Of a stretch of DNA of 64,000 nt, positions 1-64,000 are shown in pieces. A program made the translations under genes and the position numbers. The stretch lies in NCBI GenBank assembly GCA_036252695.1, contig GCA_036252695.1_4122.1. The stretch is one strand, 5' to 3'. The notes under the pieces were generated by a model that ran no database searches, had not been told where the DNA came from, and saw nothing but the letters and a program-made list of their open reading frames with translations. Source of the DNA: a phage. Numbering within the stretch: position 1 is the stretch's first letter; each line of letters starts with the position of its first letter.

Positions 1-46
1 ACTGTATCATGTACTGTACCTAGCTTTCGTGTACTAAGAGAACAAT

Positions 47-232
47 ATGCATAAAGAATTCTACTTAAGCCATCTGGAACTAAACTCCCAAATGCTTATA
101 CCACTAAAACCAATAGATATCAAGGATAAGAAAAATACCAAACAATTCCACTACCACACACTATGTGCTATCAACCCAGATTATAATACATATAAACTGT
201 ACTACATTCTCGCCCTAATATATAGGTACTGA
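47..232 (+). CDS. small Tyr-rich protein, KE(F/Y)Y...LIYR tandem paralog 1
   Basis: ORF track; N-term MHKEFY, C-term LIYRY; no clear RBS. Confidence 0.3.
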   Translation: MHKEFYLSHLELNSQMLIPLKPIDIKDKKNTKQFHYHTLCAINPDYNTYKLYYILALIYRY

Positions 233-233
233 T

Positions 234-419
234 ATGCATAGAGAATACTATATACAATTTGTTAAAGGGAACTACAAACACGCCGTCCCCGTAAACCCCT
301 TAAATTCTAATGACCCAAGTACTATATTCTTGTTCCATGACGCAATACGTACAGTACTCAATACTAAAGATGAACAGGTGCAGTACGTATTCTTACTATT
401 ACTTATATACAGACACTAA
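234..419 (+). CDS. small Tyr-rich protein, tandem paralog 2
   Basis: MHREYY...LIYRH; paralog of neighbours. Confidence 0.3.
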   Translation: MHREYYIQFVKGNYKHAVPVNPLNSNDPSTIFLFHDAIRTVLNTKDEQVQYVFLLLLIYRH

Positions 420-424
420 CTAAT

Positions 425-634
425 ATGAATAAAGAACATAAAGAATTCTACTCCAAACACCTCAGCCCCTCAGAACAAATGTTTCTAAGGACTACAGCAC
501 CTTTAAGTACTGATACATATTTCGGCAGAGTATGCTACAATAATTGTATTCAAATGACTTTAAACGCAAACGCCAATAATAACAGTACTAATATGTACTC
601 CGGCATCATAGGTATACTATTTCTATATGAATAA
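425..634 (+). CDS. small Tyr-rich protein, tandem paralog 3
   Basis: MNKEHKEFY...; paralog. Confidence 0.3.
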   Translation: MNKEHKEFYSKHLSPSEQMFLRTTAPLSTDTYFGRVCYNNCIQMTLNANANNNSTNMYSGIIGILFLYE

Positions 635-809
635 AGAACATAAAGACTTCTACATAAGAAAACTAACATTCGTCCCCGTAAAAATATATAAAGAATGCGA
701 CCCAAGATTATACCTATGGCACTTCAATGAGTGCATAAAAGATTCTATATACCCTAAGAACTATAAAGAACAATTGTGCTCAGTACTAACACTAGTACTA
801 TCATATTAA
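627..809 (+). CDS. small Tyr-rich protein, tandem paralog 4
   Basis: MNKEHKDFY...LVLSY. Confidence 0.3.
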   Translation: MNKEHKDFYIRKLTFVPVKIYKECDPRLYLWHFNECIKDSIYPKNYKEQLCSVLTLVLSY

Positions 810-822
810 TAGAGATAATACT

Positions 823-1014
823 ATGCATAAAGACTATAAAGAGTACTATATAAGTAAACTAAAAGAAAACGAACAAGCATGGATTAACAATTTAATCCCC
901 CTGGCAATGACTCAATACGAATTTAATATGTGTACAAAGATTGTTTTAACTAGTAATGATATCTCTAATACGTACTACTTCCTATTAAGAGTACTATATG
1001 GTACTTTGAAATAA
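823..1014 (+). CDS. small Tyr-rich protein, tandem paralog 5
   Basis: MHKDYKEYYISKL...; shares EQAWI with paralog 6. Confidence 0.3.
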   Translation: MHKDYKEYYISKLKENEQAWINNLIPLAMTQYEFNMCTKIVLTSNDISNTYYFLLRVLYGTLK

Positions 1015-1025
1015 TAAGGTATACT

Positions 1026-1232
1026 ATGCAGAACATAAAAAACTATAAAGAGTACTATATAAGTAAACTACCACCGACTGACCAAGCATGGATTAGATCT
1101 ATAATAGTACTGGCATTTAATAGATATGCATTTAACAGATGCACAGAGATTGCTATAGACCCTTGTCCTATTAAAGAGAAGGCACAGTACAATCAGTACT
1201 ACTATATGTTAATGCTTATATATAGGAAGTAA
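1026..1232 (+). CDS. small Tyr-rich protein, tandem paralog 6
   Basis: KEYYISKLPPTDQAWI...LIYRK. Confidence 0.3.
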   Translation: MQNIKNYKEYYISKLPPTDQAWIRSIIVLAFNRYAFNRCTEIAIDPCPIKEKAQYNQYYYMLMLIYRK

Positions 1233-1299
1233 TTCAACATATAGACAGGGGAAGCTCCGTAGGGAAAGCATTGGACAGGCTTTAACATATGTTATATAT

Positions 1300-1346
1300 G
1301 TTAAAATTCAGCCTGCTCGACGTCTGAATTGTTAAAATTCAGCCTG
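1300..1346. repeat. direct repeat gttaaaattcagcctg x2
   Basis: Identical 16-mers at 1300-1315 and 1331-1346. Confidence 0.8.
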
Positions 1347-2359
1347 GACAAATGCGATCACTAGGATTCTCCCCAGGCTAAACCCCGTAATCATATGTAG
1401 TCATAAGTAATCATATATAAACATTTATATTAGCACCGTAGAATCACAGAATGATTATATATGATTCAGTACTGATTAGTATAGACAAGATTGCTCAAGA
1501 TTGCTCAAGAATGCTAGGGAAGGATTCAGTACTGCCCCAAAAGTATTCAGTACTGAAGGTGTCGATATCCCACTAAGTAGGCAGAGGAAGTCTGCCGTAC
1601 TTTGTAGTTTCCAAGCTCCTTTTCCATTTTGCAAATTACATCAAATGTAATCAAAAGTAATCACGCAATGATTAGTACTGAATTATTACTTTCACCTTAA
1701 TTACAATTACCCTTTTACCAGTCGGGGTAAAATTCAATTACCCCTTGAGGCTCCAGCAAAAAGTTGGTTAGTACTCCATCCTAAATCTCGATCCTAAAAA
1801 TTTTGGAGTACCTATGAAATAAAAGTTGGATCTTCGAAAGTTGAAATTTACGTTGGGACGTTTATGATTTGTGGGATATAATGATGTTTGTAGTCGGGTA
1901 GTTCTCAAGAATATCAGTACTGAAAGATGAAAGAAAGTTATTGACTTTATGATTCAGTACTGTATAATGTTCTACATAGCTTCAAGGGGTGATGAGTTGC
2001 TGCGAACAATTCATTTACTCTACCTACTGTCGTGAGACAGTACAGAAAAGATAGTTCCTCCTATTGGTGGTACATCTTTTTGAACCTCATATGAAAATCG
2101 TAATAACAGTACTGATATTAACAGAATGGTATCAGTACTGATTTTAATCTAAAGCATTATGCCACCAGCACAAGCTGGTGGATTCCCTCTAACAGTATTC
2201 AGTACTACATGATAGTCTTCATCCTCCTAGGGTAACATAGTGAGGGCTATGATGGCAGTACTGAATACTCCCTTTCAAAAGATAGATCTATGGTATAGTA
2301 CTGACGGATTTTGGGTGTAGTTACCCTGGGTGGATTTTGGACGTAGATATGTCTAGCCC

Positions 2360-2490
2360 TCCAGAAGTCTGGAAGTAAAGATGGCTATCCATCTAGACGG
2401 CTAAACGGCTAGATTTCTGGATGGCTAGACGTTTGGACGGCTAAACGGCTAGATGGTTACACGTCTGGAAGTATAGACGGCTAAATCAAA
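2360..2490. repeat. iteron-like interleaved direct repeats
   Basis: gacggctaaacggctagat at 2396-2414 and 2436-2454; agacggctaaatc 2475-2487; gtctggaagta 2367 and 2463. Confidence 0.7.
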
Positions 2491-3188
2491 ATTTTATTTT
2501 GTTTTTTCCAATAGTTCCCCTACCGCGTGGGGATAGTTTCCCCGCAGTATCTGGAGTTAGATTTTTCTGAATCTGGAATCATTATCTTATAAACTGGGGG
2601 CAATGTCAACGGCCTGGACGGATATTTTTAAAAATTTTTTTCAGTACTGAATTTTGGGCGTAACTATGCACCCGGTGGGCTTGAGTCTTTCTCGACTTGA
2701 TGGAACTATTATACAGTACTGAAAAAAATAAAGCAATACCCTGGAAGCAAAAAAGTTTTAATTAATTTGCTTGCTATCCTGGGCCGGACTATGGTACTAT
2801 ATTTCAGTACTGAGAAAGTGCGTTTACCTGCTAGGGTGCGGGAGTGTATCCTTTTTTTATATCTTGAATTTTGGGCGTAATTCCGCACCCTCTGGGGTTT
2901 CCGCTTTCTCGCGTCTATGTAGTAATTATACGCTTTTTCAGGATCAAGTCAATACCTAAAAACAAAATAATTGAAAATAATTTAACGCGTTTAAACGGCC
3001 CGTAAAGCCCTGGAATGATTGGAATGGTGCAAATGTATAGCTTAGGTGTATTAATGCGTTAGAATGCGTCTGAGGCCGTTTTATGGGGTGTAGTAGTGAT
3101 TTGGTTGATTCAGTACTGAATGATAGTACTGAATAATAGTTCCCCTATATAGAAAGAAAACTATTTTAAAAGTACATGTAGAAAGTAC

Positions 3189-3247
3189 TTGCAAACTATG
3201 TTTAAAGGCGTATAATGTTTTACATCGAGAGCGGGAACACTTCCCGC
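3189..3247 (+). promoter_or_regulatory. sigma70 promoter + 5' stem-loop cassette
   Basis: -35 TTGCAA 3189-3194, -10 TATAAT 3211-3216, hairpin gcgggaacacttcccgc 3231-3247. Confidence 0.75.
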
Positions 3248-3271
3248 TACACTTTAAAAGAGATTAATACG

Positions 3272-3634
3272 ATGGCGACCCAAATCAATAAAATTATTGC
3301 TAACCTGGTCAACTTCCGTGAAGAGATGAAAGGTCTTCCGGCTGAAACGGTAAAAATTCACATTTCAGCTTATCGGGAACTTATTACAATGTTGCCGCTT
3401 AAGCGTGAACAATACGCCGCTACCGTGATGCTTGATGCGATGATCCATAAGATGATCGCCAGTGATTTAACGATGGTTTATCAGTATATGGGCGAAAATT
3501 TCGCGGTGTATAGTAAACCAGTACCAGGAATGGAAAGTACAGAAGTATTACACGGTTTAAATTTAAAACAAGATGCATGGGATAATATGCCTCGTTTCCT
3601 GGTATGGGCTGACAGTGGCAAAATTTACGAATAA
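3272..3634 (+). CDS. hypothetical early protein
   Basis: ATG at 3272 downstream of promoter/hairpin; ORF track frame of 3215..3634. Confidence 0.65.
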   Translation: MATQINKIIANLVNFREEMKGLPAETVKIHISAYRELITMLPLKREQYAATVMLDAMIHKMIASDLTMVYQYMGENFAVYSKPVPGMESTEVLHGLNLKQDAWDNMPRFLVWADSGKIYE

Positions 3635-3648
3635 GTTTAATAAAGTAC

Positions 3649-3707
3649 TTGCAAACTAAGTTTAAAAGCGTATAATGTTTTACATCAGGTGGGGAATAGT
3701 TCCCCAC
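3649..3707 (+). promoter_or_regulatory. sigma70 promoter + 5' stem-loop cassette
   Basis: -35 TTGCAA 3649-3654, -10 TATAAT 3671-3676, hairpin gtggggaatagttccccac 3689-3707. Confidence 0.75.
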
Positions 3708-3727
3708 TATATAAGAGGATTAAAAAA

Positions 3728-3967
3728 ATGGCTAAATCAAAAATGTTCTTAGGTCACAAAAACAAAACTCATTGGAATGTAAGCCTTTGGATTAATAACG
3801 ATGAGGCATTGTATCGGCTGGCCCAGGACTTTATTGCCGCCAATACTAATCGTAATGATGCGGCCCGTCATATGATGCTATTTTTAGAACAGACTGGGCA
3901 AGATAAAACTCCAGACGGCTTTAAGTATAGCACTACTGCGATCCGTGCGGCGATGGTTGGAATGTAA
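3728..3967 (+). CDS. hypothetical early protein (paralog of 5770..6009)
   Basis: RBS aagagga; shares GHKNKTHWNVSLWINN and TPDGFKYSTTAIRAAMVGM with 5770 gene. Confidence 0.7.
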   Translation: MAKSKMFLGHKNKTHWNVSLWINNDEALYRLAQDFIAANTNRNDAARHMMLFLEQTGQDKTPDGFKYSTTAIRAAMVGM

Positions 3968-4055
3968 TAGAATAGAATTTATTTAAAGTACTATTGCACG
4001 GTGATAGTACTTTATAATAGTGTTTTATTCATACACCAACGATAAGGGCAACAGC

Positions 4056-4322
4056 ATGAATATTAAGTATTTTGCGACGCGTGAACAAGCTCGGATCGCC
4101 GCACGCCAGGACGGGGCAACGTTTAAAGATATGGGCGTACAATCGGAACGTGGTAAACGTTGGGCCATTGTAAAGCGTAGTACCGCCAGATCATTACAGT
4201 ACTGGTTAGCGGCCTTAAAAAGTCCCGATAGTGTATCGCGACGAGTGGTAGAAATAAAGCTCGACCGAAAGGGCAACCGCGTGACCGTGTACCGTACTAA
4301 AAAGATTGCAGTACTTGAATAA
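4056..4322 (+). CDS. hypothetical early protein (paralog of 17098..17493)
   Basis: FATREQARI...RKGNRVTVY shared with 17098 gene; upstream promoter has a 13-nt spacer (weak). Confidence 0.6.
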   Translation: MNIKYFATREQARIAARQDGATFKDMGVQSERGKRWAIVKRSTARSLQYWLAALKSPDSVSRRVVEIKLDRKGNRVTVYRTKKIAVLE

Positions 4323-4329
4323 AAAGTAC

Positions 4330-4388
4330 TTGCAAACTATGTTTAATGGCGTATAATGTTTTACATCGAGAGCGGGAACACTTCCCGC
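4330..4388 (+). promoter_or_regulatory. sigma70 promoter + 5' stem-loop cassette
   Basis: -35 TTGCAA 4330-4335, -10 TATAAT 4352-4357, hairpin gcgggaacacttcccgc. Confidence 0.75.
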
Positions 4389-4409
4389 CTATAACCTGGA
4401 GTAATAAAA

Positions 4410-4640
4410 ATGACTAATATGTATATGACTGAAGTTAAAACTGTAAAAGATACTACCACGAATAAAACTACTTACTTACAGCGGATCTGCGGTGTATGGC
4501 AACGTATCAGCAAATCAAAGTACTATAAATTAACATCATATGCAAACCGTTCGGATTCATTCAGTACTGAAATAAAAGGTAATAAAGTACACCAATACGG
4601 CACTTATTATTATTATAGCCTGGACGCGATTGCAGTATAA
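4410..4640 (+). CDS. hypothetical early protein
   Basis: RBS ctggagt; ORF track. Confidence 0.6.
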   Translation: MTNMYMTEVKTVKDTTTNKTTYLQRICGVWQRISKSKYYKLTSYANRSDSFSTEIKGNKVHQYGTYYYYSLDAIAV

Positions 4641-4887
4641 GCAGTTTACAAATCTTTACAATTGCCGGTATTGACTTATTTTGTCAGTACTGGCATAATG
4701 TATTCATTGGCAGATAAGCCGTAGCCCATAGGGTGCGGGAGTGTATCTATAGAAAAAGTAGTTTAGTATAGTTACAATTGTGCACCCGGTGGGTTAGCTG
4801 TTGTCATGGGGTATATTATGCCAGTACTTGATAATGCTGTCAATACTTTTTTAATATTCAGTACTGAAAACTATTTTTAAAAAGTAC

Positions 4888-4915
4888 TTGCAAACTATGT
4901 TTAAAGGCGTATAAT
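4888..4915 (+). promoter_or_regulatory. sigma70 promoter (upstream of conserved 80-nt leader)
   Basis: -35 TTGCAA 4888-4893, -10 TATAAT 4910-4915. Confidence 0.65.
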
Positions 4916-4921
4916 GTTTTA

Positions 4922-5000
4922 CATCAGGACGGGGAACGAAATAAGTAACTTCCCGTTAAGTAGCCCAGGAGTAAGGCACACGAAAAACTCCCCTGATAAA
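4922..5000 (+). ncRNA. candidate small RNA / structured leader, copy 1
   Basis: ~80 nt between two tandem promoters; near-identical copy at 15897-15976; no ORF. Confidence 0.25.
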
Positions 5001-5005
5001 ATAGT

Positions 5006-5035
5006 TTGACAAATGTTTTTTTAAAAGCGTATAAT
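5006..5035 (+). promoter_or_regulatory. sigma70 promoter
   Basis: -35 TTGACA 5006-5011, -10 TATAAT 5030-5035. Confidence 0.65.
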
Positions 5036-5067
5036 ACTTACATCAACTACTGAATGAGGGTTACAAA

Positions 5068-5679
5068 ATGAAAACTATCACTACTACTACTTATGTTATG
5101 GATTTTTCTGAATTGAACGCAGAACAAAAAACGTCAGCTATCGAACTGGTTCGGGATCGTGAGCGTTCATGCGGTGATTATTTCTTTTCTGAGGGCGTAT
5201 ACGAATACTATAAAGAAACAATTTTGCCGGAGTATGGCATTGATGACGCTGATTTGCAATTCAGTGGTTTTTGGTCGCAAGGTGACGGTGCATCAATTAG
5301 TACTGACCACGTTGACGCAGTGAAGTTTTTACGTAAGGTAAGAGCATTAACTAAGTATCGCTCAATCCGGCACCTGCTGAATGAAGATGATTTGGCGATG
5401 AGTGTAAAGCGTTATCACTACCACTACTCGCATGAGAATACTGTAAGCGGGTACATTGAATCGGCTTACACTGATTTAACCGCAAAACAAGAAACGTTAG
5501 TTAATGAGCTTGAGGAACTACTCACTGACACTATTCGTGAATTGTCCCGCAAGTTGTACCGTGATTTAGAGAATGCATATGAGGATCAATTCACTACTGA
5601 AAACATTACGGCACTGATTGAGGGTAACGAATATCAATTCAATGTTATTGATGGCGTAGTAGAATCAATCGAATATTAA
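5068..5679 (+). CDS. hypothetical acidic protein (203 aa)
   Basis: RBS gaggg; ORF track. Confidence 0.7.
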   Translation: MKTITTTTYVMDFSELNAEQKTSAIELVRDRERSCGDYFFSEGVYEYYKETILPEYGIDDADLQFSGFWSQGDGASISTDHVDAVKFLRKVRALTKYRSIRHLLNEDDLAMSVKRYHYHYSHENTVSGYIESAYTDLTAKQETLVNELEELLTDTIRELSRKLYRDLENAYEDQFTTENITALIEGNEYQFNVIDGVVESIEY

Positions 5680-5691
5680 TTTAAAAAGTAC

Positions 5692-5751
5692 TTGCAAACT
5701 AAGTTTAAAAGCGTATAATACTTTATATCGAGGCGGGGAGTGGTTCCCCGC
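5692..5751 (+). promoter_or_regulatory. sigma70 promoter + 5' stem-loop cassette
   Basis: -35 TTGCAA 5692-5697, -10 TATAAT 5714-5719, hairpin gcggggagtggttccccgc 5733-5751. Confidence 0.75.
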
Positions 5752-5769
5752 TCAAACGAGGATTTAAAA

Positions 5770-6009
5770 ATGGCTAGTACTAAAACTTACAACGGACACA
5801 AAAACAAAACTCATTGGAATGTAAGCCTTTGGATTAATAACGGTGAGTCATTGTATCGGCTTGCTCAAAGTTGCATCGCACAAAGTAGAACTAAAGATAT
5901 TGCAGCGGAATGTATGTACCGCAGATTAAAAGCCAACGGTACTACTACAACGCCGGACGGCTTTAAGTATAGCACTACTGCGATCCGTGCTGCAATGGTT
6001 GGAATGTAA
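5770..6009 (+). CDS. hypothetical early protein (paralog of 3728..3967)
   Basis: RBS gagga; identical C-terminal 19 aa to 3728 gene. Confidence 0.7.
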   Translation: MASTKTYNGHKNKTHWNVSLWINNGESLYRLAQSCIAQSRTKDIAAECMYRRLKANGTTTTPDGFKYSTTAIRAAMVGM

Positions 6010-6067
6010 TATTCAGTACTGTAACAATGGCGGGGAATGGTTCCCGCCTTTATTGAGGGTTTATCTA

Positions 6068-6328
6068 ATGAGTAAAGTAATTAACTATACAGTACTAAGC
6101 AAGTCATTATCTATCAGTCATTGCACCGATGGTTATTGGCTATTTGATGAAACGCGTGGCATGAATTTAGCTATGCGTGCAAAAACTGCTGAGGCGGCGT
6201 ATATTCAAGCACTGGAATACTACCAGGAACGTTTAAAGGAAGTAGAAGAAGATTATAAAAGCCTCAAAGCGAAAGTAGATCATTTCGTCGGTCAATTCAT
6301 CGAGGAAGACGACGACAAACAATATTGA
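6068..6328 (+). CDS. hypothetical early protein
   Basis: RBS tgagggt before ATG 6068; hairpin ggcggggaatggttcccgcc 6029-6048 upstream. Confidence 0.55.
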   Translation: MSKVINYTVLSKSLSISHCTDGYWLFDETRGMNLAMRAKTAEAAYIQALEYYQERLKEVEEDYKSLKAKVDHFVGQFIEEDDDKQY

Positions 6329-6336
6329 AAAAGTAC

Positions 6337-6396
6337 TTGCAATTAGTTTCAAGTACTGTATAATGGTTTACATCAAAGGGGGAAATGGTTCTCCCT
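6337..6396 (+). promoter_or_regulatory. sigma70 promoter + 5' stem-loop cassette
   Basis: -35 TTGCAA 6337-6342, -10 TATAAT 6359-6364, hairpin agggggaaatggttctccct. Confidence 0.75.
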
Positions 6397-6414
6397 GGTA
6401 ATGAGGAAAATAAA

Positions 6415-6636
6415 ATGGCTAATATCACTACTCTTTCCCAACTGGAAGCACTGGTTAAATCTATGCGGGAACATGCCGACAAAATCGGCGTACAAGATCC
6501 AGCCGTTTGCTTCTGCGACGAATTGAATGATGATACACTGGTAATAGCAGAAGTCCAGGACGTTTCTAACTATTCCTCGCGTTACACTGGCGGCGTAGCA
6601 AATAAAGGTGACTTCTGTTTATACCTTACAAAATAA
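6415..6636 (+). CDS. hypothetical early protein
   Basis: RBS gagga; ORF track frame. Confidence 0.65.
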   Translation: MANITTLSQLEALVKSMREHADKIGVQDPAVCFCDELNDDTLVIAEVQDVSNYSSRYTGGVANKGDFCLYLTK

Positions 6637-6640
6637 CAAC

Positions 6641-6671
6641 GCGGGGAGATAATAACTCCCCGTTACTTTTT
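6641..6671 (+). terminator. intrinsic terminator
   Basis: cggggag...ctccccg stem followed by ttacttttt. Confidence 0.55.
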
Positions 6672-6804
6672 CAGTACTGAATCATTTAATAGACGGATCT
6701 ATGCACCCGGTGGGTTAGTGACTGTTTCGTCTTGATGTAGTAATTATGCCAGTACTGGATGCACTTGTCAACAATTATTTTTCAAATACTTTTTATTAAA
6801 ATAC

Positions 6805-6859
6805 TTGCAATTAGTTTTTAAACGCGTATAATGTTTTGCATAGGGGGAGCGGTTCCCCT
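6805..6859 (+). promoter_or_regulatory. sigma70 promoter + 5' stem-loop cassette
   Basis: -35 TTGCAA 6805-6810, -10 TATAAT 6827-6832, hairpin gggggagcggttcccc. Confidence 0.75.
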
Positions 6860-6879
6860 GGTAACTAAGGAATAATAAA

Positions 6880-7137
6880 ATGCTTGAACAAATCAAATCA
6901 ACGTCTGCGAATGTAACGGGAACGGTAGCACACTTTACTAGTGATGAATCGCGGGGCGTTCCCTATTGTGCTGTACATGTAAACACTGAGGGTAACTACT
7001 GGTTTACGGTTTACGGATCATATTCATTTGGACGGCCAGGGCATCAAAAAATTCTGGATAAAGTACAACCAACGGGTAAAAATATCACTGCCGAAATGTT
7101 TTATAAAAATCATAAAGTACTTGATAATAGTTTTTAG
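6880..7137 (+). CDS. hypothetical early protein
   Basis: RBS aaggaa; ORF track. Confidence 0.65.
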   Translation: MLEQIKSTSANVTGTVAHFTSDESRGVPYCAVHVNTEGNYWFTVYGSYSFGRPGHQKILDKVQPTGKNITAEMFYKNHKVLDNSF

Positions 7138-7180
7138 TACTGTATAATATTTTACATCGCAAGGGGGAGCGGTTCCCCCT
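7121..7180 (+). promoter_or_regulatory. sigma70 promoter + 5' stem-loop cassette
   Basis: -35 TTGATA 7121-7126, -10 TATAAT 7143-7148, hairpin agggggagcggttccccct. Confidence 0.7.
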
Positions 7181-7199
7181 GGTAACTAAGGATAATCAA

Positions 7200-7499
7200 A
7201 TGAAAATTGCAATCATCGCCCTGGCTTTATCTGTTTCCTCTTTCGCTGTTAATGCGTCATTAGATGTAAGTAGTGAAAAATTCATTCAGTGCACTGTTGC
7301 AATGACCGATGAAAGAACTGGCGAGATTGTATTAAAGGATTTAGAGATCCAGCCAGAAGCATTTAAAAACGGGCCGTTCCATGAAGAAGACGAAAAAGGT
7401 AGCACGACAATTTATTACGATGCAAGTACTAAACGCGGTTCGGTCACTGTTATGGATACTGAGAAAGTAACTCATACTGGCGTTATTAATTGCCGTTGA
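7200..7499 (+). CDS. putative secreted/periplasmic protein with N-terminal signal peptide
   Basis: N-term MKIAIIALALSVSSFAVNA is signal-peptide-like (hydrophobic core, AxA-type cleavage site). Confidence 0.65.
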   Translation: MKIAIIALALSVSSFAVNASLDVSSEKFIQCTVAMTDERTGEIVLKDLEIQPEAFKNGPFHEEDEKGSTTIYYDASTKRGSVTVMDTEKVTHTGVINCR

Positions 7500-7520
7500 T
7501 AGATACTACGGGGTAACATC

Positions 7521-7751
7521 ATGACTAAGCGAATTGTTTTACTTAACGAAAGCAGTACTACACAACTACTTAACGCCGTGCATTATGATATTGAAACGAG
7601 CGTTAATCTTATCAGTACTGTAGTACTATTGGACACTGGAAAGGTCGCCAATGATAAAGCGATTGCAGGTATATTAACGGATCTTGAGCCTGGTAGCAGT
7701 GCACCAATAACGTTAAATGGTAAAGTGTTTAATATTTTACTCACTGATTAA
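7521..7751 (+). CDS. hypothetical early protein
   Basis: RBS gggg; ORF track. Confidence 0.55.
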   Translation: MTKRIVLLNESSTTQLLNAVHYDIETSVNLISTVVLLDTGKVANDKAIAGILTDLEPGSSAPITLNGKVFNILLTD

Positions 7752-7757
7752 GTACAT

Positions 7758-7786
7758 AGCCCACCTGGTGGGCTTTTTTGTTTTTG
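7758..7786 (+). terminator. intrinsic terminator
   Basis: agcccacctggtgggc hairpin + ttttttgtttttg. Confidence 0.8.
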
Positions 7787-7833
7787 TAGTATCGTAGTAC
7801 TGAGATACTTTAAAAATAGTTTTAAAAAAGTAG

Positions 7834-7861
7834 TTGACATTACCACAAAAAGGCGTAGAAT
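7834..7861 (+). promoter_or_regulatory. sigma70 promoter with ~120-nt leader
   Basis: -35 TTGACA 7834-7839, -10 TAGAAT 7856-7861; leader resembles the 4922 leader family. Confidence 0.65.
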
Positions 7862-7984
7862 GTATTACATCAAGACGGGGAGCACTAAGTAGACCGCCAG
7901 TAAGTCGAACGAAAAACTGGACACGTCGAGAAAACTTTGATACACTAATAAACGTAAACTAAACTTTAATTGAGGATTTATAAA

Positions 7985-8467
7985 ATGGCTAATGTAAAAT
8001 CATTCATCAAAGCACTGGTAGCAAATGAAACTAACGTAGCGGCAGAGATCCTGGCTGAACTGGATAACGATACCATGAAAGCGGTACGCAATAATTTTAA
8101 CATCGCTTACAGTACTGCGAAAGAACTACAAGCAAATAAAGCGGCAGAAATTGAAGCGGCAAAGGCGGCCCGTGAAGCAGAACTACAAGCAACAATTGAA
8201 AGTATCCAGGCGGCAGTAGTTGGATTGGATCTGGAAGTAGTTACAGAGATGGCACAAAAAGCCCTGGCGGTTAAGTATGGGGAAGACAAGCCAGAAGTAA
8301 AAGCCAAAAAATGGATTCAGGAACGCGTAGCGGTAGTACTGGACAACGGGGAAGAATATCTGATTCCGGTGCGTGGTAACTGCATTGCGGTAGTACTGGA
8401 TGCGATTAACTCCAGTGGTATGACTCGCGAGGAATGGATCGAAGCTCATCGCAAAGTGGAAGCATAA
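7985..8467 (+). CDS. hypothetical Ala/Glu-rich protein (160 aa, coiled-coil-like)
   Basis: RBS gagga; KAAEIEAAKAAREAELQA segment. Confidence 0.7.
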   Translation: MANVKSFIKALVANETNVAAEILAELDNDTMKAVRNNFNIAYSTAKELQANKAAEIEAAKAAREAELQATIESIQAAVVGLDLEVVTEMAQKALAVKYGEDKPEVKAKKWIQERVAVVLDNGEEYLIPVRGNCIAVVLDAINSSGMTREEWIEAHRKVEA

Positions 8468-8488
8468 CAATTAAAGTACTGAATCACT

Positions 8489-8516
8489 AGCCCACTGCAT
8501 AAGTGGGCTTTTTTGT
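8489..8516 (+). terminator. intrinsic terminator
   Basis: gcccact...agtgggc hairpin + tttttt. Confidence 0.8.
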
Positions 8517-8668
8517 GTTTATCGTTTACCAGGCCACCAGCACCGCCTAGAATCGATTCTAACGCATTAAACTGATTATCTGATGCATCGCCCTAGCTGG
8601 TGGCGTTAAGGTCGTTAGAATGCGATTGAGAGCGTTTAAAGTATTTTGCAAAAAGTAATAAAAAGTAC

Positions 8669-8727
8669 TTGCACGATTAAGAGATTAGCGTATAATGTTT
8701 TACATCGAGAGGGGGAAACGGTTCTCC
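8669..8727 (+). promoter_or_regulatory. sigma70 promoter + 5' stem-loop cassette
   Basis: -35 TTGCAC 8669-8674, -10 TATAAT 8691-8696, GC hairpin. Confidence 0.7.
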
Positions 8728-8751
8728 TTCCAAATCAAAGGAATTAAAACA

Positions 8752-8979
8752 ATGGCTATCGTAATCACTCGCGTAACTGGTACTACTGGCAATTCTTCTA
8801 CTGTTGCTGTAATTACTAATAAGAAAGGTGCGGAACTACATTTTGCAATGTATAACTGGTCAGTTGATGAGTTTGGTCAGTACGCTAGTGTAGAATACAT
8901 TGAAACCTATCAAGTGCCGTCGATTAGTTTAACTGATTTGGGCGTTGAGCGTATCCTTTGCCTGGATGAATTAAATTAA
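8752..8979 (+). CDS. hypothetical early protein
   Basis: RBS aaagga; ORF track frame. Confidence 0.65.
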   Translation: MAIVITRVTGTTGNSSTVAVITNKKGAELHFAMYNWSVDEFGQYASVEYIETYQVPSISLTDLGVERILCLDELN

Positions 8980-8987
8980 AAAAGTAC

Positions 8988-9047
8988 TTGCAAAGTAAAT
9001 CGAATAAAGTATAATACATTACATCAAGGGGAGAAATGGTTCTCCCT
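8988..9047 (+). promoter_or_regulatory. sigma70 promoter + 5' stem-loop cassette
   Basis: -35 TTGCAA 8988-8993, -10 TATAAT 9010-9015, hairpin ggggagaaatggttctccc. Confidence 0.75.
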
Positions 9048-9065
9048 GATAATGAGGAAACTAAT

Positions 9066-9209
9066 ATGAAAACTTGTCAATGTGGTAAAAAATCTATTAC
9101 TGGTTTAAAGCGGGGCGTTGCTCTTTGTCAGTACCATTATAATTTACAAGTATGGGGTAAAGAATGGGCCGACCAGGTGGAAGCAGCAAAGAAAGCAAAA
9201 AGTAAGTAA
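9066..9209 (+). CDS. small Cys-rich protein (47 aa; not in ORF track)
   Basis: RBS gagga; MKTCQCGKK...LCQYHYN; own promoter cassette. Confidence 0.5.
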   Translation: MKTCQCGKKSITGLKRGVALCQYHYNLQVWGKEWADQVEAAKKAKSK

Positions 9210-9288
9210 AAATATTATCACAGTACTATTGACATAGTTTGATAGTACTGACATAATAGATTTTATCAAGACAACTGAGGAAAATAAA
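9208..9288 (+). repeat. duplicated ~80-bp promoter module (copies at 9502-9590 and 12580-12662)
   Basis: aaatattatcacagtactattgacatagtttgatagtactg(a/g)cataata in all three copies. Confidence 0.85.
9229..9257 (+). promoter_or_regulatory. sigma70 promoter
   Basis: -35 TTGACA 9229-9234, 17-nt spacer, -10 CATAAT 9252-9257. Confidence 0.7.
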
Positions 9289-9501
9289 ATGGCTATCATC
9301 ACTAAAATCAAAGTAAGTAAAACCCTGGTTAAACTTGAACAAGTGAAAGCAGGTTATAAAGTATCTTGGTGCGGTATGTATCGGATGTTCGCAGATATTG
9401 ATGAAGCAATCAATTATTACAGCGACACGGTTAAAAACTTTGTTCGTGCTGATGTGGTTATGGCAGTGGCAACGCACAAAGCAGCGAAAGAAAGTAAGTA
9501 A
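9289..9501 (+). CDS. hypothetical early protein (MAII family; paralog of 12663..12842)
   Basis: RBS gagga; ORF track. Confidence 0.65.
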   Translation: MAIITKIKVSKTLVKLEQVKAGYKVSWCGMYRMFADIDEAINYYSDTVKNFVRADVVMAVATHKAAKESK

Positions 9502-9520
9502 AAATATTATCACAGTACTA

Positions 9521-9549
9521 TTGACATAGTTTGATAGTACTGGCATAAT
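9521..9549 (+). promoter_or_regulatory. sigma70 promoter
   Basis: -35 TTGACA 9521-9526, -10 CATAAT 9544-9549. Confidence 0.7.
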
Positions 9550-9590
9550 AGATTTTATCAAGACAACATATTAATTTAAGGAATACAAAA

Positions 9591-9914
9591 ATGGCTAAAA
9601 CTATCATTAACACCGTTTCCCTGGCTGCAATCCGTGCAATCAATGTTGACGGTAAACGTTGGACTGATTCATATGGCAATACTTATCATTCTTGTCATGT
9701 AAGCGTCGAACTGGATAACGGTTTGAATGATCTGGCGGTTGAATCATTTACTTATGGCTATGAAGATGCATATCAACAAACGGCGTTAGATCTATTAAAG
9801 GAATCAGTAGACGGGCTTAATACTGATGAAACCTCCCTTACTCGTTTGTGCAATGATCTTAATATCCCGTTGCATTGTACTGTACAGAATGTTAAACGCA
9901 AAAAAGATCTTTAA
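9591..9914 (+). CDS. hypothetical early protein (paralog of 16675..16998)
   Basis: Shares RWTDSxGNTYHSC...ETFTYGY...KRKKD with 16675 gene. Confidence 0.7.
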   Translation: MAKTIINTVSLAAIRAINVDGKRWTDSYGNTYHSCHVSVELDNGLNDLAVESFTYGYEDAYQQTALDLLKESVDGLNTDETSLTRLCNDLNIPLHCTVQNVKRKKDL

Positions 9915-9994
9915 TTAGCTTTACTTTATGCAGATACTTTGATATAGTGTCTGCATAGGGGAAAGAAATTAAATTAACTTAAGAGGAACGTATA

Positions 9995-10264
9995 ATGAAA
10001 AATATCAGTACTTTAATCGATGCAGGTACTCATGTTCGTCGGTCTATGGTTGCAACCAGTACTACAAAACAAGTAGCGAGCGGTTATCTTGTATTTGTGC
10101 ACGATGGTAAACTCCTGGAACGTTCAATCAATTTTGATGTTAAAAACAATTGCCGTTTTATTATCTTTAAGCGTGAACAATATAAAATTGATTTACCAGC
10201 GAAGCCCATAAGCGGGGCGTACAACGTGCAATCATTGTTTGAACGTCAACCATACACCTATTAA
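9995..10264 (+). CDS. hypothetical early protein
   Basis: RBS aagagga; ORF track. Confidence 0.6.
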   Translation: MKNISTLIDAGTHVRRSMVATSTTKQVASGYLVFVHDGKLLERSINFDVKNNCRFIIFKREQYKIDLPAKPISGAYNVQSLFERQPYTY

Positions 10265-10315
10265 TCAAAACATCGTTAGCGGTCGATTTAGGCCGCTTGT
10301 ATTGGGGATTATACC

Positions 10316-10486
10316 ATGAACGTTAATCAAGTACTGAATGAGATCGAAAGCATCATTAAACCAATGAAACGCATTGATGCTATGTTAACACCGGAAGAAT
10401 GCCGCCTTTATGAGCGTTACAGTGTGGAACAAGCCCAGGAAATGGCCCGTATCCGTCCGGTTGCCAGTACTGATAAGGCGGCGTAA
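10316..10486 (+). CDS. small hypothetical protein (56 aa; not in ORF track)
   Basis: RBS tggggatt; stop overlaps next start (TAATATG). Confidence 0.45.
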   Translation: MNVNQVLNEIESIIKPMKRIDAMLTPEECRLYERYSVEQAQEMARIRPVASTDKAA

Positions 10487-10487
10487 T

Positions 10488-10697
10488 ATGCTTACTGTAC
10501 AGGATAAGATCGACATCTTAAAGGTTAATATGTATGTGATTGATGCCGTACCTGGTAAAGTATTTGCATACGATGATTCTAATCGCAGTCCGTTTTATTG
10601 CAGTCATGTAGTTGGATACGTGCCGTTGGCGTATGTTATAGAAAGAGTGGTTGATGCAGCATACAAACATTTTTTAGAAAATAATACTTGCAATTAG
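10488..10697 (+). CDS. hypothetical early protein
   Basis: In-frame ATG at 10488 within ORF 10410..10697; coupled to upstream ORF. Confidence 0.5.
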   Translation: MLTVQDKIDILKVNMYVIDAVPGKVFAYDDSNRSPFYCSHVVGYVPLAYVIERVVDAAYKHFLENNTCN

Positions 10698-10746
10698 TTT
10701 TCAGTACTGTATAATGATTTACATCGAGAGCGGGAATAGTTCCCGC
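10688..10746 (+). promoter_or_regulatory. sigma70 promoter + 5' stem-loop cassette
   Basis: -35 TTGCAA 10688-10693, -10 TATAAT 10710-10715, hairpin gcgggaatagttcccgc. Confidence 0.75.
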
Positions 10747-10767
10747 CTCACTTTTAAGGAATATGAA

Positions 10768-10914
10768 ATGAAAGCATCAAAAAAGAGTAATACTAAGAAA
10801 GCATGTTCACCTTTCGCTGGGGTATTCCCTTTACGTTTTGTTGATGAAGTAGTTTCCTACCCGCCGGGCCTTACTCCTGAGATGGTAGAAAGTTTGCGTA
10901 AATCTAAAAAATAG
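10768..10914 (+). CDS. small hypothetical protein
   Basis: RBS aagga; ATG 10768. Confidence 0.55.
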   Translation: MKASKKSNTKKACSPFAGVFPLRFVDEVVSYPPGLTPEMVESLRKSKK

Positions 10915-10917
10915 TAC

Positions 10918-10974
10918 TTGCAATTAGTTTTTAGTACTGTATAATAGTTTACATGAAGGGGAAAACGTTCCCCT
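10918..10974 (+). promoter_or_regulatory. sigma70 promoter + 5' stem-loop cassette
   Basis: -35 TTGCAA 10918-10923, -10 TATAAT 10940-10945, hairpin aggggaaaacgttcccct. Confidence 0.75.
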
Positions 10975-10996
10975 TACACCTAACGAGGAAAGTATA

Positions 10997-11248
10997 ATGG
11001 AAACAATTTTAATCAAAGACACTGCTACTACTGTAACTTATGATAATGATTGCATTATCCCAGGGACTGAGTACGGCGAACGTGTACCCGTTCAAGTAGA
11101 GATTGATACCACATACATCGACAAGGCTGACCAGTGTATCACTATTGTAATTGGTGAATATCGTTTTCTACCAGAAGAGATCCAAAAATGGCAGAATATG
11201 ATTGACCGTGCGAAATTAGTCGCACAAAGTTTAAAATACAAAGTTTAA
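10997..11248 (+). CDS. hypothetical early protein
   Basis: RBS gaggaa; ORF track. Confidence 0.65.
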   Translation: METILIKDTATTVTYDNDCIIPGTEYGERVPVQVEIDTTYIDKADQCITIVIGEYRFLPEEIQKWQNMIDRAKLVAQSLKYKV

Positions 11249-11256
11249 AATAATAC

Positions 11257-11316
11257 TTGCAATTAGTTTTTAAACGCGTATAATGTTTTACATGAAGGGG
11301 AGAAATGATTCTCCCC
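11257..11316 (+). promoter_or_regulatory. sigma70 promoter + 5' stem-loop cassette
   Basis: -35 TTGCAA 11257-11262, -10 TATAAT 11279-11284, hairpin ggggagaaatgattctcccc. Confidence 0.75.
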
Positions 11317-11334
11317 AATAACAGGAGAAACAAA

Positions 11335-11487
11335 ATGAAACAATACAACGCTCGGTTTGATGTTACTATCGGTAACGGCAAAGGTCAATTCTCTTTCAGT
11401 ACTCGCAAAAGTTATACAGAAAACTTCCTGCGTAATTGTGCACTGACCGCCGCACAAATTAAACATTACTTTCAGGCTAAAAAATGA
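11335..11487 (+). CDS. small hypothetical protein
   Basis: RBS caggag; ATG 11335. Confidence 0.55.
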   Translation: MKQYNARFDVTIGNGKGQFSFSTRKSYTENFLRNCALTAAQIKHYFQAKK

Positions 11488-11573
11488 AATCATTAGCTTA
11501 TTACAGTTCGGCCCTGGTCGGTGCATTGATCGCGGCGTTGTTAGTAACCTATCTATTCTTTATGGTGATTTAA
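11484..11573 (+). CDS. 29-aa hydrophobic micropeptide (putative single transmembrane helix)
   Basis: ATGA overlap with upstream stop; MKSLAYYSSALVGALIAALLVTYLFFMVI. Confidence 0.35.
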   Translation: MKSLAYYSSALVGALIAALLVTYLFFMVI

Positions 11574-11717
11574 ATGAATCCAACAGGTTTAAACTATAAA
11601 AGTTGTTCGGCGTTTACGAAAGCAAATAAAGCGAATGCACGTAAAGCGAAAGTAAAGGAGTACATCAAGCAAGGCATGACGCGAAAGGCGGCGATTCTAA
11701 AAGCTAAAAATAAATGA
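11574..11717 (+). CDS. 47-aa basic micropeptide
   Basis: Starts immediately after stop of preceding micropeptide; Lys-rich. Confidence 0.3.
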   Translation: MNPTGLNYKSCSAFTKANKANARKAKVKEYIKQGMTRKAAILKAKNK

Positions 11718-11910
11718 AAAAAGTGGTTGACTCCGGTCAGCCATTTTGCTATTATATATTCATTGAGAGATAGCTCACTAGCCCACAGGGTGCATAAGTG
11801 TATCTATTATATAAGTATTGAGTACTGAAAACTATTTTAAAAAAGTACTTGCAAACTATCTCAATAAGCGTATAATGTTTTACATCGAAAGGGGAAACGG
11901 TTTCCCCTGG
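11717..11910 (+). repeat. dispersed ~190-bp intergenic module (hairpin/promoter + AGCCCAC box + promoter cassette)
   Basis: Near-identical to 19012-19205; contains TTGACT 11727-11732 / TATTAT 11750-11755 inside a hairpin, and agcccacagggtgc. Confidence 0.85.
11849..11908 (+). promoter_or_regulatory. sigma70 promoter + 5' stem-loop cassette
   Basis: -35 TTGCAA 11849-11854, -10 TATAAT 11871-11876, hairpin aggggaaacggtttcccct. Confidence 0.75.
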
Positions 11911-11927
11911 TAATAAGGAAACAAATC

Positions 11928-12269
11928 ATGACTATCTCAATTGCTCAATCTAACTTTGAAAACGAAATCATCGCCCAGGCACTGCGTTTAAATGATGGTC
12001 GGGCCGAAATTAATTACGGTTTCAATTCAGGCGGTTGTGAAAAATATCAGTACTTTGTAACGGCTGATGGCGGTGTCCTGGGTATCAATACAGTTATTGT
12101 AAACATCCAAAAAATTAATTTCAATGATCCAGACGATAGCCAGTTTTACATCACTGGCGTAGACGTGAACTATGAGGATGACTCACTAACTGATGATCAC
12201 ACTGGCGAGCGGTTAGAAAGTGCATACGGTGAAGATGATTATCAGTCCGGTCCAGAAGATTTCGAATAA
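11928..12269 (+). CDS. hypothetical acidic protein
   Basis: RBS aaggaa; ORF track. Confidence 0.65.
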   Translation: MTISIAQSNFENEIIAQALRLNDGRAEINYGFNSGGCEKYQYFVTADGGVLGINTVIVNIQKINFNDPDDSQFYITGVDVNYEDDSLTDDHTGERLESAYGEDDYQSGPEDFE

Positions 12270-12284
12270 TATAAAAAAAATAGT

Positions 12285-12344
12285 TTGACAATAGATTATA
12301 GTACTGTATAATAGTTTACATCAAGGGGAGAAAAACTTCTCCCC
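12285..12344 (+). promoter_or_regulatory. sigma70 promoter + 5' stem-loop cassette
   Basis: -35 TTGACA 12285-12290, -10 TATAAT 12307-12312, hairpin ggggagaaaaacttctcccc. Confidence 0.75.
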
Positions 12345-12366
12345 ACTAACAGAGAGAGAAAACAAA

Positions 12367-12579
12367 ATGGCTAATATCCGGTCGAAATTAAAAAATGCAA
12401 AACAAGTTTTATTTTCAGATCATGAATACTTTAATAAAGATATTACAGGAGTTACAAGTATCAAGGAAGTAAAAGAAAAAACCGGCGTTTTGTGTGATGT
12501 GCGATTAGTTGGGACATTTGGGAATAACGTGCTATATCGCTGCGGTGATTACAATTTTACACTGACTATCATTAACTAA
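12367..12579 (+). CDS. hypothetical early protein
   Basis: RBS agagaga; ORF track. Confidence 0.6.
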   Translation: MANIRSKLKNAKQVLFSDHEYFNKDITGVTSIKEVKEKTGVLCDVRLVGTFGNNVLYRCGDYNFTLTIIN

Positions 12580-12598
12580 AAATATTATCACAGTACTA

Positions 12599-12627
12599 TT
12601 GACATAGTTTGATAGTACTGACATAAT
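12599..12627 (+). promoter_or_regulatory. sigma70 promoter
   Basis: -35 TTGACA 12599-12604, -10 CATAAT 12622-12627 (third copy of the 9208 module). Confidence 0.7.
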
Positions 12628-12662
12628 AACTTTTATCAACTACACTACTAAGGAATTAAAAA

Positions 12663-12842
12663 ATGGCTATCATCGCAAAAACTGAAATCGTTGGTCTGGA
12701 TTCTATCATCATGACGTTTGAAGATCAAAAAGGTATGTATGTAGTTTCCTATGGTGATTATGTTCGGGAGTATGAAACGGTAGACGAAGCCTTTGAAAGT
12801 TATATTCGCCAGGTGAATAAAGCATACGACGACTACCGCTAA
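12663..12842 (+). CDS. small protein (59 aa; MAII family; not in ORF track)
   Basis: RBS aaggaa; MAIIAKTEIV... resembles 9289 gene N-terminus. Confidence 0.5.
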   Translation: MAIIAKTEIVGLDSIIMTFEDQKGMYVVSYGDYVREYETVDEAFESYIRQVNKAYDDYR

Positions 12843-12869
12843 AATATATTACCAGTACTATTAAATCTA

Positions 12870-12897
12870 TTGACAACGTTTGATAGTACTGTATAAT
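12870..12897 (+). promoter_or_regulatory. sigma70 promoter
   Basis: -35 TTGACA 12870-12875, -10 TATAAT 12892-12897. Confidence 0.7.
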
Positions 12898-12941
12898 AAG
12901 TTTTATAAACAGTAGTTAACTTAACCTAAGAGAGAAATAAA

Positions 12942-13085
12942 ATGATCGCACTGGATTCATTCATCGACGCAGTACTGGCAAAAACTGGCGAGGATCTGAC
13001 CGCAGAACAATACGCGATGATCGAGCAATGTCAGCAAAACGGTAAATCGGTGAAAGATACTGTTAAGATTATCCGCAAGATGTAA
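12942..13085 (+). CDS. small hypothetical protein (47 aa; not in ORF track)
   Basis: RBS aagagaga; terminator-like hairpin follows. Confidence 0.45.
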   Translation: MIALDSFIDAVLAKTGEDLTAEQYAMIEQCQQNGKSVKDTVKIIRKM

Positions 13086-13091
13086 GATTAT

Positions 13092-13125
13092 AGCCCACTG
13101 GTTAACGCTGGTGGGCTTTAATCAT
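13092..13125 (+). terminator. possible intrinsic terminator
   Basis: agcccactgg...ctggtgggct hairpin; weak T tract. Confidence 0.4.
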
Positions 13126-13190
13126 TTACCCTATACAATGCCAGTACTAAACCGTTTATCTCGTTAGAATGCGTTACAGGACGTTTAACA

Positions 13191-13388
13191 ATGATTAGCA
13201 TGAAATCAGTACAAAAACAAATAGAAACATTATCAAAAATTAAACGTAAACAATACTCCTTAGAATATACAATCAATGGTAACTATCATCTAATGAAAGA
13301 AAATAATTTTATAGTCATTGATGAATCATTGCAAATTATTAGTATAGTACTGAAAGCATTAATCAATGACAGAAAAAAATTAAAATAA
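13191..13388 (+). CDS. hypothetical AT-rich small protein
   Basis: ORF track; weak RBS; composition differs from neighbours. Confidence 0.35.
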   Translation: MISMKSVQKQIETLSKIKRKQYSLEYTINGNYHLMKENNFIVIDESLQIISIVLKALINDRKKLK

Positions 13389-13392
13389 TCTA

Positions 13393-13421
13393 TTGACAAT
13401 ATCCTCCAGTACTGGCATAAT
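13393..13421 (+). promoter_or_regulatory. sigma70 promoter with ~300-nt leader
   Basis: -35 TTGACA 13393-13398, -10 CATAAT 13416-13421. Confidence 0.6.
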
Positions 13422-13481
13422 ACTTACATCAAGACGAGAACGTCACTAACCCATAGGGTGCACAAATGTAACTATATAATA

Positions 13482-13558
13482 TCGATCAATAAATGATCAA
13501 AAAAGTACTGGATCAATTTAGCATAAGGAGTATAATTCTGATCAATTCTTGATCAAAG
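13482..13558. repeat. cluster of five GATCAA motifs (Dam-site cluster)
   Basis: GATCAA at 13484, 13495, 13511, 13540, 13551. Confidence 0.7.
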
Positions 13559-13717
13559 GCAATAAACGCAGTTGAATTTATATAGACAATACGAAGGCGT
13601 TACTATCCGTGGTAATGCTGGTGGATATGTAGTATCATGTGGTTTGAATAAGATTAGCACTAGTAGTATTATTGTAGCATTACAGTACTATAGTATTTTT
13701 ATAATGAGGTTAAAATA

Positions 13718-13975
13718 ATGGCTGTAGGATTTGCGAAGGACGGGGCCGAACAAGACGAGATTAACGCAGTGATTCAGGCCGCCGTAAACCACGCTAGAAA
13801 GCAAATTAACGCACAAATAGAATCACTGATACATTGCCTCGACTGTGGCGATAAAATCCCTGAGAATCGCCGCCAGGCTGTTAAGGGATGTAAGTACTGC
13901 ATAACTTGCCAGGAGGATCATGATAGTACTTTTAAAAGAGATCCGCGTAATTGTTGGCATAGATCTATGAGATAA
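13718..13975 (+). CDS. DksA/TraR-family C4 zinc-finger protein
   Basis: CLDCGDKIPENRRQAVKGCKYCITCQ fits the C-x2-C-x17-C-x2-C TraR/DksA zinc-finger pattern. Confidence 0.6.
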   Translation: MAVGFAKDGAEQDEINAVIQAAVNHARKQINAQIESLIHCLDCGDKIPENRRQAVKGCKYCITCQEDHDSTFKRDPRNCWHRSMR

Positions 13976-13981
13976 AAAGTA

Positions 13982-14009
13982 TTGACAGTACTGAAAGATA
14001 GTGTATAAT
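13982..14009 (+). promoter_or_regulatory. sigma70 promoter
   Basis: -35 TTGACA 13982-13987, -10 TATAAT 14004-14009. Confidence 0.7.
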
Positions 14010-14038
14010 ATTTTATATCTTAACTGAGGATAGTAATC

Positions 14039-14395
14039 ATGGGAATACAACATATCACGCGTACTACTGACAATGGTGAGATCACTGGCTATCAAGTACA
14101 GGGCAAAGTAGCACAATTGCAGTACTGGTTTGAAAAACGTGGAATCATTGCACCGGATCTTGATTATGACCGTGTAGCGTTTATTGATTCTCTTTATGTT
14201 GATCCTGATAGTCGGGGCAATGGTGAAGGTAACGAATTAATGAATGCCTTTATCGATGCCGCCGATGATTCAGATTGTATCATCTTAGAATGCGATACGG
14301 GAGAAGATAACGCCTTTAATCTTAAAGAATGGTACGAAGGTTTTGGATTCGAGGTACTGATCGATAGTGAATATCCTATCATGATTTTATCATAG
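14039..14395 (+). CDS. putative small GNAT-family acetyltransferase
   Basis: RGNGEGNELM (motif A-like R-G-x-G-x-G) and NAFNLKEWYEGFGF (motif B-like); 118 aa. Confidence 0.45.
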   Translation: MGIQHITRTTDNGEITGYQVQGKVAQLQYWFEKRGIIAPDLDYDRVAFIDSLYVDPDSRGNGEGNELMNAFIDAADDSDCIILECDTGEDNAFNLKEWYEGFGFEVLIDSEYPIMILS

Positions 14396-14398
14396 TAC

Positions 14399-14466
14399 TT
14401 GCATTTAGTTTTCAGTACTGTTATAGTACTTACATCAAGGGGAAACGTCTTCCCCTACTAAGAGGA
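14399..14466 (+). promoter_or_regulatory. sigma70 promoter + 5' stem-loop cassette
   Basis: -35 TTGCAT 14399-14404, -10 TTATAG 14421-14426, hairpin aggggaaacgtcttcccct. Confidence 0.6.
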
Positions 14467-14473
14467 AATGAAA

Positions 14474-14662
14474 ATGGAAAACTTATCAAGTATTTTAGTA
14501 CAAGATGATTTCGGTAATCCTGGAAGTGCTATCATAGTTCGGGGCAATAAAGCAACGTTTGTTCTTGCTGGTGGGCCAGTACAGCGTAGCATTAAAAATA
14601 ATGCTGTTACCATTAATAATGTACGCTATCGCTTAGATAAAGAATTAATTAAAAATATGTAA
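14474..14662 (+). CDS. small hypothetical protein
   Basis: RBS aagagga 8 nt upstream of ATG 14474. Confidence 0.55.
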   Translation: MENLSSILVQDDFGNPGSAIIVRGNKATFVLAGGPVQRSIKNNAVTINNVRYRLDKELIKNM

Positions 14663-14687
14663 TATTAACTCAATAGGAAAACGATAA

Positions 14688-15011
14688 ATGTATATTCACA
14701 CTACTATCACAAAAGAAGTCCGTTGTCAATTCGAAAGTATCCCAGGTGTATGTTTCATTACAGGCACTTTCTCACCTGGTGACCGTGATAATCCAGTACT
14801 GTTACAATTACGCCATCCATCATGGGATAAAGCATTTGATCTACCGTTGAATGAATTCGCAACTACTGCTGAAAAGTACATTAAAAATATTCGCGAGAAT
14901 GATCGACTATTCATTAATGCTTTCAGTGATTCCGCGTTAAGCGAGATTCATGCGGTACTAGTTGCAATCATGGAATCAATGCAGAAAACTAAATTCAAAC
15001 AAGGTGAATAA
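14688..15011 (+). CDS. hypothetical early protein
   Basis: RBS aggaaaa; ORF track. Confidence 0.6.
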   Translation: MYIHTTITKEVRCQFESIPGVCFITGTFSPGDRDNPVLLQLRHPSWDKAFDLPLNEFATTAEKYIKNIRENDRLFINAFSDSALSEIHAVLVAIMESMQKTKFKQGE

Positions 15012-15017
15012 AAACTA

Positions 15018-15076
15018 TTGACAATGCAATCCAGTACTGTATAATAAGTTACATGAAGGGGAGAAATGATTCTCCC
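15018..15076 (+). promoter_or_regulatory. sigma70 promoter + 5' stem-loop cassette
   Basis: -35 TTGACA 15018-15023, -10 TATAAT 15040-15045, hairpin ggggagaaatgattctcccc. Confidence 0.75.
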
Positions 15077-15095
15077 CAGTACTGAGGAAAGAAAA

Positions 15096-15308
15096 ATGCA
15101 AGGTCAACTAATCGTTCGTAAATGGTCTGATACTAACGCTAAACCGTGGGATGTACAATACATCGCCCCCAATGGTGAATCCAGATATCAACCAGGTGTA
15201 ACGCATAGTACTGAGCAATTTGCCGCCGCTCACCGTGAACGACTGTTACAATCCATGCAGCAAGGCTTCGGTGAAAAATTCATTCAGGATCATTGGCTGA
15301 AAGATTAA
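15096..15308 (+). CDS. hypothetical early protein
   Basis: RBS gaggaaa; ATG 15096. Confidence 0.6.
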   Translation: MQGQLIVRKWSDTNAKPWDVQYIAPNGESRYQPGVTHSTEQFAAAHRERLLQSMQQGFGEKFIQDHWLKD

Positions 15309-15315
15309 AAAGTAC

Positions 15316-15374
15316 TTGCACAGTACTGAATAAAGTGTATAATGTTTTATATCGAGAGGGGAACTATTCCCCTC
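15316..15374 (+). promoter_or_regulatory. sigma70 promoter + 5' stem-loop cassette
   Basis: -35 TTGCAC 15316-15321, -10 TATAAT 15338-15343, hairpin gaggggaactattcccctc. Confidence 0.7.
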
Positions 15375-15394
15375 CTAACAAAAAGGAAAGTATA

Positions 15395-15568
15395 ATGATC
15401 CAAGTAGAATTATCAGTACTGAAAGATCTATTTTATCGGTTAGGTACTAATGGCGAGTATCCTAAAAGTGATACCGCAAAACTTTTTGTATCACTCGACT
15501 TATGGCAACGCGAACAATTAGTAATGTCGTGGCGTAAAGGTAAAGCAGATCGCGAGGTGAAAGCATGA
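15395..15568 (+). CDS. small hypothetical protein
   Basis: RBS aaggaaa; ATG 15395. Confidence 0.55.
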   Translation: MIQVELSVLKDLFYRLGTNGEYPKSDTAKLFVSLDLWQREQLVMSWRKGKADREVKA

Positions 15569-15714
15569 AAGAATTCTTATTCGAAGTAGTGTTTCAAGGT
15601 GTCGGTAGTAACCAACTGATTCGCTCAAGTGGTTATAATGTTAACCAGGCATGGAATAACATTAAACAAATGTACCCGAACGCTATCACATATCGCAACC
15701 CGAAAGAAGTTTAA
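15565..15714 (+). CDS. small hypothetical protein (49 aa; not in ORF track)
   Basis: ATGA overlap with upstream stop; MKEFLFEVVFQGV... Confidence 0.35.
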   Translation: MKEFLFEVVFQGVGSNQLIRSSGYNVNQAWNNIKQMYPNAITYRNPKEV

Positions 15715-15724
15715 AAATAATTGA

Positions 15725-15900
15725 AAAAGGGATTGACTCCGGTCAATCCCTTTGCTATTATATACGCATAGAAACAAATTAGCCCACCGGGTGCATAAAT
15801 GTATCTATTGTTTGCTGGTGGCTAGTACTATCAAGTACTGAAAACTATTTTTAAAAAAGTACTTGCATTGTACTTAGAATCAAGTATAATGTTTTACATC
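15725..15900 (+). repeat. dispersed ~175-bp intergenic module (copy similar to 20941-21105)
   Basis: Perfect hairpin gggattgactccggtcaatccc with embedded TTGACT/TATTAT; agcccaccgggtgc box. Confidence 0.85.
15864..15890 (+). promoter_or_regulatory. sigma70 promoter (upstream of conserved leader copy 2)
   Basis: -35 TTGCAT 15864-15869, -10 TATAAT 15885-15890. Confidence 0.65.
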
Positions 15901-15976
15901 AGGACGGGGAACGAAATAAGTAACTTCCCGTTAAGTAGTCCAGGAGTAAGACATACGAAAAACTCCCCTGATAAAA
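15897..15976 (+). ncRNA. candidate small RNA / structured leader, copy 2
   Basis: Near-identical to 4922-5000 with a few substitutions; between tandem promoters. Confidence 0.25.
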
Positions 15977-15980
15977 TAGT

Positions 15981-16008
15981 TTGACAATAGAAATTAAACG
16001 AGTATAAT
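15981..16008 (+). promoter_or_regulatory. sigma70 promoter
   Basis: -35 TTGACA 15981-15986, -10 TATAAT 16003-16008. Confidence 0.7.
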
Positions 16009-16040
16009 ACTTACATCAACCACTGATAAGGAAACATAAA

Positions 16041-16316
16041 ATGCGGATTCTACTGACAGCTAACGAAATCGAACAAGTACTGACTACTAACCTGGAAGAC
16101 TGGAAACGTGAAGCAGATATCCAGTCGGTTCAATGGCTTAACGATAAGTTAACGCCGGATGACTTAAGCAAGATTGTAGATCCTCAATTCTACGAAGATA
16201 TCCACGACACCGCGTTAAGCGTCGAGGATGTACTAGATAAGCACTTTATTGATACAGATTTGCAGGTTTACGGTCGTAAAAACTTTATCACTATTCACGA
16301 CATTTACAATACTTAA
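16041..16316 (+). CDS. hypothetical acidic protein
   Basis: RBS aaggaaa; ORF track. Confidence 0.65.
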   Translation: MRILLTANEIEQVLTTNLEDWKREADIQSVQWLNDKLTPDDLSKIVDPQFYEDIHDTALSVEDVLDKHFIDTDLQVYGRKNFITIHDIYNT

Positions 16317-16319
16317 GTA

Positions 16320-16382
16320 TTGACAAAGTATCTTAGTACTGTATAATAGTTTACATCAAGTGAGGGGAAACGGTTCCCCTCC
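16320..16382 (+). promoter_or_regulatory. sigma70 promoter + 5' stem-loop cassette
   Basis: -35 TTGACA 16320-16325, -10 TATAAT 16342-16347, hairpin gaggggaaacggttcccctc; duplicated at 16591. Confidence 0.75.
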
Positions 16383-16404
16383 TAACAAAGAGAGAGAAAT
16401 AAAA

Positions 16405-16587
16405 ATGGCTAAGTGCACTATCTGCAAGAAAGAAATAGTATTAGTTCCAAGTGCCCGTGAACGTGCCGCTCGGTTTGGTGGCAAAGCGTCAGACTATACA
16501 AAAATGTTTACTGCCCATACAGCTTGCCAGGTAGCAAAACGTTCACAAGAAAGCGTAGAATTAATGCGTAAACTTTCCAAAAAATAA
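16405..16587 (+). CDS. small Cys-containing protein (possible zinc ribbon)
   Basis: MAKCTICKKE...HTACQ; RBS agagagaga. Confidence 0.55.
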   Translation: MAKCTICKKEIVLVPSARERAARFGGKASDYTKMFTAHTACQVAKRSQESVELMRKLSKK

Positions 16588-16590
16588 GTA

Positions 16591-16652
16591 TTGACAAAGT
16601 ATCTTAGTACTGTATAATAGTTTACATCAAGTGAGGGGAATGGTTCCCCTCC
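16591..16652 (+). promoter_or_regulatory. sigma70 promoter + 5' stem-loop cassette
   Basis: -35 TTGACA 16591-16596, -10 TATAAT 16613-16618, hairpin gaggggaatggttcccctc. Confidence 0.75.
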
Positions 16653-16674
16653 TAACAAAAAGAGAGAAATTAAA

Positions 16675-16998
16675 ATGACTATGATCCTTACCCAGAAAGT
16701 AGAAATGAAAATTGTAACTTCCTTTGACATTAAAGTTAATCGGTGGACTGATAGCCACGGCAATACTTACCACTCATGCTACGTGTCTGCATTGATTGGT
16801 GACCGCTGGGAAGACCTGGGACATGAAACCTTTACTTACGGTTACGGTACACAAGGCGAATACACGGGCTTGGAGATCATTAAAGAAACCGTTATAGGTT
16901 TCAACCCGAAAGAAAAAGTTATTCACCGCATCGAGGAAGAGATCAACAAAGAAATTACAGTTCGTTACTACGATGTAAAACGTAAGAAAGACATGTAA
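16675..16998 (+). CDS. hypothetical early protein (paralog of 9591..9914)
   Basis: NRWTDSHGNTYHSC...ETFTYGYG...VKRKKDM. Confidence 0.7.
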   Translation: MTMILTQKVEMKIVTSFDIKVNRWTDSHGNTYHSCYVSALIGDRWEDLGHETFTYGYGTQGEYTGLEIIKETVIGFNPKEKVIHRIEEEINKEITVRYYDVKRKKDM

Positions 16999-17020
16999 TA
17001 GAATCCATTTAAAGTACTAT

Positions 17021-17049
17021 TTGACATTGCCCAGATAGTACTTTATAAT
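17021..17049 (+). promoter_or_regulatory. sigma70 promoter
   Basis: -35 TTGACA 17021-17026, 17-nt spacer, -10 TATAAT 17044-17049. Confidence 0.7.
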
Positions 17050-17097
17050 AGACTCTAACTTGTAGTACTAATTAACTTAACTAATAGGATGTACACC

Positions 17098-17493
17098 ATG
17101 ATTACTAAATTCTTCGCTACCCGTGAACAAGCTCGCATCGTTGCCCGTGAAGAAGGTGAAACATTTAAAGACATGGGCAAAGATGCACCGAAAGGACAAC
17201 GCTGGGCGGTACAGTTCAAAGAGATCTCTGATATTGTGAATTCACCTGAACCAGTACTTACTGAAGCAGAACTGAAGAAAGCTCAAGAACTGGCTGAAGT
17301 ACTGAACGCTCAAGATGACTTCTTGAAAGGTTCTGATATTCAAGTACAAGTGAATAGTAATGCATGGACTCACGCGGATCACCTGGCAAACCTTAAGCGT
17401 CCAAGTGAACTGATTCGTAACCAGAAAGAGATTCGTCATGACCGTAAAGGAAACCGTGTAACAGTATACAGTAAACGCCGCCAGGTTATCTAA
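17098..17493 (+). CDS. hypothetical early protein (paralog of 4056..4322)
   Basis: FATREQARIVAREEGETFKDMG...RKGNRVTVY. Confidence 0.65.
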   Translation: MITKFFATREQARIVAREEGETFKDMGKDAPKGQRWAVQFKEISDIVNSPEPVLTEAELKKAQELAEVLNAQDDFLKGSDIQVQVNSNAWTHADHLANLKRPSELIRNQKEIRHDRKGNRVTVYSKRRQVI

Positions 17494-17516
17494 TAACTTT
17501 GCAGTACTAACAACAC

Positions 17517-17542
17517 GGCGGGAACTATTCCCGCCTTTTTTA
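17517..17542 (+). terminator. intrinsic terminator
   Basis: ggcgggaactattcccgcc + ttttttat. Confidence 0.7.
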
Positions 17543-17555
17543 TAGGATAAACAAA

Positions 17556-17810
17556 ATGATTAAGGTTCAACTATCAAACGATAATGTATTACGGGTACAC
17601 TATAAAGCCCCACAGAGAATCATCACAAAGGCCGTACAGCTTGCTAATGAGTTTATTAATGGTAGTCTATTGCCTAGGAAGTTAAGCAACGGGAAACTAC
17701 GTGTTATCGATGTAGACACTAACAATAGAATAGTGATCGAGAGTACTGGAAAAATTAATCTATATGAACACCAACAATACAATAAAAAAATAAAACTAAT
17801 ATCACGTTGA
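17556..17810 (+). CDS. hypothetical protein
   Basis: RBS aggataa; ORF track. Confidence 0.55.
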   Translation: MIKVQLSNDNVLRVHYKAPQRIITKAVQLANEFINGSLLPRKLSNGKLRVIDVDTNNRIVIESTGKINLYEHQQYNKKIKLISR

Positions 17811-17835
17811 CAGTACTCAAATGTTTTAGTATTAT
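17807..17835 (+). promoter_or_regulatory. sigma70 promoter
   Basis: -35 TTGACA 17807-17812, -10 TATTAT 17830-17835; module duplicated at 18088. Confidence 0.65.
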
Positions 17836-17868
17836 GTATCTATACCAACACAGAGAGAGAGAAACAAA

Positions 17869-18087
17869 ATGAAATTATCTAAAATCGAAAAGAAAACTAT
17901 TGATGAAGCAGTGAAGCACGGTTATACCTTTCGTAATGATTCACACTTCACTAGTTTTCAACAGGGAAACCGTACCATCAAAAAACTCATTGATAAAGGT
18001 TTACTCACTAAGGTTGATAACGGGAACGGTGTAGAATATCAACCGACAGAAGACGCATTATCACTAAAGAAATATTCTATTATCTAA
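17869..18087 (+). CDS. hypothetical protein
   Basis: RBS agagagaga; ORF track. Confidence 0.6.
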   Translation: MKLSKIEKKTIDEAVKHGYTFRNDSHFTSFQQGNRTIKKLIDKGLLTKVDNGNGVEYQPTEDALSLKKYSII

Positions 18088-18116
18088 TTGACAGTACTCA
18101 AATGTTTTAGTACTAT
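18088..18116 (+). promoter_or_regulatory. sigma70 promoter
   Basis: -35 TTGACA 18088-18093, -10 TACTAT 18111-18116. Confidence 0.6.
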
Positions 18117-18144
18117 GTACGCATACCAACACGGGGAAAACAAA

Positions 18145-18387
18145 ATGATTACTTTAGAAAAACGTATCAAAGAGACTACAACGCTGGTGGAACTGTTAAC
18201 CGTTCTTAAATGCCGGGTAACTCCATTCAGTACACCGGACTTTATCAACATGGTGGACGTTAACGGTCGATATCGTATTGCGGTCGAACAAGGTACGGCA
18301 AAAGTATTCAGTACTAAAAATACGCGTGAAGTATTCCACGCAGTTCAAGTAAAAAAAGTAGTTGCCATTGATAGTAAAGTACTGTAA
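18145..18387 (+). CDS. hypothetical protein
   Basis: ATG 18145 after acggggaaaacaaa RBS region. Confidence 0.55.
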   Translation: MITLEKRIKETTTLVELLTVLKCRVTPFSTPDFINMVDVNGRYRIAVEQGTAKVFSTKNTREVFHAVQVKKVVAIDSKVL

Positions 18388-18418
18388 TATAGTTTCATTA
18401 ACTCAAGGAGTCAACACA

Positions 18419-19003
18419 ATGCGTAACTATACTAAATTCATCCGTTCACTTCATGCAATGGAAACCAACAAAGAGATCCTTTCAGCTTGTCGGTTAGCTG
18501 GACTGGAGATCGTCGGTGCGGGTTCTTCCCGTATTGTATTCGCTTTAAATGATCGGTTAGTGATTAAGGTCGCGAATTGTGATGCGGGTGTAGAACAAAA
18601 TGAAACTGAATGTAAGGTATGGAATTTTTTAGATTATGACCGTCCGCACCTTAAACAGTACTTTGCTAAAGTGCATATGCATTTATGCGATCCTGATAAT
18701 CTGTTTATTGTTATGGATCGTTTGAGTACTGCAAGCAAAGGCAGTGTAAAGCATGTAAACGCGTGCAATGAGTTAAAGTACAATATTAAACGTAATACGG
18801 TAGAACGCCATCACCATTTCGCTGATGCTCTCAATCACGTTGATGATACATTATCCACACTAACGATAAGAGATATCAGAAAACAGAATATCGGCCAGGA
18901 TCGCAACGGCTTGATTAAAGTACTTGATTACGGTTTAACCCGCAATATCTGGAATCAGTACTATAAAAAACGTGATGTTAACGCGATAACTATAACACGA
19001 TAA
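18419..19003 (+). CDS. putative minimal Ser/Thr protein-kinase-like protein
   Basis: Gly-rich loop GAGSSRIVF, VIKV lysine, catalytic-loop-like IRDIRKQNI, DFG-like LDYG; RBS aaggag. Confidence 0.45.
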   Translation: MRNYTKFIRSLHAMETNKEILSACRLAGLEIVGAGSSRIVFALNDRLVIKVANCDAGVEQNETECKVWNFLDYDRPHLKQYFAKVHMHLCDPDNLFIVMDRLSTASKGSVKHVNACNELKYNIKRNTVERHHHFADALNHVDDTLSTLTIRDIRKQNIGQDRNGLIKVLDYGLTRNIWNQYYKKRDVNAITITR

Positions 19004-19011
19004 AAAAGATT

Positions 19012-19205
19012 AAAAAAGGGATTGACTCCAGTCAGTCCCTTTGCTATTATATATTCATTGAGAGATAACTCACTGACCCATAGGGTGCGGAAGTGTATCT
19101 ATTATATAAGTATTCAGTACTGAAAACTATTTTATAAAAAGTACTTGCAAACTATCTCAATGAGCGTATAATGTTTTATATCGAGAGGGGGAAATGGTTC
19201 TCCCT
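19012..19205 (+). repeat. dispersed ~190-bp intergenic module (near-identical to 11717-11910)
   Basis: Same hairpin/promoter, acccatagggtgcgg box and promoter cassette. Confidence 0.85.
19145..19205 (+). promoter_or_regulatory. sigma70 promoter + 5' stem-loop cassette
   Basis: -35 TTGCAA 19145-19150, -10 TATAAT 19167-19172, hairpin agggggaaatggttctccct. Confidence 0.75.
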
Positions 19206-19227
19206 GGTACTAAAAGGAATCAAGACG

Positions 19228-19449
19228 ATGACTACTATGACATGCGTTCACGCTTCAAATCTTCTGAATGATGCAGCATTTAAAGCAGGTGAAGAATATC
19301 AATGCTATCGGGATGAAAATAAAAAAGTTTTCGTCGTTGATGCTAACGGTTTCCATATTGAATTACAATCCGGCTTCACTGGTGTTGATGGTAAATCAGT
19401 ATGGGGCGTACAGGATGATAACGGTACATATCATTTTAAACGTAATTAA
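19228..19449 (+). CDS. hypothetical early protein
   Basis: RBS aaaagga; ATG 19228. Confidence 0.6.
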   Translation: MTTMTCVHASNLLNDAAFKAGEEYQCYRDENKKVFVVDANGFHIELQSGFTGVDGKSVWGVQDDNGTYHFKRN

Positions 19450-19452
19450 GTA

Positions 19453-19511
19453 TTGACAAAGTATATCAGTACTGTATAATAGTTTACATCAAGGGGAGAA
19501 TAGCTCTCCCC
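19453..19511 (+). promoter_or_regulatory. sigma70 promoter + 5' stem-loop cassette
   Basis: -35 TTGACA 19453-19458, -10 TATAAT 19475-19480, hairpin ggggagaatagctctcccc. Confidence 0.75.
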
Positions 19512-19533
19512 ACCAATAAAAGGAAACAAAATT

Positions 19534-19806
19534 ATGTCCAGCTACTCCGCTACTATGATTATTAAAGATATGAACGGTAATCCTACTTCTGCTGGTGGAT
19601 CATTTGGTAACATTAATTTAGATGGGCGGTTATCAATTGAATCAGCCATCAATGCAGCGAAAGAAGTTTTTAAGAATGAATGTACTGTAAGCAAACTGGA
19701 TTATATGGGCTTCGCTATCGAGAAAACTAATCGTTTTGTGGACTACAAAAAACCACTGATGATTGATACTAACCTGAAAGCAAACGAAGTGGAATACTTA
19801 TTATGA
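19534..19806 (+). CDS. hypothetical early protein
   Basis: RBS aaaggaaa; ORF track. Confidence 0.65.
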   Translation: MSSYSATMIIKDMNGNPTSAGGSFGNINLDGRLSIESAINAAKEVFKNECTVSKLDYMGFAIEKTNRFVDYKKPLMIDTNLKANEVEYLL

Positions 19807-19994
19807 CAGTAGAAGAAGTTAAAAAAGTACTGGCAGTACTACGCTATCATAATCATTGTAAGGTGAAGAATGATCCTGATTATCTTGATTCATCGCTGGA
19901 AGAGGATACACTACAAGCAATAAGCCATATGCAAAAAATGCTTAAGCGTATGACCGAAAAGAACAGGCCGGACTATATCGGAAATAAAATTTAA
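19803..19994 (+). CDS. hypothetical protein
   Basis: ATGA start/stop overlap with upstream gene. Confidence 0.5.
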   Translation: MTVEEVKKVLAVLRYHNHCKVKNDPDYLDSSLEEDTLQAISHMQKMLKRMTEKNRPDYIGNKI

Positions 19995-20001
19995 AAAGTA
20001 C

Positions 20002-20058
20002 TTGCATTGTAAGTAAAACAAAGTATAATGTTTTACATAGGGGGAGATATCCTCCCCC
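20002..20058 (+). promoter_or_regulatory. sigma70 promoter + 5' stem-loop cassette
   Basis: -35 TTGCAT 20002-20007, -10 TATAAT 20024-20029, hairpin gggggagatatcctccccc. Confidence 0.75.
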
Positions 20059-20077
20059 ACTAATAAGGAGTACTAAA

Positions 20078-20302
20078 ATGGCTAACTTTGATGAACTGAT
20101 GCGGGAAGTAGCTACCCTGGCAGAAGAGAAGAAATCATTTGATTCTATCTATAACACCGCTTACAGTGATTCAGTACTGGCATGTACTCAGGATCAAAAA
20201 GATGAACTGATCGCCACCTATCATGAAGCATGGAAGTATTACCGCCAATGGGAGAAAGAAGAAAGCGAGTCTACCATCAACGGCATCAATAATCTAATCT
20301 AA
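20078..20302 (+). CDS. hypothetical acidic protein
   Basis: RBS aaggag; ORF track. Confidence 0.65.
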   Translation: MANFDELMREVATLAEEKKSFDSIYNTAYSDSVLACTQDQKDELIATYHEAWKYYRQWEKEESESTINGINNLI

Positions 20303-20320
20303 AGTTTTATTTCAGTACTA

Positions 20321-20349
20321 TTGACAATGCGTGATAGTACTGATGTAAT
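20321..20349 (+). promoter_or_regulatory. sigma70 promoter
   Basis: -35 TTGACA 20321-20326, -10 TGTAAT 20344-20349. Confidence 0.55.
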
Positions 20350-20377
20350 AACTTTACTAACTACAAGGGGAAACATA

Positions 20378-20635
20378 ATGGAACAGTTCACACAATATCG
20401 GGTAAATCCTCAAGCTATGGCCTACGTAGAAGACCATAAAACATTACCAGTACAGACACCAATCAAAGGCCGTATCTATCGTGCTATGCAGTGGAATAAC
20501 GCCTATAATGGCTATAAAGCGGTAGCGGCTGCAATGTACTTAGGGGATGGCGAATGGTTTGATCCAAATAATCCTGGTGCACTAGATAGTACTGAACAAA
20601 TGACATGGGCCGACTATATCGAAGATATTTCATAA
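20378..20635 (+). CDS. hypothetical protein
   Basis: RBS aagggga; ATG 20378. Confidence 0.6.
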   Translation: MEQFTQYRVNPQAMAYVEDHKTLPVQTPIKGRIYRAMQWNNAYNGYKAVAAAMYLGDGEWFDPNNPGALDSTEQMTWADYIEDIS

Positions 20636-20642
20636 AAACTAT

Positions 20643-20703
20643 TTGACAGTACTACAAGATAATGTATAATGTTTTACATAGAGCGGGGGAATAGTTCTCC
20701 CGC
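20643..20703 (+). promoter_or_regulatory. sigma70 promoter + 5' stem-loop cassette
   Basis: -35 TTGACA 20643-20648, -10 TATAAT 20665-20670, hairpin gcgggggaatagttctcccgc. Confidence 0.75.
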
Positions 20704-20723
20704 ACCTTTAGGAGTAAAACATT

Positions 20724-20924
20724 ATGTCAATCGCTAACGAATTGGTTGCAGTACTGAATGAAGCAAAAGCCAACTGCATCGATGTACAGATCAAAGAGCT
20801 TGGCAATGGCTTGATCGGCTGTACTTGTACAGTGCAAACGGCTACCGATTATCGGGAAGTGGAATCACTCGAATCACTGGTACGGTATATTAAAATCCTG
20901 GTAGAAGATTGGAGAATCATCTAA
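20724..20924 (+). CDS. hypothetical protein
   Basis: RBS taggagt; ORF track. Confidence 0.6.
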   Translation: MSIANELVAVLNEAKANCIDVQIKELGNGLIGCTCTVQTATDYREVESLESLVRYIKILVEDWRII

Positions 20925-20940
20925 CAAAAAAGAATAAAAA

Positions 20941-21105
20941 AAAGGGATTGACTCCGGTCAGTCCCTTTGCTATTATATACGCATAGACAAAAACTAGCCC
21001 ACAGGGTGCAGAGAAGTATCTATAAGATAGTTAATAACGGTGAGTAACTATCTGCTGGTGGATGTAATGCCAGTACTCAAAACTATTTCAAAAAAAGTAT
21101 TGACA
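20941..21105 (+). repeat. dispersed intergenic module (copy similar to 15725-15900)
   Basis: aaagggattgactccggtcagtccctttgctattatatacgcatag + agcccacagggtgc. Confidence 0.85.
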
Positions 21106-21127
21106 AAGTATATCAGTACTGAGATAA
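21100..21127 (+). promoter_or_regulatory. sigma70 promoter
   Basis: -35 TTGACA 21100-21105, -10 GATAAT 21122-21127; module duplicated at 21417. Confidence 0.65.
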
Positions 21128-21182
21128 TGTATCTCGTAGGGCGGCAATAGTGCAGCCCACCTCCAAAAGAGCGAGATATAAA

Positions 21183-21398
21183 ATGGCGTTAACCAAACAA
21201 GAAATTATCGACCGTATCAAAGAGTCAACTGGCTGGTATGTTGGGGACCGTTTAATTGTTAAAGTTCTCGATTATTCAAATAATCCTCTTGCACCGGAAC
21301 CAGTGGCATACAAATTATCCTGGATATCTGCGTTTAGCGGTAAGCGTGAAAGATGTGTGTACTATCCGAACACAGTCGGGCTACAGTTCTGTAAATAA
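21183..21398 (+). CDS. hypothetical protein
   Basis: ATG 21183; ORF track frame. Confidence 0.55.
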   Translation: MALTKQEIIDRIKESTGWYVGDRLIVKVLDYSNNPLAPEPVAYKLSWISAFSGKRERCVYYPNTVGLQFCK

Positions 21399-21416
21399 AT
21401 TTTAATAGAAAAAGTA

Positions 21417-21445
21417 TTGACAAAGTATATCAGTACTGCAATAAT
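21417..21445 (+). promoter_or_regulatory. sigma70 promoter
   Basis: -35 TTGACA 21417-21422, -10 AATAAT 21440-21445. Confidence 0.6.
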
Positions 21446-21498
21446 GTATCTCGTAGGGCGGCAATGGTGCGACGGCCCACAAAGTTAGGAGATTCACC

Positions 21499-21825
21499 AT
21501 GAGTACTTCAATCGCTATCGTTAAAGCTTTCATCCGTACCAATTTCGACCGCATTACTGTTGATGGTAATGATCGGGAAGTAGAATACTCTTTCATTGTT
21601 GCACAAACCGCAAACGGTGCACGCTATATCTTAAACGATAGTGAAGCTAACCACTACTTCTATAATAAAGGATTACACTACATCCCTAGCGAAGTAGTCT
21701 ACAGTAAGATGAATAAGCTGGTAGACAAGATTAACGCTAAAGGTACTATCGATTTACAGTACTGGACCGAAACCGATCCAGAATACGGATCACATCGTTA
21801 CCTGAATCCAGGAATTAAAATGTAA
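21499..21825 (+). CDS. hypothetical protein
   Basis: RBS taggaga; ORF track. Confidence 0.65.
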   Translation: MSTSIAIVKAFIRTNFDRITVDGNDREVEYSFIVAQTANGARYILNDSEANHYFYNKGLHYIPSEVVYSKMNKLVDKINAKGTIDLQYWTETDPEYGSHRYLNPGIKM

Positions 21826-21833
21826 AAAGTACT

Positions 21834-21894
21834 TGCATTGTACTTAGAATCAAGTATAATGTTTTACATAGAGAGGGGGAAATGGTTCTCCCTC
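21834..21894 (+). promoter_or_regulatory. sigma70 promoter + 5' stem-loop cassette
   Basis: -35 TTGCAT 21834-21839, -10 TATAAT 21855-21860, hairpin gagggggaaatggttctccctc; same promoter sequence as 15864. Confidence 0.75.
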
Positions 21895-21914
21895 CTAAAT
21901 TAAGGAGTTTTATC

Positions 21915-22316
21915 ATGACCTTCTCAATCACTTCCTTCGCTGACGTTTTAGTACTGGCTCGGACTTTTGGTAAAGATGCACTGGAGTACGCTGTAAGTAA
22001 TGGCACTCTCCAACCGGAACAATGCCGCATCATTGGAAACTGCAAACGTTGGGCGGTATCCAATACTATTGCACTAGAAAACTTCAACGATGGTAACAAT
22101 GAGTATTCAGTTGATGCAGTATTCGAAGCCGTTGATCTTGGCGGTATCTATAACACTAACCTAAATGATGTGCGTATCGTTCGCACGGGGTTCGGTGCTT
22201 ATGATGTATCTATCCGTGAAGCTATGAACACCGGATACATTAGTAAGGACTTACTTGCTCACATCATGCAGCTATGGACGGAACGTAACGAAGCACGCAC
22301 TATCTTAGGGCTGTAA
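21915..22316 (+). CDS. hypothetical protein (133 aa)
   Basis: RBS taaggag; ATG 21915. Confidence 0.65.
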   Translation: MTFSITSFADVLVLARTFGKDALEYAVSNGTLQPEQCRIIGNCKRWAVSNTIALENFNDGNNEYSVDAVFEAVDLGGIYNTNLNDVRIVRTGFGAYDVSIREAMNTGYISKDLLAHIMQLWTERNEARTILGL

Positions 22317-22340
22317 GCATTACACATCACCAAACATCAT

Positions 22341-22360
22341 AGGCCGCTCTCTAGCGGCCT
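22341..22360 (+). terminator. hairpin, possible weak terminator
   Basis: aggccgctctctagcggcct; no T tract. Confidence 0.3.
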
Positions 22361-22384
22361 TAACTATATCAGGAGGGCATACAT

Positions 22385-22594
22385 ATGTTCTATACAGTAT
22401 ACAGCGTTCTAGGTACTATTGCTGGCGTACATGATAACGTCAGTGATGCTATGCGTACAGTACTGCAACAGGTTCCACTAAAGCCTAAGACTGTTAAGCA
22501 GATGACAGCACGACTAACCAGGGCGACGGATGGCGTGGAAGTATGGCAGGACTACGGGGATACACAGATAATCGTTAGCGTAACGAAGGATTAA
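22385..22594 (+). CDS. hypothetical protein
   Basis: RBS aggaggg; ORF track. Confidence 0.6.
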   Translation: MFYTVYSVLGTIAGVHDNVSDAMRTVLQQVPLKPKTVKQMTARLTRATDGVEVWQDYGDTQIIVSVTKD

Positions 22595-22625
22595 TGCGTA
22601 AAGGGATCTAGTACTGATTCAGAAA

Positions 22626-22690
22626 AAAGTCAAGGCGTTTTTAAAATAATGCGTTAAAAAAATGCATAGGTAATCCCTTGACTTTTTTAA
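22626..22690. repeat. inverted repeat at the compositional boundary
   Basis: aaaaagtcaagg 22626.. and reverse complement ccttgacttttt ..22690, ~35-nt loop. Confidence 0.6.
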
Positions 22691-22785
22691 AATAAAAGGG
22701 ATTGGACTATGGCAAAATGCGTAGGGGGCTAAAGGGCGGGTAACCTTAGCGACTTCGATAAAGGGGTATTACGAATAAAATGTTA

Positions 22786-22813
22786 TTGACTTTTTATACA
22801 ATTCATATATTAT
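22786..22813 (+). promoter_or_regulatory. sigma70 promoter at head of the LGTNYQ-family array
   Basis: -35 TTGACT 22786-22791, -10 TATTAT 22808-22813. Confidence 0.55.
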
Positions 22814-22843
22814 ATGATTGATATTATTTTCAAGGGAGTCCCT

Positions 22844-23041
22844 ATGCGTATTTTAACTCAAGCAGAACACCACGAAAGACTTATCAATAACATGGCTATG
22901 ATAATGTATAAGTCACATGACCGTGGTATTGCCTATAAGCGTGAATTAATTATGGCACTATTCATTGGGACTAACTATCAGGAAAGGTATGTCAAGGATT
23001 GGATTTGGTATTTAATTGAAGATGTAACGAGTAAACTATGA
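22844..23041 (+). CDS. LGTNYQ-family small protein (A1)
   Basis: RBS caaggga; motif FIGTNYQERYV. Confidence 0.6.
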   Translation: MRILTQAEHHERLINNMAMIMYKSHDRGIAYKRELIMALFIGTNYQERYVKDWIWYLIEDVTSKL

Positions 23042-23238
23042 AAATGCGTAAATTAACCGAAAAAGAATATCAAGCACTGTTACGTAAAAACTTCACAAAG
23101 ATTTATAATACAGACTCACACGTAGAACGAATGGAGTTATACCTTTTGATTACATTGGGAACTAACTATCAGGATGCATGGGTAACGAAATATGTGGATA
23201 CATTGAAAAATGAAATTTTGTCCACGAGGAAACAATGA
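23038..23238 (+). CDS. LGTNYQ-family small protein (A2)
   Basis: ATGA coupling; TLGTNYQDAWV. Confidence 0.6.
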   Translation: MKMRKLTEKEYQALLRKNFTKIYNTDSHVERMELYLLITLGTNYQDAWVTKYVDTLKNEILSTRKQ

Positions 23239-23444
23239 AAACTATAACACGAACCCAATCATACGGTCTTATCTTGAAATACATGGACTTAATGGTGGAT
23301 ATCAGCAAAGACCTTCCTAAAACTGAAATTGAAGTTGCAAGAGCAGAGATCCGTATGTTGGCTGTACTGAACACAAACCATCAGGAAGAGTATGTTCAAG
23401 ATTGGATTCGATTTTTAATAGAAGATATTAAGAGTAAACTATGA
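23235..23444 (+). CDS. LGTNYQ-family small protein (A3)
   Basis: ATGA coupling; VLNTNHQEEYV. Confidence 0.6.
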   Translation: MKTITRTQSYGLILKYMDLMVDISKDLPKTEIEVARAEIRMLAVLNTNHQEEYVQDWIRFLIEDIKSKL

Positions 23445-23653
23445 TTATATTAACACCTGAAGAATATAAGAAACGTTTTAAATCTGTCCAGGCTGAAATA
23501 TTACTTATATACCTTTCAAATGCAGATCTTAACTTATCAAGGGTAATGGAGAAGGATTTACTTATGGGTGCATTTTTGGATACAGACTTTCAGGAGTATT
23601 ATGTAGGAGAATACTTTATTGCACTTCAGAACCACATTAAGAGTAAACTATGA
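23441..23653 (+). CDS. LGTNYQ-family small protein (A4)
   Basis: ATGA coupling; FLDTDFQEYYV. Confidence 0.6.
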   Translation: MIILTPEEYKKRFKSVQAEILLIYLSNADLNLSRVMEKDLLMGAFLDTDFQEYYVGEYFIALQNHIKSKL

Positions 23654-23865
23654 TTATTCTAGAAAAATCATATCAATATACTGAACGCATCGCTGCCAGA
23701 CAACTTGAAATCCTCATAATATACGAAGAGACTTCTGATTTAAACTTAGCCGAGGTATTGGAAAATGAAATACTTTTGGGTGCATTCTTGGGAACAGACT
23801 ATCAGGAGTATTATGAGGAAAAGTATTTGTCATCTCTTGAGAAATACGTCAGGAGCAAACTATGA
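23650..23865 (+). CDS. LGTNYQ-family small protein (A5)
   Basis: ATGA coupling; FLGTDYQEYYE. Confidence 0.6.
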   Translation: MIILEKSYQYTERIAARQLEILIIYEETSDLNLAEVLENEILLGAFLGTDYQEYYEEKYLSSLEKYVRSKL

Positions 23866-24089
23866 AACATTTAAGTAATATAGAGAAGAATAAAATTATC
23901 ATTGCTGTAATAAACAAATATTTTACACTTCCACAAAAAGAATGTTTATCTATAAGGGAACACAGGATAAACACCACCGAGATTCGCATGTTGGCTGTAC
24001 TGGGGACTAACTTCCAAGAAGGCTATGTTCATGAGCACATCGTTGCACTCACTAATTACATAATGGACAAATGTAATGAACATCATTAA
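23862..24089 (+). CDS. LGTNYQ-family small protein (A6)
   Basis: ATGA coupling; VLGTNFQEGYV. Confidence 0.6.
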   Translation: MKHLSNIEKNKIIIAVINKYFTLPQKECLSIREHRINTTEIRMLAVLGTNFQEGYVHEHIVALTNYIMDKCNEHH

Positions 24090-24300
24090 TAACTTTGAAT
24101 ACGAGGCCCGTGCTAAGAGTGCCAGAAAAAAAGAGAACACCATTTACTTCACTATGATGTACTTACAATGGACTGAAATTGAAGAAAAGGTTGCTGAAGT
24201 ATGGATGTTGGAATTCATGGGGACGCAGTATCAGAATAGGTTTGCGGGTGAGTATATCAATGTTCTTATGAAACAAATAGAAAGAAAGGAAAAGAACTAA
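24076..24300 (+). CDS. LGTNYQ-family small protein (A7)
   Basis: FMGTQYQNRFA. Confidence 0.55.
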   Translation: MNIINNFEYEARAKSARKKENTIYFTMMYLQWTEIEEKVAEVWMLEFMGTQYQNRFAGEYINVLMKQIERKEKN

Positions 24301-24458
24301 TGGTTTTCATTAACATATCTGACCAACTCGATACTAAACTAAAAGTCGAGCAGAGTGAGGGATGGATGCTGTACTTTCTTGGAACTTCTCATCAGAATTT
24401 TTATGTCCATGAACACATAGTTGCACTCACAAATCTAATAAGGGATAAATGTAAATGA
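24300..24458 (+). CDS. LGTNYQ-family small protein (A8, 52 aa; not in ORF track)
   Basis: TAATG overlap; FLGTSHQNFYVHEHIVALTNLI. Confidence 0.5.
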   Translation: MVFINISDQLDTKLKVEQSEGWMLYFLGTSHQNFYVHEHIVALTNLIRDKCK

Positions 24459-24712
24459 AACACTTGACGAACGATGAATATTCACTTAGAATTCGAAAGC
24501 TCACCCCAGAAGCAAGACTAATCTACGATGACGGTGAACTTTCATGGAACGAGATGAAAGTTAAAGTTCATGAGCTATGGTTGCTGTACTTTGTGGGAAC
24601 CCAATATCAAGAGAAATATTGTACCGATTATCTTGAACAACTAATGGATCTTATACAGATAAAACTAAATGAACGAATTGTGGAAAAATATGAAGACTTT
24701 ATCAAGCACTGA
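24455..24712 (+). CDS. LGTNYQ-family small protein (A9)
   Basis: ATGA coupling; FVGTQYQEKYC. Confidence 0.55.
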   Translation: MKHLTNDEYSLRIRKLTPEARLIYDDGELSWNEMKVKVHELWLLYFVGTQYQEKYCTDYLEQLMDLIQIKLNERIVEKYEDFIKH

Positions 24713-24941
24713 GTATCAGACTGCCCTCTTCTCTCTTCTTAACACCCTTAGAAAAAACTATGCATTACATGGTGCACCTGAATTGGATGTTATCAACGGT
24801 GATGTTTATCTTATGAAATTCATTGGAACAAACTATCAAGAACTGTTCACTCAACGATATATCTCTGCACTGAGAAACGAAATATCAGATAAAACCCGCC
24901 AAGCCCAAAGAGAATGGAAGAGACAATGCAACAAAGACTAA
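24690..24941 (+). CDS. LGTNYQ-family small protein (A10)
   Basis: FIGTNYQELFT; start uncertain (24669 or 24690). Confidence 0.5.
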   Translation: MKTLSSTEYQTALFSLLNTLRKNYALHGAPELDVINGDVYLMKFIGTNYQELFTQRYISALRNEISDKTRQAQREWKRQCNKD

Positions 24942-25177
24942 ATCACAAAATGTATTTTAAACTATTACAGAATCTAGGACAAAAACACTATGATACAGTA
25001 TCTGAAATATTACCCTATGATATCATGCGTTTAATTCATAGTGAGGCAGAGATGCTTGTACTGATGACAGGCACTGATAAAACAGCAATTACCAAATCTA
25101 TAGATATGTTCATCGATGCACACTGCCAACACATTAGAACCGAGATATGGAGACGTGAGAATGAAAATCCTGACTGA
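24926..25177 (+). CDS. divergent member of the small-protein array (A11)
   Basis: LMTGTDKTAIT degenerate motif; start uncertain. Confidence 0.4.
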   Translation: MQQRLNHKMYFKLLQNLGQKHYDTVSEILPYDIMRLIHSEAEMLVLMTGTDKTAITKSIDMFIDAHCQHIRTEIWRRENENPD

Positions 25178-25376
25178 GCATGAGTATTACAATAGGTTAA
25201 GAACTATACAAGGAAAAGTCTCGTGGACTTTTTTAGATAATTCTATTGCAGAAGCGGACCGATGTGTTATAATAGCTGAAATGAAGCTATTACTCTTCAT
25301 TGGGACAAACTATCAAAGTATCTACATAGACGCATGGTTAAGCAGCTTACGTCTGAAGTCGGTGAGTTTAAAATGA
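25161..25376 (+). CDS. LGTNYQ-family small protein (A12)
   Basis: RBS ggagacg; FIGTNYQSIYI. Confidence 0.55.
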   Translation: MKILTEHEYYNRLRTIQGKVSWTFLDNSIAEADRCVIIAEMKLLLFIGTNYQSIYIDAWLSSLRLKSVSLK

Positions 25377-25591
25377 GAAAATTAATAGGTTTCGAATATG
25401 TTAAGCTTCTACAAACCTGTGGAATCAGAAGGAGAATGATTCAAAAGGATAAAAGAATTGCCGAAGAACGAAAGTATATAATGATAACTGAACTTTATGT
25501 CTTAACACTCTTAGGCACAAACTATCAACACACTTATGTAGACCTATGGATCGATGCACTACAGAAAGAGGTTAAAAGTAAATGCAAATGA
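25373..25591 (+). CDS. LGTNYQ-family small protein (A13)
   Basis: ATGA coupling; LLGTNYQHTYV. Confidence 0.6.
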   Translation: MRKLIGFEYVKLLQTCGIRRRMIQKDKRIAEERKYIMITELYVLTLLGTNYQHTYVDLWIDALQKEVKSKCK

Positions 25592-25800
25592 TTAATTTAA
25601 GTAAAGACGAATTTTATGTTATACTGGCGAAAACTTATCCAGCACGTAAGGCCGTTTATGATAGTCACATTATTGAACCCTCAAAGAAGTTGATTTTAGT
25701 AAATGAGATAAAGATGCTTTCAGTCTTAGGAACAAACTATCAAGAGAATGCTGTACTGTTGTTAATTGATGCCCTCAAGAGAGAGATACAAAGTAAATGA
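25582..25800 (+). CDS. LGTNYQ-family small protein (A14)
   Basis: VLGTNYQENAV. Confidence 0.6.
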   Translation: MQMINLSKDEFYVILAKTYPARKAVYDSHIIEPSKKLILVNEIKMLSVLGTNYQENAVLLLIDALKREIQSK

Positions 25801-26021
25801 TTAATTTAACTTACCATGAATATCAAAAACGTTTAAATGCATCCAGAGATATAAGGATTCAAATATTCAATAACAAAAGATTGAAGCCTGATATCAGGAA
25901 AATCAAAATCATAGAAGCAGAGTTGTGCAACTTTCTAGGGACGAACTATCAGGCAGGTAAGGTAAAAAACTATCTTAAAGAACTCATGAATAGTATTGAA
26001 AATAAATGTAAGGGTAATTAA
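25797..26021 (+). CDS. LGTNYQ-family small protein (A15)
   Basis: ATGA coupling; FLGTNYQAGKV. Confidence 0.6.
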   Translation: MINLTYHEYQKRLNASRDIRIQIFNNKRLKPDIRKIKIIEAELCNFLGTNYQAGKVKNYLKELMNSIENKCKGN

Positions 26022-26022
26022 C

Positions 26023-26289
26023 ATGAAAATGATCAATTTAAGTAAAGATGAATATAACGAGCGACGTGCAAAAATCTCAACTAAACGCACCGAAATCTAT
26101 TACAGCGAAGAAATCAAACACGACAAGAAGATGATTATGATACGTGAGTTGATAATGGGTGCTATGCTAGGAACTAACTATCAAGAACAAGAGGTACAAC
26201 TCGTATTAAATGAATTACTAATGGAAATCAGAGGTAAGCTGTACTTTCATCAAATGACCCGCCCACTAAGGTGTACTAGGAATGATTAA
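26023..26289 (+). CDS. LGTNYQ-family small protein (A16)
   Basis: MLGTNYQEQEV. Confidence 0.55.
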   Translation: MKMINLSKDEYNERRAKISTKRTEIYYSEEIKHDKKMIMIRELIMGAMLGTNYQEQEVQLVLNELLMEIRGKLYFHQMTRPLRCTRND

Positions 26290-26497
26290 CATCACATTAC
26301 AAGAAAGGTTCATACGCATCAACTATGCAATTTCCAAATTAGATGCTACAATAGGATTTCAAAGTCTACCATACAAAACCAGATTGTTATTAGAGTGTGA
26401 AGCTAAGTTGGGTGTACTGTTAGGGACGCAACACCAACAACGATATGTGGAAATCTGGATTGACCTTTTAACCCAAAATATATATGAGAGAATGTAA
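26282..26497 (+). CDS. LGTNYQ-family small protein (A17)
   Basis: LLGTQHQQRYV. Confidence 0.55.
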   Translation: MINITLQERFIRINYAISKLDATIGFQSLPYKTRLLLECEAKLGVLLGTQHQQRYVEIWIDLLTQNIYERM

Positions 26498-26728
26498 ATG
26501 CAAAATGAAATGATATACATAACGAATGAAGAATTTCAAGAGAAGATGTTAAAAACAAAAAACATTAATCTTAAGTTCGTTCCAAATCAATCAATATATG
26601 AAGTATCTGCAAATGTATTGTTTCAGAAGTTACCATACGTTCTTGGAACTGATAAACAAGAATTTATGGTTCAAAATATGATTGAACATCTTATGATGAG
26701 TATTAAGGAAAAAGTAAATGCAAAATGA
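26498..26728 (+). CDS. LGT..Q-family small protein (A18)
   Basis: YVLGTDKQEFMV; N-term MQNEMIY shared with A19. Confidence 0.55.
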   Translation: MQNEMIYITNEEFQEKMLKTKNINLKFVPNQSIYEVSANVLFQKLPYVLGTDKQEFMVQNMIEHLMMSIKEKVNAK

Positions 26729-26963
26729 AATGATATACTTAACATATAATGAATACGTCGAGAGATTAGTTAGTGCCAAGAGATATACAAATCAACTTCC
26801 TCACAACCCAAACCAAACCCCAGAGGAAAAGAATGCGGAAGCTCTATTCCAAGCACTACCATACCTTCTTGGAACTGATAGGCAGGAGTATCACGTTGAA
26901 CGTATAATTAAATCTCTTAAAATCACTATTAAGGAAAAGATACATGAAACACTTGACAGATGA
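26718..26963 (+). CDS. LGT..Q-family small protein (A19)
   Basis: YLLGTDRQEYHV. Confidence 0.55.
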   Translation: MQNEMIYLTYNEYVERLVSAKRYTNQLPHNPNQTPEEKNAEALFQALPYLLGTDRQEYHVERIIKSLKITIKEKIHETLDR

Positions 26964-27174
26964 TGAACATGGGCTTATAGTAATGGATGTAATCAACATC
27001 GAATACAAAAAGTTGATACGCTATCGTTGTTATGAAGATAAGCAACTAGTTCTAGCAGAACAGAAGTTGTTTCGACTCTTAAACACAAACTACCAAGCAC
27101 AATACGAAGAATCGTATATGTACCTTTTGGCGAGGAAAGCAAAAAGAGATTATGAAAATTTTAAGCAAAGGTGA
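26944..27174 (+). CDS. LGTNYQ-family small protein (A20)
   Basis: LLNTNYQAQYE. Confidence 0.55.
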   Translation: MKHLTDDEHGLIVMDVINIEYKKLIRYRCYEDKQLVLAEQKLFRLLNTNYQAQYEESYMYLLARKAKRDYENFKQR

Positions 27175-27373
27175 TTCAGTAATATTACTTATAGAGAGTT
27201 CAAGTAAATTCTTAAACATAACACTGTCTGATATAGATGAAGATGATAAAGAAGTACTGAGAGCAGATTTAAGAGTACTGTTACATCTCGGAACAAACCT
27301 ACAAGAAGAATATGTAGAGTACTACATTGATGAACTTAAAGAATCAGTACTGAGAAGATGCAAATGCGAATGA
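27152..27373 (+). CDS. LGTNYQ-family small protein (A21)
   Basis: HLGTNLQEEYV. Confidence 0.55.
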   Translation: MKILSKGDSVILLIESSSKFLNITLSDIDEDDKEVLRADLRVLLHLGTNLQEEYVEYYIDELKESVLRRCKCE

Positions 27374-27585
27374 TTACCGACGAAGAATACCTAACAATTA
27401 TAAATGGATTGTTTTTGAAGTTGTTTGTTATTAACACATCAGATATACCAGATATGGATAAAATTATTAAGAGAAATGAAATCTATGTTCAAGCTACACT
27501 AGGGACTAACTATCAAGAATGCAATATTAATGATTATATTAATACACTTAAACGAGCGATTGAACTAAAATGCCAAAACCACTAG
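27358..27585 (+). CDS. LGTNYQ-family small protein (A22)
   Basis: TLGTNYQECNI. Confidence 0.55.
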   Translation: MQMRMITDEEYLTIINGLFLKLFVINTSDIPDMDKIIKRNEIYVQATLGTNYQECNINDYINTLKRAIELKCQNH

Positions 27586-27785
27586 GAACAGCAGAATACA
27601 TTGAACTCATGGGATTACACTTCTCATCCTTTCAGAAACTTATGCGAGAATCAAAGAATGATTTAGAATATACCATCAGAGGTTCAGAATTAAGAATGCT
27701 TCTCACCCTAGACACAGATTCCCAAGAGAGATTTGTCAATGAGCATATTAGAGCACTTTTAATGGAAATTCAAAGTAAACTATGA
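27570..27785 (+). CDS. LGTNYQ-family small protein (A23)
   Basis: TLDTDSQERFV. Confidence 0.55.
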   Translation: MPKPLGTAEYIELMGLHFSSFQKLMRESKNDLEYTIRGSELRMLLTLDTDSQERFVNEHIRALLMEIQSKL

Positions 27786-27997
27786 AGATAATATCAAATC
27801 AAGAGTACTTGGCACTATTCAGGAAGAATAATCACAAATATATGGCACTTGATTCAAGAACTGATATAAGTGAACTTGAAAAAAATCTTTTGCGTTCAGA
27901 GATGATAGTACTGACACTCTTAGGAACACAGCATCAAGAAAGAACTGTTAATTCACACATAGAAATACTTAAGAAGCTTATACAGGAAAAGTTATGA
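27782..27997 (+). CDS. LGTNYQ-family small protein (A24)
   Basis: ATGA coupling; LLGTQHQERTV. Confidence 0.6.
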   Translation: MKIISNQEYLALFRKNNHKYMALDSRTDISELEKNLLRSEMIVLTLLGTQHQERTVNSHIEILKKLIQEKL

Positions 27998-28215
27998 GAA
28001 TCATAACACAACAAGATATGTTTAAGTTCACAAGGGATTATGCATCTGAATTTGATGCTATATTATCAAAAAGTTACAACAACCCTTATACAGAAGATGT
28101 ACACTACAATGAATTATGGGTGTATATACTTTTAGGTACAGATCATCAAGAGCAAGCCGTACAGAGGTATTTGAGTGCTTTAAGTACTGCTACTGCTAAT
28201 GGAGTATGTGTTTAA
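27994..28215 (+). CDS. LGTNYQ-family small protein (A25)
   Basis: ATGA coupling; LLGTDHQEQAV. Confidence 0.6.
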   Translation: MRIITQQDMFKFTRDYASEFDAILSKSYNNPYTEDVHYNELWVYILLGTDHQEQAVQRYLSALSTATANGVCV

Positions 28216-28216
28216 T

Positions 28217-28459
28217 ATGAAAGTACTGACAGAATTAGAAATGTATCATAGATTTAATAAGTACTATCATTTACTTAAACCTATACAGAGGATTAAGTGT
28301 CCCTTTGTAGTGAAACAGGTATTAATTTATGAGCATAAGTTATTTGTATCATTAGGTACGAATGAACAAGATTATTATTTGAAGTTGTACTTAATTACTT
28401 TAATTGAATTGATTAATTCCAAAACTCAGAAAGCGAAGAAATATAAAAATGAAAACTAA
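28217..28459 (+). CDS. LGTNYQ-family small protein (A26)
   Basis: RBS ggag; SLGTNEQDYYL. Confidence 0.55.
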   Translation: MKVLTELEMYHRFNKYYHLLKPIQRIKCPFVVKQVLIYEHKLFVSLGTNEQDYYLKLYLITLIELINSKTQKAKKYKNEN

Positions 28460-28790
28460 AATTCAACTCAGGGTATACATATCGTATGAAAATATATACG
28501 TTAAAAGTAGTCTATGTAAAGATGTAATGGACTACAAAGGTAAACCATTCACAGTTACTTACAGTTTAACAGGAGGTTTATATATCTCTTTTGCTAATTA
28601 CGAAAATAATATGTACGAACACATTGACATTGAAGATTTAAGTACTTTATCACCAGAGGAATACTTCCAGGAATCATTAGTATGGGATTTAGAGTTCCCT
28701 ATGCCATTAGTACATAAGATGATAGTACTAATGAAAGAATCTAAACAGGAGCCTAATGGTGATTATGAAGAACACATTATTGAGTATTAA
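28449..28790 (+). CDS. FQ-motif family protein (B)
   Basis: motif PEEYFQESLVWD. Confidence 0.55.
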   Translation: MKTKIQLRVYISYENIYVKSSLCKDVMDYKGKPFTVTYSLTGGLYISFANYENNMYEHIDIEDLSTLSPEEYFQESLVWDLEFPMPLVHKMIVLMKESKQEPNGDYEEHIIEY

Positions 28791-28880
28791 GAGTTCTGAT
28801 AGTACTGAGAGTACAAATGTTCTTGACAGTACTTTTCATTACTGATATAGTGCACCAACGTTAATCATAGGGTACAGATT

Positions 28881-29126
28881 ATGTTGAATTTTTTAAATTT
28901 CCTTATCGTCTTGTGTATTGTTCTTGGGATTGCACCATTTGTATTGTATTTCATGGATTCAGATGAAATGCAGAAGATGAATTGCACAAGGACAGGACAG
29001 AGTAGAGTAGAGACGATTCTTATGCCTGTTACGGTTATTGTTAACAACATGCCAATTACGAACATGGTCCCTACCCTAACGACAACGTACCAGTACTCTT
29101 GTACAGACGGAGTGAGGTGGAGATAA
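28881..29126 (+). CDS. hypothetical hydrophobic protein (possible membrane protein)
   Basis: N-term MLNFLNFLIVLCIVLGIAPFVLYF; promoter-like TTGACA at ~28825. Confidence 0.4.
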   Translation: MLNFLNFLIVLCIVLGIAPFVLYFMDSDEMQKMNCTRTGQSRVETILMPVTVIVNNMPITNMVPTLTTTYQYSCTDGVRWR

Positions 29127-29449
29127 TGCGTAAATTCAATTGTATTGTACGTAAGAATTCATGTTACATTGTAGTAGCTGATTTTAATACGGGTTCTGGG
29201 TTGAAGATATTTGAGTACAGAAAATGTAATAATTCTTTTCATTGGAAATTAGGTGCAAGAAAAACAAATACAATTTCAGTACCGAATTTATGTTCTATCT
29301 CTGAAGAAGAAGAGTTTCAGTACATGTTAGTACACGATGATTCTTTAGGTTTTACATTAGAAGATATGAAGAAAGTGCAACAGCAGATGATTGCACATTG
29401 TCATCTTCCAAAGAATTTTGTTCAACACGTATGTGAATTCCACATATAA
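29126..29449 (+). CDS. FQ-motif family protein (B)
   Basis: RBS ggaggtggag; motif EEEEFQYMLVHD. Confidence 0.55.
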   Translation: MRKFNCIVRKNSCYIVVADFNTGSGLKIFEYRKCNNSFHWKLGARKTNTISVPNLCSISEEEEFQYMLVHDDSLGFTLEDMKKVQQQMIAHCHLPKNFVQHVCEFHI

Positions 29450-29557
29450 GAGAAGAATATGAAATTTAATATTCACAGAATGAAGATCAATGTTGACACT
29501 CCATTTGAATAGTGTTAACATGTTTACCTATTCAATTTTAAGATAAGGTACAATGAT

Positions 29558-30367
29558 ATGAAATTTTTAACAGAATCTGAAGCAACCAATTTGATTATGA
29601 AAAAATTTAGTTCTGGTGATTTAAAGAAATCAGCATCTTACAAAGGTTCAGTTGCCTTGAGTTTATATCTTGGTACAAATTATCAGGAAGCAGCACAAGA
29701 GCAATATATTAATGCATTAAAGGAAGAGATTCGAGAAAAAATTAAAATTAATAAAGATTGCAGTACTGATTTTTCAATTGAAAAGTTATTGAATATGTTT
29801 GTCAATACAACAGAGACACCAAGAAAAGAAGATGTTGGTTTAGGTCATGTAAGTGATTTTATGTACGCAGCATATGAATCTTTAGTACAGACTGGGATTG
29901 CTAAATCTGTAATTGAAGTGCATCGTAAATTTGAAGAAGGTGATGAAATTAGACAATTAGTTAAAGATAAAGAAAATAAGATTGGTCGTTTATTTGTTAT
30001 TAAGGACAATGATAGTTCTTCATATATTTTGATTAATACAGATAAGACATTCAATTATTACAAGGATTTACATTATTATATGATTACCAATTACGGAATA
30101 TCCTATTTAAGAAGTAATTGGGAAGTTGAATATGTATTTTATTTTAACAAACATTCGCATGGTTCAACAAGAACAAAAGATTTATATGAGCAAGCATTAA
30201 TGATTGCTACGCCTAATGAAAATGGCATTTTCAGTAAAGATTACGATAAGGTATTGGAACGTTTAAAACACAGAGCTTCGTGCGGGACAATGCCGTGTGA
30301 TTATAGTATTACACAATACAATAAAAATTATCATTGTGGTGTTTTTAAGGAACAATATAAATCATGA
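29558..30367 (+). CDS. two-domain protein: N-terminal LGTNYQ module + ~200-aa C-terminal domain
   Basis: SLYLGTNYQEAAQEQYINALKEEIREKIK at residues ~35-65; 269 aa. Confidence 0.65.
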   Translation: MKFLTESEATNLIMKKFSSGDLKKSASYKGSVALSLYLGTNYQEAAQEQYINALKEEIREKIKINKDCSTDFSIEKLLNMFVNTTETPRKEDVGLGHVSDFMYAAYESLVQTGIAKSVIEVHRKFEEGDEIRQLVKDKENKIGRLFVIKDNDSSSYILINTDKTFNYYKDLHYYMITNYGISYLRSNWEVEYVFYFNKHSHGSTRTKDLYEQALMIATPNENGIFSKDYDKVLERLKHRASCGTMPCDYSITQYNKNYHCGVFKEQYKS

Positions 30368-30684
30368 AATTTAATATAGCAAAAACATCTAATGTATGTA
30401 TATTTGGTTATGCTGATGAGTTAGGTGATCTTGACATTCTATTGTACAAAAAGGATGGTGTTATGCATTTCAAGTACCAGGATGAAGAGGCAGACAATTA
30501 TCCTTTACCTAATTTAGTACAAATGCAGGAAGATGAATTATTCCAGTACAGCTTAGTATATGACATTGATATTTGCACGATGCCAGTACTAATTAATATT
30601 CAAAAAGTGATGCTCGATGTGTTTGATAGGCTAATACAAGGCACACAAGGAAGAACCATATATGTCAATGTACAAGACAATTAA
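30364..30684 (+). CDS. FQ-motif family protein (B)
   Basis: ATGA coupling; EDELFQYSLVYD. Confidence 0.55.
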   Translation: MKFNIAKTSNVCIFGYADELGDLDILLYKKDGVMHFKYQDEEADNYPLPNLVQMQEDELFQYSLVYDIDICTMPVLINIQKVMLDVFDRLIQGTQGRTIYVNVQDN

Positions 30685-30877
30685 TCAAGAATGGAAGACC
30701 CAAAAGTACAGGGAATTCAGTACTAGTTTAACAAAAGATGCATTGAATTTAAAAAGAACAGAGTTTGATATGTTTATTTTTCTTGGAACACGTTCACAGG
30801 AACAATACATTCATTATTATATAAGTTCATTGCGAACGGAGATCGTATGCAAAACACAGGGTATTATAAAAAAGTAA
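30662..30877 (+). CDS. LGT..Q-family small protein (A-like)
   Basis: FLGTRSQEQYI. Confidence 0.5.
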   Translation: MSMYKTINQEWKTQKYREFSTSLTKDALNLKRTEFDMFIFLGTRSQEQYIHYYISSLRTEIVCKTQGIIKK

Positions 30878-31113
30878 ACCAATATTTGTACGCTACAAAG
30901 TACAGGGATTTTTGTTTAAAGGGTGGTGATGAAGATTTTTCTTTGCGATTATCAGAATTTAATCTGTTATTTTATCTTGGTACATCGGAACAAGAAGAAA
31001 TGGCACAGAAATTTATCAAGCACCTTGAACAAAAAATTCATATGCAAATTTTGATGCTTAAGGTACATAATGAGATAAACAAATATGAACCCAACAATAG
31101 TACAGGATCTTAA
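30847..31113 (+). CDS. LGT..Q-family small protein (A-like)
   Basis: YLGTSEQEEMA. Confidence 0.5.
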   Translation: MQNTGYYKKVNQYLYATKYRDFCLKGGDEDFSLRLSEFNLLFYLGTSEQEEMAQKFIKHLEQKIHMQILMLKVHNEINKYEPNNSTGS

Positions 31114-31471
31114 ACAAGTAATATTCCTTTTGAATACAAGAAGTGAAATGTATACAGAGTTTAAAGAGATTAATGCATTTTATCAGAATTTTGTAATTCA
31201 AGAGTTCAGTGATTTAATTACAGATGCATTATTTGAATTATCGGAAAAATACAAAGGATCAGAGTTCAGTGTTAAGAATGTTATTCGTCCAATTACAAGG
31301 AAAATTATATTATCACATTTTACATTTGACAATAAAGATTTATTCAGTCATAATCCAAGTACAGCTTTATATTTTATTCCTGATTCAGACAAAAATCATC
31401 CTATTCATTACGGATGGATTTTGTCGTACATAGTACAAGGAAAGGAGTATCCTATTAAATGGAACGATTAG
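31085..31471 (+). CDS. hypothetical protein
   Basis: ORF track; no family motif. Confidence 0.45.
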   Translation: MNPTIVQDLKQVIFLLNTRSEMYTEFKEINAFYQNFVIQEFSDLITDALFELSEKYKGSEFSVKNVIRPITRKIILSHFTFDNKDLFSHNPSTALYFIPDSDKNHPIHYGWILSYIVQGKEYPIKWND

Positions 31472-31819
31472 GGCGATTAGATTATTACACAATTAATACA
31501 AATTATTTGTTGCGTAATATAAAATCCGATTACAAAATATGGATAAAGAACAGAGATAGTATGTGTTATGAATTTTATTTAGATTATGCCATCAAACGCT
31601 TTTTAAGAGAAGAACATTAATGCACACACCGCACAAAGAGCACAAAAATACAAAAACGATAAATGTTTTAAATGATTCTTTATTGGTGAGTATAAATTTA
31701 TATTATAAAATTCATTTAAATGGTGGTATTGAAAATTTTAGTTATTATTTGAGTACAATATCGCAAGAGCATTTAATATACCAAGATCATTTATTGCACC
31801 CGAATCCATAAGGCGAATT

Positions 31820-32365
31820 ATGAATGAGATAGAATTATTAGCACACAAGATTAGTACAATAATGCTTATCCTAAATAACAACCATCCTATATCGCAGATA
31901 GATGGAATCCTGAGTCAGAGGACAGGTGGTAGTTTATATTTGACATTAACAGAGGTTATCGCAAGGAATTACATTGATATTGAAATCGAGAACAGTGATG
32001 CATCAGGAAAGGTTGATGTAGGTGCATTAATCAGTTCAAATCCAGTATCAGCATCCCCATTGACCAAAGGTGTTAGTACAGGATTCGAAGGGTATTTGTG
32101 GTACAATACCAATGATGATTATTTTATATATCAGCATTCCAATACAAATTATGATGAAGACAAATTTCAGTTCATAGACCCTTATGATGAAGCTGAAGTA
32201 TTTCAAAAATCATTAATCACAAAACCGCATGAGATGATGTATCTAATGTTATTCAGTACAATGCATTTGAATCCATTAATTAAAGGTTTAAAATTTTATA
32301 TTCAATTGAATTTAGTCCATGTAGTTTATGATTTATTAATGCAAGGATATAGTTATGAAGTATAA
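31820..32365 (+). CDS. FQ-motif family protein (B-like)
   Basis: EAEVFQKSLITK. Confidence 0.5.
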   Translation: MNEIELLAHKISTIMLILNNNHPISQIDGILSQRTGGSLYLTLTEVIARNYIDIEIENSDASGKVDVGALISSNPVSASPLTKGVSTGFEGYLWYNTNDDYFIYQHSNTNYDEDKFQFIDPYDEAEVFQKSLITKPHEMMYLMLFSTMHLNPLIKGLKFYIQLNLVHVVYDLLMQGYSYEV

Positions 32366-32672
32366 AATGCTTAATACAGTATCAGGGGTATATGTAGAAT
32401 TAGAATCCGATTATTCAGATGGATGGAATTTTATTAAACGACACGATAGAAATACATGGTACATGGCACATTTGGATAATGACGTAATAATAGATAATTT
32501 TGTCGATTTTAATACATTATCAGAAGAAGAATTTTTCCAAATGCAATTTGTGCTTGATACAAATGGATTTGATTTGCTATTATTAAGGAATATTCAGAAA
32601 GCGGTTAATGAATTCATAATCCAAAATAATTCAGGTAAAATGGGGATGTTCCATGATCTGGAAGTACAATGA
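32355..32672 (+). CDS. FQ-motif family protein (B)
   Basis: EEEFFQMQFVLD. Confidence 0.55.
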   Translation: MKYKMLNTVSGVYVELESDYSDGWNFIKRHDRNTWYMAHLDNDVIIDNFVDFNTLSEEEFFQMQFVLDTNGFDLLLLRNIQKAVNEFIIQNNSGKMGMFHDLEVQ

Positions 32673-33210
32673 AATTCAGTACACCTACGCTAATGCAATC
32701 CTTATGGGACAAAAGTTAGCTTGTATTGTTGCAGCCTTATATAATGCACAGAAAGATTACAAGCGTCATATTCACAAATATATTGGTATTATTCCATCGA
32801 AGTACAATACATATATTGCGTGCACGAGTCATTTTGATAAACGATTCAATACACCTGATACCCCAAATGCCAGTAGTGTTATTGGTCTTTTGGATTTCGC
32901 ACCTGGTGCTGTTATTGGAAAGAATGATTTAGAGTACACATGGTATAATAAAAATGCCCCGTTAGTAATGGTAAAATATGATACAGAAACGAATAAAACA
33001 ATAGAGTACAATACATATAAATCAGAGGAAGAATTTTTCCAAGGTTCATTGCTTGTGCCAGTGCGTTTGTTGTTTTATAATGTCCTTATTAGTACAGTAC
33101 ACAATAGTCCATTACACAAGAATCACAAAATTAATTTCAATTTTTGTGCTTATGCGATTGATGGTGTGTATGAGTGTTTAATGGAGGTATTGAGTTATGA
33201 AGCTGAATAA
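32653..33210 (+). CDS. FQ-motif family protein (B)
   Basis: EEEFFQGSLLVP. Confidence 0.55.
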   Translation: MIWKYNEIQYTYANAILMGQKLACIVAALYNAQKDYKRHIHKYIGIIPSKYNTYIACTSHFDKRFNTPDTPNASSVIGLLDFAPGAVIGKNDLEYTWYNKNAPLVMVKYDTETNKTIEYNTYKSEEEFFQGSLLVPVRLLFYNVLISTVHNSPLHKNHKINFNFCAYAIDGVYECLMEVLSYEAE

Positions 33211-33538
33211 TACATTTGATATTAATAAGTTAAGAGAATGGTTTTATAGTATTGAAATTGAAGCCATCCCATATCATAGATATGAACAATATAATTTAAC
33301 CAGTATTGATATCAGTGAGTTGTACGCGTATTATCAAAGTGCATTAGAGATGCATAAGTTATTTTTGAGTACAGATTTTGTTCTAAATTACAATTTTGAG
33401 GAATTTAATAATTATAATTTAGTACAGAAATATGTAGTAGCAAAGTATATGTACCTTCAAGGAATTACAAGTAATTTGGAATTCAATACAGTCCTTGCTT
33501 TAGTTGAGGTAATTTTATGCAGTACATGTATGATTTAG
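33197..33538 (+). CDS. hypothetical protein
   Basis: ORF track; no family motif. Confidence 0.45.
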   Translation: MKLNNTFDINKLREWFYSIEIEAIPYHRYEQYNLTSIDISELYAYYQSALEMHKLFLSTDFVLNYNFEEFNNYNLVQKYVVAKYMYLQGITSNLEFNTVLALVEVILCSTCMI

Positions 33539-34023
33539 AGTTCAGCTTAGATGCTGCCTTTAAATTTGTTCACAAGATAGAAACAATATACAGTACATTA
33601 TGTGCAATAAAATCAGTAACAGAAGAGCTTGATGTTGGTGAAAAATATCAGGTATGGAATAATACATTTCTAAACAAAGAACGTTGCTCTACGGGGTTTA
33701 ATATTTTAACATTTAATCCCAGCAATTGTTACCCAGAGAAGCATGAACGTTATCCGAATGACGACATGTGGTTTGATTACACAAAAGATGGTGATATGTC
33801 ATCCCTTGTAGTTCCTGATGATTTTAATGCCGAAGATTTAACGGAAGAGTGGTGGTTTCAACAGAATTTAGTCCATGATGATATTGATTTATTTTTTTAT
33901 GTAGTATTTAAAATGCTTTATCACAACAATATATTAAAAGATAGTGTGTTTTTTTCATGTCTATATATTGATGATTTGTACAATGAAATCCAAATCAACA
34001 TTCCCAGCACGCCTGTATCGTAA
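33517..34023 (+). CDS. FQ-motif family protein (B)
   Basis: EEWWFQQNLVHD. Confidence 0.55.
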   Translation: MQYMYDLEFSLDAAFKFVHKIETIYSTLCAIKSVTEELDVGEKYQVWNNTFLNKERCSTGFNILTFNPSNCYPEKHERYPNDDMWFDYTKDGDMSSLVVPDDFNAEDLTEEWWFQQNLVHDDIDLFFYVVFKMLYHNNILKDSVFFSCLYIDDLYNEIQINIPSTPVS

Positions 34024-34048
34024 GATATGGGCTTTTTTCGTTTTGGTA

Positions 34049-34077
34049 TTGACAAAGAAGTGCAAAGCTGTTATCAT
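34049..34077 (+). promoter_or_regulatory. sigma70 promoter internal to the array
   Basis: -35 TTGACA 34049-34054, 17-nt spacer, -10 TATCAT 34072-34077. Confidence 0.55.
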
Positions 34078-34105
34078 GTGTAATCATTTTAAAGGAGAAC
34101 ATATA

Positions 34106-34618
34106 GTGAGTTTCATAATCCCAAGTACATACGAAGATGCATCAAGTGCAGTTCATAAGATTCATTATATTTTTAATTTAATTATTAGATCTGCAAAAAA
34201 TAAAATGTATGCACCTCTTGTGGAATACGATAAAAATGAGGAAATTTTTGTTAGCACAGACCAAATTATTTTTCCATATTTCAATGAAGATAGATTGTGG
34301 TTCATGCATTTAGCTGCATTACAAAAATATAAAATGTCAATTCGTAATAATTTGGATATACCGTTATATCATCCTGATATTGGAGAGGATGAATATTTTC
34401 AGTACAGTACAGTACACCGCCATGAAGATATCTTTGTTGCTATGCTTATTGCTAAATTGAATACCGTTGATTTGGAGCAGTACAAATACAATAATAAATC
34501 ATGTAAGATCATAATCCCTGCATTCATAGCTCTTTATGATTATGTGGTGCATAACAAAAAAGATGATACATATGCTTTCAATGAAGAGTATTTGAATTTT
34601 TTTAAGGAGAACATATGA
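34106..34618 (+). CDS. FQ-motif family protein (B), GTG start
   Basis: RBS aaaggag 8 nt before GTG 34106; ORF-track ATG 33944 lies upstream of the promoter; EDEYFQYSTVHR. Confidence 0.5.
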   Translation: MSFIIPSTYEDASSAVHKIHYIFNLIIRSAKNKMYAPLVEYDKNEEIFVSTDQIIFPYFNEDRLWFMHLAALQKYKMSIRNNLDIPLYHPDIGEDEYFQYSTVHRHEDIFVAMLIAKLNTVDLEQYKYNNKSCKIIIPAFIALYDYVVHNKKDDTYAFNEEYLNFFKENI

Positions 34619-35142
34619 GCAGTGACGTGCAGAAATCAATGACATTCAATGAAATTGGTGCATTTAAAGATAAGATCATTGATTGTCTTGAATACATGAT
34701 TTGTAGTAATATCGAAAGTATCGAGATATTTAACAAGACAAATCGCTCTTACCATATGATGTACATTGCAAACAATAATGGTATCATTCCATTTATTTCG
34801 GATAGTACAATATGGTACGCATGTGATACGAAAAAAACCACAATAGGTTTACATTTATTTGAGACACATTATGATCTAATTATTCCTGAACATTGTATGC
34901 AAGAAGAAGAATATTTTCAAATGCAATGTATACATTCACCATTAGTGTTGTTTAGTTTATATATTATACCTTATATCACCAAATGTGTTCATGAGAATAA
35001 AGCTCCGTGGAATCATGAATTTGTATCGTTGAAGTTATTGTATAATGTATTAGTAGAATATTATGATTACAGGCACAATGGTACAATCAGTGATGTATGG
35101 GATTTTGAATCGCTAAGGGTGAAAACATACACAGGTGAATGA
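34615..35142 (+). CDS. FQ-motif family protein (B)
   Basis: ATGA coupling; EEEYFQMQCIHS. Confidence 0.55.
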   Translation: MSSDVQKSMTFNEIGAFKDKIIDCLEYMICSNIESIEIFNKTNRSYHMMYIANNNGIIPFISDSTIWYACDTKKTTIGLHLFETHYDLIIPEHCMQEEEYFQMQCIHSPLVLFSLYIIPYITKCVHENKAPWNHEFVSLKLLYNVLVEYYDYRHNGTISDVWDFESLRVKTYTGE

Positions 35143-35758
35143 TATGACCAGAATTAAAATGTATGATTTGATGCAGTACAGTAAAATTGCCATTCCGGTG
35201 CTTAATAAAGTGCTGGATGCATTCATTGCCAAATACCCTGAGAATTCAGTGTTATGTATTCCATTTAGTGTTCCAGATAAAGATGATATATTTCAAGTGA
35301 ATGTCAGTACACGTGGTATTACATTGCAGCAGAAATACATGGATACGGAATATTATGGAATAAAGTTGGATTCAGTACAGGGTTCTAAATCAGCCTATGA
35401 TTTTTTTGTTCCTAATAACATCGAGTCATGGGAAACAAACATTTCAAAGAAAGATGAAAATGATGTTCCTATTAGTGGTGTGTTCAACAATAAAGTTTTT
35501 TATTATTACGAAACCGACAAATTCCCTGAAGAGTTATATTACAATTCAGAAATGAATGAAGATGTAGATGCATTCATGTTTCAATTATCTTTAGTACATG
35601 ATATCATTGATGTTCAAGAGTTAAGAGCAGAAATCAATTTAGCTAAAGAGTTATCGGACATGCTCCCACCGTTTAGTATGCTTTTTTGTGAAGGAGGTTA
35701 TTTTTCAAAAGAAGTGTTTGAACATTTCGTAGATGTTGTAAAAGGGTTGGATATATAG
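35135..35758 (+). CDS. FQ-motif family protein (B)
   Basis: DAFMFQLSLVHD. Confidence 0.55.
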   Translation: MNDMTRIKMYDLMQYSKIAIPVLNKVLDAFIAKYPENSVLCIPFSVPDKDDIFQVNVSTRGITLQQKYMDTEYYGIKLDSVQGSKSAYDFFVPNNIESWETNISKKDENDVPISGVFNNKVFYYYETDKFPEELYYNSEMNEDVDAFMFQLSLVHDIIDVQELRAEINLAKELSDMLPPFSMLFCEGGYFSKEVFEHFVDVVKGLDI

Positions 35759-35759
35759 T

Positions 35760-35954
35760 ATGCTTATAATTGATATTAAACAAAAATACCGTAAGTTTGA
35801 TTGGTTCACCGATAGTTTCCAGCTTGAATTATTACATATGAATATCAGTGAAACATTATGTGCAGAAACACAAGATGAATTTGATGATAGAGTGATGAAC
35901 ATAGTAATGCTTTCTTGCTTTAAACATTTTGGTTATTTTTTCGGACAGAATTGA
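35760..35954 (+). CDS. hypothetical small protein
   Basis: ORF track. Confidence 0.4.
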   Translation: MLIIDIKQKYRKFDWFTDSFQLELLHMNISETLCAETQDEFDDRVMNIVMLSCFKHFGYFFGQN

Positions 35955-35962
35955 GGTAAAAA

Positions 35963-36478
35963 ATGCATCAACACAAGCATCATTCATATGATTTTGCAAT
36001 TAACATTATGAAGTTTATTCGAGCGTTGGAGGATGGGAAGCTTAGTCATAAGTACAGGAAAGAGGGTAACAATTGGTTCAGAAATGATTCCGAGTTCAGT
36101 TGTCATAAAATCGTGTATAGTAATCAGTACAGTGCCAATTACCTACAAGATGTAGTGATGTGTTTTGAATACGTGTTGCAGTTCAGGGGTTCAATCCAAG
36201 ATGAGTTGATGGAGAACATGTACATCCGATACCTTCCAATGCTCAAAGATGAAAATGTATTATTAAATTCAATATACCAACGAGTTCGTGAAATTGAGTG
36301 CAGGGATATATTAGATACAGAAGAATCGTATTTCCAGCAATCCCTGATTTATTCACCTGATTTATTACAGGTACATAATTTGTTTAATACATTACGTCAG
36401 AACATCAGTACAGACATATTTTTGTCATTATCGGATTATGATACATTTGTCAAAGATTTAGAGGAAATAGGTTTATGA
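35963..36478 (+). CDS. FQ-motif family protein (B)
   Basis: RBS gaggtaaaaa; EESYFQQSLIYS. Confidence 0.55.
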   Translation: MHQHKHHSYDFAINIMKFIRALEDGKLSHKYRKEGNNWFRNDSEFSCHKIVYSNQYSANYLQDVVMCFEYVLQFRGSIQDELMENMYIRYLPMLKDENVLLNSIYQRVREIECRDILDTEESYFQQSLIYSPDLLQVHNLFNTLRQNISTDIFLSLSDYDTFVKDLEEIGL

Positions 36479-36816
36479 GTCGATTTTCGGTTTGTGTGGT
36501 AAACATAAAAAGTGATGGTAGTTTAATTGAATTAGATGTATATGATGATGATAATGCATATGGTATTAAAGTACAGGACAATGATGTGCAGTTCAGTTCA
36601 AGAACAAATTTTGAAAATCCAGTCCAAGTTCCTAATTTCATAGAAGATGAAGCAGCACGTTTCCAATACGAAACGGCATATGACAATGTACATATGCATA
36701 TTATTATGCAACAAAGTTTAGTTCAATTAGTTCCTTTGTTCAGACAAAATATATATGTACATGAATTGTCGATCAATGACGTTCGCAGTTCCGTATTGTT
36801 CGATACAAATATGTAA
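36475..36816 (+). CDS. FQ-motif family protein (B-like)
   Basis: ATGA coupling; EAARFQYETAYD. Confidence 0.5.
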   Translation: MSRFSVCVVNIKSDGSLIELDVYDDDNAYGIKVQDNDVQFSSRTNFENPVQVPNFIEDEAARFQYETAYDNVHMHIIMQQSLVQLVPLFRQNIYVHELSINDVRSSVLFDTNM

Positions 36817-36826
36817 GGAAAGTACA

Positions 36827-37378
36827 ATGAGTTCAATGAGTTTATTAGATACATTAGAAAAAGACAGAAGTGCAATTAAGCGTTTAAAAGAGCAAGTACA
36901 AAAGATTGTATACAACGTTGATAAGTTTGAGGTTCCCGGAAGATTTGGTGATATTTCCCATACGGAGATCAAATCCCTTAAGTCAGATTTGTTGATTAAA
37001 AATAAAAATGGGTTGATTTTAGTTTTGAGTTCAGATATGATGGGGGCAACACATAGTTATAATGCAGTATCGGTGCGTTCCGAGTGTGAAGGTATATATC
37101 TATCACAGGGTTTCAATAGCGAGACACAGGTTTGTTTTTGTGATGCAGTACATGACCCTATGAAGTTCACGAGAAGTGAAGCCCAAGCGTTATTAGAGCT
37201 ATCAGACGAGAGTTTGTTTCAGTACAGTACAATGTATGACAATGATAAGCTTCGTTGTATGTACGCTGTAAAGCATTATACACAGGAGTTCTCTGGATTT
37301 GCATACCTTTTAGTTAGAACCAATACCAGATATATTGATATGTTAGAAGATTACATCGATAAAGTTGTTAATGTATGA
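36827..37378 (+). CDS. FQ-motif family protein (B)
   Basis: RBS aaggaaag; DESLFQYSTMYD. Confidence 0.55.
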   Translation: MSSMSLLDTLEKDRSAIKRLKEQVQKIVYNVDKFEVPGRFGDISHTEIKSLKSDLLIKNKNGLILVLSSDMMGATHSYNAVSVRSECEGIYLSQGFNSETQVCFCDAVHDPMKFTRSEAQALLELSDESLFQYSTMYDNDKLRCMYAVKHYTQEFSGFAYLLVRTNTRYIDMLEDYIDKVVNV

Positions 37379-37553
37379 TTTTGTGATGGGATGATGCTAA
37401 TGAAAGAGTTATTTGAAGATCAGTTCAATACATATGTGGATAATATTCTTTATTCCAGTCGTGCCAGTCAACGAGGAAATCGTGCTTACAATATTGATTA
37501 CCTATTGGTGGTGCTGAGTTCACAGTACACCAATGCGGTACAAAGGGTTTATT

Positions 37554-37763
37554 ATGAAAAGTGCAAGTAATAGTGATATTGCAAAGGAGAAGTTTAAGTG
37601 CAGTTTAGATTACGGTTTAAATGATTTTCTTACATGCACAATGTACAGGAATGATGATTATGAACAATCCGTAATTTCGTTGCATCGATATTTCGAAATA
37701 ATTTACGCAAGATATCTTAGAAGGTTAGAGGGAATAGGGGATTGGTATTATGATTACGTTTGA
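37554..37763 (+). CDS. hypothetical small protein
   Basis: ORF track frame; start uncertain. Confidence 0.3.
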   Translation: MKSASNSDIAKEKFKCSLDYGLNDFLTCTMYRNDDYEQSVISLHRYFEIIYARYLRRLEGIGDWYYDYV

Positions 37764-37986
37764 AGAACCAGAAACAATGAGTCCATATACGATGAAAGGT
37801 TTTGAATTCATGATGGATTCGATTTTGAAGAGTTCGTGTTTAGTACACAATCCTGAGCGTGCAACAGTGAGGGAATATCAGGACAATGCATTACAGCGTG
37901 TAATGAATATGTACAGGAATACGAGTCGCAAGCTTTGTGCGTTGAAAAGGATTGAAGAAATCAAGGTTTCTAGGCTGAATAAATAG
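37750..37986 (+). CDS. hypothetical small protein
   Basis: ORF track. Confidence 0.4.
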   Translation: MITFEEPETMSPYTMKGFEFMMDSILKSSCLVHNPERATVREYQDNALQRVMNMYRNTSRKLCALKRIEEIKVSRLNK

Positions 37987-38191
37987 AGACGTTTCATTTT
38001 GACAGGCCGCTGGAGGGGGTCAAAAAAATTTCCGCTGAAAAACATGCTAAGGTATATGTTTAATATAAAGTTTTATATTGTGTTTTTCAGAGTACAGTTC
38101 ATGTTTCCTTAAACAAAAAAATACCCCGCCACCGAACGTGCTCCTTATATTGGAGTTTACCTTATTAATTATAGTAGAGACTACAATTGAA

Positions 38192-38575
38192 ATGAAGATG
38201 CAAATAAAATATAATGAATTTTGTGCAAGGACATGGATGTACACTGGTGAGTTAGTTACGCACTCTAACTTATACAAGGGTGATTTAAACTACGCTAGGG
38301 ACAAGATTTTAAAGTACTGGAATGCTGACTTTTATTTGATGGATTTTAGTACTGGGTTTAGGGGTAAAGCAACCGAGATGTTGGACTATACAGTACTTGA
38401 TGATGCTGCACTGTTTCAGGAGGCATTAGTATTTGATAAGAAGTACATCTGTACATTAGAAGAGATGATTGAATTACAGCGTAGAATTAAATGTATTCAC
38501 AGGGAATGTATAGATATCTGGTGCAGTACTGGTGAAGATGATTTTTGTAATCATTTCAATCTAGGGGAAGTGTGA
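38192..38575 (+). CDS. FQ-motif family protein (subtype C, LFQEALVFDKKY)
   Basis: DYTVLDDAALFQEALVFDKKYICT. Confidence 0.55.
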   Translation: MKMQIKYNEFCARTWMYTGELVTHSNLYKGDLNYARDKILKYWNADFYLMDFSTGFRGKATEMLDYTVLDDAALFQEALVFDKKYICTLEEMIELQRRIKCIHRECIDIWCSTGEDDFCNHFNLGEV

Positions 38576-38799
38576 TGGAATTTGATTTTTTAATATCAGT
38601 ACATACGGTCAAGGGTGCACCTCAGTACCTTTGTAATTTAAACAAAGGTGATTTGATTATGGATACAGATACAGAAGTTGTATACAGTTCTAATGTTCTG
38701 TGCAAGGAATTTCAGAATTCGAAAATGCTTGAGTTATTGTGCATTGCTGATTGTAATATTCTGTACAAATTCAGTACTAATCTGAAGGAGATTTTATGA
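38572..38799 (+). CDS. truncated subtype-C paralog (N-terminal part only)
   Basis: MMEFDFLISVHTVKG...CNLNKGDL matches N-terminus of 39164 gene; no FQ motif. Confidence 0.45.
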   Translation: MMEFDFLISVHTVKGAPQYLCNLNKGDLIMDTDTEVVYSSNVLCKEFQNSKMLELLCIADCNILYKFSTNLKEIL

Positions 38800-39164
38800 A
38801 AAAAGAAATTAGAATCCAATTCGGTATGAGGAAAAAAGAGGTCATCTGTACACTGAATCATGCGGACGTGGAAATGGGTGGTGCATTACAAAAATTCTCA
38901 CATTTTGTTCTTGTACTATATGAAAATGGGTCTTTTAAAATCTTCACATATGATGATTCAAAAAATTACCGTAATGATTTTGTAAATCTTACAGTACTGT
39001 CAGAAGAGGAATTCTTTCAGGAAAGTACTGTCTGGAATTTACAAGGAGCACCAATTGAATACGTCCGTGCTACACAGGTAGAGATGATCAAAACAATGCA
39101 GAACTATCCAGAAGATTATATGACTAAGTTTCCTGAATCTTTTAATGTAGAGGTTGAGTACTGA
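38796..39164 (+). CDS. FQ-motif family protein (B)
   Basis: EEEFFQESTVWN. Confidence 0.55.
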   Translation: MKKEIRIQFGMRKKEVICTLNHADVEMGGALQKFSHFVLVLYENGSFKIFTYDDSKNYRNDFVNLTVLSEEEFFQESTVWNLQGAPIEYVRATQVEMIKTMQNYPEDYMTKFPESFNVEVEY

Positions 39165-39520
39165 TGGAATTTGATTTTTTAATATCAGTACATTCTTTTA
39201 AGCACAGTTTTCAGTACTTTTGTAATTTAAACAAAGGTGATTTAATGCACAGTGCGAATGAGTATATTCATTTTACTGATGGTAAATTCTCATTTATTGA
39301 TTACAGTTCATTAGATTTTCCATACACTGATATGCCGGACTATACATTGATGGATGCTGGTGAACTATTTCAAGCTGCATTAGTATTTGACAAGAAGTAC
39401 ATCTGTACATTTGAAGAAGTAATTACTATACAAAATGAAATGAAGGTGTATGCATCGTTGAATAAACCTAATGAATGTATTAATCAAGAATACAAATTCA
39501 ATATAGGAATTCCAAAATGA
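39164..39520 (+). CDS. FQ-motif family protein (subtype C)
   Basis: DYTLMDAGELFQAALVFDKKYICT. Confidence 0.55.
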   Translation: MEFDFLISVHSFKHSFQYFCNLNKGDLMHSANEYIHFTDGKFSFIDYSSLDFPYTDMPDYTLMDAGELFQAALVFDKKYICTFEEVITIQNEMKVYASLNKPNECINQEYKFNIGIPK

Positions 39521-39876
39521 CATATGATTATTCTATGTATTATTATAAGTTACCTAAAGGATGGGACTTGTGCTGTAATCTTATTAAGGGAGACTCGGAA
39601 CATGAGTTGAGTTTATATATGCACTACAAAGATTCTTGTTTTAAATTTATTCATGTATTACATGATGGCTATGACTATGAATCTGAGAGTCTTATAGATT
39701 ATACAGTACTGGACGATGGTGAACTATTTCAGGAAGCATTAGTGTTTGATAAGAATAAGTACTCCTGTACATTTGAAGAAATGGTTTCTTTGCAAAATGA
39801 AATGAAGAGATTTGAAAAAGAAAACGTATTTAATCCATCCCCATCAAGAACGAATAATTATTATTTCAATATATGA
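39517..39876 (+). CDS. FQ-motif family protein (subtype C)
   Basis: DYTVLDDGELFQEALVFDKNKYSCT. Confidence 0.55.
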   Translation: MTYDYSMYYYKLPKGWDLCCNLIKGDSEHELSLYMHYKDSCFKFIHVLHDGYDYESESLIDYTVLDDGELFQEALVFDKNKYSCTFEEMVSLQNEMKRFEKENVFNPSPSRTNNYYFNI

Positions 39877-39885
39877 GATTATAAA

Positions 39886-40356
39886 ATGACATTACAGAGT
39901 TCATTGGAAAAAGCAAAGAAGATTCATGAGTACATGAATATGGCAAAAGAAGGTTCAGTTTACGGTGTTTTCAAAGACACAAGTACTCAATATTATGTGC
40001 CGGATAACCTCCTTTATAATGACTGCTCAGATACAGAAACGTGCGTACTGGATACCGACCCTAATGATTATGAATGCTTCATTAATATGCATAATGAGTA
40101 CATGGTCTATATTAATGATACAGATACCATCTACAGTACTGATAGCGATTCCGATGACATTATAATTCCGAGTGAAGTACTGGAAGGTCCGTGGGATAGT
40201 GAAGAGTATTACTTCCAACAAAGTACTGTATACGATAATGAAGTACTTGATGTTATTATAATTATGTGGTACTTTAAAAGTATTGGTTCTGGGAACTTCT
40301 ATTTCGATTACAAATACGTAAAGAAAACTGTAGATAACGGTATTAACAGGGGTTAA
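39886..40356 (+). CDS. FQ-motif family protein (subtype D, EEYYFQ...WYFK)
   Basis: VLEGPWDSEEYYFQQSTVYD...IMWYFKS...FYFD. Confidence 0.6.
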   Translation: MTLQSSLEKAKKIHEYMNMAKEGSVYGVFKDTSTQYYVPDNLLYNDCSDTETCVLDTDPNDYECFINMHNEYMVYINDTDTIYSTDSDSDDIIIPSEVLEGPWDSEEYYFQQSTVYDNEVLDVIIIMWYFKSIGSGNFYFDYKYVKKTVDNGINRG

Positions 40357-40357
40357 A

Positions 40358-40828
40358 ATGAGTTTAGAAAGAGCATTAGAGATTGCGAAGTTAATTGATT
40401 TATGCAGCAAAGAAATTGTAGCAAATTGTCTCAATGGATATCTATTCAAGGAAGGTAAATCTTATTGTCGAATGAGATACGATGACAGTAGTGAGTACAT
40501 TCACATGTATGAAGAAAACTTAGATTCTTCTGAAACAACACTCAATGGGTGTGATGTTAATTTGGAAGATAATTACATGTACTTCTGTCGTGATGCTGAT
40601 ATTTTAATACAAGATTCTGACATTATATCTGGTGCAGCAGAGAAACATCTTCCGTATTCAGTACTGGATAATGACTGGGGAAGTGAAGAGTACTACTTCC
40701 AGCAGAATACGATCTACGCAGAAGATGTACTTGACAAGCTTGTCATTCTGTGGTACTTTAATAATACAGATTGTCCTAGCTTCTATTTGGACTTGGATCT
40801 ACTACGAGTTATTAAAGAGGATATATGA
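40358..40828 (+). CDS. FQ-motif family protein (subtype D)
   Basis: VLDNDWGSEEYYFQQNTIYA...LWYFNN. Confidence 0.6.
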   Translation: MSLERALEIAKLIDLCSKEIVANCLNGYLFKEGKSYCRMRYDDSSEYIHMYEENLDSSETTLNGCDVNLEDNYMYFCRDADILIQDSDIISGAAEKHLPYSVLDNDWGSEEYYFQQNTIYAEDVLDKLVILWYFNNTDCPSFYLDLDLLRVIKEDI

Positions 40829-41268
40829 GTTTAGCAAGTGCACTTGAACTAGCACACAGAATACATCACTTCCACGATAACATAAAAAGTGGGTTCTATG
40901 GTGATAAAGTAAGTGCATTTGGTGATGAGTATTATCTATCAGGTATAAAGACATACTCTGATGATATTTTACTTATGGGACAGGATAAAGACAATACTAT
41001 ACAGTACTCTTCATGTAGTCAATATACTAATTTTTTTGTATATATTCCAGGTACTAAGATTACTTTTGACACAACAAATACACCTGTTGACTTCGGGGTA
41101 CTTGATGGCCCGTGGGGTACTGAAGAGTATTACTTCCAACAGAGTCTCATTTTTAACCAAGAAATTCTTGATTCCTTGGTTGTGTTGTGGTACTTTAAGG
41201 AATTGAATTTTGAACCATTCTTTCTTGACTGGGGAGCATGTGAATATTTAAGTACAGGGGATTTGTAA
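40825..41268 (+). CDS. FQ-motif family protein (subtype D)
   Basis: VLDGPWGTEEYYFQQSLIFN...LWYFKE. Confidence 0.6.
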   Translation: MSLASALELAHRIHHFHDNIKSGFYGDKVSAFGDEYYLSGIKTYSDDILLMGQDKDNTIQYSSCSQYTNFFVYIPGTKITFDTTNTPVDFGVLDGPWGTEEYYFQQSLIFNQEILDSLVVLWYFKELNFEPFFLDWGACEYLSTGDL

Positions 41269-41756
41269 TGTCATTACAAAGTGCATTGAAAGAAGCAAAG
41301 AAGATTCATGAGTACATGATTATGGTACAGGAAGGTTCAGTACCAGGTGTATATAAAACATCTGATACTGAATTTTTTGTAAAAGACCGTGACGATTATG
41401 ACGAGTCCGAGATATGTGCAGAAACATTAGTACTGCACACTGATACTGGTGACAGTGATAACTGTGAATATCATATGTACAATCAGTACATTAGTTATTG
41501 TCGTAATGAAGATATTACCATCTACAACACAGATAGTGATGCTGATGACACTATCATTCCTTATTCAGTACTGGAAGGACCGTGGGATAGTGAAGAATAT
41601 TACTTCCAGAATAGTACGTTGTACAATGAAGAAGAATTAGATGTTATTGTAATTATGTGGTATTTCAAAAGTATTGACTCCAGTAGTTTCTATTTTGATT
41701 ATGAATATGTAGAGAATACTGTAGGAGAAGGTAATGTCATTACAAAGTGCTCTTGA
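41268..41756 (+). CDS. FQ-motif family protein (subtype D)
   Basis: VLEGPWDSEEYYFQNSTLYN...IMWYFKS. Confidence 0.6.
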   Translation: MSLQSALKEAKKIHEYMIMVQEGSVPGVYKTSDTEFFVKDRDDYDESEICAETLVLHTDTGDSDNCEYHMYNQYISYCRNEDITIYNTDSDADDTIIPYSVLEGPWDSEEYYFQNSTLYNEEELDVIVIMWYFKSIDSSSFYFDYEYVENTVGEGNVITKCS

Positions 41757-42186
41757 AAAAGCAAAAGAACTACATGGATACTTTGACGATATAAAGGCAG
41801 GAAAGTTCAAAGAAGTGTACAAAGCCGAGAACGGCAACTACTACAAGGATGAAATGTATAATAACTCCGTTGGTGTAAGGGTTATTCTTGGGTTGAATTC
41901 CAATAGTCCTATATCGTTTTCTGAATACAATAGAGATGCAGAATTTATTAGTTATGTTGAAAATGGTAGCATTCGTTTTATTAATCGCAAAAAACCATTA
42001 ATTTTGAATTATGAAGTACTGGAAGGTCCGTGGGATAGTGAAGAGTATTACTTCCAAAACAGTACTGTATACGATGATGAAGTACTTGAAGCATTAGTTA
42101 TTATGTGGTACTTCAAGAGTGTTAGCTGCCCTCGATTTTATTTGGATTTCGAAGAACTTCGTAAAGATCCAGAAGGTATAGAATGA
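41734..42186 (+). CDS. FQ-motif family protein (subtype D)
   Basis: VLEGPWDSEEYYFQNSTVYD...IMWYFKS. Confidence 0.6.
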   Translation: MSLQSALEKAKELHGYFDDIKAGKFKEVYKAENGNYYKDEMYNNSVGVRVILGLNSNSPISFSEYNRDAEFISYVENGSIRFINRKKPLILNYEVLEGPWDSEEYYFQNSTVYDDEVLEALVIMWYFKSVSCPRFYLDFEELRKDPEGIE

Positions 42187-42497
42187 AAAACTTATTCAGT
42201 GTTCAGTACGTTCCTGGTGAAATTGGTTTATTGTATCTATTTGACCATGATAATTCATTATTACTAGTAGTGAAGAAATGCCAAGCTAGTTCGTTTGTTG
42301 AATACATTCACGATAGTGAATACATTCCTGATTTCCTAGAGTGTGATTATCACGATGAACATGAATCATTTATTTTTCAGGAATCACTCGTATGGGATAA
42401 ATCGATCAACTTCTTTACGTTAATTGAATTACAAAAGCAGGTGAAGTATCATTGGGATTACTTAATTACACAGGATTACATTGAGATTGAAACATAA
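42183..42497 (+). CDS. FQ-motif family protein (B)
   Basis: HESFIFQESLVWD. Confidence 0.55.
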   Translation: MKNLFSVQYVPGEIGLLYLFDHDNSLLLVVKKCQASSFVEYIHDSEYIPDFLECDYHDEHESFIFQESLVWDKSINFFTLIELQKQVKYHWDYLITQDYIEIET

Positions 42498-42805
42498 TGA
42501 CAAAAAATGAATTTGATTCACTTTGTACGGTTTATAATTCATTGACAGAAATACCTGACTTTATTAATTACATTTCAGCTTTAAATCAAATTATGCATAG
42601 TTTTGAACAATCGTTTGAAGAGAAATATGCAGGTAGAAAAGTTCTATGTCATATGTCAATGTACTTAGGAGATGGTGAGCCTTACACTACCAGTACTACA
42701 TGTGAAATAAAAAAATATAATATATTATTGGGGACAATAGAATTCAAGGTATCCAATGGTGGTAGTTATATGTACTTTAGAGATGGAGTGGTTGAATTAT
42801 TATGA
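42497..42805 (+). CDS. hypothetical protein
   Basis: ORF track; no family motif. Confidence 0.45.
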   Translation: MTKNEFDSLCTVYNSLTEIPDFINYISALNQIMHSFEQSFEEKYAGRKVLCHMSMYLGDGEPYTTSTTCEIKKYNILLGTIEFKVSNGGSYMYFRDGVVELL

Positions 42806-43251
42806 GTTACGAAAGTGCAATCAAGAAAGCAAATGATATTCTAAAAGTTGTTCAGTTCTTCAAAGAAAATCCTGAATACCTAGATGATGAAAACCATGAT
42901 CACGATGAGAGATTGAGACGAAAAATTGTCGCTTTATTTGACACTAATGCGGATAATTATAGTCTAATTGAGTTAGCATACGATTATATTTCATTGAACC
43001 GAAACGGACATTTAGTTAATATAGAAAGACATGCGACTGAAGAATCTTTTAAAATTTCAGACATTTTATCCCTGAGTACTGAAGAAGGGTACTTCCAGGG
43101 TAGTACTGTTTATGAACAAGGAACGCTTGACAATCTATGCACATTTAGTGTAATATATCAGAAATCAGTACTGGATGTATTTTATCTTGACACTGCTGAA
43201 CTGGATACACTAATCAATTTTGTTACTACTGAAGAGGCCACATTTGAGTGA
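42802..43251 (+). CDS. FQ-motif family protein (D-like)
   Basis: TEEGYFQGSTVYE. Confidence 0.55.
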   Translation: MSYESAIKKANDILKVVQFFKENPEYLDDENHDHDERLRRKIVALFDTNADNYSLIELAYDYISLNRNGHLVNIERHATEESFKISDILSLSTEEGYFQGSTVYEQGTLDNLCTFSVIYQKSVLDVFYLDTAELDTLINFVTTEEATFE

Positions 43252-43784
43252 TGAAAGTTAACATCAATGACTTTGATGCATTACAAGATTTATCAAAAAA
43301 GATTCGTATCATCGTACCAGTACTCAAAAAATGCAGTACTGGTTTAATTGATCCTAGTACTGTTGTTAATGAGAAGTACAATTTTCATCGTGTATTACAG
43401 GGTACAGGTGCATTTCAGAAGTGTGATGTACGTGAGAAACACGTAATTGATACATCATTGTTTTCTATTGGTGCACCTGTGTCGAATAATTCTATTTTCC
43501 TGGATAACGCAGGAAATATTCAACAATTAACATTTAAGAAAAGGAAAAAGAACAATAACATTGGTGTGTACGCGATGAAGTGGGGGCAACCTGATTTGAA
43601 GCGTGAAATTCACATCCCTAAGTACAATTACAATGCATTCGACGAACAGTGTTTTCAACTATCGTGTACTGACCCTGACTATGCAATCATTCAGTTCTAT
43701 ATGGAATTGCAGATAGCATTTAACAGTAATTTGTATATTAACTTATTGGCAATGAACATCGATGAAGTATTCAAAAACATTTAA
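43248..43784 (+). CDS. FQ-motif family protein (B-like)
   Basis: DEQCFQLSCTDP. Confidence 0.45.
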   Translation: MMKVNINDFDALQDLSKKIRIIVPVLKKCSTGLIDPSTVVNEKYNFHRVLQGTGAFQKCDVREKHVIDTSLFSIGAPVSNNSIFLDNAGNIQQLTFKKRKKNNNIGVYAMKWGQPDLKREIHIPKYNYNAFDEQCFQLSCTDPDYAIIQFYMELQIAFNSNLYINLLAMNIDEVFKNI

Positions 43785-43980
43785 TCGAATTGAATACATG
43801 AGAACTGTGAGTGCAGTGTGGGACATATGGTTCACTACTAAACCAAAAATGGATTACCATGACTTTAAGCTCTTGTTCTTCGTTGGCTCTAACAAACAGG
43901 ATGTTGCAATGAAGGGTTATATTCAGCACTTACAGGAACTAATACAGAAGAGGGTTAATGAAAATAATAGACCAAGATGA
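43762..43980 (+). CDS. LGT..Q-family small protein (A-like)
   Basis: FVGSNKQDVAMKGYIQHLQELI. Confidence 0.45.
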   Translation: MKYSKTFNRIEYMRTVSAVWDIWFTTKPKMDYHDFKLLFFVGSNKQDVAMKGYIQHLQELIQKRVNENNRPR

Positions 43981-44149
43981 TATTGCTAAACTATTCAATA
44001 TATATTCTACTAGAATGATGCAAACAGACTCATATAGTACTGAATTCAAAGAGTTGAAAGTACTGATGTACTTGGGAACCCAATATCAGGAACAAGTTAT
44101 TTTGGAATATATTAATTCGTTGAAGAAGGATATCCGTTATGTACGATGA
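43958..44149 (+). CDS. LGTNYQ-family small protein (A)
   Basis: YLGTQYQEQVI. Confidence 0.5.
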   Translation: MKIIDQDDIAKLFNIYSTRMMQTDSYSTEFKELKVLMYLGTQYQEQVILEYINSLKKDIRYVR

Positions 44150-44699
44150 TTTAGATCTTGCGTTTGAACGTATGGTAATTTTAATGCAATGTGCAGAAAT
44201 GCATGAAACAATCCGTCGCACCAAAGGGATTGAATATACAAGTAAACTATTCTCATACGAAAGTCGTCGAGGGATGGATCATTTTTACTGCACTGATTGT
44301 TCAAAGTTTTCAGTACTGAAATATTATCATCCTACTGTTTCCAATAATAGTTTAATATCCACATATGACGGTGATCTGTTTAGTGTAATGTATGACACAT
44401 TACATCCATCAATTTCAATCTATAAAGATTGCGATAGTAGTTTATCGTATATAATTGAAGATTACTTATCTCCTAATACTGAAGAGAATATTTTTCAGAA
44501 CAGTGTGTTGCATGATGAATTAAGTATAAAATGCATCTATATGTTCAATAAGTTAAAACAGTACGCCGATAATAATTACTTAATTGATAAGTTAGCAGTA
44601 TTGTCTGTTTCCGTTTTTAATACAAATGACATTGATATGAAATACTATAATGAGATTTGTAAAGTACATCATATGTATAAGGAACTATTATGTCAATAA
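44139..44699 (+). CDS. FQ-motif family protein (B)
   Basis: EENIFQNSVLHD. Confidence 0.55.
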   Translation: MYDDLDLAFERMVILMQCAEMHETIRRTKGIEYTSKLFSYESRRGMDHFYCTDCSKFSVLKYYHPTVSNNSLISTYDGDLFSVMYDTLHPSISIYKDCDSSLSYIIEDYLSPNTEENIFQNSVLHDELSIKCIYMFNKLKQYADNNYLIDKLAVLSVSVFNTNDIDMKYYNEICKVHHMYKELLCQ

Positions 44700-45292
44700 A
44701 TGCAAATAAATGTTGTAGTGCAGATGTGCATTTGTTTTTTAAGAAATTAGCAAATGATATTATATATATGCAGGAAATGATTTATCACAAACGAGCGGAT
44801 TTAGAAAAAGCATTAGTACAGTTCTCATTTATGCTTGATGGTGATATATTTCTAGAGAGTGATGCATTGCGAATAGTATTAGACAAAAATGCTAAAAGAT
44901 TTTTATTTCATATAGATAATAAATTATGTTCCTCCGTATGTCGTACTTTTTATAATCGTGATTCGGACTTATATCAATTCCTTTATTCCAAAGGTGCAGT
45001 AGAAGCATCATATGGTGATGGTTATGCCCTAGGAAAGAGTATTCCATTTATGAAATCATTTAAAATAGAACACATCAGTACTGATGAAGATGCAATGTTC
45101 ACAAATGATATAACTATGGGACGTGAAGATGCAATGCGATATATTACAAATTCTATGCATACATTCTTTCAACGAACAGAATTTGATAATGTATATATAT
45201 CAAATGTAAATATTTTCAATGACCTGTGTCAGTACTTGAGAAGTGTTTGTGACTTCGATGAAAGTTATTGTAAGCTATACACTGAGGTATAA
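44690..45292 (+). CDS. hypothetical protein (200 aa)
   Basis: ORF track; no clear family motif. Confidence 0.45.
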   Translation: MSINANKCCSADVHLFFKKLANDIIYMQEMIYHKRADLEKALVQFSFMLDGDIFLESDALRIVLDKNAKRFLFHIDNKLCSSVCRTFYNRDSDLYQFLYSKGAVEASYGDGYALGKSIPFMKSFKIEHISTDEDAMFTNDITMGREDAMRYITNSMHTFFQRTEFDNVYISNVNIFNDLCQYLRSVCDFDESYCKLYTEV

Positions 45293-45297
45293 AACAA

Positions 45298-45660
45298 ATG
45301 AACACATTAAGTATTACATACTATACAACTAAAAAATTAGTTACTTGTTTAATATCTTTGAAGACAAACCATGATGATATGTTTGATATGGCTGCATATG
45401 AATTAGAATTATCAGAAGATGGCTTCAAGAGCTATGAAGTATATAGCTATGTCCGTGAAGATGTAATTGACACTACACTAATGCAAGAGGATGAGTTATT
45501 CCAAGAAAGTTTAGTATGGGATAATAAGTACGATTGTAACTTTGATTTCTTATGTTTAATCCAGAAAGAAATGAAAAGAATCTTTGATAATTATCCAATC
45601 AAACGTTTCAGTACTGCACCTGAGCAATATAAAAGGATTATATTCACCTATGAAGATTGA
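45298..45660 (+). CDS. FQ-motif family protein (B)
   Basis: EDELFQESLVWD. Confidence 0.55.
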   Translation: MNTLSITYYTTKKLVTCLISLKTNHDDMFDMAAYELELSEDGFKSYEVYSYVREDVIDTTLMQEDELFQESLVWDNKYDCNFDFLCLIQKEMKRIFDNYPIKRFSTAPEQYKRIIFTYED

Positions 45661-46027
45661 ATTTGAAGTTATTACATATAGTATAGGTGATGGTATCCGT
45701 TGCTATGTACAAGCAAGGCATATGGTTCCTGATGATAAACTGTCACCCAAAAGCTTCTGTATCACACAAGATCTCTTAGATATCAACGGAGAGTACAAGT
45801 ACATATATTATCTTACTAAGGGTTATTGTAGTACACGTGGTTTTAATATTGTAGCTGTTTCTAGAGATGAAATTGATGATTTAACTGAGTACGGGGAAGA
45901 AGAGATGTTCCAGTACAGTACTGTTTTTAATGAACTGGATGTGTTTCTGTTACGAAAAATACAACACATTATGCAAGAATGTTTGCATCATAAGAGAGGT
46001 ATTGTATGCGACGTGAATCTGAATTAG
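45650..46027 (+). CDS. FQ-motif family protein (B)
   Basis: EEEMFQYSTVFN; ATG 45650. Confidence 0.5.
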   Translation: MKIEFEVITYSIGDGIRCYVQARHMVPDDKLSPKSFCITQDLLDINGEYKYIYYLTKGYCSTRGFNIVAVSRDEIDDLTEYGEEEMFQYSTVFNELDVFLLRKIQHIMQECLHHKRGIVCDVNLN

Positions 46028-46347
46028 TTAAAGTAATGTACGCTACTCATATTAAACTACTACTTGTTAAATTTGATTATAATAAAAAACATAATGATTT
46101 CTATACTTTAATTCGTGATGAAAATACATTCTCCTTGCGATGCAACAATATACCCTTGAAGATAAATGATTTTACTTCACTTGACGAGGGGGAATTATTT
46201 CAAGAATCATTAGTTTTTAATAGTAATATAAAAATTGATATAGAAGTTATTAAAAAATACCAGATTCTATTGAACAAAATTATGAATTGTTATCCATGTG
46301 AAATAGGTGGTCATATGCAGTTCAAATCAAAAATGTATGAATTATGA
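46006..46347 (+). CDS. FQ-motif family protein (B)
   Basis: EGELFQESLVFN. Confidence 0.55.
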   Translation: MRRESELVKVMYATHIKLLLVKFDYNKKHNDFYTLIRDENTFSLRCNNIPLKINDFTSLDEGELFQESLVFNSNIKIDIEVIKKYQILLNKIMNCYPCEIGGHMQFKSKMYEL

Positions 46348-46354
46348 GGTTTAT

Positions 46355-46891
46355 ATGTTAGATAAAAAAATGAACTCTGGAACCCAATATAATCATCTTA
46401 AGTTGGATACATTCGAATCAGCTATCAGTACAGCACAAGATATAATTGATATTATCAAGTTCATTAAAGAAGATAAGTTCAAATGTGTGAAAATACTAAA
46501 TCGTTCAATGTACCGTGATAAAAATATTCATGTATCAGTACGTAGACCGAAAGATCAAGAAAGTGGGAGAGATTTCTATAACAACAGTGAGCAGTTCGAA
46601 TGTGAATATGATCCAGAATTTAGAGGTGGTTTCATGTGTTACAGTATGAAGGATACCTCACACATTGAGATACGTTCATCGAAAGGTGGCATACGTACAT
46701 TAGAGTTTATTGATATAGTTTTAAATCAGGAATACTACTTTCAACTATCATTATTGTTTCCTGCATACGATTTAGGAGTTCTATTCATGTATAAGTACTT
46801 TCATGAGCACTGGAATGAAGACTTCTATCTGGACTTAGAAGATTACCAATTAGTTTGGGAAGAAATGGTAGAACTTCGCAACCACTCTTGA
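46355..46891 (+). CDS. FQ-motif family protein (D-like)
   Basis: RBS tgaggt; NQEYYFQLSLLFP...FYLDLEDY. Confidence 0.55.
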   Translation: MLDKKMNSGTQYNHLKLDTFESAISTAQDIIDIIKFIKEDKFKCVKILNRSMYRDKNIHVSVRRPKDQESGRDFYNNSEQFECEYDPEFRGGFMCYSMKDTSHIEIRSSKGGIRTLEFIDIVLNQEYYFQLSLLFPAYDLGVLFMYKYFHEHWNEDFYLDLEDYQLVWEEMVELRNHS

Positions 46892-46917
46892 CACCCACCG
46901 ATTTTTTGTGATATAAT
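46888..46917 (+). promoter_or_regulatory. sigma70 promoter internal to the array
   Basis: -35 TTGACA 46888-46893, 18-nt spacer, -10 TATAAT 46912-46917. Confidence 0.6.
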
Positions 46918-46950
46918 CCCTTTATATTAATTGTAAAGGGTTATAACACA

Positions 46951-47427
46951 ATGTCCAAAGACCTATCATTTAGCAATGCACAAAAAATAGCAAAAGACAT
47001 TATCAGGGTTTATAAATTCCTTGCGAATGTTACTGAAGATTTTTTAATTGATAAAAATAAAGTTATTAAACGAAATGGATATCTTTCCTTTATGGATGGG
47101 TTACTCTATAGCTCAGATGAATCAACTTGTAGTATTAGAGTGCTTGATGAAGTACCAAGTGGTGATTTTATTTCATACCATTTCCCAAGTTCAGATAATT
47201 TCAAATACTACAATCATCTTCTTATAAATGAAGCATTTGATACGATTGTAATTAACACTGAAGAAGAGTTCTTCCAGTACAGTACTGTGTATCCAGAGAG
47301 GATTGTTTTCAGTTCAGTGATTTTAACAGCCCTTAAAAATGAACTAAATTCCGATAGTGATCATTTCTACTTGGACCTGAACAATGTCGATTGTATTATT
47401 GAGTACCTGGAGAAAAATGGTTTATGA
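46951..47427 (+). CDS. FQ-motif family protein (D-like)
   Basis: EEEFFQYSTVYP...FYLDLNNV. Confidence 0.55.
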   Translation: MSKDLSFSNAQKIAKDIIRVYKFLANVTEDFLIDKNKVIKRNGYLSFMDGLLYSSDESTCSIRVLDEVPSGDFISYHFPSSDNFKYYNHLLINEAFDTIVINTEEEFFQYSTVYPERIVFSSVILTALKNELNSDSDHFYLDLNNVDCIIEYLEKNGL

Positions 47428-47909
47428 TTACTACAGAATATGATTACTATGGTGTTTTAGAATTTACAGAAAATATCTATCGCATTGCAAAGGAGTTCAG
47501 AAGTCCTAAGCCTTTTGGTGGAATGCCTTTTGGTGGTATGTTTCAATACGATGAGTTCAGTTCATCTAAAGGAAGACTAGCATTTACTAATGGTAGAGGT
47601 AATCAAATCTACGCGGAGTACTTTGATGATAATGACTTTCATTACAAAGCCGAATACATTTCATATTGCCCTGGGTCTGATTTGAAGATTAATATTGATA
47701 CATTTAGAGAAGCAGTATTTGTTCCGTATAATGATTTAGTCTTCATGTCAGAGGAAATGTACTTTCAGGGTTCTTGTATTCATGATGTAAAAGTACTTAA
47801 TGCTATGTTATTTTATGGTGCACTACTTAATCATTACAAATACAATCAACGATTCTTTTTAGATTTAGCAGTCTACTATAAATGCGTGGATTATTTGAAT
47901 GCAAAATAA
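47424..47909 (+). CDS. FQ-motif family protein (D-like)
   Basis: ATGA coupling; EEMYFQGSCIHD. Confidence 0.55.
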   Translation: MITTEYDYYGVLEFTENIYRIAKEFRSPKPFGGMPFGGMFQYDEFSSSKGRLAFTNGRGNQIYAEYFDDNDFHYKAEYISYCPGSDLKINIDTFREAVFVPYNDLVFMSEEMYFQGSCIHDVKVLNAMLFYGALLNHYKYNQRFFLDLAVYYKCVDYLNAK

Positions 47910-48261
47910 GAAAACAATTCAGTACATGACTGATGGTTCTGAATACTTTGTTTCAAGATATGTAATCAACTACAACCATTATGTAACCTATATTCCAGAG
48001 TACAATCAATTTTATATTCAGATTTATCAAAATAATGGAAAGATAAATGATATATATTCAGAAATAAAAATCCCTGATTATAGTACTTTATCAGAAGAGG
48101 AATTGTTTCAGGAGAACACTATAAGTACTGAAGATGTGTACGAAATAATGGAATACCAAAAGGTACTTAAACATTTTCATGAAGCAAATGATATACAAAT
48201 AGATATTGTTAAACCGTGGTGTTACAATACATATGAGGTAAATTATGTTAGAAATGATTAA
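47899..48261 (+). CDS. FQ-motif family protein (B)
   Basis: EEELFQENTIST. Confidence 0.55.
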   Translation: MQNKKTIQYMTDGSEYFVSRYVINYNHYVTYIPEYNQFYIQIYQNNGKINDIYSEIKIPDYSTLSEEELFQENTISTEDVYEIMEYQKVLKHFHEANDIQIDIVKPWCYNTYEVNYVRND

Positions 48262-48658
48262 AATTATGCAACGCTGTCTTGTTGATCAACACGGGGTATA
48301 TGGATATCGTTTAAGTGCTCCTATTGACAAAAATAAAACAACCTATGTAAGCTATAATGCTGTACATGGATTTGATATATTCATTGATGCCAACAATAAA
48401 ATCAAACAAGCTAAGGATGTGTCTATAATGACCCCTGATGAGTTATTCCAGTACAGCTTAGTTCTTCCTACATGTATCGATTTACAACGTCTAGGAGCGA
48501 TACAGAAGGTTTTACGCGAACATAAAGTACAACCCAATAAAGTCACACACATTCCAGAAACAATCTTCAAAACCATAGAAGTAGAAACTCCTGATTATAT
48601 GTTAAGTGATGATGAGTACTACGAAAAACACTTCCCTGGTAAAGTTTGGAGAGACTAA
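48245..48658 (+). CDS. FQ-motif family protein (B)
   Basis: PDELFQYSLVLP. Confidence 0.55.
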   Translation: MLEMIKIMQRCLVDQHGVYGYRLSAPIDKNKTTYVSYNAVHGFDIFIDANNKIKQAKDVSIMTPDELFQYSLVLPTCIDLQRLGAIQKVLREHKVQPNKVTHIPETIFKTIEVETPDYMLSDDEYYEKHFPGKVWRD

Positions 48659-49149
48659 TGAACCGAAAGTACAGAGAAACTATGAAGTTCGCTAAGGAGT
48701 GTTTAGAAGTGTTTGAGTTCATCAATGCTCATAAAGATTTACTCCATAGATACATTGCAATCAGTGAGACAGATGACCATAGGTACATATGTTCTCGAAT
48801 TCAAGATAAGATATATAAGATTGTGTTCTCGGAAACATACACAGATACATCTAATTCACTATATGATTTTGCACGTACTGATTACGTTTCATACAAATCT
48901 TGGTCTGATAGTATTAAAATTGTGCACAAGCAAAATACATTTTATTCTTTTCTTACGGACATTTCCGAAGAAAGTTACTTTCAAAACAGTTTAATTTATA
49001 CAGAAAAAGAACTCAAAATGTTATATATTATGTCGTACTTTAAAAAGTACTGCAAATTTAATACATTATCTTTTGAGATTTCTGCAATGAAAGTATTCAT
49101 TAAAAATGTAAAAGAATTAAAGAGGGCTTTTAATGTACATAGAAAATGA
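48646..49149 (+). CDS. FQ-motif family protein (D-like)
   Basis: EESYFQNSLIYT. Confidence 0.55.
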   Translation: MERLMNRKYRETMKFAKECLEVFEFINAHKDLLHRYIAISETDDHRYICSRIQDKIYKIVFSETYTDTSNSLYDFARTDYVSYKSWSDSIKIVHKQNTFYSFLTDISEESYFQNSLIYTEKELKMLYIMSYFKKYCKFNTLSFEISAMKVFIKNVKELKRAFNVHRK

Positions 49150-49675
49150 GAATGTAAAATGCATTACTGAAATTTGTATAAAATTAATGAAAATTTTCAT
49201 TAACCCAAAATACAAAAAACGTTCATTACATCATAATATTGATGAGCATTGTACCATTAATATACTAGGTAGTATTCTTGATGTAAAATATGATGGTAGA
49301 ATGTTATTTGGCATAAGAGAAGAGAAAATAGATGATGCATTCTTTTCCTGTAAAGATAAATTTGAACCTTCTGATTATAAAGTAATTATTCGTGATGATA
49401 GCATCTACATTAGTAGTGATTATTCAAATTACTTCGATAAAATATACAATGAAAACGTTGACTACCATTATGAAATGATAGATTTACCAGTAACAGACAT
49501 TGATATGGAGAGAATCAAATTTTCATTATCAGATAATGAGTACTTAGGTATACAAACATATTATTCACTACAAGGAAAGATTCCACCTGCTATGTATATA
49601 AGGATTGAGATTGGTAATGTATTCAATGATAAGGTTATATCTATTGCTGATAAAATATTGAGGGTTGAATTATGA
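49133..49675 (+). CDS. hypothetical protein (180 aa)
   Basis: ORF track; no clear family motif. Confidence 0.45.
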   Translation: MYIENENVKCITEICIKLMKIFINPKYKKRSLHHNIDEHCTINILGSILDVKYDGRMLFGIREEKIDDAFFSCKDKFEPSDYKVIIRDDSIYISSDYSNYFDKIYNENVDYHYEMIDLPVTDIDMERIKFSLSDNEYLGIQTYYSLQGKIPPAMYIRIEIGNVFNDKVISIADKILRVEL

Positions 49676-50235
49676 ATATCAATGATTACCAATTTCATAG
49701 GCTTGAATTTCGTCATTGTGTTGCATTTGCAAAAACATTGATGTGCATCATTGACACTCTTTCATCCAAACAATTTCGTAAGGATAATGATTTATTTCTG
49801 AAAAAAGGTCGTGTAACATCAACCGATATCGGTATTGAACTATTTGTTGATATCAGTGTTGATACCGGAGACAGTACAAGGGTTGGTTGTATAGGTCATA
49901 TTGGTACACATTGCTTCACATGGAATCCAAATACAAGTCAAGTACGAATTGATTATAGAAATTCACGTTGGGTTGATCTTAGTACTGAATCAGATTTAGA
50001 ATCAGCTATGTTCCAGCTAAGTTTAATTCACAATCCTAATGAACTTCTTTACATTATTACTTTCAGTTATCTGTTACAAAACTACGATAATCCATCAGGA
50101 TTTTTCATAGAATCAGATATAGATGAAATTATGGAAGAGATTCCAAGTTTAAAGAATATTCTCGAAGAAAAAGATTTCTATGAAGACTTCAGAGATTTAT
50201 ACGACATGCACTTGGAGTTATTTAAGAATGGATAA
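49672..50235 (+). CDS. FQ-motif family protein
   Basis: ATGA coupling; ESAMFQLSLIHN. Confidence 0.55.
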   Translation: MNINDYQFHRLEFRHCVAFAKTLMCIIDTLSSKQFRKDNDLFLKKGRVTSTDIGIELFVDISVDTGDSTRVGCIGHIGTHCFTWNPNTSQVRIDYRNSRWVDLSTESDLESAMFQLSLIHNPNELLYIITFSYLLQNYDNPSGFFIESDIDEIMEEIPSLKNILEEKDFYEDFRDLYDMHLELFKNG

Positions 50236-50746
50236 AGATGATATTCTAATTAGACTAATTAATAGTTTAATAAAGTTCTCAAATAATGATGTCGATACAT
50301 ACAAAGTGGGGGATATTGAATTTAAATCATTTGGTATGTACGGTGAGGATAAAACATATTATGCGTCAATGAAATTTCAAGATTTTCACGAGATGTTAAT
50401 ATCGTTATCATATGAAGATGTTGATCCAAGATGGAGTTCCAGTATTTCACTATCGAGAATGGTAATTCGTAGTAAGCATCGTTATATTTCGTCAAAGAAT
50501 ACTCCTAACTTGATTAATATTGTGTTGAATGAAAATACAAATCCCCTATCTAAACATGATATCGTACCGTTAACCGATGAAGTTATTTTTCAATTGAGTA
50601 CCATTTGTGATGAAGATGTGATATCATGTATGAAAATTTATGAGAAGGTTGGGAGTGATATTCCCATGAACTATTACCTAACTATAGATGGAACGTACCT
50701 TCGAGATGAGGTTCTAGCGTACATCGACAGTGTTTTACCAAAATAA
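50228..50746 (+). CDS. FQ-motif family protein
   Basis: DEVIFQLSTICD; ATG 50228. Confidence 0.5.
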   Translation: MDKDDILIRLINSLIKFSNNDVDTYKVGDIEFKSFGMYGEDKTYYASMKFQDFHEMLISLSYEDVDPRWSSSISLSRMVIRSKHRYISSKNTPNLINIVLNENTNPLSKHDIVPLTDEVIFQLSTICDEDVISCMKIYEKVGSDIPMNYYLTIDGTYLRDEVLAYIDSVLPK

Positions 50747-50772
50747 AGACCCGTATGGGTCTTTTTGTGTTT
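50747..50772 (+). terminator. intrinsic terminator
   Basis: agacccgtatgggtct hairpin + ttttgtgttt. Confidence 0.8.
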
Positions 50773-50833
50773 ATGGCTTTACAAGAGCATTCAGGTGTGT
50801 TATACTTGATTTTAACTAGAGTTGGAGGAATCT

Positions 50834-51400
50834 ATGAGTACTGAATTAATTAAAGAAGTCACATTACTTCTGAAGCATTGTTTTAAGTTCATTCCTGATA
50901 CTGGCTCACGCCAGTACATTAAAGTTAATGAGAAATATAACATCAATATCCTTGTATCTGAAACTGCGAGCAGTTATGCAAACATTGAGTTGGATTCTGA
51001 AGAAAAATATACAGTATTACAAATCATAGCAGATGTACAACGTAAACAAGATTATCGTTCTTCATTTTACAACGATCATCTGTGTGTTTGCTCAAACTTC
51101 AGTGAGAATAAAATTGTGTATAAGAATTTATACACACATGAAGTGATTGATACATATAATTATAAAATTTCATCTGATGAATACAATGTTCTAATGTTCA
51201 ACGCAAACCTTTTGTATGATGCCAGTACTGTACGCTGTTTAGAGTTAGCATATAAAATTCCAAAGATCATGGAAAGAAAAGATTTGATTCACTTTAAAAC
51301 TATTTTAAAATACAGTACAAAAGAATTAGAGGATTTAGTACAGGCTCTTAAGAATTTCATTAATGAACATGTACCTGTTAAATTCGAGGATGCACAATGA
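50834..51400 (+). CDS. hypothetical protein (189 aa)
   Basis: RBS ggagga before ATG 50834. Confidence 0.55.
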   Translation: MSTELIKEVTLLLKHCFKFIPDTGSRQYIKVNEKYNINILVSETASSYANIELDSEEKYTVLQIIADVQRKQDYRSSFYNDHLCVCSNFSENKIVYKNLYTHEVIDTYNYKISSDEYNVLMFNANLLYDASTVRCLELAYKIPKIMERKDLIHFKTILKYSTKELEDLVQALKNFINEHVPVKFEDAQ

Positions 51401-51981
51401 ACCATATCAGAACTAAAATTTTGAGACTCATGCATGACATTGCAGAACTTTCAGAGATTCATGACATTACAGAAATTGTTGAATTTGATGATTATCGACT
51501 GAAAATTGAAAACAAATCCAAACATCGTTTTGGATCAGTTCAGTTGGATGTATATAAAACTTATGAATTTTCTAAAAAAATTAAAAGTTCATGGGATACG
51601 ATTACTATGTACATTCGCACATCCAGAAATCGTGAACGTATTGGTTCTATTTCTTCTAATATGGTATTTGCGAATGCATTACATGAAAAAATGAATAAAA
51701 TTGTAGAATCTAATTTCAGTGAAGATGATGGATTTATTGGGTTGGATGTTCCACCAGAATTAGACCAAAGTGAAGATATTCGAGATGCATTCATTTTCCA
51801 GAAATCCTTGTTGGACAATTACAAAGAATTCGAGTACTTAATGCTTTGTTACGATACTGCAAAAATTCTTGATTGTGGTGAACTAGTTATGTACAATGAT
51901 TTTATCAATTGCAAGACTGATGTTCTGAATACACTACTTCAAAATATAGAATCTGTTAAGGAAAAATATGAACGCTTATAG
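51397..51981 (+). CDS. FQ-motif family protein (B-like)
   Basis: ATGA coupling; RDAFIFQKSLLD. Confidence 0.5.
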   Translation: MNHIRTKILRLMHDIAELSEIHDITEIVEFDDYRLKIENKSKHRFGSVQLDVYKTYEFSKKIKSSWDTITMYIRTSRNRERIGSISSNMVFANALHEKMNKIVESNFSEDDGFIGLDVPPELDQSEDIRDAFIFQKSLLDNYKEFEYLMLCYDTAKILDCGELVMYNDFINCKTDVLNTLLQNIESVKEKYERL

Positions 51982-52546
51982 TTATATGACAGAACGCCAT
52001 CAGTTATTATATGATATCAGTAAAAAAATGCTATCAATTGTTGGTAGTGCGAAAGAAATTGAAAAACAATATCTCATCCGTGATGTATCAATTTCATCCA
52101 AATGTTGGTCAAATGAATATTACGACCACGGTATTCTTACTATTTCTGGGGCCAGAAATATTTGTATTGTAAAAAATAAAAGTAAAAGTAATGAAGAGTG
52201 TGAGATTAGAACCGATATACAAATTAAGGATGATGGAAGTTTTTCACACCACCCATTCCATATTAGTACTGTTGGTGTTTTATATAATATTAAAGTACTA
52301 TTCGGTGATGAAGAGTATGTGTTAAAATCTATCAATCCAGATTCAAGTACAGTTGAAGAAGAACTGTTCCAGATGAGCACTGTTATACCTGAAGAGGTTC
52401 TTAGTACTATTATTTTTTGTAGTTTAATTTATCATGAATACAAAAAGAACCAGTTCGATTTCCACATGTTAGGAACGTACATCTTCAATAATTTGAATGT
52501 AGATCGTTTAAAAGCATTAAATGCAGCAATGGATAAGGTTATATAA
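51968..52546 (+). CDS. FQ-motif family protein
   Basis: EEELFQMSTVIP. Confidence 0.55.
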   Translation: MNAYSYMTERHQLLYDISKKMLSIVGSAKEIEKQYLIRDVSISSKCWSNEYYDHGILTISGARNICIVKNKSKSNEECEIRTDIQIKDDGSFSHHPFHISTVGVLYNIKVLFGDEEYVLKSINPDSSTVEEELFQMSTVIPEEVLSTIIFCSLIYHEYKKNQFDFHMLGTYIFNNLNVDRLKALNAAMDKVI

Positions 52547-52974
52547 TGACAAGAGATGATTGTTTGTACATATGGGATATAATTGAAACTACACTTTCAA
52601 ATCCAGAAAATTATAAAACAAAAAAAAGACAACGACACAAAATATGGATAGATTTGTTCGTTGAGGGCATACACGCAGTGACTATTTGGGATTCACCGAG
52701 GGCATCAGCATCTACTCTATTGGACAATGAATGCATTGATTGTATTAATTCCACTTTTCATCTCTACGGTACTACATTTTTCGGTACATTTCTGGATATT
52801 GAAAGTAAAGATGATATTGATTCACTTGCGTTACAATACCAAGTACTGTATAATACTAAATTAATTTACGATTTAGTACTAGCTTCTTATGTGTATAAAT
52901 TAATGATGAAATATAATCATATTTCAGTTTCAGTTTATACTAAGGATATTCTTTCATTAAGAGACAAAACATGA
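52546..52974 (+). CDS. hypothetical protein
   Basis: ORF track; TAATG coupling. Confidence 0.45.
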   Translation: MTRDDCLYIWDIIETTLSNPENYKTKKRQRHKIWIDLFVEGIHAVTIWDSPRASASTLLDNECIDCINSTFHLYGTTFFGTFLDIESKDDIDSLALQYQVLYNTKLIYDLVLASYVYKLMMKYNHISVSVYTKDILSLRDKT

Positions 52975-53480
52975 GTTTATTAAATGCACGCGAATTAGTT
53001 GAGATGTATGAGATTTTGTCTTCATATAAAAATTCTCATGGAGATGTGATTCTCGACAAAAAGTTCCATGTCAGTGTTGAACATATATCAAATATAGATA
53101 TGATTTCTTTGGTGGAAAGTAATAAGTCAGGTCTTGAACGCGATATCATGCGTTTGATTTATATTCCCAAACCATCATATACTAATGATAGTTCAATTAG
53201 TAATGAGACATTCATGTATAGTCCTGGTACGGATTCTACTATAGTATCGCTGTCCAATAAATCAATGGGTACTTTCCAATTCATCTATACCAGTACTGAT
53301 AACATTGAAGAAATTGAATTTCAAAACAATACATTAAGTCCATGTAGTAGTGTTATAACCTTTATGTCATATCTATGGTCAACTAAAACAAGTGCTGTTG
53401 TATATAGTTCAAATTATACACAAGATAGTATTGTTGAATCATATAAAGTTCTAAAGGAATACTATGAAAATAACAAATGA
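52971..53480 (+). CDS. FQ-motif family protein (divergent)
   Basis: ATGA coupling; EEIEFQNNTLSP. Confidence 0.5.
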   Translation: MSLLNARELVEMYEILSSYKNSHGDVILDKKFHVSVEHISNIDMISLVESNKSGLERDIMRLIYIPKPSYTNDSSISNETFMYSPGTDSTIVSLSNKSMGTFQFIYTSTDNIEEIEFQNNTLSPCSSVITFMSYLWSTKTSAVVYSSNYTQDSIVESYKVLKEYYENNK

Positions 53481-54045
53481 TTTTATTAAAAGTGTAGTAC
53501 ACCCTATGCTTAGTATTATGAAAAAAATACAGAATCTACCGGAAGATAACGATTACAAGTTTAATCGTTTTGATTCAGATGTGTTTTGTATTGAAATTGA
53601 AATTAATAACAATCGCAATTTACATTTAAAATTCAAAGAATCGTCAAGTCCGTACTACAACTTTGATATGAATTTTAAAATAGATACTGACATTGAAGAA
53701 AACGTAATATCAAATCATACTAGCAAAAATGGTTTTATGCATAGAACTACTATGTACAATAATAAAAATAGTATTATATCTAAATGGAATCATCAATTCA
53801 CTAAAATTTGTGAAATTGAATATAGTGATTTTGGTGAAGAGCATTACTTTCAGTTAAGTACAATTCATGAACTTCCACCGTATGATTATGTTAAAACATG
53901 GTTTGATATTCATAATATAATTGATGATGCAATCAAACTTCCATTTGGTGTGTCAATATCATATACTGCTCCTAAAACATTTGTTTTTACTGAAGATATG
54001 ATTATGAAAAAGATATGGGCAATTATCCCACTTATGACGGATTAA
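53464..54045 (+). CDS. FQ-motif family protein
   Basis: EEHYFQLSTIHE. Confidence 0.55.
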   Translation: MKITNDFIKSVVHPMLSIMKKIQNLPEDNDYKFNRFDSDVFCIEIEINNNRNLHLKFKESSSPYYNFDMNFKIDTDIEENVISNHTSKNGFMHRTTMYNNKNSIISKWNHQFTKICEIEYSDFGEEHYFQLSTIHELPPYDYVKTWFDIHNIIDDAIKLPFGVSISYTAPKTFVFTEDMIMKKIWAIIPLMTD

Positions 54046-54050
54046 ATTCG

Positions 54051-54077
54051 TACCAGGGGTTGACTCTGGTATTTTTG
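54051..54077 (+). terminator. intrinsic terminator
   Basis: taccag...ctggta hairpin + tttttgt. Confidence 0.55.
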
Positions 54078-54106
54078 TATGATACATTGTCCTAAAGGAG
54101 AATTTT

Positions 54107-54658
54107 ATGAACTACAATCATGATCTTTTTACATTATGTGCATCCAAATGTGTTGATGGATGGACAGATAAAATCAATACCATAATTCATCGATATCTGG
54201 TCTTTAGTTCTCGTGCACGAAGTGAGGGGGCTATGGATTTCAAATATACACTATCTATTGATGGTGTAACTATCCATGCAGACGAAGAACGTCTGAGCAT
54301 TAATTTGTATGATTCCTGTGTATTTGCTATTCACCAAAAGATGGGGAAAGGATGGGGTTGTAATAACATTAACTCAAAAGCTATCTTTTGGGTTGGTCAC
54401 CACCAGACAGTACTTGATCCTTCAATCAAATCTAATCTTTTATCCGATAATATGGTTTATGATTTATTGTACTCCGAAGAACAACATTTTCAGTTAAGTA
54501 CATTACATGATCTGGCACAGTACGAGGATTGTTACAAAACATTAGAACTATGCCATTCCCTTGAACTTAAAGATAAATTGATACAAGTTTACCCTTCATT
54601 CTTTCATGAAGAAGTACAAAGTACACTAGATCATATTTTATATGGATACGATAAATGA
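54107..54658 (+). CDS. FQ-motif family protein
   Basis: RBS aaggagaa; EEQHFQLSTLHD. Confidence 0.55.
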   Translation: MNYNHDLFTLCASKCVDGWTDKINTIIHRYLVFSSRARSEGAMDFKYTLSIDGVTIHADEERLSINLYDSCVFAIHQKMGKGWGCNNINSKAIFWVGHHQTVLDPSIKSNLLSDNMVYDLLYSEEQHFQLSTLHDLAQYEDCYKTLELCHSLELKDKLIQVYPSFFHEEVQSTLDHILYGYDK

Positions 54659-55257
54659 GAAAAAGTTATCAAGAAGCTATTGACTTAATTCGTGAAGTTA
54701 TCAAGGTGGCTCCTGCTGCTATTGAGTTCAAGAAGTCCATATACAAGAAGTATGGTTCAATGTCGAGTATGTGCTTTCAAAAGAAACGTAGAGCATTCAC
54801 TACCCAGTACTGGAATGATTCTATCATCCTGAGCAATGAGACTCAGCGTATTTTAACACTAGAATCTGAACCTAATGAGTACGGGGAAGGGAACATTTGT
54901 GTACCTGATTATGATGAAATTAACTTCAACTGCGGTGATTTTGAAACAACATTATTACTTCATGAGGGTTATCCAGAAGGTGATGTATTAGCTGAGTACA
55001 ATCCAAAAACTAAAATTCTCAAAAGAGGAATCCAGTTCACTATTAATAACAAAGATGATGTTCAAGCAGCACTGATGCAACTGAGTACAAGTGAACCTAT
55101 CACTATTAGTGTAGAAGAGTTATGGGGAATTATTTCAGTACTCAATGAGTGCTACAAAGTAAAATCATTGCGTAAACACAGCATTATATTACATACCAAT
55201 ATGGCAAATATAAAATGTAAGCACATTCAAGAAATGGTGGTTCCAGATGGACTTTAA
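54655..55257 (+). CDS. FQ-motif family protein (divergent, MQ variant)
   Basis: ATGA coupling; QAALMQLSTSEP. Confidence 0.45.
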   Translation: MRKSYQEAIDLIREVIKVAPAAIEFKKSIYKKYGSMSSMCFQKKRRAFTTQYWNDSIILSNETQRILTLESEPNEYGEGNICVPDYDEINFNCGDFETTLLLHEGYPEGDVLAEYNPKTKILKRGIQFTINNKDDVQAALMQLSTSEPITISVEELWGIISVLNECYKVKSLRKHSIILHTNMANIKCKHIQEMVVPDGL

Positions 55258-55831
55258 AGAAATTGAAAGTAAATTAAAGTACTTCAAAGATATCAAACTT
55301 CTTTGGAAAAAGTATAAAGTTGATTACAATTTCAGTGATGATGAGACAATAAAATACATTGAGATTAATATCAAAATCAAGTTCAAGAATAATAATTATG
55401 GTGAAGTAAGCTTAAATCATACTGGTATATCACTCAAGGACTATGATGGTACAACACTCGCATATTTCGACTTCACACCAGAACCAGGTGAAACACTACT
55501 TAGTGAGATAAATTCCTATGACATGGAAGTGTTCGGCGGGAATCCGTTACTGTTCCGACTTTCTGAAGAGTGGAGTGAAGAGTACTACACTTACAAAGAT
55601 GGTGTAGTACTTGACATTCATGGAGAAGTTGTGAATGACTTGGAAGAACGTTTGTTCCAAGAATTGTGTGTTTCAAATACTTCATATGCATACAATCATA
55701 TCCTTGACATGTTTGATTTATATAATAAAATAGATGCTGAAATGAATGCACATGGTATTCATTACCTTACAATTAACGACTATGCTCAACTCGAAACCGC
55801 TGTGAAAGCATTGACTAAAGTACTGAAATAG
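55247..55831 (+). CDS. FQ-motif family protein (divergent)
   Basis: EERLFQELCVSN. Confidence 0.45.
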   Translation: MDFKEIESKLKYFKDIKLLWKKYKVDYNFSDDETIKYIEINIKIKFKNNNYGEVSLNHTGISLKDYDGTTLAYFDFTPEPGETLLSEINSYDMEVFGGNPLLFRLSEEWSEEYYTYKDGVVLDIHGEVVNDLEERLFQELCVSNTSYAYNHILDMFDLYNKIDAEMNAHGIHYLTINDYAQLETAVKALTKVLK

Positions 55832-55840
55832 GAATGAAAT

Positions 55841-56254
55841 ATGAAACTGTATCATGCGAGTACTGTAAAAATTGATAACTTTTATATCCCGTATGGTGGT
55901 CTTCATATGGGAGGTAAACACAGTGCTTTGGAAGCTGCATTACGCAAGCTGAGAAGCCCACTGAACGTAGTAGACGCATGTACAGTATACTTGCATACCT
56001 TAGAAGTTGATGTTGATAACGTGCTTCTGTGTGAAGATTTAGGTAGTGATGATGAGTGGCGTGCACTAATTGAACATTGTATTTCGAAAGGTTACGATGC
56101 TGTTCAGTACAAAAATGACTACGAGCCTGATAATGTTCCTAGTTATATGATTTGGGATGCATCTAAAGTTCGCATCATTGAAGTTGATGCTATGCATATG
56201 GATGAAGCTGAAATGATTATCGAAGATTTTCTTGATGAATATGAAGGTGTATAA
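55841..56254 (+). CDS. hypothetical protein (137 aa)
   Basis: RBS aggaatgaaat; ORF track. Confidence 0.5.
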   Translation: MKLYHASTVKIDNFYIPYGGLHMGGKHSALEAALRKLRSPLNVVDACTVYLHTLEVDVDNVLLCEDLGSDDEWRALIEHCISKGYDAVQYKNDYEPDNVPSYMIWDASKVRIIEVDAMHMDEAEMIIEDFLDEYEGV

Positions 56255-56790
56255 TGACTGACCCGATGGTAGCACTGGCACGTACAAAATTACTATTAAA
56301 GATTGGTGAGATTTTTACGGTTCTTCTGTCCAATAATATTGATATCACTGAGCTAGATATTAGGCAACCGTGGGAAGTGACTATGTTCTCGGCGTTCCAC
56401 CGATTGTCATATAAAGGTGAAAGTGTTCTTGATTTTAACCCTAAAGCAAAATTCATAGATTATGCTGCGTTGTACAGAGAGTTGCACCGAAATATTTATT
56501 CCGGTTGTATAACCAATAACTTTGACCGAATTCAAGTTCAAACTGCATCACATGAGTTCAATGATTTACTTTATCCAGAATTTAATCTAACTGAAGAATT
56601 ACTCTTTCAGTACTCGTTAATTCTCACAAATCTCGAAACGCTAGAGTACTACAAAGAGTTAGTAGATATTTTTATGAATACACGACTTTCAAAAGATATT
56701 GTGATATTCTGGTATACAGAGCATGTTACGGAGGAATTGCTTACTGAATTTCTTCTAAATATGACAGCTATAAAGGAGAAGTTATGTTAG
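56254..56790 (+). CDS. FQ-motif family protein
   Basis: TAATG coupling; EELLFQYSLILT. Confidence 0.55.
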   Translation: MTDPMVALARTKLLLKIGEIFTVLLSNNIDITELDIRQPWEVTMFSAFHRLSYKGESVLDFNPKAKFIDYAALYRELHRNIYSGCITNNFDRIQVQTASHEFNDLLYPEFNLTEELLFQYSLILTNLETLEYYKELVDIFMNTRLSKDIVIFWYTEHVTEELLTEFLLNMTAIKEKLC

Positions 56791-57257
56791 ATATTTTAGG
56801 AAACATCGATACTGCAAATTATTTTATCCAGGACGCACTGTTCAATACAGTTCAACAAGGATTAGAAGTTCGTCATAACGTTTACCAAGGTGATGGTTAT
56901 TTCGTTGATATTGTTGAGGCACGAAAGAATACGTTTAATGTTAACATTACAACACTGGGTAGACAGAACATTGCACGAATTTTAGTAAGTAAAGATGAAA
57001 TTGTATTGAGATACAGTGCTAAGTTTATGTTGACTTATAAGAAAAAAACTGATATGTTCAGTACTAATTTATTTGATGAACCATTTGACCTTGATGATAT
57101 TGAAGCTACTTTCTTTACTCAAAGTACTATGGTAAAATACACTGATGTTCAATTTTCTGCTGATGTAATGTCAGAAACATTACAAATGATCAAGGTATTA
57201 TTTTATGCATTTGAGCAATTTAGAGAAGAAAGAAACAAGGTTAACAACCACAGATGA
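56784..57257 (+). CDS. FQ-motif family protein (divergent)
   Basis: EATFFTQSTMVK. Confidence 0.45.
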   Translation: MLDILGNIDTANYFIQDALFNTVQQGLEVRHNVYQGDGYFVDIVEARKNTFNVNITTLGRQNIARILVSKDEIVLRYSAKFMLTYKKKTDMFSTNLFDEPFDLDDIEATFFTQSTMVKYTDVQFSADVMSETLQMIKVLFYAFEQFREERNKVNNHR

Positions 57258-57618
57258 ACTAATAGAGGCGATCACTAAGGAGTCAAAATACCACAAAGGG
57301 ATTCGTCTATATTTTATAGATATTGGTTCAATGGAAGGCATATACATTTATGGTTCACAATCTTTATCTTATGATGTAATGCCAAAAAAACACGTAAAAA
57401 TCTTTTTAGGTTCAGATAAAAAAACTTTCTTGACAATTAATGATAAAAACGTTATTATGAATTCGTTGGGTCATGATAAGGTGGAAATTGATCTAAACAC
57501 GCTTGAGGATATTGATTTTTTTCAATACGAGTGTTTAGGTGTTGACTTACATGGCATTAGTAGCGATAAGATAAAATCATTAATCAAATATTTCGAAGGT
57601 GTTCATAAATGTATCTAA
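57205..57618 (+). CDS. FQ-motif family protein (divergent)
   Basis: DIDFFQYECLGV; start uncertain. Confidence 0.4.
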   Translation: MHLSNLEKKETRLTTTDELIEAITKESKYHKGIRLYFIDIGSMEGIYIYGSQSLSYDVMPKKHVKIFLGSDKKTFLTINDKNVIMNSLGHDKVEIDLNTLEDIDFFQYECLGVDLHGISSDKIKSLIKYFEGVHKCI

Positions 57619-58106
57619 CTAAATCAATGAAAAATTCATTTGATAAAATCAAGAGTTGTCTTGATGGGGAAAATATTACAAGTGTTACACAAACTGCTGA
57701 CCAAATTCAAAGCAGTTCAAGTGATTGTACTGTTATTTTAGGTTTACATAGTCTACGTTTATCAATAGTAAATAATATTGACAACACTGCTATTGTAATC
57801 ACACCATGCAATATTCAAAATGAGAATGGTGTATATCTTCATCACATGGGAACAGTATTTCATATTTTCAATACAAACGAAAACATTGTTAAGGAATACA
57901 AATCTCTTAATATTGATTCAGGTGAATTATTTCAAATGAGTACTTTGTACTCATGTAATTTCACAGATACTTCATGCATTTTGCCATTTTTCTTGGAAAT
58001 TATTAAGAAAATGGAAAATTTAAAACGTGAATACAATAAAGAAATGGTTCCTGAAGCTATATTAAATATTACTAATGCTATAGAGAAGTATAATGCAGTG
58101 ACTTAA
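57609..58106 (+). CDS. FQ-motif family protein
   Basis: SGELFQMSTLYS. Confidence 0.55.
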   Translation: MYLTKSMKNSFDKIKSCLDGENITSVTQTADQIQSSSSDCTVILGLHSLRLSIVNNIDNTAIVITPCNIQNENGVYLHHMGTVFHIFNTNENIVKEYKSLNIDSGELFQMSTLYSCNFTDTSCILPFFLEIIKKMENLKREYNKEMVPEAILNITNAIEKYNAVT

Positions 58107-58148
58107 TAAAAACGCACATGGAGTGCATTAGAAGATCAAGGATAGATC

Positions 58149-58622
58149 ATGGAGATTAAAACTGTTGAAAATGGGAAAATTGATGACATTTTAGAGTTGG
58201 ACGCATTCAAAGTTCATGATATAATGTTTAATGTGAAGGACATTATTCAATGTCTATTTTTGTGTAGCAAGACAATGCATGATTTTTTTCACAACCCAAA
58301 TACTAACGTTTTTATACTAACAATCAGTACTGAAAACTCGTTTATCATGGGTATGCCTATGAGTACAAATGAACAATATATTGATTGTGTTATTCGTAAT
58401 AACGATAGTATTACGCCACAATCTGAAGTACGTAAAAAGAAAAACACCTACACAATCAAAGATGATAAAATTATGATGTGCTGTAGTAAAGGGTTTATAT
58501 TAGATAATTTTATCGTCAAAGACAGTTATCACGACTTTAAAGTGTCTGAAAATCAATCCAATGTAGTTCTTTATGCGAGTGACATAGAAAGTCTAACAGT
58601 TAAAGATCCCAGTTTGGAGTAA
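58149..58622 (+). CDS. hypothetical protein (157 aa)
   Basis: ORF track; RBS aaggatagatc. Confidence 0.5.
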   Translation: MEIKTVENGKIDDILELDAFKVHDIMFNVKDIIQCLFLCSKTMHDFFHNPNTNVFILTISTENSFIMGMPMSTNEQYIDCVIRNNDSITPQSEVRKKKNTYTIKDDKIMMCCSKGFILDNFIVKDSYHDFKVSENQSNVVLYASDIESLTVKDPSLE

Positions 58623-58624
58623 GT

Positions 58625-58756
58625 ATGGCTAAGAAAGTAAACAATTTCGTACAGAAACACATGAATGAGTTTAACAAGCCTCAGACACATGTGGATCGTA
58701 AAAAAGAAATGAAAAATGGTAAAGTAAAACACAAGTCGAGATTTATTCTCGACTAA
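58625..58756 (+). CDS. 43-aa basic micropeptide (not in ORF track)
   Basis: RBS ggagtaagt; MAKKVNNFVQKHMNEF... Confidence 0.3.
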   Translation: MAKKVNNFVQKHMNEFNKPQTHVDRKKEMKNGKVKHKSRFILD

Positions 58757-58785
58757 TTTTTTGTCTAAATTTATGAGGATTGTAT

Positions 58786-59634
58786 ATGTTAGATATTTCA
58801 GATTTTCTTAATTTTAAAAAGTATTCAGTACTTGAACATATCAACGAATTTCTGAATTCTACTACACCATTTGGTATCAGTACATCAGATGCATACGATG
58901 GATATACAATCTTCCCATACAATGACTTTCAAATTTCCGTCAAAAAAGGTTTTACAAAAGAAGTTGCAATTCGTGATGTAGTAATGTATAGCGATTCTTC
59001 TATTTCTTACTGTCATGACGTGAACAAGTTTGAATCTCTTTCAACACCTAATTGTTCATACTACAAATCCCATGACACGATGATGTATAAAGAACAACAT
59101 ATTAATGGTGTTTCGTTCTATAAAACTAGCAGTGATAAATCATATACATCTAGAGATGATTTTGGAAAATACACATGTACTATGCACACGGATAATGAAA
59201 AAACAAATTACACTCATTCATTCGAGTCCAAATTCCAAGAGAGTGAAGTTTCAAATATCACTATACAAGAACAGGTTTCAGAAGGCATTGTATATCGTAG
59301 TACTGCATTCTTTCGCATGAAAGATATTGCCACAGGCAGACCAATGATGTACAATATTGACATATACATGAAAGGTGATATATCCGAAGTAGTGATTAGT
59401 ACTGGTTATCGTGAAAAATATACAGTTACAATGGAATCACCAGATGCATCATTAGTTCACCTCTTTAACAATTTATATACATTCCAATTCGAACTTAGTT
59501 TCGATCCAAATGAATATCAAATATTTGATATATTAAAAAGTAATATTATTAATAAGTTAGAATATTACTACAAGTTAGGTGGTAAGATGTGCATAGTTAA
59601 TACTATGTTACATAACATAAAAGAAACATTATAA
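58786..59634 (+). CDS. hypothetical protein (282 aa)
   Basis: RBS gagga before ATG 58786. Confidence 0.6.
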   Translation: MLDISDFLNFKKYSVLEHINEFLNSTTPFGISTSDAYDGYTIFPYNDFQISVKKGFTKEVAIRDVVMYSDSSISYCHDVNKFESLSTPNCSYYKSHDTMMYKEQHINGVSFYKTSSDKSYTSRDDFGKYTCTMHTDNEKTNYTHSFESKFQESEVSNITIQEQVSEGIVYRSTAFFRMKDIATGRPMMYNIDIYMKGDISEVVISTGYREKYTVTMESPDASLVHLFNNLYTFQFELSFDPNEYQIFDILKSNIINKLEYYYKLGGKMCIVNTMLHNIKETL

Positions 59635-59650
59635 ATCTGGAGGATTTGGT

Positions 59651-59944
59651 ATGGATACTAAATTCAAAATTATTTTTAAAACTAAGCCGTATATTCCACA
59701 TACAGCAGAACGTTTTATACCACATGGTGCTGAGGAAATTATTCACCAAGATGGTACTAAGTTATACCTTGTTCCTTGTTCTTATGAACGTGCAGTAGAA
59801 ATGTTACTAATGAATGCTAGACTATGCAAAAACAAGTACATTAGTTACCTATACAATGAACATATTTTAGATTTCAATGATGAAAATATGTTCATTCTAG
59901 CAATTGAGGATTTTGATAACTGGTACAATATTATTAAAATCTAA
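59651..59944 (+). CDS. hypothetical protein
   Basis: RBS tggagga; ORF track. Confidence 0.6.
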   Translation: MDTKFKIIFKTKPYIPHTAERFIPHGAEEIIHQDGTKLYLVPCSYERAVEMLLMNARLCKNKYISYLYNEHILDFNDENMFILAIEDFDNWYNIIKI

Positions 59945-59953
59945 TGAAAATAA

Positions 59954-60000
59954 TGTGAACATATTAGATTCTTGTGATATAATGTTCACATCTTTTTTTT
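59954..60000 (+). terminator. terminator hairpin overlapping a -10-like element
   Basis: tgtgaacat...atgttcaca stem + tctttttttt; loop contains tgtgatataat. Confidence 0.55.
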
Positions 60001-60016
60001 GATAACGGAGATATAG

Positions 60017-60403
60017 ATGAATACAAGTTCAGTCCTAAAAGCAATTGGTGGTGTTTTACTCATTGAAGTAAAAGGTGAGCCAAAGCTATGCTGTTTAGAA
60101 GATATGAAGAATACAAAACACTTCAGTACTGGTCAGATTTTCAATGCCATTCGTATTCTAAATGACAAATCCATTGCTGATTATGGAAAAGTTTGGCCTG
60201 TATATCAAAATGCTGATGGTGATATCAGTACTGATTGGAAAACAATTGAGGCGGTACGACAAAGTTGTGAGAGTGATTGGGACTTCATTGTTGAAGTTTG
60301 TGATCAACTACAAGAAGATGTTCCAGAAATTGTTGAACGAAAAGAAGTTCTAGCACGACTTGAAAAATTCCGTCACGGAACACTACAGTATGACACAATC
60401 TAA
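60017..60403 (+). CDS. hypothetical protein (128 aa)
   Basis: RBS acggaga; ORF track. Confidence 0.6.
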   Translation: MNTSSVLKAIGGVLLIEVKGEPKLCCLEDMKNTKHFSTGQIFNAIRILNDKSIADYGKVWPVYQNADGDISTDWKTIEAVRQSCESDWDFIVEVCDQLQEDVPEIVERKEVLARLEKFRHGTLQYDTI

Positions 60404-60452
60404 TCTGCTTATTAAAAATATCTAATTAACATTATATAAAAGGAATTTAAAA

Positions 60453-60758
60453 ATGGAAGACAATGGAATGAAATTTGATATGTTTGAAGGTGTACCAGAG
60501 TTCGATTTCAACAAACTTGAAGAAGGTGAGGAATCAGAACTAGTTAGTGTTACACTTAAAGCAGATTCTAAAAAGAAATATTCATCATCAGTACGTTCAC
60601 GTTCACAAGAAGAATACGAAACATTTATTGAAAGTATTCATTATGAAACATTCCATCACGCAGATGGAACTCCATATGAAGTACGTGTAACAGTACTGAA
60701 GCCTGAAGTAAATCCAATGGAAAATCTACGTCCTGTTTACTGCTGGGCAAGTCACTAA
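60453..60758 (+). CDS. hypothetical acidic protein
   Basis: RBS aaaaggaa; ORF track. Confidence 0.6.
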   Translation: MEDNGMKFDMFEGVPEFDFNKLEEGEESELVSVTLKADSKKKYSSSVRSRSQEEYETFIESIHYETFHHADGTPYEVRVTVLKPEVNPMENLRPVYCWASH

Positions 60759-60766
60759 TAAACCAA

Positions 60767-60798
60767 AGGACGGGATTTGTTATCTCGTCCTTTTTTTT
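60767..60798 (+). terminator. intrinsic terminator
   Basis: aggacgggat...atctcgtcct hairpin + tttttttt. Confidence 0.8.
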
Positions 60799-60810
60799 GT
60801 CTGGAGATGT

Positions 60811-61665
60811 ATGAAACTTTATCTAATCGTTGACTACAATAAGGATTATGCTGGTAACTTCACCGAAGATTCGGATGGATATTGCACATCGACTAATGTC
60901 AATGTACGTAGCAGTAGTGCTCATGAACATGAATCTTGTAAAAATCTAAAAGATTTTATCGCATACCGAGCATTTGAAAAGAACTTCTGCCGCAGTAGAT
61001 ATTCGAAGTTTGAGTACCCGTTAATTGATGTTCCTGATGATTTAATGTTCCAGTTAATGCTGACTGGAGTTCAAGATTATGATTACATAGCGTATAATCA
61101 TATTACTAAGAAAATTTATATTGGTACATCATCACATGACACTTCTATGTATGCATCATGCCCAGATGATCGAATGAATGATAGAAAATCATACTATAGT
61201 GGGTCAGTTGGTTTAAATGATTCATTAAATAAAAATTCATTCTTTGAGTATGTTTATGATTACCATCATGAGAAAAAAGAACGTGAAGATTACTGTATAG
61301 CAATTGATAGTACTAATGGTTATGAAGACGTGAAAGAAGCACTTATGCCTTACATTATTGAAAAGTACTACAAAGATTTTCAGTACTGTAGTAATTTTCT
61401 AATCAGAAATTCTATTATAATCGGTCGCCAATCTAGTGCATACTCTCAGTACTACAACGATTCACCAGTAGCATCGGCAAATGAAATGTGTGATATTTTA
61501 CAAATTCCACGTGAAGATATGACATTTATTTTTACGTCTTTTATTGAAGATGATGAGTTGTATATTAAAAATAAACATCGTTTCATGCCAAGCAGGATTG
61601 AGGTTATTCGAAGTTTTAGTGTTGATATACTAACAAATTTCACAGAAAAAACCGAATATAACTGA
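60811..61665 (+). CDS. hypothetical protein (284 aa), possible distant FQ-family relative
   Basis: RBS tctggaga; contains PDDLMFQLMLTG. Confidence 0.6.
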   Translation: MKLYLIVDYNKDYAGNFTEDSDGYCTSTNVNVRSSSAHEHESCKNLKDFIAYRAFEKNFCRSRYSKFEYPLIDVPDDLMFQLMLTGVQDYDYIAYNHITKKIYIGTSSHDTSMYASCPDDRMNDRKSYYSGSVGLNDSLNKNSFFEYVYDYHHEKKEREDYCIAIDSTNGYEDVKEALMPYIIEKYYKDFQYCSNFLIRNSIIIGRQSSAYSQYYNDSPVASANEMCDILQIPREDMTFIFTSFIEDDELYIKNKHRFMPSRIEVIRSFSVDILTNFTEKTEYN

Positions 61666-61694
61666 GACAAATGATAAGTTAATGATATAATATA

Positions 61695-61729
61695 AGGTGA
61701 CAACATAATATGTTAGTCACCTTTTTTTA
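61695..61729 (+). terminator. intrinsic terminator
   Basis: aggtgac...gtcacct hairpin + ttttttt. Confidence 0.8.
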
Positions 61730-62270
61730 ATCCTGAAAGGTTCCCATAAGGAAATGATTAAAAGCCTAATCCACTCGAAAATGTAGAGGGTAGATGAGTA
61801 GTCCTTTCAGTACGAACAGCAGATGAAACCCGTTAGATGATGGCATAGTTTGAACCACTCACGGCAATGCGGCTGTATAAAGAACTCCAATAGGATAAAG
61901 AGAGTTCCTCGATAGACATATAAGGATCGCACCTTACCAATTATCTAAGGGAGATTTCATAAGAAATATGCGGTCGGAATTATACAATATAGTTGCGTCC
62001 AAATTTTGTGAAATCAAATACAAGTACTGGTCATATGGTATTTGTATTATGTGTCGGGATGTTTAAGACCGACGACCGTTGCTACAAGAACCGCGATAGA
62101 GAGAAACAGAGCAACCCGCTTTCGTCTCGTAAGAGAATTCGTGATATGAACTATGTGAAGGCCACCAGCGTCAAATTTTTTTGTTCTTTCCCCTGCGGGG
62201 GGATGAAATATGCTCAAGCAAACCCCGTCAATATTAATTAAAAGAAAATAGTACTTGTGTAGAATTAGAC
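61730..62270. other. GC-richer ORF-poor island with multiple hairpins (function unknown)
   Basis: No RBS-supported ORF; hairpins gtcgggatgtttaagaccgac, cccctgcgggggg, ctgaaagg...cctttcag; composition unlike flanks. Confidence 0.4.
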
Positions 62271-62345
62271 ATGCGTAGCATGATAATTCTACTGATGTTG
62301 ATGCAATCAACGTCACGTATATTCATTGATGTTTCCATAGGAATA

Positions 62346-62891
62346 ATGATGGCATTTATTAGAAAAGAAAAAACTGTTACTTATAAAACTTTGAATTTTG
62401 ATGATTGCATTAATCAATCACAAGACGAAGATATCTTTACTGGATATGTGGTTATTAAAGAAAAAGGATGCATTTCTTATATAAAGGAATTACAAAATGG
62501 AATTGAAGTAACTTCAGTTAAATTACTTCCTACTCAAAAACCAACAATATCAAAAGCCCAGTATGGTAATTATTTTGAAGAAAGATATAGTAATAATTCA
62601 ATAAGTGTTAAGGCTCATATTATTAAAGGAGAACTAGAAGGAGAATATAGAAAATACAACCCACAAGGAAAATGTGTTTGGGTTAAATACTTCAATTCAG
62701 GATATGATGTAACATCTGAAATTATAGAGTTCTTGGGTTTAAAATGTACCCCTGAGACTATTCATGATTACAAGTTCAATACTGAAGAAGAGTTTAATCT
62801 GATGATGCGTTACGGTTCACATTTTAAATTTTTATATGAATATAACATTGACAGTAGTACTTTTGATAAGATAGTACACAACTGTCTCTAA
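62346..62891 (+). CDS. hypothetical protein
   Basis: ORF-track ATG at 62271 lacks an RBS; ATG 62346 has agga upstream; start uncertain. Confidence 0.4.
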   Translation: MMAFIRKEKTVTYKTLNFDDCINQSQDEDIFTGYVVIKEKGCISYIKELQNGIEVTSVKLLPTQKPTISKAQYGNYFEERYSNNSISVKAHIIKGELEGEYRKYNPQGKCVWVKYFNSGYDVTSEIIEFLGLKCTPETIHDYKFNTEEEFNLMMRYGSHFKFLYEYNIDSSTFDKIVHNCL

Positions 62892-62907
62892 CAAAAGGAA
62901 TTATATA

Positions 62908-63429
62908 ATGTCGAAGAAGGATGCTTCGAAAAAACATTCAGTACATTTCAGTACTGGAAAAGATAACTGGACAACTCCCAAAGATTTCTTTGAAGATTTG
63001 GATGAGTTATGGGGATTTACACTTGATGCTGCTTGTGTTGATGAGACTGCATTGTGTGATAATTTTTTCACTCCAGAAGATGATTCACTATCACAGGATT
63101 GGGGAAATAATATAGTTTGGTTGAATCCACCATACAGTGACTTGAAAACTTGGTTATCTAAAGCAGTAGATGCATATAATAACGGGGCAACTGTAGTTAT
63201 TCTTGTACCCTCAAGAACCGACACAATTGCTTTTCAGGATTATGCTGCTAAAATATGTGATTGTATTTGTTTTATTAAGGGAAGATTACGATTTGGTATA
63301 CCAGAAGAACCCGATAAGAAAACAGATTCAGCACCATTTCCTTCGTGTCTGATAGTACTGGATAAGTACTTAACCACTGCTAAAATCAATTATCTTAAAT
63401 CTCTTGGGTTGGTGATGAAGAATTTATGA
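62908..63429 (+). CDS. DNA N6-adenine methyltransferase (small phage Dam-like, NPPY motif)
   Basis: WTTPKDFFEDL...WLNPPYS; (D/N)PPY is catalytic motif IV of amino-methyltransferases; 173 aa. Confidence 0.65.
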   Translation: MSKKDASKKHSVHFSTGKDNWTTPKDFFEDLDELWGFTLDAACVDETALCDNFFTPEDDSLSQDWGNNIVWLNPPYSDLKTWLSKAVDAYNNGATVVILVPSRTDTIAFQDYAAKICDCICFIKGRLRFGIPEEPDKKTDSAPFPSCLIVLDKYLTTAKINYLKSLGLVMKNL

Positions 63430-63959
63430 AAGAAACATGTGTATTAACGTTTGGTCGTATTAATCCTGTACATCGTGGACATGGTTTAGTTTTTGAAAAG
63501 GCCAAAACATTACAAGAACAGTACAATGCTGATTTAAAAATATATCTAAGCACCAGTACTGACAATATAAAAAACCCACTCCCACCTGAACTAAAAATGT
63601 ATTATACAGAGGGATTCTATCCTTCAGTGCAAGAGAACATCTACACAGAAGACAATCTATTTGATATAATGAGAGAACTGGATGGAAAGTACTTAGATGT
63701 TCTTTTCATTTGTGGTTCTGACCGTATTGATTCTTTTCAAAAAACTCTTGACATGTACAATGGTAAGTTGTATAATTTTTGTAGTATAAAAGCAATTCAG
63801 GCAGGTATTGACCGTAATGTAAGTCAATATAGCTCAACACAAATGCGTAACTTCGCAAAAAATGAAGATTTTGATAGTTTTCGTGAGTTTTTACCTGGAA
63901 ATGACGAGGACTTAAAAATACAATTATTTGAAGACGTTATAAAATACATGAGGAAATAA
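63426..63959 (+). CDS. HxGH-type nucleotidyltransferase (NMN adenylyltransferase-like)
   Basis: FGRINPVHRGH (GxxxPxHxGH) and YSSTQMR (SxTxxR); ATGA coupling to the methyltransferase. Confidence 0.6.
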   Translation: MKETCVLTFGRINPVHRGHGLVFEKAKTLQEQYNADLKIYLSTSTDNIKNPLPPELKMYYTEGFYPSVQENIYTEDNLFDIMRELDGKYLDVLFICGSDRIDSFQKTLDMYNGKLYNFCSIKAIQAGIDRNVSQYSSTQMRNFAKNEDFDSFREFLPGNDEDLKIQLFEDVIKYMRK

Positions 63960-63961
63960 TT

Positions 63962-64000
63962 ATGTCAGTACTGTTCAAAACCAATCCAGTACTTTGGGAT
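63962..64000 (+). CDS. hypothetical protein, 5' end only (runs off window)
   Basis: ATG 63962 directly after upstream stop; MSVLFKTNPVLWD... Confidence 0.3.
   Translation, partial: MSVLFKTNPVLWD

Follow-up and report, generated by a model that had tools for sequence, protein, structure and literature searches.

Three small open reading frames, ORF1, ORF2 and ORF3, show coding-type evolution in their called frames and are best explained as the cistrons of a compact transcription unit of approximately 460 nt, in which two micropeptides of 29 and 47 residues are encoded by the second and third cistrons. The unit was found in a 64,000-nucleotide stretch of phage DNA, the whole of which is referred to as the window, and runs in the order sigma70-like promoter, 5' hairpin, strong ribosome-binding site, ORF1, ORF2, ORF3 and intrinsic terminator. 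The functional reading favoured here, with somewhat better than even confidence, is that of a co-translated early trio in which ORF2 would sit in the inner membrane and ORF3 on an anionic partner. The initial annotation had delimited the two micropeptide frames; comparison with the sequence and the ORF list showed the coordinates and 29-aa length of ORF2 to be correct to the base, and the coordinates of ORF3 were also correct. The features of the locus are as follows.

11257-11284, + strand: sigma70-type promoter TTGCAA-16 nt-TATAAT, matching 10 of 12 consensus positions
11297-11316, + strand: stem-loop of the 5' untranslated region, GGGGAGAAATGATTCTCCCC, just past the predicted start (ACAT)
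11323-11328, + strand: Shine-Dalgarno sequence AGGAGA of ORF1, the sole strong ribosome-binding site in the unit
11335-11487, + strand: ORF1, 50 aa, phrog_7119 member, the gene to which the micropeptides are coupled
11484-11573, + strand: ORF2, 29 aa, MKSLAYYSSALVGALIAALLVTYLFFMVI, with an ATGA overlap with ORF1
11574-11717, + strand: ORF3, 47 aa, MNPTGLNYKSCSAFTKANKANARKAKVKEYIKQGMTRKAAILKAKNK, phrog_29913 member
11723-11748, + strand: intrinsic terminator GTGGTTGAC-TCCG-GTCAGCCAT followed by TTTTG, which dominates both the MFE and the centroid fold
11727-11755, + strand: promoter TTGACT-17 nt-TATTAT, embedded in the terminator, with its -35 hexamer inside it

The window shares 99.7% identity with Escherichia phage Turkey3 and matches 37 records of PBECO4/121Q-type jumbo phages of the genus Asteriusvirus, with genomes of 310-386 kb. 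Phages of this type carry hundreds of unexplained genes, and host takeover is decided in the early region of their terminal repeats. In fEgEco12 the micropeptide operon lies at 9106-9488, within a direct terminal repeat of 20,993 bp (PMC13070987), and records that include both terminal repeats hold two copies of it. The operon region is a series of very small + strand genes, nearly each preceded by a near-consensus sigma70 promoter and a 5' GGGGA...TCCCC hairpin; the operon promoter is one of several near-identical promoters heading small genes there. In the related phage CBB, RpoD-like promoters cluster ahead of short ORFs that were proposed to be early host-takeover genes (PMC5259590), and PA5oct, a related jumbo phage, has terminal-repeat genes that are early, highly transcribed and in need of host RNA polymerase (PMC7318152). 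By analogy with the PA5oct terminal-repeat genes and the CBB promoters, the micropeptide operon would be expressed early, and the consensus-like sigma70 promoter expected of an early gene read by host RNA polymerase (TTGCAA-16-TATAAT) is present directly upstream. A literature search found no published expression or proteome evidence for the ORF1, ORF2 or ORF3 products, and gp519-521 go unmentioned in the phAPEC6 paper. The initial annotation had passed over this context, namely a probable early operon in the terminal repeat of a jumbo phage and a pair of frames apparently added to an older gene.

The signals that delimit the unit are well kept. Both hexamers of the operon promoter (TTGCAA and TATAAT) are invariant in the 18 aligned genomes. 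The 5' stem-loop is retained among relatives, with both arms changed in some (GGGGGGAAATGGTTCTCCCC), and similar hairpins lie downstream of neighbouring promoters, e.g. at 11891-11907. At the distal end, the terminator hairpin begins 5 nt past ORF3 and its stem covaries between phage genera (GTGG/CCAT, GGGG/CCCC, GTAC/GTAC); the G17 and GAP32 records already mark it as a terminator.

Coupling by an ATGA overlap and a gapless start of ORF3 had been proposed for the micropeptides, and both junctions are found in the sequence. The ATG of ORF2 overlaps the TGA of ORF1 as ATGA (11484-11487), the ATG of ORF3 begins on the base right after the TAA of ORF2 (TAAATG, 11571-11576), and both junctions are invariant in all 17 good-quality relatives. 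The anti-Shine-Dalgarno duplex energy is -7.4 kcal/mol for ORF1, -2.5 kcal/mol for ORF2 and -2.8 kcal/mol for ORF3; the locus combines overlapping or abutting stop and start codons with weak downstream ribosome-binding sites, as a coupled operon does. The weak Shine-Dalgarno sequences of ORF2 and ORF3 and the invariant junctions argue that both frames are probably translated by termination-reinitiation. ORF2 and ORF3 also share one reading frame with zero spacer (11574 = 11484 + 90), a feature absent from the initial annotation.

Comparative evidence for coding was drawn from an alignment of the unit from 17 relatives with 87-100% nucleotide identity. Codon statistics were computed on 16 of the 18 aligned sequences, excluding CMSTMSU and Turkey3, which does not differ from the window over this unit. 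The sole exception to an intact unit is CMSTMSU, whose record is flagged "UNVERIFIED" and has single-base indels scattered through it, and every good-quality genome keeps the ORF2 start and stop, the ORF3 start, the overlap and the junction. Third-position bias of substitutions is seen in the called frame only, for all three ORFs. Variable sites of ORF1 are distributed 3/2/14 by codon position, its pN/pS is 0.09 in frame and 1.9-3.9 in the shifted frames, and 16 synonymous substitution events were counted against 6 non-synonymous ones (P=1.6e-7). For ORF3 the corresponding distribution is 9/8/26, with pN/pS of 0.27 in frame and 1.4-1.5 in the shifted frames, and codons 21-47 carry 16 synonymous and 9 non-synonymous events (P=4e-6). 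Two N-terminal forms of ORF3 exist, differing by an indel of 6 nt that keeps the frame; a single genome lacks 15 nt, also in frame; and where the terminal A-run is longer by one A, as in some records, the stop is displaced by two codons. Purifying selection and frame-preserving indels are expected of a protein-coding gene, and ORF3 is judged highly likely to be one.

Variable sites of ORF2 fall 4/1/8 by codon position, and its pN/pS, 0.24 in the called frame, rises to 1.99 and 1.38 in the shifted ones. The selection test on ORF2 covers 14 substitution events in one shallow clade (one genus, nucleotide identity 88-100%), 8 synonymous and 6 non-synonymous (P=0.0067). All replacements are conservative and keep hydrophobicity (K>R, S>T, L>F, L>V, V>I, L>M), and no indel occurs across 17 genomes. 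ORF2 thus shows the purifying selection expected of a protein-coding gene and is likely to be a real one. These data bear directly on the idea that ORF2 is a relay frame, handing ribosomes from ORF1 to ORF3 while its peptide is functionless and degraded. The absence of a good Shine-Dalgarno sequence from ORF2 and ORF3 fits such a relay, the ATGA ... TAAATG layout suits it exactly, ORF2 lacks a family and is confined to one genus, and hydrophobic mini-ORFs arise easily in an AT-rich genome. However, a relay needs no set amino-acid sequence, yet ORF2 shows the synonymous excess and conservative replacements just described; its freedom from indels and its low in-frame pN/pS (0.24, against 1.4-2.0 out of frame) also speak for a selected peptide, and a relay frame could be far below 29 codons in length. 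A functionless relay is considered unlikely, and the co-translated trio with a functional ORF2 peptide is retained.

The ORF2 product has the architecture of a single-pass membrane peptide, which bears out the transmembrane-like and almost wholly hydrophobic character first ascribed to it. A short polar N-terminus, MKSLAYYSS, whose nine residues carry one positive charge (Lys2), precedes a predicted 20-residue hydrophobic helix that reaches the C-terminus. Residues 10-29 (ALVGALIAALLVTYLFFMVI) make up this one uninterrupted helix, which is of bilayer-spanning length and composed of Ala, Gly, Leu, Val and Phe. The 19-residue Kyte-Doolittle window is 2.69 and the GRAVY value 1.78, and the hydrophobicity is the second highest among 259 ATG-initiated ORFs of 25-60 aa in the window. 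Hydrophobicity was nevertheless rejected as proof of a gene, since chance hydrophobic ORFs are common here: 21 hydrophobic mini-ORFs (25-60 aa, six frames) occur in the window against 8.7 +/- 3.3 in shuffles, and the most hydrophobic one, at 18636 and also 29 aa long, lies out of frame inside a 213-aa gene. The 40% GC of ORF2 was likewise rejected as gene evidence, as 20% of 90-nt windows reach the same GC. Because hydrophobic mini-ORFs are this frequent by chance, the case for ORF2 rests on conservation.

A further explanation is that ORF2 is a membrane-damaging toxin, of type I or single-gene lysis-like kind, which would shut off the host and be tempered by ORF3 or ORF1. TisB and ZorO are 29 aa each, and ORF2, with 29 aa and one hydrophobic helix, has their size and shape; a strong promoter presumably active at the start of infection would also suit a toxin. 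Against this, ORF2 matches no model of the type I toxin families Hok/Gef, Ldr, TisB, Ibs, ShoB, ZorO or DinQ in Pfam, NCBIfam or PADLOC, and overall it has no family in Pfam or NCBIfam at E<=10 and none in PADLOC. It belongs to no PHROG, the best match being phrog_32088 (E=0.005) over the hydrophobic stretch. A consensus scan of the minus strand, which a true promoter could escape, gave no good site over ORF2 or ORF3, the nearest being a 9/12 site at 11388-11360 within ORF1, and no convincing antisense promoter or RNA was seen over ORF2. Charged or strongly polar residues are absent from the ORF2 helix, which is not followed by a polar tail, and an early lethal membrane lesion would hurt a phage with a long cycle. 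The toxin explanation is held to be improbable, and a membrane peptide within the co-translated trio is preferred.

The Lys-rich nature claimed for the 47-residue ORF3 is evident from its composition, with 13 K/R against 1 D/E and a net charge of about +12. Residues 1-47 match positions 1-45 of 45 of phrog_29913 (E=3.4e-21). The single-sequence AlphaFold model (pLDDT 79) has a helix at residues 10-32, a turn at QGMT and a second helix at 37-45; the amphipathic moment is modest, at most 0.41. Foldseek comparison of this model with the PDB gave nothing below E=9.9, a sequence search of the PDB returned thermonuclease only (E=1.3), and no Pfam family matched at E<=10. A ribbon-helix-helix or helix-turn-helix DNA-binding protein was rejected for ORF3, with neither a profile nor a fold match, and the predicted first helix (23 residues) exceeds ribbon-helix-helix length. 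Weak NCBIfam matches to the aureocin A53 family (E=0.038) and actinobacterial IHF (E=0.032) were also rejected; at 13.6 and 14.7 bits they lie below the cut-offs of 27 and 60, and they are most likely composition-driven. Neither ORF2 nor ORF3 has an above-threshold named family in Pfam, NCBIfam, PADLOC or PDB sequences, or a solved structure found by Foldseek.

The upstream gene has a wider distribution than the micropeptides. Residues 1-50 of ORF1 match positions 3-52 of 52 of phrog_7119 (E=1.3e-27), and homologs with 40-56% identity occur in RaK2, K64-1, Muenster, EJP2, KP13-7, many rV5-like phages and POP15. SAM_SMF was rejected as a family for ORF1 (20.5 bits, below the cut-off of 27), and its structure model (pLDDT 66, noise-level matches only) was not used for inference. 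ORF1 homologs are monocistronic wherever inspected (RaK2, slur16, EJP2, KP13-7, POP15), and no hidden transmembrane or basic mini-ORF was found downstream of them. Because an intergenic gap or an unrelated gene follows ORF1 in these five phages, with no ORF2- or ORF3-like neighbour, an ancient three-gene module was rejected. By tblastn against 50,697 phage records, ORF2 was found in 35 Asteriusvirus records only, and ORF3 (phrog_29913) in 24 records, again only of Asteriusvirus. A full HMMER search of ORF3 against 1.8 billion representative proteins gave one 45-aa relative, the single real relative cluster, and a repetitive 585-aa protein. When viral and metagenome contigs were scanned for the junction pattern, the additions were 121Q and two contigs, without new haplotypes; across tblastn, HMMER and contig scans, no homolog of ORF2 or ORF3 was found outside the Asteriusvirus clade apart from the two metagenome contigs. 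Because ORF2 and ORF3 are confined to Asteriusvirus while ORF1 relatives elsewhere stand alone, the pair thus appears to be a genus-specific addition to the older ORF1 gene.

The two micropeptides had been described as routinely missed by annotation, and this was only half true; the description of them as real-looking, coupled, membrane-like and basic micropeptides is upheld. The toxic or regulatory role also suggested for peptides of this size gained support in neither direction, as neither peptide scores above threshold for a toxin or defence family in Pfam, NCBIfam or PADLOC. ORF3 was called in 13 of 15 inspected relatives, whereas ORF2 was left uncalled in 8 of them (Turkey3, PBECO4, 121Q, SP27, BF17, UB, G17 and A4). 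In the other 7, namely ELP-22, fEgEco12, WPEC3, phAPEC6 (gp520c), SD-15, SHEFM2K and SD-1, ORF2 is annotated as a hypothetical protein. The exact ORF2 and ORF3 sequences are present in public protein collections as "hypothetical" or "uncharacterised", so the genes are not new to databases but simply uncharacterised. Annotation would be corrected by calling ORF2 and, probably, by dropping the 33-aa "ORF" that several records place downstream.

Built on the observed anatomy, coding-type selection and restricted distribution of the unit, the favoured co-translated trio would entail early timing, coupled translation, membrane insertion with a set topology and a cellular target. Host sigma70 RNA polymerase would start at the TTGCAA/TATAAT promoter, and the mRNA would bear the 5' hairpin and the single strong Shine-Dalgarno sequence ahead of ORF1. 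Ribosomes ending ORF1 would re-initiate at ATGA to translate ORF2, and those ending ORF2 would re-initiate at TAA-ATG to translate ORF3; because re-initiation would be successive, the three products would be made together. Transcription would stop at the hairpin 5 nt past ORF3. ORF2 would be a tail-anchored single-pass inner-membrane peptide. The positive-inside rule sets the orientation of membrane peptides and, because ORF2 has a single positive charge at its N-terminus, it would lie N-in/C-out with the Lys2 end cytoplasmic. Since the helix reaches the C-terminus, insertion would have to be post-translational, after ribosome release. ORF3 may be a cytoplasmic polycationic peptide of helix-turn-helix shape that binds an anionic partner, with nucleic acid, the ribosome or inner-leaflet lipids beside ORF2 as candidates. 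Acting within minutes of the start of infection, the pair would target the host envelope or nucleoid, with a putative function in host takeover or exclusion.

A more specific proposal, put forward as a long shot, is that ORF2 and ORF3 form a hitherto undescribed two-part device of Asteriusvirus origin, the membrane peptide and the polycationic peptide acting jointly at the inner membrane face, or that occasional readthrough of the TAA gives a 77-aa product that acts as a membrane-anchored polycation. Such a device might tether or neutralise DNA, RNA or a membrane machine during takeover, or exclude a superinfecting phage. Both the device and its readthrough variant are consistent with two ORFs that share a frame without any spacer, are necessarily expressed together and are distributed jointly across the phylogeny.

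A different claim is that ORF2 and ORF3 are one gene, expressed by readthrough as a 77-aa anchor with a polycationic tail or representing an old gene split by a nonsense mutation. The zero spacer and same frame (11574 = 11484 + 90) agree with this, as does the in-frame layout, which is without indel in 17 of 17 genomes, and an anchor with a basic tail would be sensible under the positive-inside rule. However, the TAA is present in every genome with a conserved ATG immediately after it, and E. coli terminates most efficiently at TAA. The 64-kb window contains no tRNA gene of any kind, the search of representative proteins with ORF3 returned just the 45-aa relative and no unsplit homolog, and the 77-aa fusion matches no family. 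A single gene is very unlikely. That neither ORF is a gene, both being chance open frames in a 3' untranslated region, is scarcely credible: the ORFs are short, chance hydrophobic ORFs are frequent and several annotators left out ORF2, but three independent coding signals (third-position bias, synonymous excess and in-frame indels) oppose it, and the terminator is placed past ORF3, not past ORF1.

Adjoining the operon is a second promoter-driven element. The promoter at 11727-11755 opens the next transcription unit and lies outside the micropeptide operon. The terminator/promoter cassette recurs at 15733, 19022 and 20948 and is found in 23 stretches of viral contigs, including RaK2, 121Q, CBB and GAP32. 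A motif, ARCCCAYNGGGTGC, was noticed at 11780-11793; it has 9 copies on both strands in the first 21 kb of the window against 0.03 expected, and 34 distinct copies over Asteriusvirus, RaK2-, GAP32/CBB- and Munch-type phages, mostly placed 13-25 nt past the start predicted for a strong promoter. A hairpin of 3-5 bp precedes the motif in 16 of 17 copies tested; at least 12 different stem sequences were seen among copies, whereas the hairpin's place and purine-rich loop are retained. Within the motif, an ACCC/GGGU stem can close a triloop and is paired in all 29 copies compared, with A-U alternating with G-U at the base of the stem; no double-sided covariation of this stem was found in the 29 copies. 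A third hairpin in the element was unsupported, being 57% paired and no better than shuffles. No ORF lies downstream of the motif in most copies, some minus-strand copies have a clear intrinsic terminator approximately 100 nt from the start, and three pairs of copies are convergent and overlapping. Nowhere in the whole locus is conservation higher than at positions 11718-11800, where 9 of 83 sites vary, and this stretch is alignable at 74-80% identity with phages whose proteins are only approximately 50% identical. An Rfam search of the whole window gave no family at the gathering threshold, and just noise at E<=10 near the element. Elements of this kind appear to make up a family of short early non-coding RNAs or leader sequences.

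ORF2 and ORF3 are uncharacterised small peptides of a phage early region that are already deposited as hypothetical proteins. Small membrane peptides in such regions are an expected class, and no new principle is indicated. A 29-codon frame left out of approximately half of the deposited annotations is nevertheless under peptide-level selection, and the three peptides, of 50, 29 and 47 residues, are easy to synthesise or express. The conserved, ORF-less and promoter-driven element family next door may be of greater interest than the micropeptides themselves.

Several known systems offer points of comparison. ORF2 is like the type I toxins (TisB, ZorO, Hok, Ldr, Ibs, ShoB) in its size, its hydrophobic helix and its frequent lack of annotation. 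Unlike them, it matches none of their families, a cis-antisense or overlapping sRNA gene was not detected by the consensus scan, it is served by a strong promoter and a polycistron rather than by translational silencing, and it has no charged residue within or after the helix. ORF3 resembles the aureocin A53 family and actinobacterial IHF in being approximately 47 residues long, very Lys-rich and helical, but scores far under the curated cut-offs. Small single-pass membrane proteins of E. coli include AcrZ (49 aa), MgtS (31 aa), PmrR (29 aa), KdpF (29 aa) and CydX (37 aa), all of which modulate larger membrane proteins. ORF2 shares with these their length, a hydrophobic helix of approximately 20 residues, a minimal polar N-terminus and a small-xxx-small motif (G13-A17) of a type that serves helix packing; it differs in having no sequence similarity to them, in being phage-encoded and in being the middle cistron of a coupled operon. 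The setting is like that of the early micro-genes of T4, T5, T7 and PA5oct, which also lie in a region packed with tiny genes (here the terminal repeat) under host-type promoters, and, like early host-takeover micro-genes, ORF2 and ORF3 belong to one narrow group of phages and have no homologs beyond it.

An ORF-less, promoter-driven element carrying the invariant motif ARCCCAYNGGGTGC adjoins the 3' side of the operon and belongs to a family with further copies in the window:

11762-11845, core motif 11780-11793: motif element
2668(-), 4723(+), 4782(-), 6703(-), 13448(+), 15781(+), 19075(+), 20996(+): further motif copies

Nine copies of ARCCCAYNGGGTGC were observed in the first 21 kb of the window against 0.03 expected, and none between 21 and 64 kb. 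Elements of this family occur in four jumbo-phage groups, with 34 distinct copies in all. The copies are driven by strong promoters and lack an ORF. Most of them have a 5' hairpin whose position is kept while its stem sequence varies, and some are closed by an intrinsic terminator approximately 100 nt downstream.

Two further features lie beside this element or overlap it:

11723-11755; also 15733-15761, 19022-19050 and 20948-20976: bifunctional terminator/promoter cassette
11727-11828 and 19022-19123: 33-aa TTG-start "ORF" (MTPVSHFAIIYSLRD...)

In the cassette, TTGACT serves both as the -35 hexamer and as a portion of the terminator hairpin's 5' arm and loop; the -10 sequence TATTAT comes 17 nt further on. 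The hairpin has a T(C/T)CG loop, which is TCCG in the window and TTCG in RaK2 and Munch. Between genera the stem covaries and TTGACT is invariant. The cassette was found in 23 viral-contig stretches, including those of RaK2, 121Q, CBB and GAP32. ELP-22, WPEC3, SD-15 and SHEFM2K list the MTPVSHFAIIYSLRD frame as a CDS. It is probably spurious: its start codon coincides with the embedded promoter's -35 hexamer, the conserved non-coding element lies within its span, and mainly amino-acid-changing substitutions separate its two window paralogs.

At 18636-18725, the window's most hydrophobic 29-aa ORF lies out of frame within a 213-aa gene (18362-19003) and is therefore a chance ORF; it warns that hydrophobic mini-ORFs by themselves are weak evidence in this AT-rich genome. 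In the record of phage CMSTMSU (MH494197.1, marked "UNVERIFIED"; contig L006 in our comparison), several indels of one base each and a gap of 6 nt at 684-1057 disrupt ORF3 and the end of ORF1. Errors in sequencing or assembly, not biology, are the probable cause, and the record was left out of the statistics.

The early promoters of the region and the hairpins that follow them also have conserved features:

10910-10945, 11249-11284, 11841-11876, 12285-12312 and others: early promoters with extended similarity
11297-11316, 11891-11907, 12326-12346, and downstream of most of the region's promoters: GGGGA(N)TCCCC stem-loop

Similarity among the early promoters reaches beyond the hexamers. The palindrome AGTACT stands immediately 5' of the -35 (AGTACTTGCAA). 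A second AGTACT stands immediately 5' of the -10 (AGTACTGTATAAT) in most relatives, as it does in neighbouring promoters of the window; AGTACTGAAAA is also found closing the non-coding elements. A regulator may bind here. The stem-loop stands at the head of each early transcript, after the start site and ahead of the ribosome-binding site, and relatives carry changes in both of its arms. It is likely to act as a 5' stabiliser or a translation-control hairpin.

At 4700-4810, the motif elements 4723+ and 4782- are convergent, so that the transcripts predicted for them overlap and are antisense to each other. Two other phage contigs, L030 (1246+/1336-) and L036 (8801+/8873-), show this layout too.

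The ARCCCAYNGGGTGC family is absent from Rfam, and its elements are candidates for small RNAs or leaders made early in infection. As such they can be compared with the two abundant ncRNAs found in the terminal repeat of phage PA5oct (PMC7318152).

Follow-up and report, generated by a model that had tools for sequence, protein, structure and literature searches.

Repeated promoter cassettes with a two-hairpin RNA motif, predicted to be transcribed, in the terminal repeat of RaK2-like jumbo phages

The module of ~180 nt which is repeated in the DNA we have analyzed (a stretch of 64 kb, called the window below) is a composite early-transcription cassette, made of separable parts and located in the direct terminal repeat of a jumbo phage. 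The true repeat unit is a class-II promoter followed by an RNA motif of ~50 nt. This unit is found in either orientation, with or without a terminator hairpin, and there are 10 of them per terminal repeat. The motif is very probably a real structured RNA element, whose transcription is predicted from its strand-specific fold and its fixed distance from a promoter. The RNA motif appears to be new, the cassette which carries it is of a known kind: It belongs to the PeSL (promoter-early stem-loop) type, found in the T4-type phages RB49/phi1 (Arbiol et al. 2010, PMC2839356).

The cassette and its location

According to megablast, the source of the window is an Asteriusvirus (121Q/PBECO4-like) jumbo coliphage of ~350 kb. 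The best matches are fEgEco12, Turkey3, and vB_Ec-M-J, with an identity of 95–98%. A direct terminal repeat is annotated at 1–21,525 (21,525 bp) in the record of vB_Ec-M-J. The module found at 15720–15830 in the window maps to 14005–14115 of this phage, so the repeat should correspond roughly to 1716–23240 of the window (~21 kb). The genes of this region are small and almost all of them are on the plus strand, each with its own promoter. Every copy of the module is flanked by small ORFs in PHROGs of unknown function.

Four full modules of ~180 bp had been proposed in a first-pass annotation, and all of them exist (Table 1). Their alignment holds over ~200 nt and separates two subtypes, 11717/19012 and 15725/20941 (families D15 and D18). 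For the hairpin GGGATTGACTCCGGTCAGTCCC we count three occurrences with up to one mismatch, where 0 would be expected. In the fourth copy, at 11720–11747, pairing is kept by compensating changes (GTGG...CCAT). The box CCCAYNGGGTGC, again with up to one mismatch, is present 10 times, compared with an expected number of 0.31, and none of 100 shuffles reaches 10. Two places near 4660 and 6700, which had been considered as partial copies, contain genuine boxes: The former is one half of a convergent pair (4702–4752 on the plus strand, 4766–4816 on the minus strand), the latter is on the minus strand. The minus half of this pair had been overlooked, together with the copies at 2652–2703(-), 2869–2920(-), and 13426–13477(+) and a degenerate box at 2828–2839(+).

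Table 1. Position of the cassette components and motif copies in the window. The box column gives the position of CCCAYNGGGTGC.
Feature	Position	Strand	Box position	Evidence or remarks
Full module copies	11712-11930, 15718-15935, 19007-19225, 20933-21152	+		alignment
Terminator hairpin, -35 box in 5' arm, variant GTGG...CCAT	11720..11747	+		terminator-like; -16.9 vs -6.4 kcal/mol (plus vs minus)
Class-II sigma-70 promoter TTGACT-17-TATTAT, TG-extended -10	11727..11755	+
Two-hairpin RNA motif, long form (H1 UGAG/CUCA; H2 GCCC-ACA-GGGU)	11758..11809	+	11782	model R1, 65.8 bits, E 1.9e-16
Class-I early promoter TTGCAA-16-TATAAT, 5'-UTR hairpin, and ribosome binding site for ORF 11928-12269	11849..11927	+		families D1-D4
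Terminator hairpin with embedded -35 box	15726..15753	+		pattern count, folding on both strands
Class-II promoter TTGACT-17-TATTAT	15733..15761	+
RNA motif, short form (A-rich segment, no H1 stem, plus H2)	15764..15810	+	15783	R1, 36.6 bits, E 8.9e-8
Class-I promoter TTGCAT-16-TATAAT, 3' of motif	15863..15890	+
Terminator hairpin with embedded -35 box	19015..19042	+		pattern count, folding on both strands
Class-II promoter TTGACT-17-TATTAT	19022..19050	+
RNA motif, long form	19053..19104	+	19077	R1, 66.3 bits, E 1.4e-16
Class-I promoter TTGCAA-16-TATAAT, 3' of motif	19145..19172	+
Terminator hairpin with embedded -35 box	20941..20968	+		pattern count, folding on both strands
Class-II promoter TTGACT-17-TATTAT	20948..20976	+
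RNA motif, short form	20979..21025	+	20998	R1, 35.5 bits, E 1.8e-7
Second promoter TTGACA-17-GATAAT, 3' of motif	21100..21128	+
Class-II promoter TTGACA-17-CATAAT and RNA motif 13426-13477	13393..13477	+	13450	-35 box without terminator hairpin
Class-II promoter TTGACT-17-CATAAT and RNA motif 4702-4752	4671..4752	+	4725	plus half of convergent pair
Class-II promoter 4843-4815 and RNA motif 4816-4766	4766..4843	-	4782	minus half of convergent pair
Stand-alone unit against genes: promoter 6771-6743, motif 6738-6687, CAGTACTG, terminator 6662-6642	6640..6771	-	6703	terminator common to minus-strand unit and plus-strand gene; predicted RNA ~100 nt
Promoter 2952-2925 and RNA motif 2920-2869	2869..2952	-	2885	opposite degenerate plus-strand box 2828-2839
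Weak -35 promoter TTGCTT-17-TATAAT (2736-2708) and RNA motif 2703-2652	2652..2736	-	2668	in ORF-free region, ~1 kb inside inferred left end of terminal repeat

A promoter cassette had been described as another part of the module. It is present, but it is not specific of the module: At least 13 copies are found in the first 30 kb (families D1–D4), which correspond to a generic early promoter with a 5'-UTR hairpin. MITE-like features, such as terminal repeats or target duplications, are not seen in the module alignment. Asteriusvirus records mostly have four places when they include one terminal repeat, and mostly eight when they include both, a few show 5, 7, or 10. Such near-constant counts give no sign of active shuffling at the module. 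Recombination at the repeats had also been suggested. We do find indel junctions with respect to 121Q in repeated promoter cassettes (10742/11247 and 16411/16579 in the window), but these are generic class-I cassettes, none of the junctions is located at the box modules.

The hairpin at the -35 box

As previously noticed, a sigma-70-type promoter, TTGACT-17-TATTAT, is embedded in a hairpin in all four modules. These class-II promoters have the consensus TTGACW-17-YATWAT, usually TG-extended, and an upstream A-run is found in all four cases. This G+C-rich hairpin contains the -35 box as its 5' arm. It is placed 2–16 nt past the stop codon of the preceding gene on the plus strand; for example, the hairpin at 11720..11747 begins 2 nt past the stop codon of ORF 11574–11717. 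For the plus strand, the folding energies of the four copies are between -16.9 and -19.5 kcal/mol, for the minus strand between -6.4 and -17.1 kcal/mol. Of 101 distinct promoter regions, 52 have a hairpin which overlaps the -35 box. The promoter strand has the more stable hairpin in 50 of the 52 hairpin-bearing relatives, typically by 4–10 kcal/mol, because its G-U wobbles turn into A-C mismatches on the opposite strand. The outer stem covaries (GGGG/CCCC, GUAC/GUAC, AGGC/GCCU). The U-tract on the plus strand is short in the window phage (UUUGCUAUUAU), relatives have 5–6 U.

The bias towards the promoter strand and the location right after stop codons lead us to predict a rightward terminator, which is fused to the next promoter. 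On the basis of these folds, the -35 hairpin is a putative intrinsic rightward terminator, part of whose activity may be bidirectional. When read on the minus strand, the hairpin is indeed followed by a run of 5–8 T, but the leftward terminator which had been deduced from it is not supported, the fold on this strand is weaker in all four copies. The insulation of the gene block from antisense transcription is not supported either: There is no strong minus-strand promoter to the right of the four modules, and the promoters of minus-strand boxes are all located at 2.7–6.8 kb. The A-run which gives the minus-strand T-tract occupies the position expected for a promoter UP element.

Structure and distribution of the RNA motif

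The motif (a 52-nt element) begins 1–5 nt past the predicted transcription start, which is the A of a conserved CAU, seven bases beyond the -10. When the ten window copies are all read in the same orientation, the box sits 21–28 nt 3' of a sigma-70-type -10 in each of them. Among the relatives, 65 of 69 distinct copies have a sigma-70 promoter with its -10 at a fixed distance from the motif. The first hairpin (H1) has a stem of 3–5 bp of free sequence and a purine-rich loop of 6–8 nt, such as AGAUAA, GAGAAA, or AGAACAA. Its stems vary from copy to copy yet they pair: GAC/GUC, GUC/GAC, CGC/GCG, UGAG/CUCA, UGGC/GCCG. A YUAR linker joins it to the second hairpin (H2), formed by R-CCC, a loop of 3–4 nt, and GGG-U, where the CCC/GGG pairs are nearly invariant. 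This is the sequence AGCCCAC.GGGTGC of the first-pass annotation: It is conserved, but it should not be considered as a bare DNA box, since it is the second hairpin of a structured RNA motif. H2 is followed by GC, five variable bases (mostly purines), and UGUAUCUAU, also given as (U)GUAUCUAU. About one quarter of the copies have a short form, with only the A-rich segment of H1 and no H1 stem, so H1 is not essential.

We have built a covariance model, R1, from 13 gap-free copies, and realigned the sequences with Infernal. The gap-free seed was chosen because H1 is out of register when all copies are aligned with MAFFT. In the resulting alignment, which is biased towards the modelled structure like all those made with covariance models, the three inner pairs of H1 use GC, CG, AU, and UA freely, and only 0–2 cells are unpaired in the 67 distinct sequences. 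H1 has a covariation score of 0.383, compared with 0.141 in shuffles (none of 500 reaches the observed score) and at most 0.056 with slid partners. An independent metagenome set gives 0.376, compared with 0.128. RNAalifold on its own finds the same two helices, with a weak consensus fold (-4.6 kcal/mol). In an alignment-free stem test, the mean longest stem is 3.54, above all 500 shuffles (2.87 +/- 0.14).

H2 is almost invariant, so the support for its pairing comes from two independent double changes CCU...AGG, found in CBB and fHe-Yen9-03, and from its outer pair, which is A-U in 34 and G-U in 30 of the 67 sequences. The frequent G-U pairs make the fold strand-specific, which favors a transcript over a double-stranded DNA site. 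The fixed promoter distance, together with this strand specificity, also points to a transcript.

No further helix beyond H1 and H2 is supported by mutual information or RNAalifold. A third helix, formed by GGGUG and a downstream YRUCY, was considered: The downstream bases can pair, but mutual information shows no covariation. This helix would also be mostly G-U, and the CCU...AGG double changes favor CCC:GGG. A pseudoknot between the H1 loop (AGAUA) and UAUCU fits AGAUAA-type loops only, not GAGAAA or GCGAAA. In the case of a closing helix AUAGA/UCUAU, pairing is found in short-form copies only.

A search of the 64 kb with R1, with filters off, finds exactly 10 copies, six on the plus strand and four on the minus strand, with E values from 1e-16 to 4e-6. 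There is no other match at E<=1 in the window. All of these copies are located within the region which matches the terminal repeat of vB_Ec-M-J. The first 50 kb of fHe-Yen9-03 have 11 R1 matches, all of them below 15.9 kb. Relatives were gathered by BLAST and by pattern scans of IMG/VR and metagenomes. Phage loci contain 78 copies (67 distinct) and metagenome loci 51 (42 distinct, 32 of them new), the total number of distinct copies in RaK2-like phages is ~100. Genuine instances are only found in contigs of RaK2-like jumbo phages, with an identical layout in each. They include 121Q, RaK2, GAP32, CBB, Serratia phage BF, Yersinia phage fHe-Yen9-03, and several uncultured relatives. The host genera (at least six) are Escherichia, Klebsiella, Yersinia, Serratia, Cronobacter, Pectobacterium, and Salmonella.

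The strict motif pattern is absent from 185,579 bacterial species genomes, a zero which is valid for this stringent pattern only. Rfam 15 has no match at the gathering threshold in the whole window; at E<=1 there are three weak matches in 2400–21400, none of them at the motif copies. In GenBank records, the motif sites either carry no annotation or are labelled as -35/-10 signals or terminators. A literature search for the box strings gave chance primer matches only, and the CBB paper describes promoters, not the motif. Apparently, the motif is undescribed in annotation, Rfam, or the searchable literature. A related phage, PA5oct, has highly expressed ncRNAs in its terminal repeat (PMC7318152). 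We considered a relation with them, an R1 search of these ncRNAs found no copy.

At 11.7, 15.7, 19.0, and 20.9 kb, a gene-facing copy with a terminator hairpin opens a multi-gene unit, and a second promoter and a gene are found within 30–60 nt of it. The downstream genes belong to unrelated PHROG families, one of them codes for a DksA/TraR-like zinc finger; a gene-specific leader is excluded by this lack of relationship. The copies oriented against the genes are confined to the left third of the repeat, both in the window and in fHe-Yen9-03. They have their own promoter and no ORF, and ~20–25 nt further on we find CAGUACUG, an A-rich tract, and a strong Rho-independent terminator, common with the convergent gene. 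A stand-alone RNA of ~100 nt is predicted. At least 12 copies in relatives also have an intrinsic terminator ~20–25 nt later, and this architecture recurs in Asteriusvirus, RaK2, fHe-Yen9-03, Serratia phage BF, and CBB. The layout of a stand-alone small-RNA gene is found in the against-gene copies, not in the six gene-facing copies. There is no terminator ahead of the next promoter in six of the ten window copies, so the release of a small RNA would need processing there. Sixteen copies form convergent pairs with a fixed spacing, which recur in several genera. Read-through of such a pair would give a long near-perfect hairpin (-40 kcal/mol for the 4702 copy). Except for the convergent partners, there is no second anti-box in the window.

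Possible roles and related systems

The intrinsic terminator would end the upstream rightward gene, and its 5' arm would double as the -35 box of the next promoter. This early promoter, of the sigma-70 type used by the host, would start each transcript with the same two-hairpin RNA. The generic early promoter, the 5'-UTR hairpin, and the ribosome binding site would then serve the next small gene. The motif would act as RNA, where the invariant H2 and its flanks may be a recognition site for a conserved host or phage protein. The different copies might jointly supply an abundant family of immediate-early small RNAs and 5' tags: Against-gene copies would be released as stand-alone terminated RNAs of ~100 nt, gene-facing copies would give the first transcript of each unit the same tag at its 5' end. 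Their effect would most likely be on RNA fate, or on the titration or recruitment of a partner protein.

A composite cassette of terminator, promoter, and RNA motif, with a function at the RNA level, appears to be the best explanation overall, and we consider it somewhat probable. Our preference for a specific mechanism, a small RNA or tag which binds a protein, is more tentative. We favor it because the copies are independent of gene orientation, there are stand-alone terminated units, and the hairpin is invariant across at least six host genera. A more ambitious proposal is possible, although rather doubtful: The motif may define a new immediate-early RNA class, where ~10–20 strong host-type promoters in the terminal repeats, the location of the early genes and of the host-type promoters, flood the cell with one invariant hairpin tag. 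A conserved protein of enterobacteria would be captured or reprogrammed by this tag; candidate targets include RNA polymerase, elongation factors, RNA chaperones, RNases, and defence proteins.

The main rival is a cis-acting elongation element, which would agree just as well with the promoter-proximal position at the head of transcription units. In this case, the two-hairpin RNA would modify, as it emerges, the RNA polymerase which makes it, either by itself or with a phage or host factor, and this polymerase would then read through early-region hairpins and terminators or resist Rho. Lambda nut (boxA + boxB) and HK022 put are also promoter-proximal, strand-specific early RNA hairpins, with a purine-rich loop and invariant adjoining elements. 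Our motif is always just 3' of a promoter, like them, and its hairpin-bearing copies head multi-gene units right after a strong terminator. A polymerase starting from these copies must cross ~10 class-I cassettes with G+C-rich hairpins, and the invariance of H2 would be expected of a site read by polymerase or by a Nus-type factor. BoxB loops are purine-rich and GNRA-like, and the H1 loops GAGAAA, GCGAAA, and GAACAA resemble them. BoxB, to which the arginine-rich N protein binds, has a 5-bp stem with a GNRA-like pentaloop; H1 has a 3–5 bp stem with purine-rich loops of 6–8 nt. Nevertheless, several features make this explanation unlikely. Four of the ten window copies, and about one third of those found elsewhere, face against genes, and these meet a strong terminator 20–25 nt on or a convergent partner. 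The motif is present ~10 times per repeat, where only two copies would be expected from nut and put. The put RNA, which acts in cis on RNA polymerase, has two long stem-loops (~65–70 nt) with much longer stems, here we find two hairpins of only 4 + 4 bp. The boxA consensus YGCUCUUWA has 58 matches in the window against 53.9 expected, which is chance level, and none is beside a motif copy. No N-like arginine-rich small protein is recognisable in the window, where a crude scan for Arg-rich small ORFs gave no candidate. Finally, almost every downstream gene has its own promoter, the need for read-through is not obvious. It is quite improbable that the motif is a 5' stabiliser or processing signal, where H1 would shield class-II transcripts from 5'-end-dependent decay and H2, with the AU-rich UAUCUAU tract, would be an endonuclease site. 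There is a precedent, 5' stem-loops stabilise E. coli mRNA, as in the ompA leader. H1 begins 1–5 nt from the predicted 5' end, and its stem retains pairing with a free sequence. On the other hand, neither the invariance of the 12-nt H2 nor the conservation across genera would be required for such a role, there is no H1 stem in the short form, and the terminated stand-alone copies have no message to stabilise.

The model of the first-pass annotation, a leftward terminator which insulates the rightward gene block in copies which are recombination substrates, is now very improbable. It agrees with the T run on the minus strand and with the indel junctions in repeated promoter cassettes, and PeSL cassettes of T4-type phages recombine (PMC2839356). 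However, the minus-strand hairpin is the weaker one in each of the four copies, as well as in 50 of 52 relatives, it lies directly past plus-strand stop codons with no strong leftward promoter to its right, and the A-run is at the UP element position. Moreover, the junctions are in class-I cassettes, not in the box module, few Asteriusvirus records deviate from a near-constant copy number, and the covarying RNA motif is left unexplained. The least probable explanation is a DNA-level element coupled to transcription, either an R-loop origin similar to T4 oriF/oriG or an operator for a DNA-binding regulator. In the R-loop version, a short transcript would stay hybridised and the displaced strand would fold into H1 and H2. 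Since the RNA and this non-template strand are identical in sequence, covariation does not discriminate between them. An orientation independent of the neighboring genes, several copies which are restricted to the terminal repeat, and convergent promoter pairs with a fixed geometry in several genera would fit such an element, as would the T4-like replication proteins of the phage clade (PMC5259590). Nevertheless, G-U(T) wobbles are frequent (30 of 67 in the H2 outer pair) and poor in DNA hairpins, and the variable length of the H2 loop and the free sequence of the H1 stem argue against a duplex operator. There is no conserved AT-rich unwinding element 3' of the motif, and ten origins in 20 kb seems excessive.

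As to the cassette itself, PeSLs are also small and intergenic: They have a strong sigma-70-like promoter, preceded by an AT-rich tract, and a terminator stem-loop of the type GGGG...CCCC. Recombination, gene shuffling, and mini-circles are attributed to them. In one PeSL subclass the stem-loop overlaps the -35 box, exactly as in the window modules. PeSLs are dense among small orphan early genes and there are indel junctions in the cassettes (here only in those of class I). All the PeSL features which may be computed are found in the window: a promoter with an AT-rich tract, a predicted terminator-like stem-loop, and an intergenic position upstream of small orphan genes in a variable region. 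The differences are the location, here the terminal repeat in the RaK2-like jumbo phage lineage, and the conserved two-hairpin motif predicted to be transcribed past the promoter, which is the defining feature here and is absent from PeSLs.

Enterobacteria and vibrios have multi-copy small-RNA families, such as Qrr1-5 and OmrA/B. Like our family, they consist of paralogous genes with an invariant 5'-proximal segment and variable sequences elsewhere. The against-gene copies share other features with them: their own promoter, no ORF, an A/U-rich tract followed by a Rho-independent terminator, and a size of ~100 nt. In contrast, most window copies run on into an mRNA, and the family is phage-encoded and confined to the terminal repeat.

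RaK2/121Q-like jumbo phages are therapy candidates whose early program is essentially unannotated, and their terminal repeat consists of tiny orphan genes. The region now has a map, where transcription units are bounded by terminator–promoter overlaps and two promoter classes are separated. Should a host or phage protein bind the motif, this would represent a new RNA-based mechanism of early regulation or takeover; the tag, if real, would be an RNA-based host-takeover device common to RaK2-like jumbo phages. Even if it is only a stabilising leader, the hairpins are re-read as predicted rightward terminators, not as leftward insulators, and the PeSL idea is extended beyond T4-type phages.

A terminator–promoter overlap of the same design is found in Yersinia phage PY100, an unrelated phage of 50 kb. 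It has GGGG-TTGAC-UUCG-GTCAA-CCC, with a T-run leading into the -10, and is located between two rightward genes, but its promoter has no box motif. This likeness may be convergent, forced by the placement of TTGAC in a stem.

A frequent palindrome and a third promoter family

The palindrome AGTACT is found 255 times in the 64 kb of the window, with its highest density at 1-24000. This is about 11 times the number expected from base composition and three times the count of the second-ranking 6-bp palindrome. It often appears in an extended form, CAGTACTG. The palindrome is located in promoter spacers, immediately 5' of the -10 box, and also about 20 nt 3' of every copy of the box motif, the two-hairpin RNA motif of about 50 nt which follows class-II sigma-70 promoters and has the box as its second hairpin. 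AGTACT may be a regulator-binding site.

We have also detected a third family of promoters, D11 (CACAGTACTATTGACATAGTTTGATAGTACTGACATAAT), whose copies are 87-99% identical to each other. Their transcripts start with AUCAAGAC, as in some box copies, without the box motif.

Features of the terminal repeat and its boundaries

A region of about 2 kb without ORFs (1250-3215) spans the point, at about 1716, where the terminal repeat is inferred to begin on the left. Short repeats and leftward promoters are found in this region, as shown in the Table. Near the inferred right boundary starts a tandem array of at least ten paralogous ORFs (22900-28200), each of about 70 amino acids, with a period of about 212 nt. 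The LGTNYQ motif is common to these ORFs, which correspond to repeat families D9, D14 and D20.

The ORF at 13718-13975, inside the early repeat and downstream of the box copy at 13426-13477, codes for a DksA/TraR-type C4 zinc finger (Pfam PF01258, E 1e-11). Encoded in the early repeat, this protein is a candidate for modulating the RNA polymerase of the host.

Coordinates of repeated elements, promoters, terminators and indel junctions in the window
Feature	Position	Strand	Remarks
GATTGCTCAAG	~1488-1510		Two occurrences, in ORF-free region 1250-3215
Short repeats, GGCTAAACGGCTAGA and GGACG units	2290-2490		In ORF-free region
Leftward box promoters	within 1250-3215		Two
Additional leftward promoter	2609-2581	minus	In ORF-free region
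AGCCCAC-loop-GTGGGCT terminators	7758-7774, 8489-8509	plus	Followed by T-run
D11 promoters	9199-9275, 9491-9567, 12569-12645, 20291-20367		
Indel junctions versus 121Q	10742/11247, 14650/15010, 16411/16579		

Comparison with other phages

When the window is compared with phage 121Q, gene-sized indels are found whose junctions lie within repeated class-I cassettes (generic early promoter, 5'-UTR hairpin and ribosome binding site). This location is consistent with modular shuffling similar to that of PeSL, the promoter-early stem-loop cassettes of T4-type phages.

Yersinia phage PY100, an unrelated phage of 50 kb, has a near-identical terminator hairpin, GGGGTTGACTTCGGTCAATCCC, between two genes (1500-1552), and here too the -35 box lies inside the hairpin. 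A T-run and a -10 box follow; the box motif is absent there. Either convergence or horizontal transfer would account for this likeness. In the window itself, the box shares its heptamer AGCCCAC, perhaps by chance or perhaps through relatedness, with two ordinary terminators that open with it.

Follow-up and report, generated by a model that had tools for sequence, protein, structure and literature searches.

A candidate promoter-operator region with clustered GATC sites in an optional early cassette of Asteriusvirus jumbo coliphages

Methylation-sensitive sites that contain GATC include the OxyR or Lrp sites of agn43, gtr, opvAB and pap, and the TGATCA/G hexamers of P1 pac, which are bound by the pacase; the clusters of TGATCA hexamers in P1 pac were reportedly described by Sternberg and Coulby in 1990. 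A different layout is found in the Pho box, in which two direct repeats of 7 bp, separated by 4 bp of A/T, replace the -35 element. Classical phage promoter-operator arrays have palindromic operators over the -35 element or +1 and, further upstream, an auxiliary operator. At the promoters controlled by SeqA and Dam, such as dnaAp2 of E. coli and pR of lambda, the GATC sites lie about one helical turn apart at a sigma-70 promoter (PMC2912659), and SeqA prefers pairs of GATC on one face of the helix that are separated by ~10 or ~20 nt, with distances between the sites below 50 bp (PMC2691817, PMC2912659).

The locus described here, an array of five GATCAA sites around a predicted internal promoter, P2, was found in a stretch of phage DNA of 64,000 nucleotides, which was analysed at its full length and is called the window below. 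As at dnaAp2 and lambda pR, the GATC sites of the array lie about one turn apart over or beside a predicted sigma-70-type promoter in the DNA of a phage with a Dam-positive enterobacterial host; unlike in those systems, the unit is an oriented 7-mer with a 17-bp palindrome and not the bare GATC, and it is placed in a dispensable early cassette of a lytic jumbo phage. With P1 pac and the OxyR or Lrp sites the array shares a Dam site embedded in a longer sequence and the arrangement of the sites in pairs or groups, its hexamer being nearly the same as that of P1 pac; however, it is not located at a packaging start, has no OxyR or Lrp consensus and, because the phage is lytic, would not be expected to take part in heritable phase variation. 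The stretch TGATCAA-TAAA-TGATCAA has the 7+4+7 layout and the 11-bp period of the Pho box, and the pair of the PBECO4-type allele overlaps the -35 element, whereas the sequence itself is not a Pho box (TGATCA versus TGTCA) and no response regulator is implicated. The perfect 7+3+7 palindrome over the promoter core, together with an imperfect auxiliary copy, is reminiscent of the classical phage promoter-operator arrays, from which the locus differs by the lack of a recognisable repressor gene near the array, the sole gene of the cassette encoding a 48-residue protein. The array is best classed with promoter-operator regions, as one not described before and lying in an early cassette that is dispensable; it is not mentioned in the papers searched on Asteriusvirus phages, and searches of the literature on the motif, or on methylation in such phages, gave nothing relevant.

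The window comes from an Asteriusvirus (121Q/PBECO4-like) jumbo coliphage, and the region is 92-99% identical to the Asteriusvirus jumbo coliphages WPEC5, WPEC3, fEgEco12, 121Q, PBECO4 and others. In vB_Ec-M-J the stretch homologous to the array region is annotated within a direct terminal repeat of 21.5 kb, and the terminal repeat of fEgEco12, of 20,993 bp, has been confirmed by restriction digests (PMC13070987). The array site lies about 12 kb into this repeat of ~21 kb, that is, in mid-repeat and at no terminus. Tiny genes crowd the first ~21 kb of the window, nearly each of them with its own canonical promoter, and 35 stereotyped sigma-70 early promoters were counted in the 22 kb of positions 1-22000, a promoter-rich region comparable to the pre-early one that phage T5 has in its terminal repeat. 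The canonical early promoter reads AAAAAGTAC-TTGCAA or TTGACA, 16-17 nt, TATAAT, then GTTTTACATC(A/G)AG, and most of these promoters are followed on their 3' side by a GC-rich hairpin and a ribosome-binding site. In all, the terminal repeats of Asteriusvirus phages carry about 50 tiny early genes.

An earlier note on this DNA had reported five GATCAA sites and had made their clustering, relative to the genome-wide rate, one of the points on which its reading would stand or fall. All five were recovered on the plus strand, at 13484, 13495, 13511, 13540 and 13551 (array span 13484-13556; start-to-start spacings of the GATC sites of 11, 16, 29 and 11 bp), the last one lying also within an 8-bp palindrome, TTGATCAA, and they are clustered indeed (P ~0.002-0.009), in the window as well as in TH47, a close relative whose complete genome was examined. 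Five GATC in 72 bp occur in the window only at the array, the second densest patch having three in 72 bp (13916-13962). When the 138 GATC of the window were placed at random, at least five fell within 72 bp in 0.2% of the trials, a share that rose to 0.9% when the density was set to the higher one of the first 21.5 kb; the local background, the GATC density of the terminal repeat, with P ~0.01 for the cluster, is taken as the honest figure. In the genome of TH47, assembled to 352,450 bp, the homologous site is the sole cluster of at least four GATC in 72 bp (P = 0.003 under uniform placement), and GATC is the second most avoided palindromic tetramer (581 observed versus 1243 expected, O/E 0.47). 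The depletion in the window is confined to the DNA outside the terminal repeat, with 77 GATC observed versus 86 expected in positions 1-21,500 and 61 versus 146 in the rest. The array is the single place of the genome where the normally avoided Dam target is concentrated, directly on a predicted promoter. The AA flank stands on the same side at 5/5 sites, with a genome-wide flank frequency of 0.108 and a chance of ~1e-5, and therefore the repeated unit is longer than GATC. No match to the array was found in all complete E. coli genomes, so that it was not borrowed from the host, while a scan of IMG/VR for GATCAATNNNTGATCAAA returned at least 120 unrelated contigs, which are chance matches and uninformative. 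The array is real and non-random, and the element is probably functional. A looser GATC-rich patch at 18475-18716, with five sites in 241 bp (six in TH47) of GC-richer DNA, is probably compositional; its 11-bp GATC pair lies in TH47 inside an ORF of 213 codons.

The repeated unit of the array is the oriented 7-mer TGATCAA(W), and it is organised in two copies of a 27-nt module, TATAAT-N3-GATCAAT-N3-TGATCAAA, which has no other copies in the window. Module A (13475-13501, plus strand) reads TATAAT-ATC-GATCAAT-AAA-TGATCAAA, with GATC at 13484 and 13495, and module B (13531-13557, plus strand) reads TATAAT-TCT-GATCAAT-TCT-TGATCAAA, with GATC at 13540 and 13551. The two modules are identical at 21/21 motif positions and at 0/6 spacer positions, which argues for a constraint on the motif and not for a recent duplication. 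A perfect 17-bp palindrome (7+3+7, 0 mismatches), TGATCAA-TTC-TTGATCA, occupies 13539-13555 of module B, over the predicted start of P2, and module A contains an imperfect one, CGATCAA-TAA-ATGATCA, at 13483-13499, with two mismatches (one in TH47); the imperfect copy is located 56 bp upstream of the perfect one in the window type and adjacent to it in the PBECO4 type. Palindromes of this kind with at most one mismatch were found three times in TH47, versus 0.22 expected, and 2/3 of them are in the array; with up to two mismatches allowed, there is no excess over chance genome-wide and no evidence of a regulon. The third copy, GGATCAATTTTTGATCA, is intergenic, at TH47 26414-26430, outside the window, on the 3' side of a terminator-like hairpin and on the 5' side of a late-promoter-like motif, CTAAATAC. 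The TH47, PBECO4 and 121Q alleles all keep its GATC-N7-GATC pair but differ in the A/T-rich spacer, which may hint at a GATC pair as a recognised unit elsewhere, though alone the site is not significant. A further 11-bp GATC pair (GATCAAGGATAGATC), with two mismatches to the 17-bp palindrome, lies at 58134-58148 of the window over a ribosome-binding site and a start codon.

The predicted promoter P2 (13499-13536, plus strand) consists of AAAAAAGTAC at 13499-13508, the -35 hexamer TGGATC at 13509-13514, a 16-nt spacer and the -10 hexamer TATAAT at 13531-13536. It shares its register with the canonical AAAAAGTAC-TTGCAA-16-TATAAT promoters, down to the AAAAAAGTAC prefix, the spacer of 16 nt and the TATAAT hexamer, and it is this positional homology with the canonical early promoters that suggests a promoter here, with a putative start site near 13543. 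The -35 element of the window type is weak (TGGATC, 3/6), and the consensus promoter scan placed P2 below its threshold and gave no call. Relative to the predicted start, the GATC sites would stand at about -60, -49, -33, -4 and +8, that at 13511 being inside the predicted -35 hexamer. On the minus strand, the promoter scan gave two promoter-like matches, TTGATC-16-TATACT (13556 to 13529) and TTGATC-18-TATAGT (13500 to 13471), each with 9/12 matches and as consensus matches only; in both, the -35 element is TTGATC, which is GATCAA read on the opposite strand.

The explanation that we tentatively prefer, judging from this layout, is that the GATCAA sites may be half-sites of a protein-binding operator array around P2, which would control an accessory gene in the dispensable cassette. 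P2 would drive ORF48, the accessory gene of 48 codons, and, by translational coupling, the following DksA/TraR-like gene. The TGATCAA half-sites would be paired one helical turn (11 bp) apart, with the pair of module A at about -60/-49, a single half-site in the -35 hexamer of P2, and the perfect palindromic pair of module B covering -4 to +13. A putative dimeric or oligomeric DNA-binding protein on these half-sites could exclude RNA polymerase from P2, and the same protein could also block the read-through from the upstream promoter P1. Because every half-site contains a Dam target, the occupancy may vary with full, hemi- or no methylation, i.e., between the parental and the newly replicated DNA, and control by DNA methylation or methylation-sensitive binding is possible. 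A sequence-specific binder is favoured by the strictness of the flanks, by the register kept in the modules and by the palindrome over the promoter core in both lineages. What the sequences show directly is the anatomy of the array, its statistics and conservation, the optional nature of its cassette and the coding signature of ORF48, whereas the activity of P2, the binding of a protein to the array and the repression by this binding are inferred. A candidate binder was not found among the ten neighbouring small ORFs, in which the Pfam scans gave no recognisable DNA-binding domain. In an informal comparison by eye, none of the consensus sequences of FNR (TTGAT-N4-ATCAA), IHF (WATCAANNNNTTR), Fur, the Pho box, RutR and OxyR fits the array.

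The comparative evidence consists of three haplotypes, which are two alleles and one recombinant, and represents few independent lineages. In the PBECO4 type the block is ~79% identical overall, has kept the first three GATC and has gained one, so that the array reads TGATCTGATCAA; the gained site completes another pair with the 11-bp spacing and makes TGATCAA-TAC-TTGATCA, a perfect palindrome over the -35 element of P2 (TTGATC in this allele), while module B is missing there. A perfect palindrome thus covers the promoter core in both lineages, that of the window and that of PBECO4, with the same arms and with a different spacer and position. The metagenomic contigs L133 and L134 are recombinants with the three core GATC only, with no perfect palindrome and no module B, and therefore the full array is not required. 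Maintenance of the number of GATC across the haplotypes is not supported, as the window type has five, the PBECO4 type four and the metagenomic type three; three GATC sites, both module A sites included, are invariant in all three haplotypes despite ~21% local divergence. Between the alleles, divergence affects the promoter spacer and the ORF but not the -35 core of P2, the -10 hexamer and an AAAGG motif.

The same data bear on a reading without any dedicated function, in which the array would be a by-product of recombination and local duplication among the dozens of near-identical promoter units of the terminal repeat, carried along with the mosaic cassette. What is left of -10 hexamers and of the ATCAA segments at start sites would then make up the array; as a point against the operator reading, such parts of the local promoter repeats may be the source of modules A and B. 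The canonical promoters do read TATAAT-N7-ATCAAG, with the consequence that ATCAA near TATAAT is native to these repeats; the region is visibly mosaic, with recombination breakpoints and the three haplotypes; the cassette is dispensable, and one natural haplotype is known without module B and the extra site. The neutral decay of a duplication would not, however, yield the contrast between the motif and spacer positions of the modules, the second GATCAA of each module has no counterpart in the canonical promoters, the three core GATC survive the local divergence, and the cluster is unique genome-wide. We consider this reading without a dedicated function quite unlikely.

The earlier note had also drawn attention to a small N6-adenine methyltransferase with an NPPY motif at 62908 and had suggested a SeqA/Dam-responsive element. 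The enzyme is confirmed: the gene (62908-63429, plus strand) encodes 173 aa with the NPPY motif in its translation, and by its match to PF05869 'Dam' (7e-32) the product is a member of this Dam family of N6-adenine DNA methyltransferases. It scores 91.5 bits with TIGR01712, just below the cut-off of 97, and is 31% identical over 105 residues to the Dam of phage T1 of the same family, an identity that does not fix the target specificity. The E. coli host is Dam-positive, so that the array sites would be methylated regardless of the phage enzyme. As to the SeqA/Dam element, the cluster, the Dam-family enzyme and the SeqA-preferred geometry (two 11-bp pairs, with neighbouring sites at most 29 bp apart) hold good, whereas recognition of GATC only does not agree with the TGATCAA(W) flanks, the 27-nt modules and the 17-bp palindrome; flanks free to vary, as would be expected for SeqA, are not what is seen, with AA at all the sites.

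In a pure Dam/SeqA element, the host SeqA would bind to the 11-bp GATC pairs when hemimethylated, or to the clustered sites when fully methylated, and would sequester P2, as at dnaAp2, or modulate it, as at the lambda promoters, while the host Dam and the phage Dam-family enzyme would reset the state. Besides the geometry and the phage enzyme, such an element would be in line with the GATC gained in PBECO4, which makes the second 11-bp pair, with the sites in the predicted -35 hexamer of P2 (TGGATC, or TTGATC in PBECO4) and near its start (13540, at about -4), although P2 itself was not called by the promoter scan, and with a tetramer that is two-fold depleted genome-wide, yet densest at the array. 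Readers of GATC only would leave the flanks, the TATAAT-N3 register and the palindrome unexplained; moreover, the site number is not maintained among the haplotypes, the depletion of GATC is not seen inside the terminal repeat, and the specificity of the methyltransferase is not fixed by its identity to T1 Dam. Such an element is, in our estimation, unlikely, and the operator array bound by a sequence-specific protein, with or without sensitivity to methylation, is preferred.

The array belongs to an optional cassette of 330 bp (13390-13719, plus strand), which comprises P1, a CCCAYNGGGTGC unit, the GATC array, P2 and ORF48, and ends in the right copy (13710-13719, plus strand) of the 10-bp direct repeat TTAAAATAAT. 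The left copy (13380-13389, plus strand) lies at the 3' end of a 65-codon ORF (13191-13388) and marks the left boundary of the cassette. The cassette is present in 27/41 matching phage records, whereas in UE-S1 and ECO103 4-12-1 the alignment shows the whole block to be precisely absent, TTAAAATAAT joining the start codon of the DksA-like gene directly; the coupling partner of this gene is there the 65-codon ORF that precedes it. A direct succession of the neighbouring gene and the DksA-like gene is seen also in SE_PL, a more distant phage of Salmonella. To judge from these genomes, the cassette is dispensable. Each copy of TTAAAATAAT provides a stop codon for the small ORF on its 5' side as well as the ATG with which the DksA-like gene begins, and therefore the TAATG coupling is kept with or without the cassette. 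The 65-codon ORF and ORF48 have no detectable paralogy, so that a simple tandem gene duplication does not account for the cassette.

The stretch between the promoter at 13393 and the TraR/DksA-like gene had been described as a leader of ~300 nt; the promoter and the gene are there, but a plain leader it is not, since it contains a second promoter-like site and a probable gene of 48 codons, and the whole block is optional. P1 (13393-13421, plus strand; TTGACA, 17 nt, CATAAT, with TG before the -10) is one of the 35 stereotyped sigma-70 early promoters, and the DksA/TraR-family C4 zinc-finger gene occupies 13718-13975 on the plus strand (PF01258 1e-11; NF008243 82 bits). ORF48 (13572-13718, plus strand) has 48 codons with a TTG start (GTG in PBECO4), corresponds to gp293 of 121Q (PHROG 38664), and ends with a stop codon that overlaps the ATG of the DksA-like gene (TAATG); AAAGG at 13555-13559 on the plus strand, conserved in the alignments of both alleles, is its likely Shine-Dalgarno sequence. 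Between the window and PBECO4 types the protein is 65% identical, and the differences by codon position are 11/7/19 versus PBECO4 and 2/2/9 versus 121Q; this pattern, and the frame being open in both alleles, support a real gene, which ORF48 probably is. Its homologues are found only in Asteriusvirus, and the AlphaFold model is of low confidence (pLDDT 59).

On the 3' side of P1 lies a repeated unit (13428-13480, plus strand) with the invariant core CCCATAGGGTGC at 13450-13461; the first 21 kb of the window contain ten copies of this unit in all, at 2679(-), 2896(-), 4725(+), 4793(-), 6714(-), 11782(+), 13450(+), 15783(+), 19077(+) and 20998(+). The unit consists of a strong sigma-70 promoter, ~30 nt later the invariant 12-mer CCCAYNGGGTGC, and then a (T)ATCTAT tail; by eye, some copies have a small upstream hairpin with a stem differing between the copies. 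The consensus folding of the ten units gave an invariant CCC/GGG stem of 3-4 bp only, with no covariation and no Rfam match, and the units could be small RNAs or protein-binding sites.

An element acting at the RNA level has been considered too. Because TGATCA is palindromic, the 11-nt pairs form short stem-loops, which would appear in the P1 transcript and, with module B, at the 5' end of the P2 transcript, where the hairpins might stand in for the GC-rich 5' hairpins of the other early promoters and affect mRNA stability or the translation of ORF48. All five GATCAA are on the transcribed sense strand, hairpins are predicted for module A (-4.1 kcal/mol, z = -6.7) and, as a double hairpin, for PBECO4 (-9.4 kcal/mol, z = -2.9), a 7-bp stem is predicted for module B, and the canonical units carry a hairpin at the equivalent position. 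On the other hand, the stems, rich in A and U, are weak, with -4 to -6 kcal/mol and with z = -0.9 for the module B segment and z = -1.9 for the whole leader, a module B hairpin is missing from the 5' UTR in the PBECO4 and L133 alleles, and the arms never vary, so that there are no compensatory changes. In Rfam the whole window gave no match at the gathering threshold, and positions 13380-13730 only a chance-level one (E = 8.9). Both the role in stability or translation and the RNA element as such we regard as improbable.

A cis-acting replication or packaging site, like the GATC clusters of oriC and P1 oriR or the TGATCA clusters of P1 pac, would agree with the TGATCA hexamers in two groups, which resemble P1 pac, and with the AT-rich setting on the 3' side of a strong promoter. 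Against it, the whole block is missing in viable close relatives, and the site is ~12 kb inside the ~21-kb terminal repeat and not at a terminus; the cumulative GC skew is monotonic through the array site, with no strand-skew switch, and the nearest match in the DnaA-box search is 1.4 kb from the array, the count being at the chance level. An origin is rejected on account of the dispensable block, the lack of a GC-skew turn and the lack of nearby DnaA boxes, and a packaging site of the P1 pac type on account of the mid-repeat position and the absence from viable relatives, which makes this kind of function highly improbable.

Returning to the operator array, a more speculative extension of it, which we hold to be doubtful, is a sensor of the replication state in a lytic jumbo phage. 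On the fully methylated parental DNA, ORF48 and the gene of the DksA/TraR-like protein, which binds RNA polymerase, would be transcribed from P2 and by read-through from P1, whereas on the progeny DNA the hemimethylated 11-bp GATC pairs would be bound by SeqA or by a phage protein reading TGATCAA together with the methylation state, and the phage Dam-family enzyme would set the timing. If true, a host-takeover module would be restricted to unreplicated genomes.

The array offers a concrete and easily tested entry to the question of adenine methylation versus a dedicated repressor in the timing of early transcription, with natural variants as ready-made controls, in which the cassette is absent or has five, four or three sites. 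If the array is an ordinary operator, what is learned from it will concern this phage group only; in the case of timing by methylation, it would represent an unusual Dam/SeqA logic in a virulent phage.

Two further features of the composition were observed. GCGC occurs 0 times in the 64-kb window and 0 times in the 352-kb genome of TH47, versus ~172 expected, which looks like the complete avoidance of a 4-bp restriction target. AGTACT, in turn, is strongly over-represented, with 255 copies in the window, concentrated in positions 1-22000, and 917 in TH47 (GTAC O/E 1.37), and its typical context is CAGTACTG directly 5' of the -10 element of the early promoters, or beside the -35 element.
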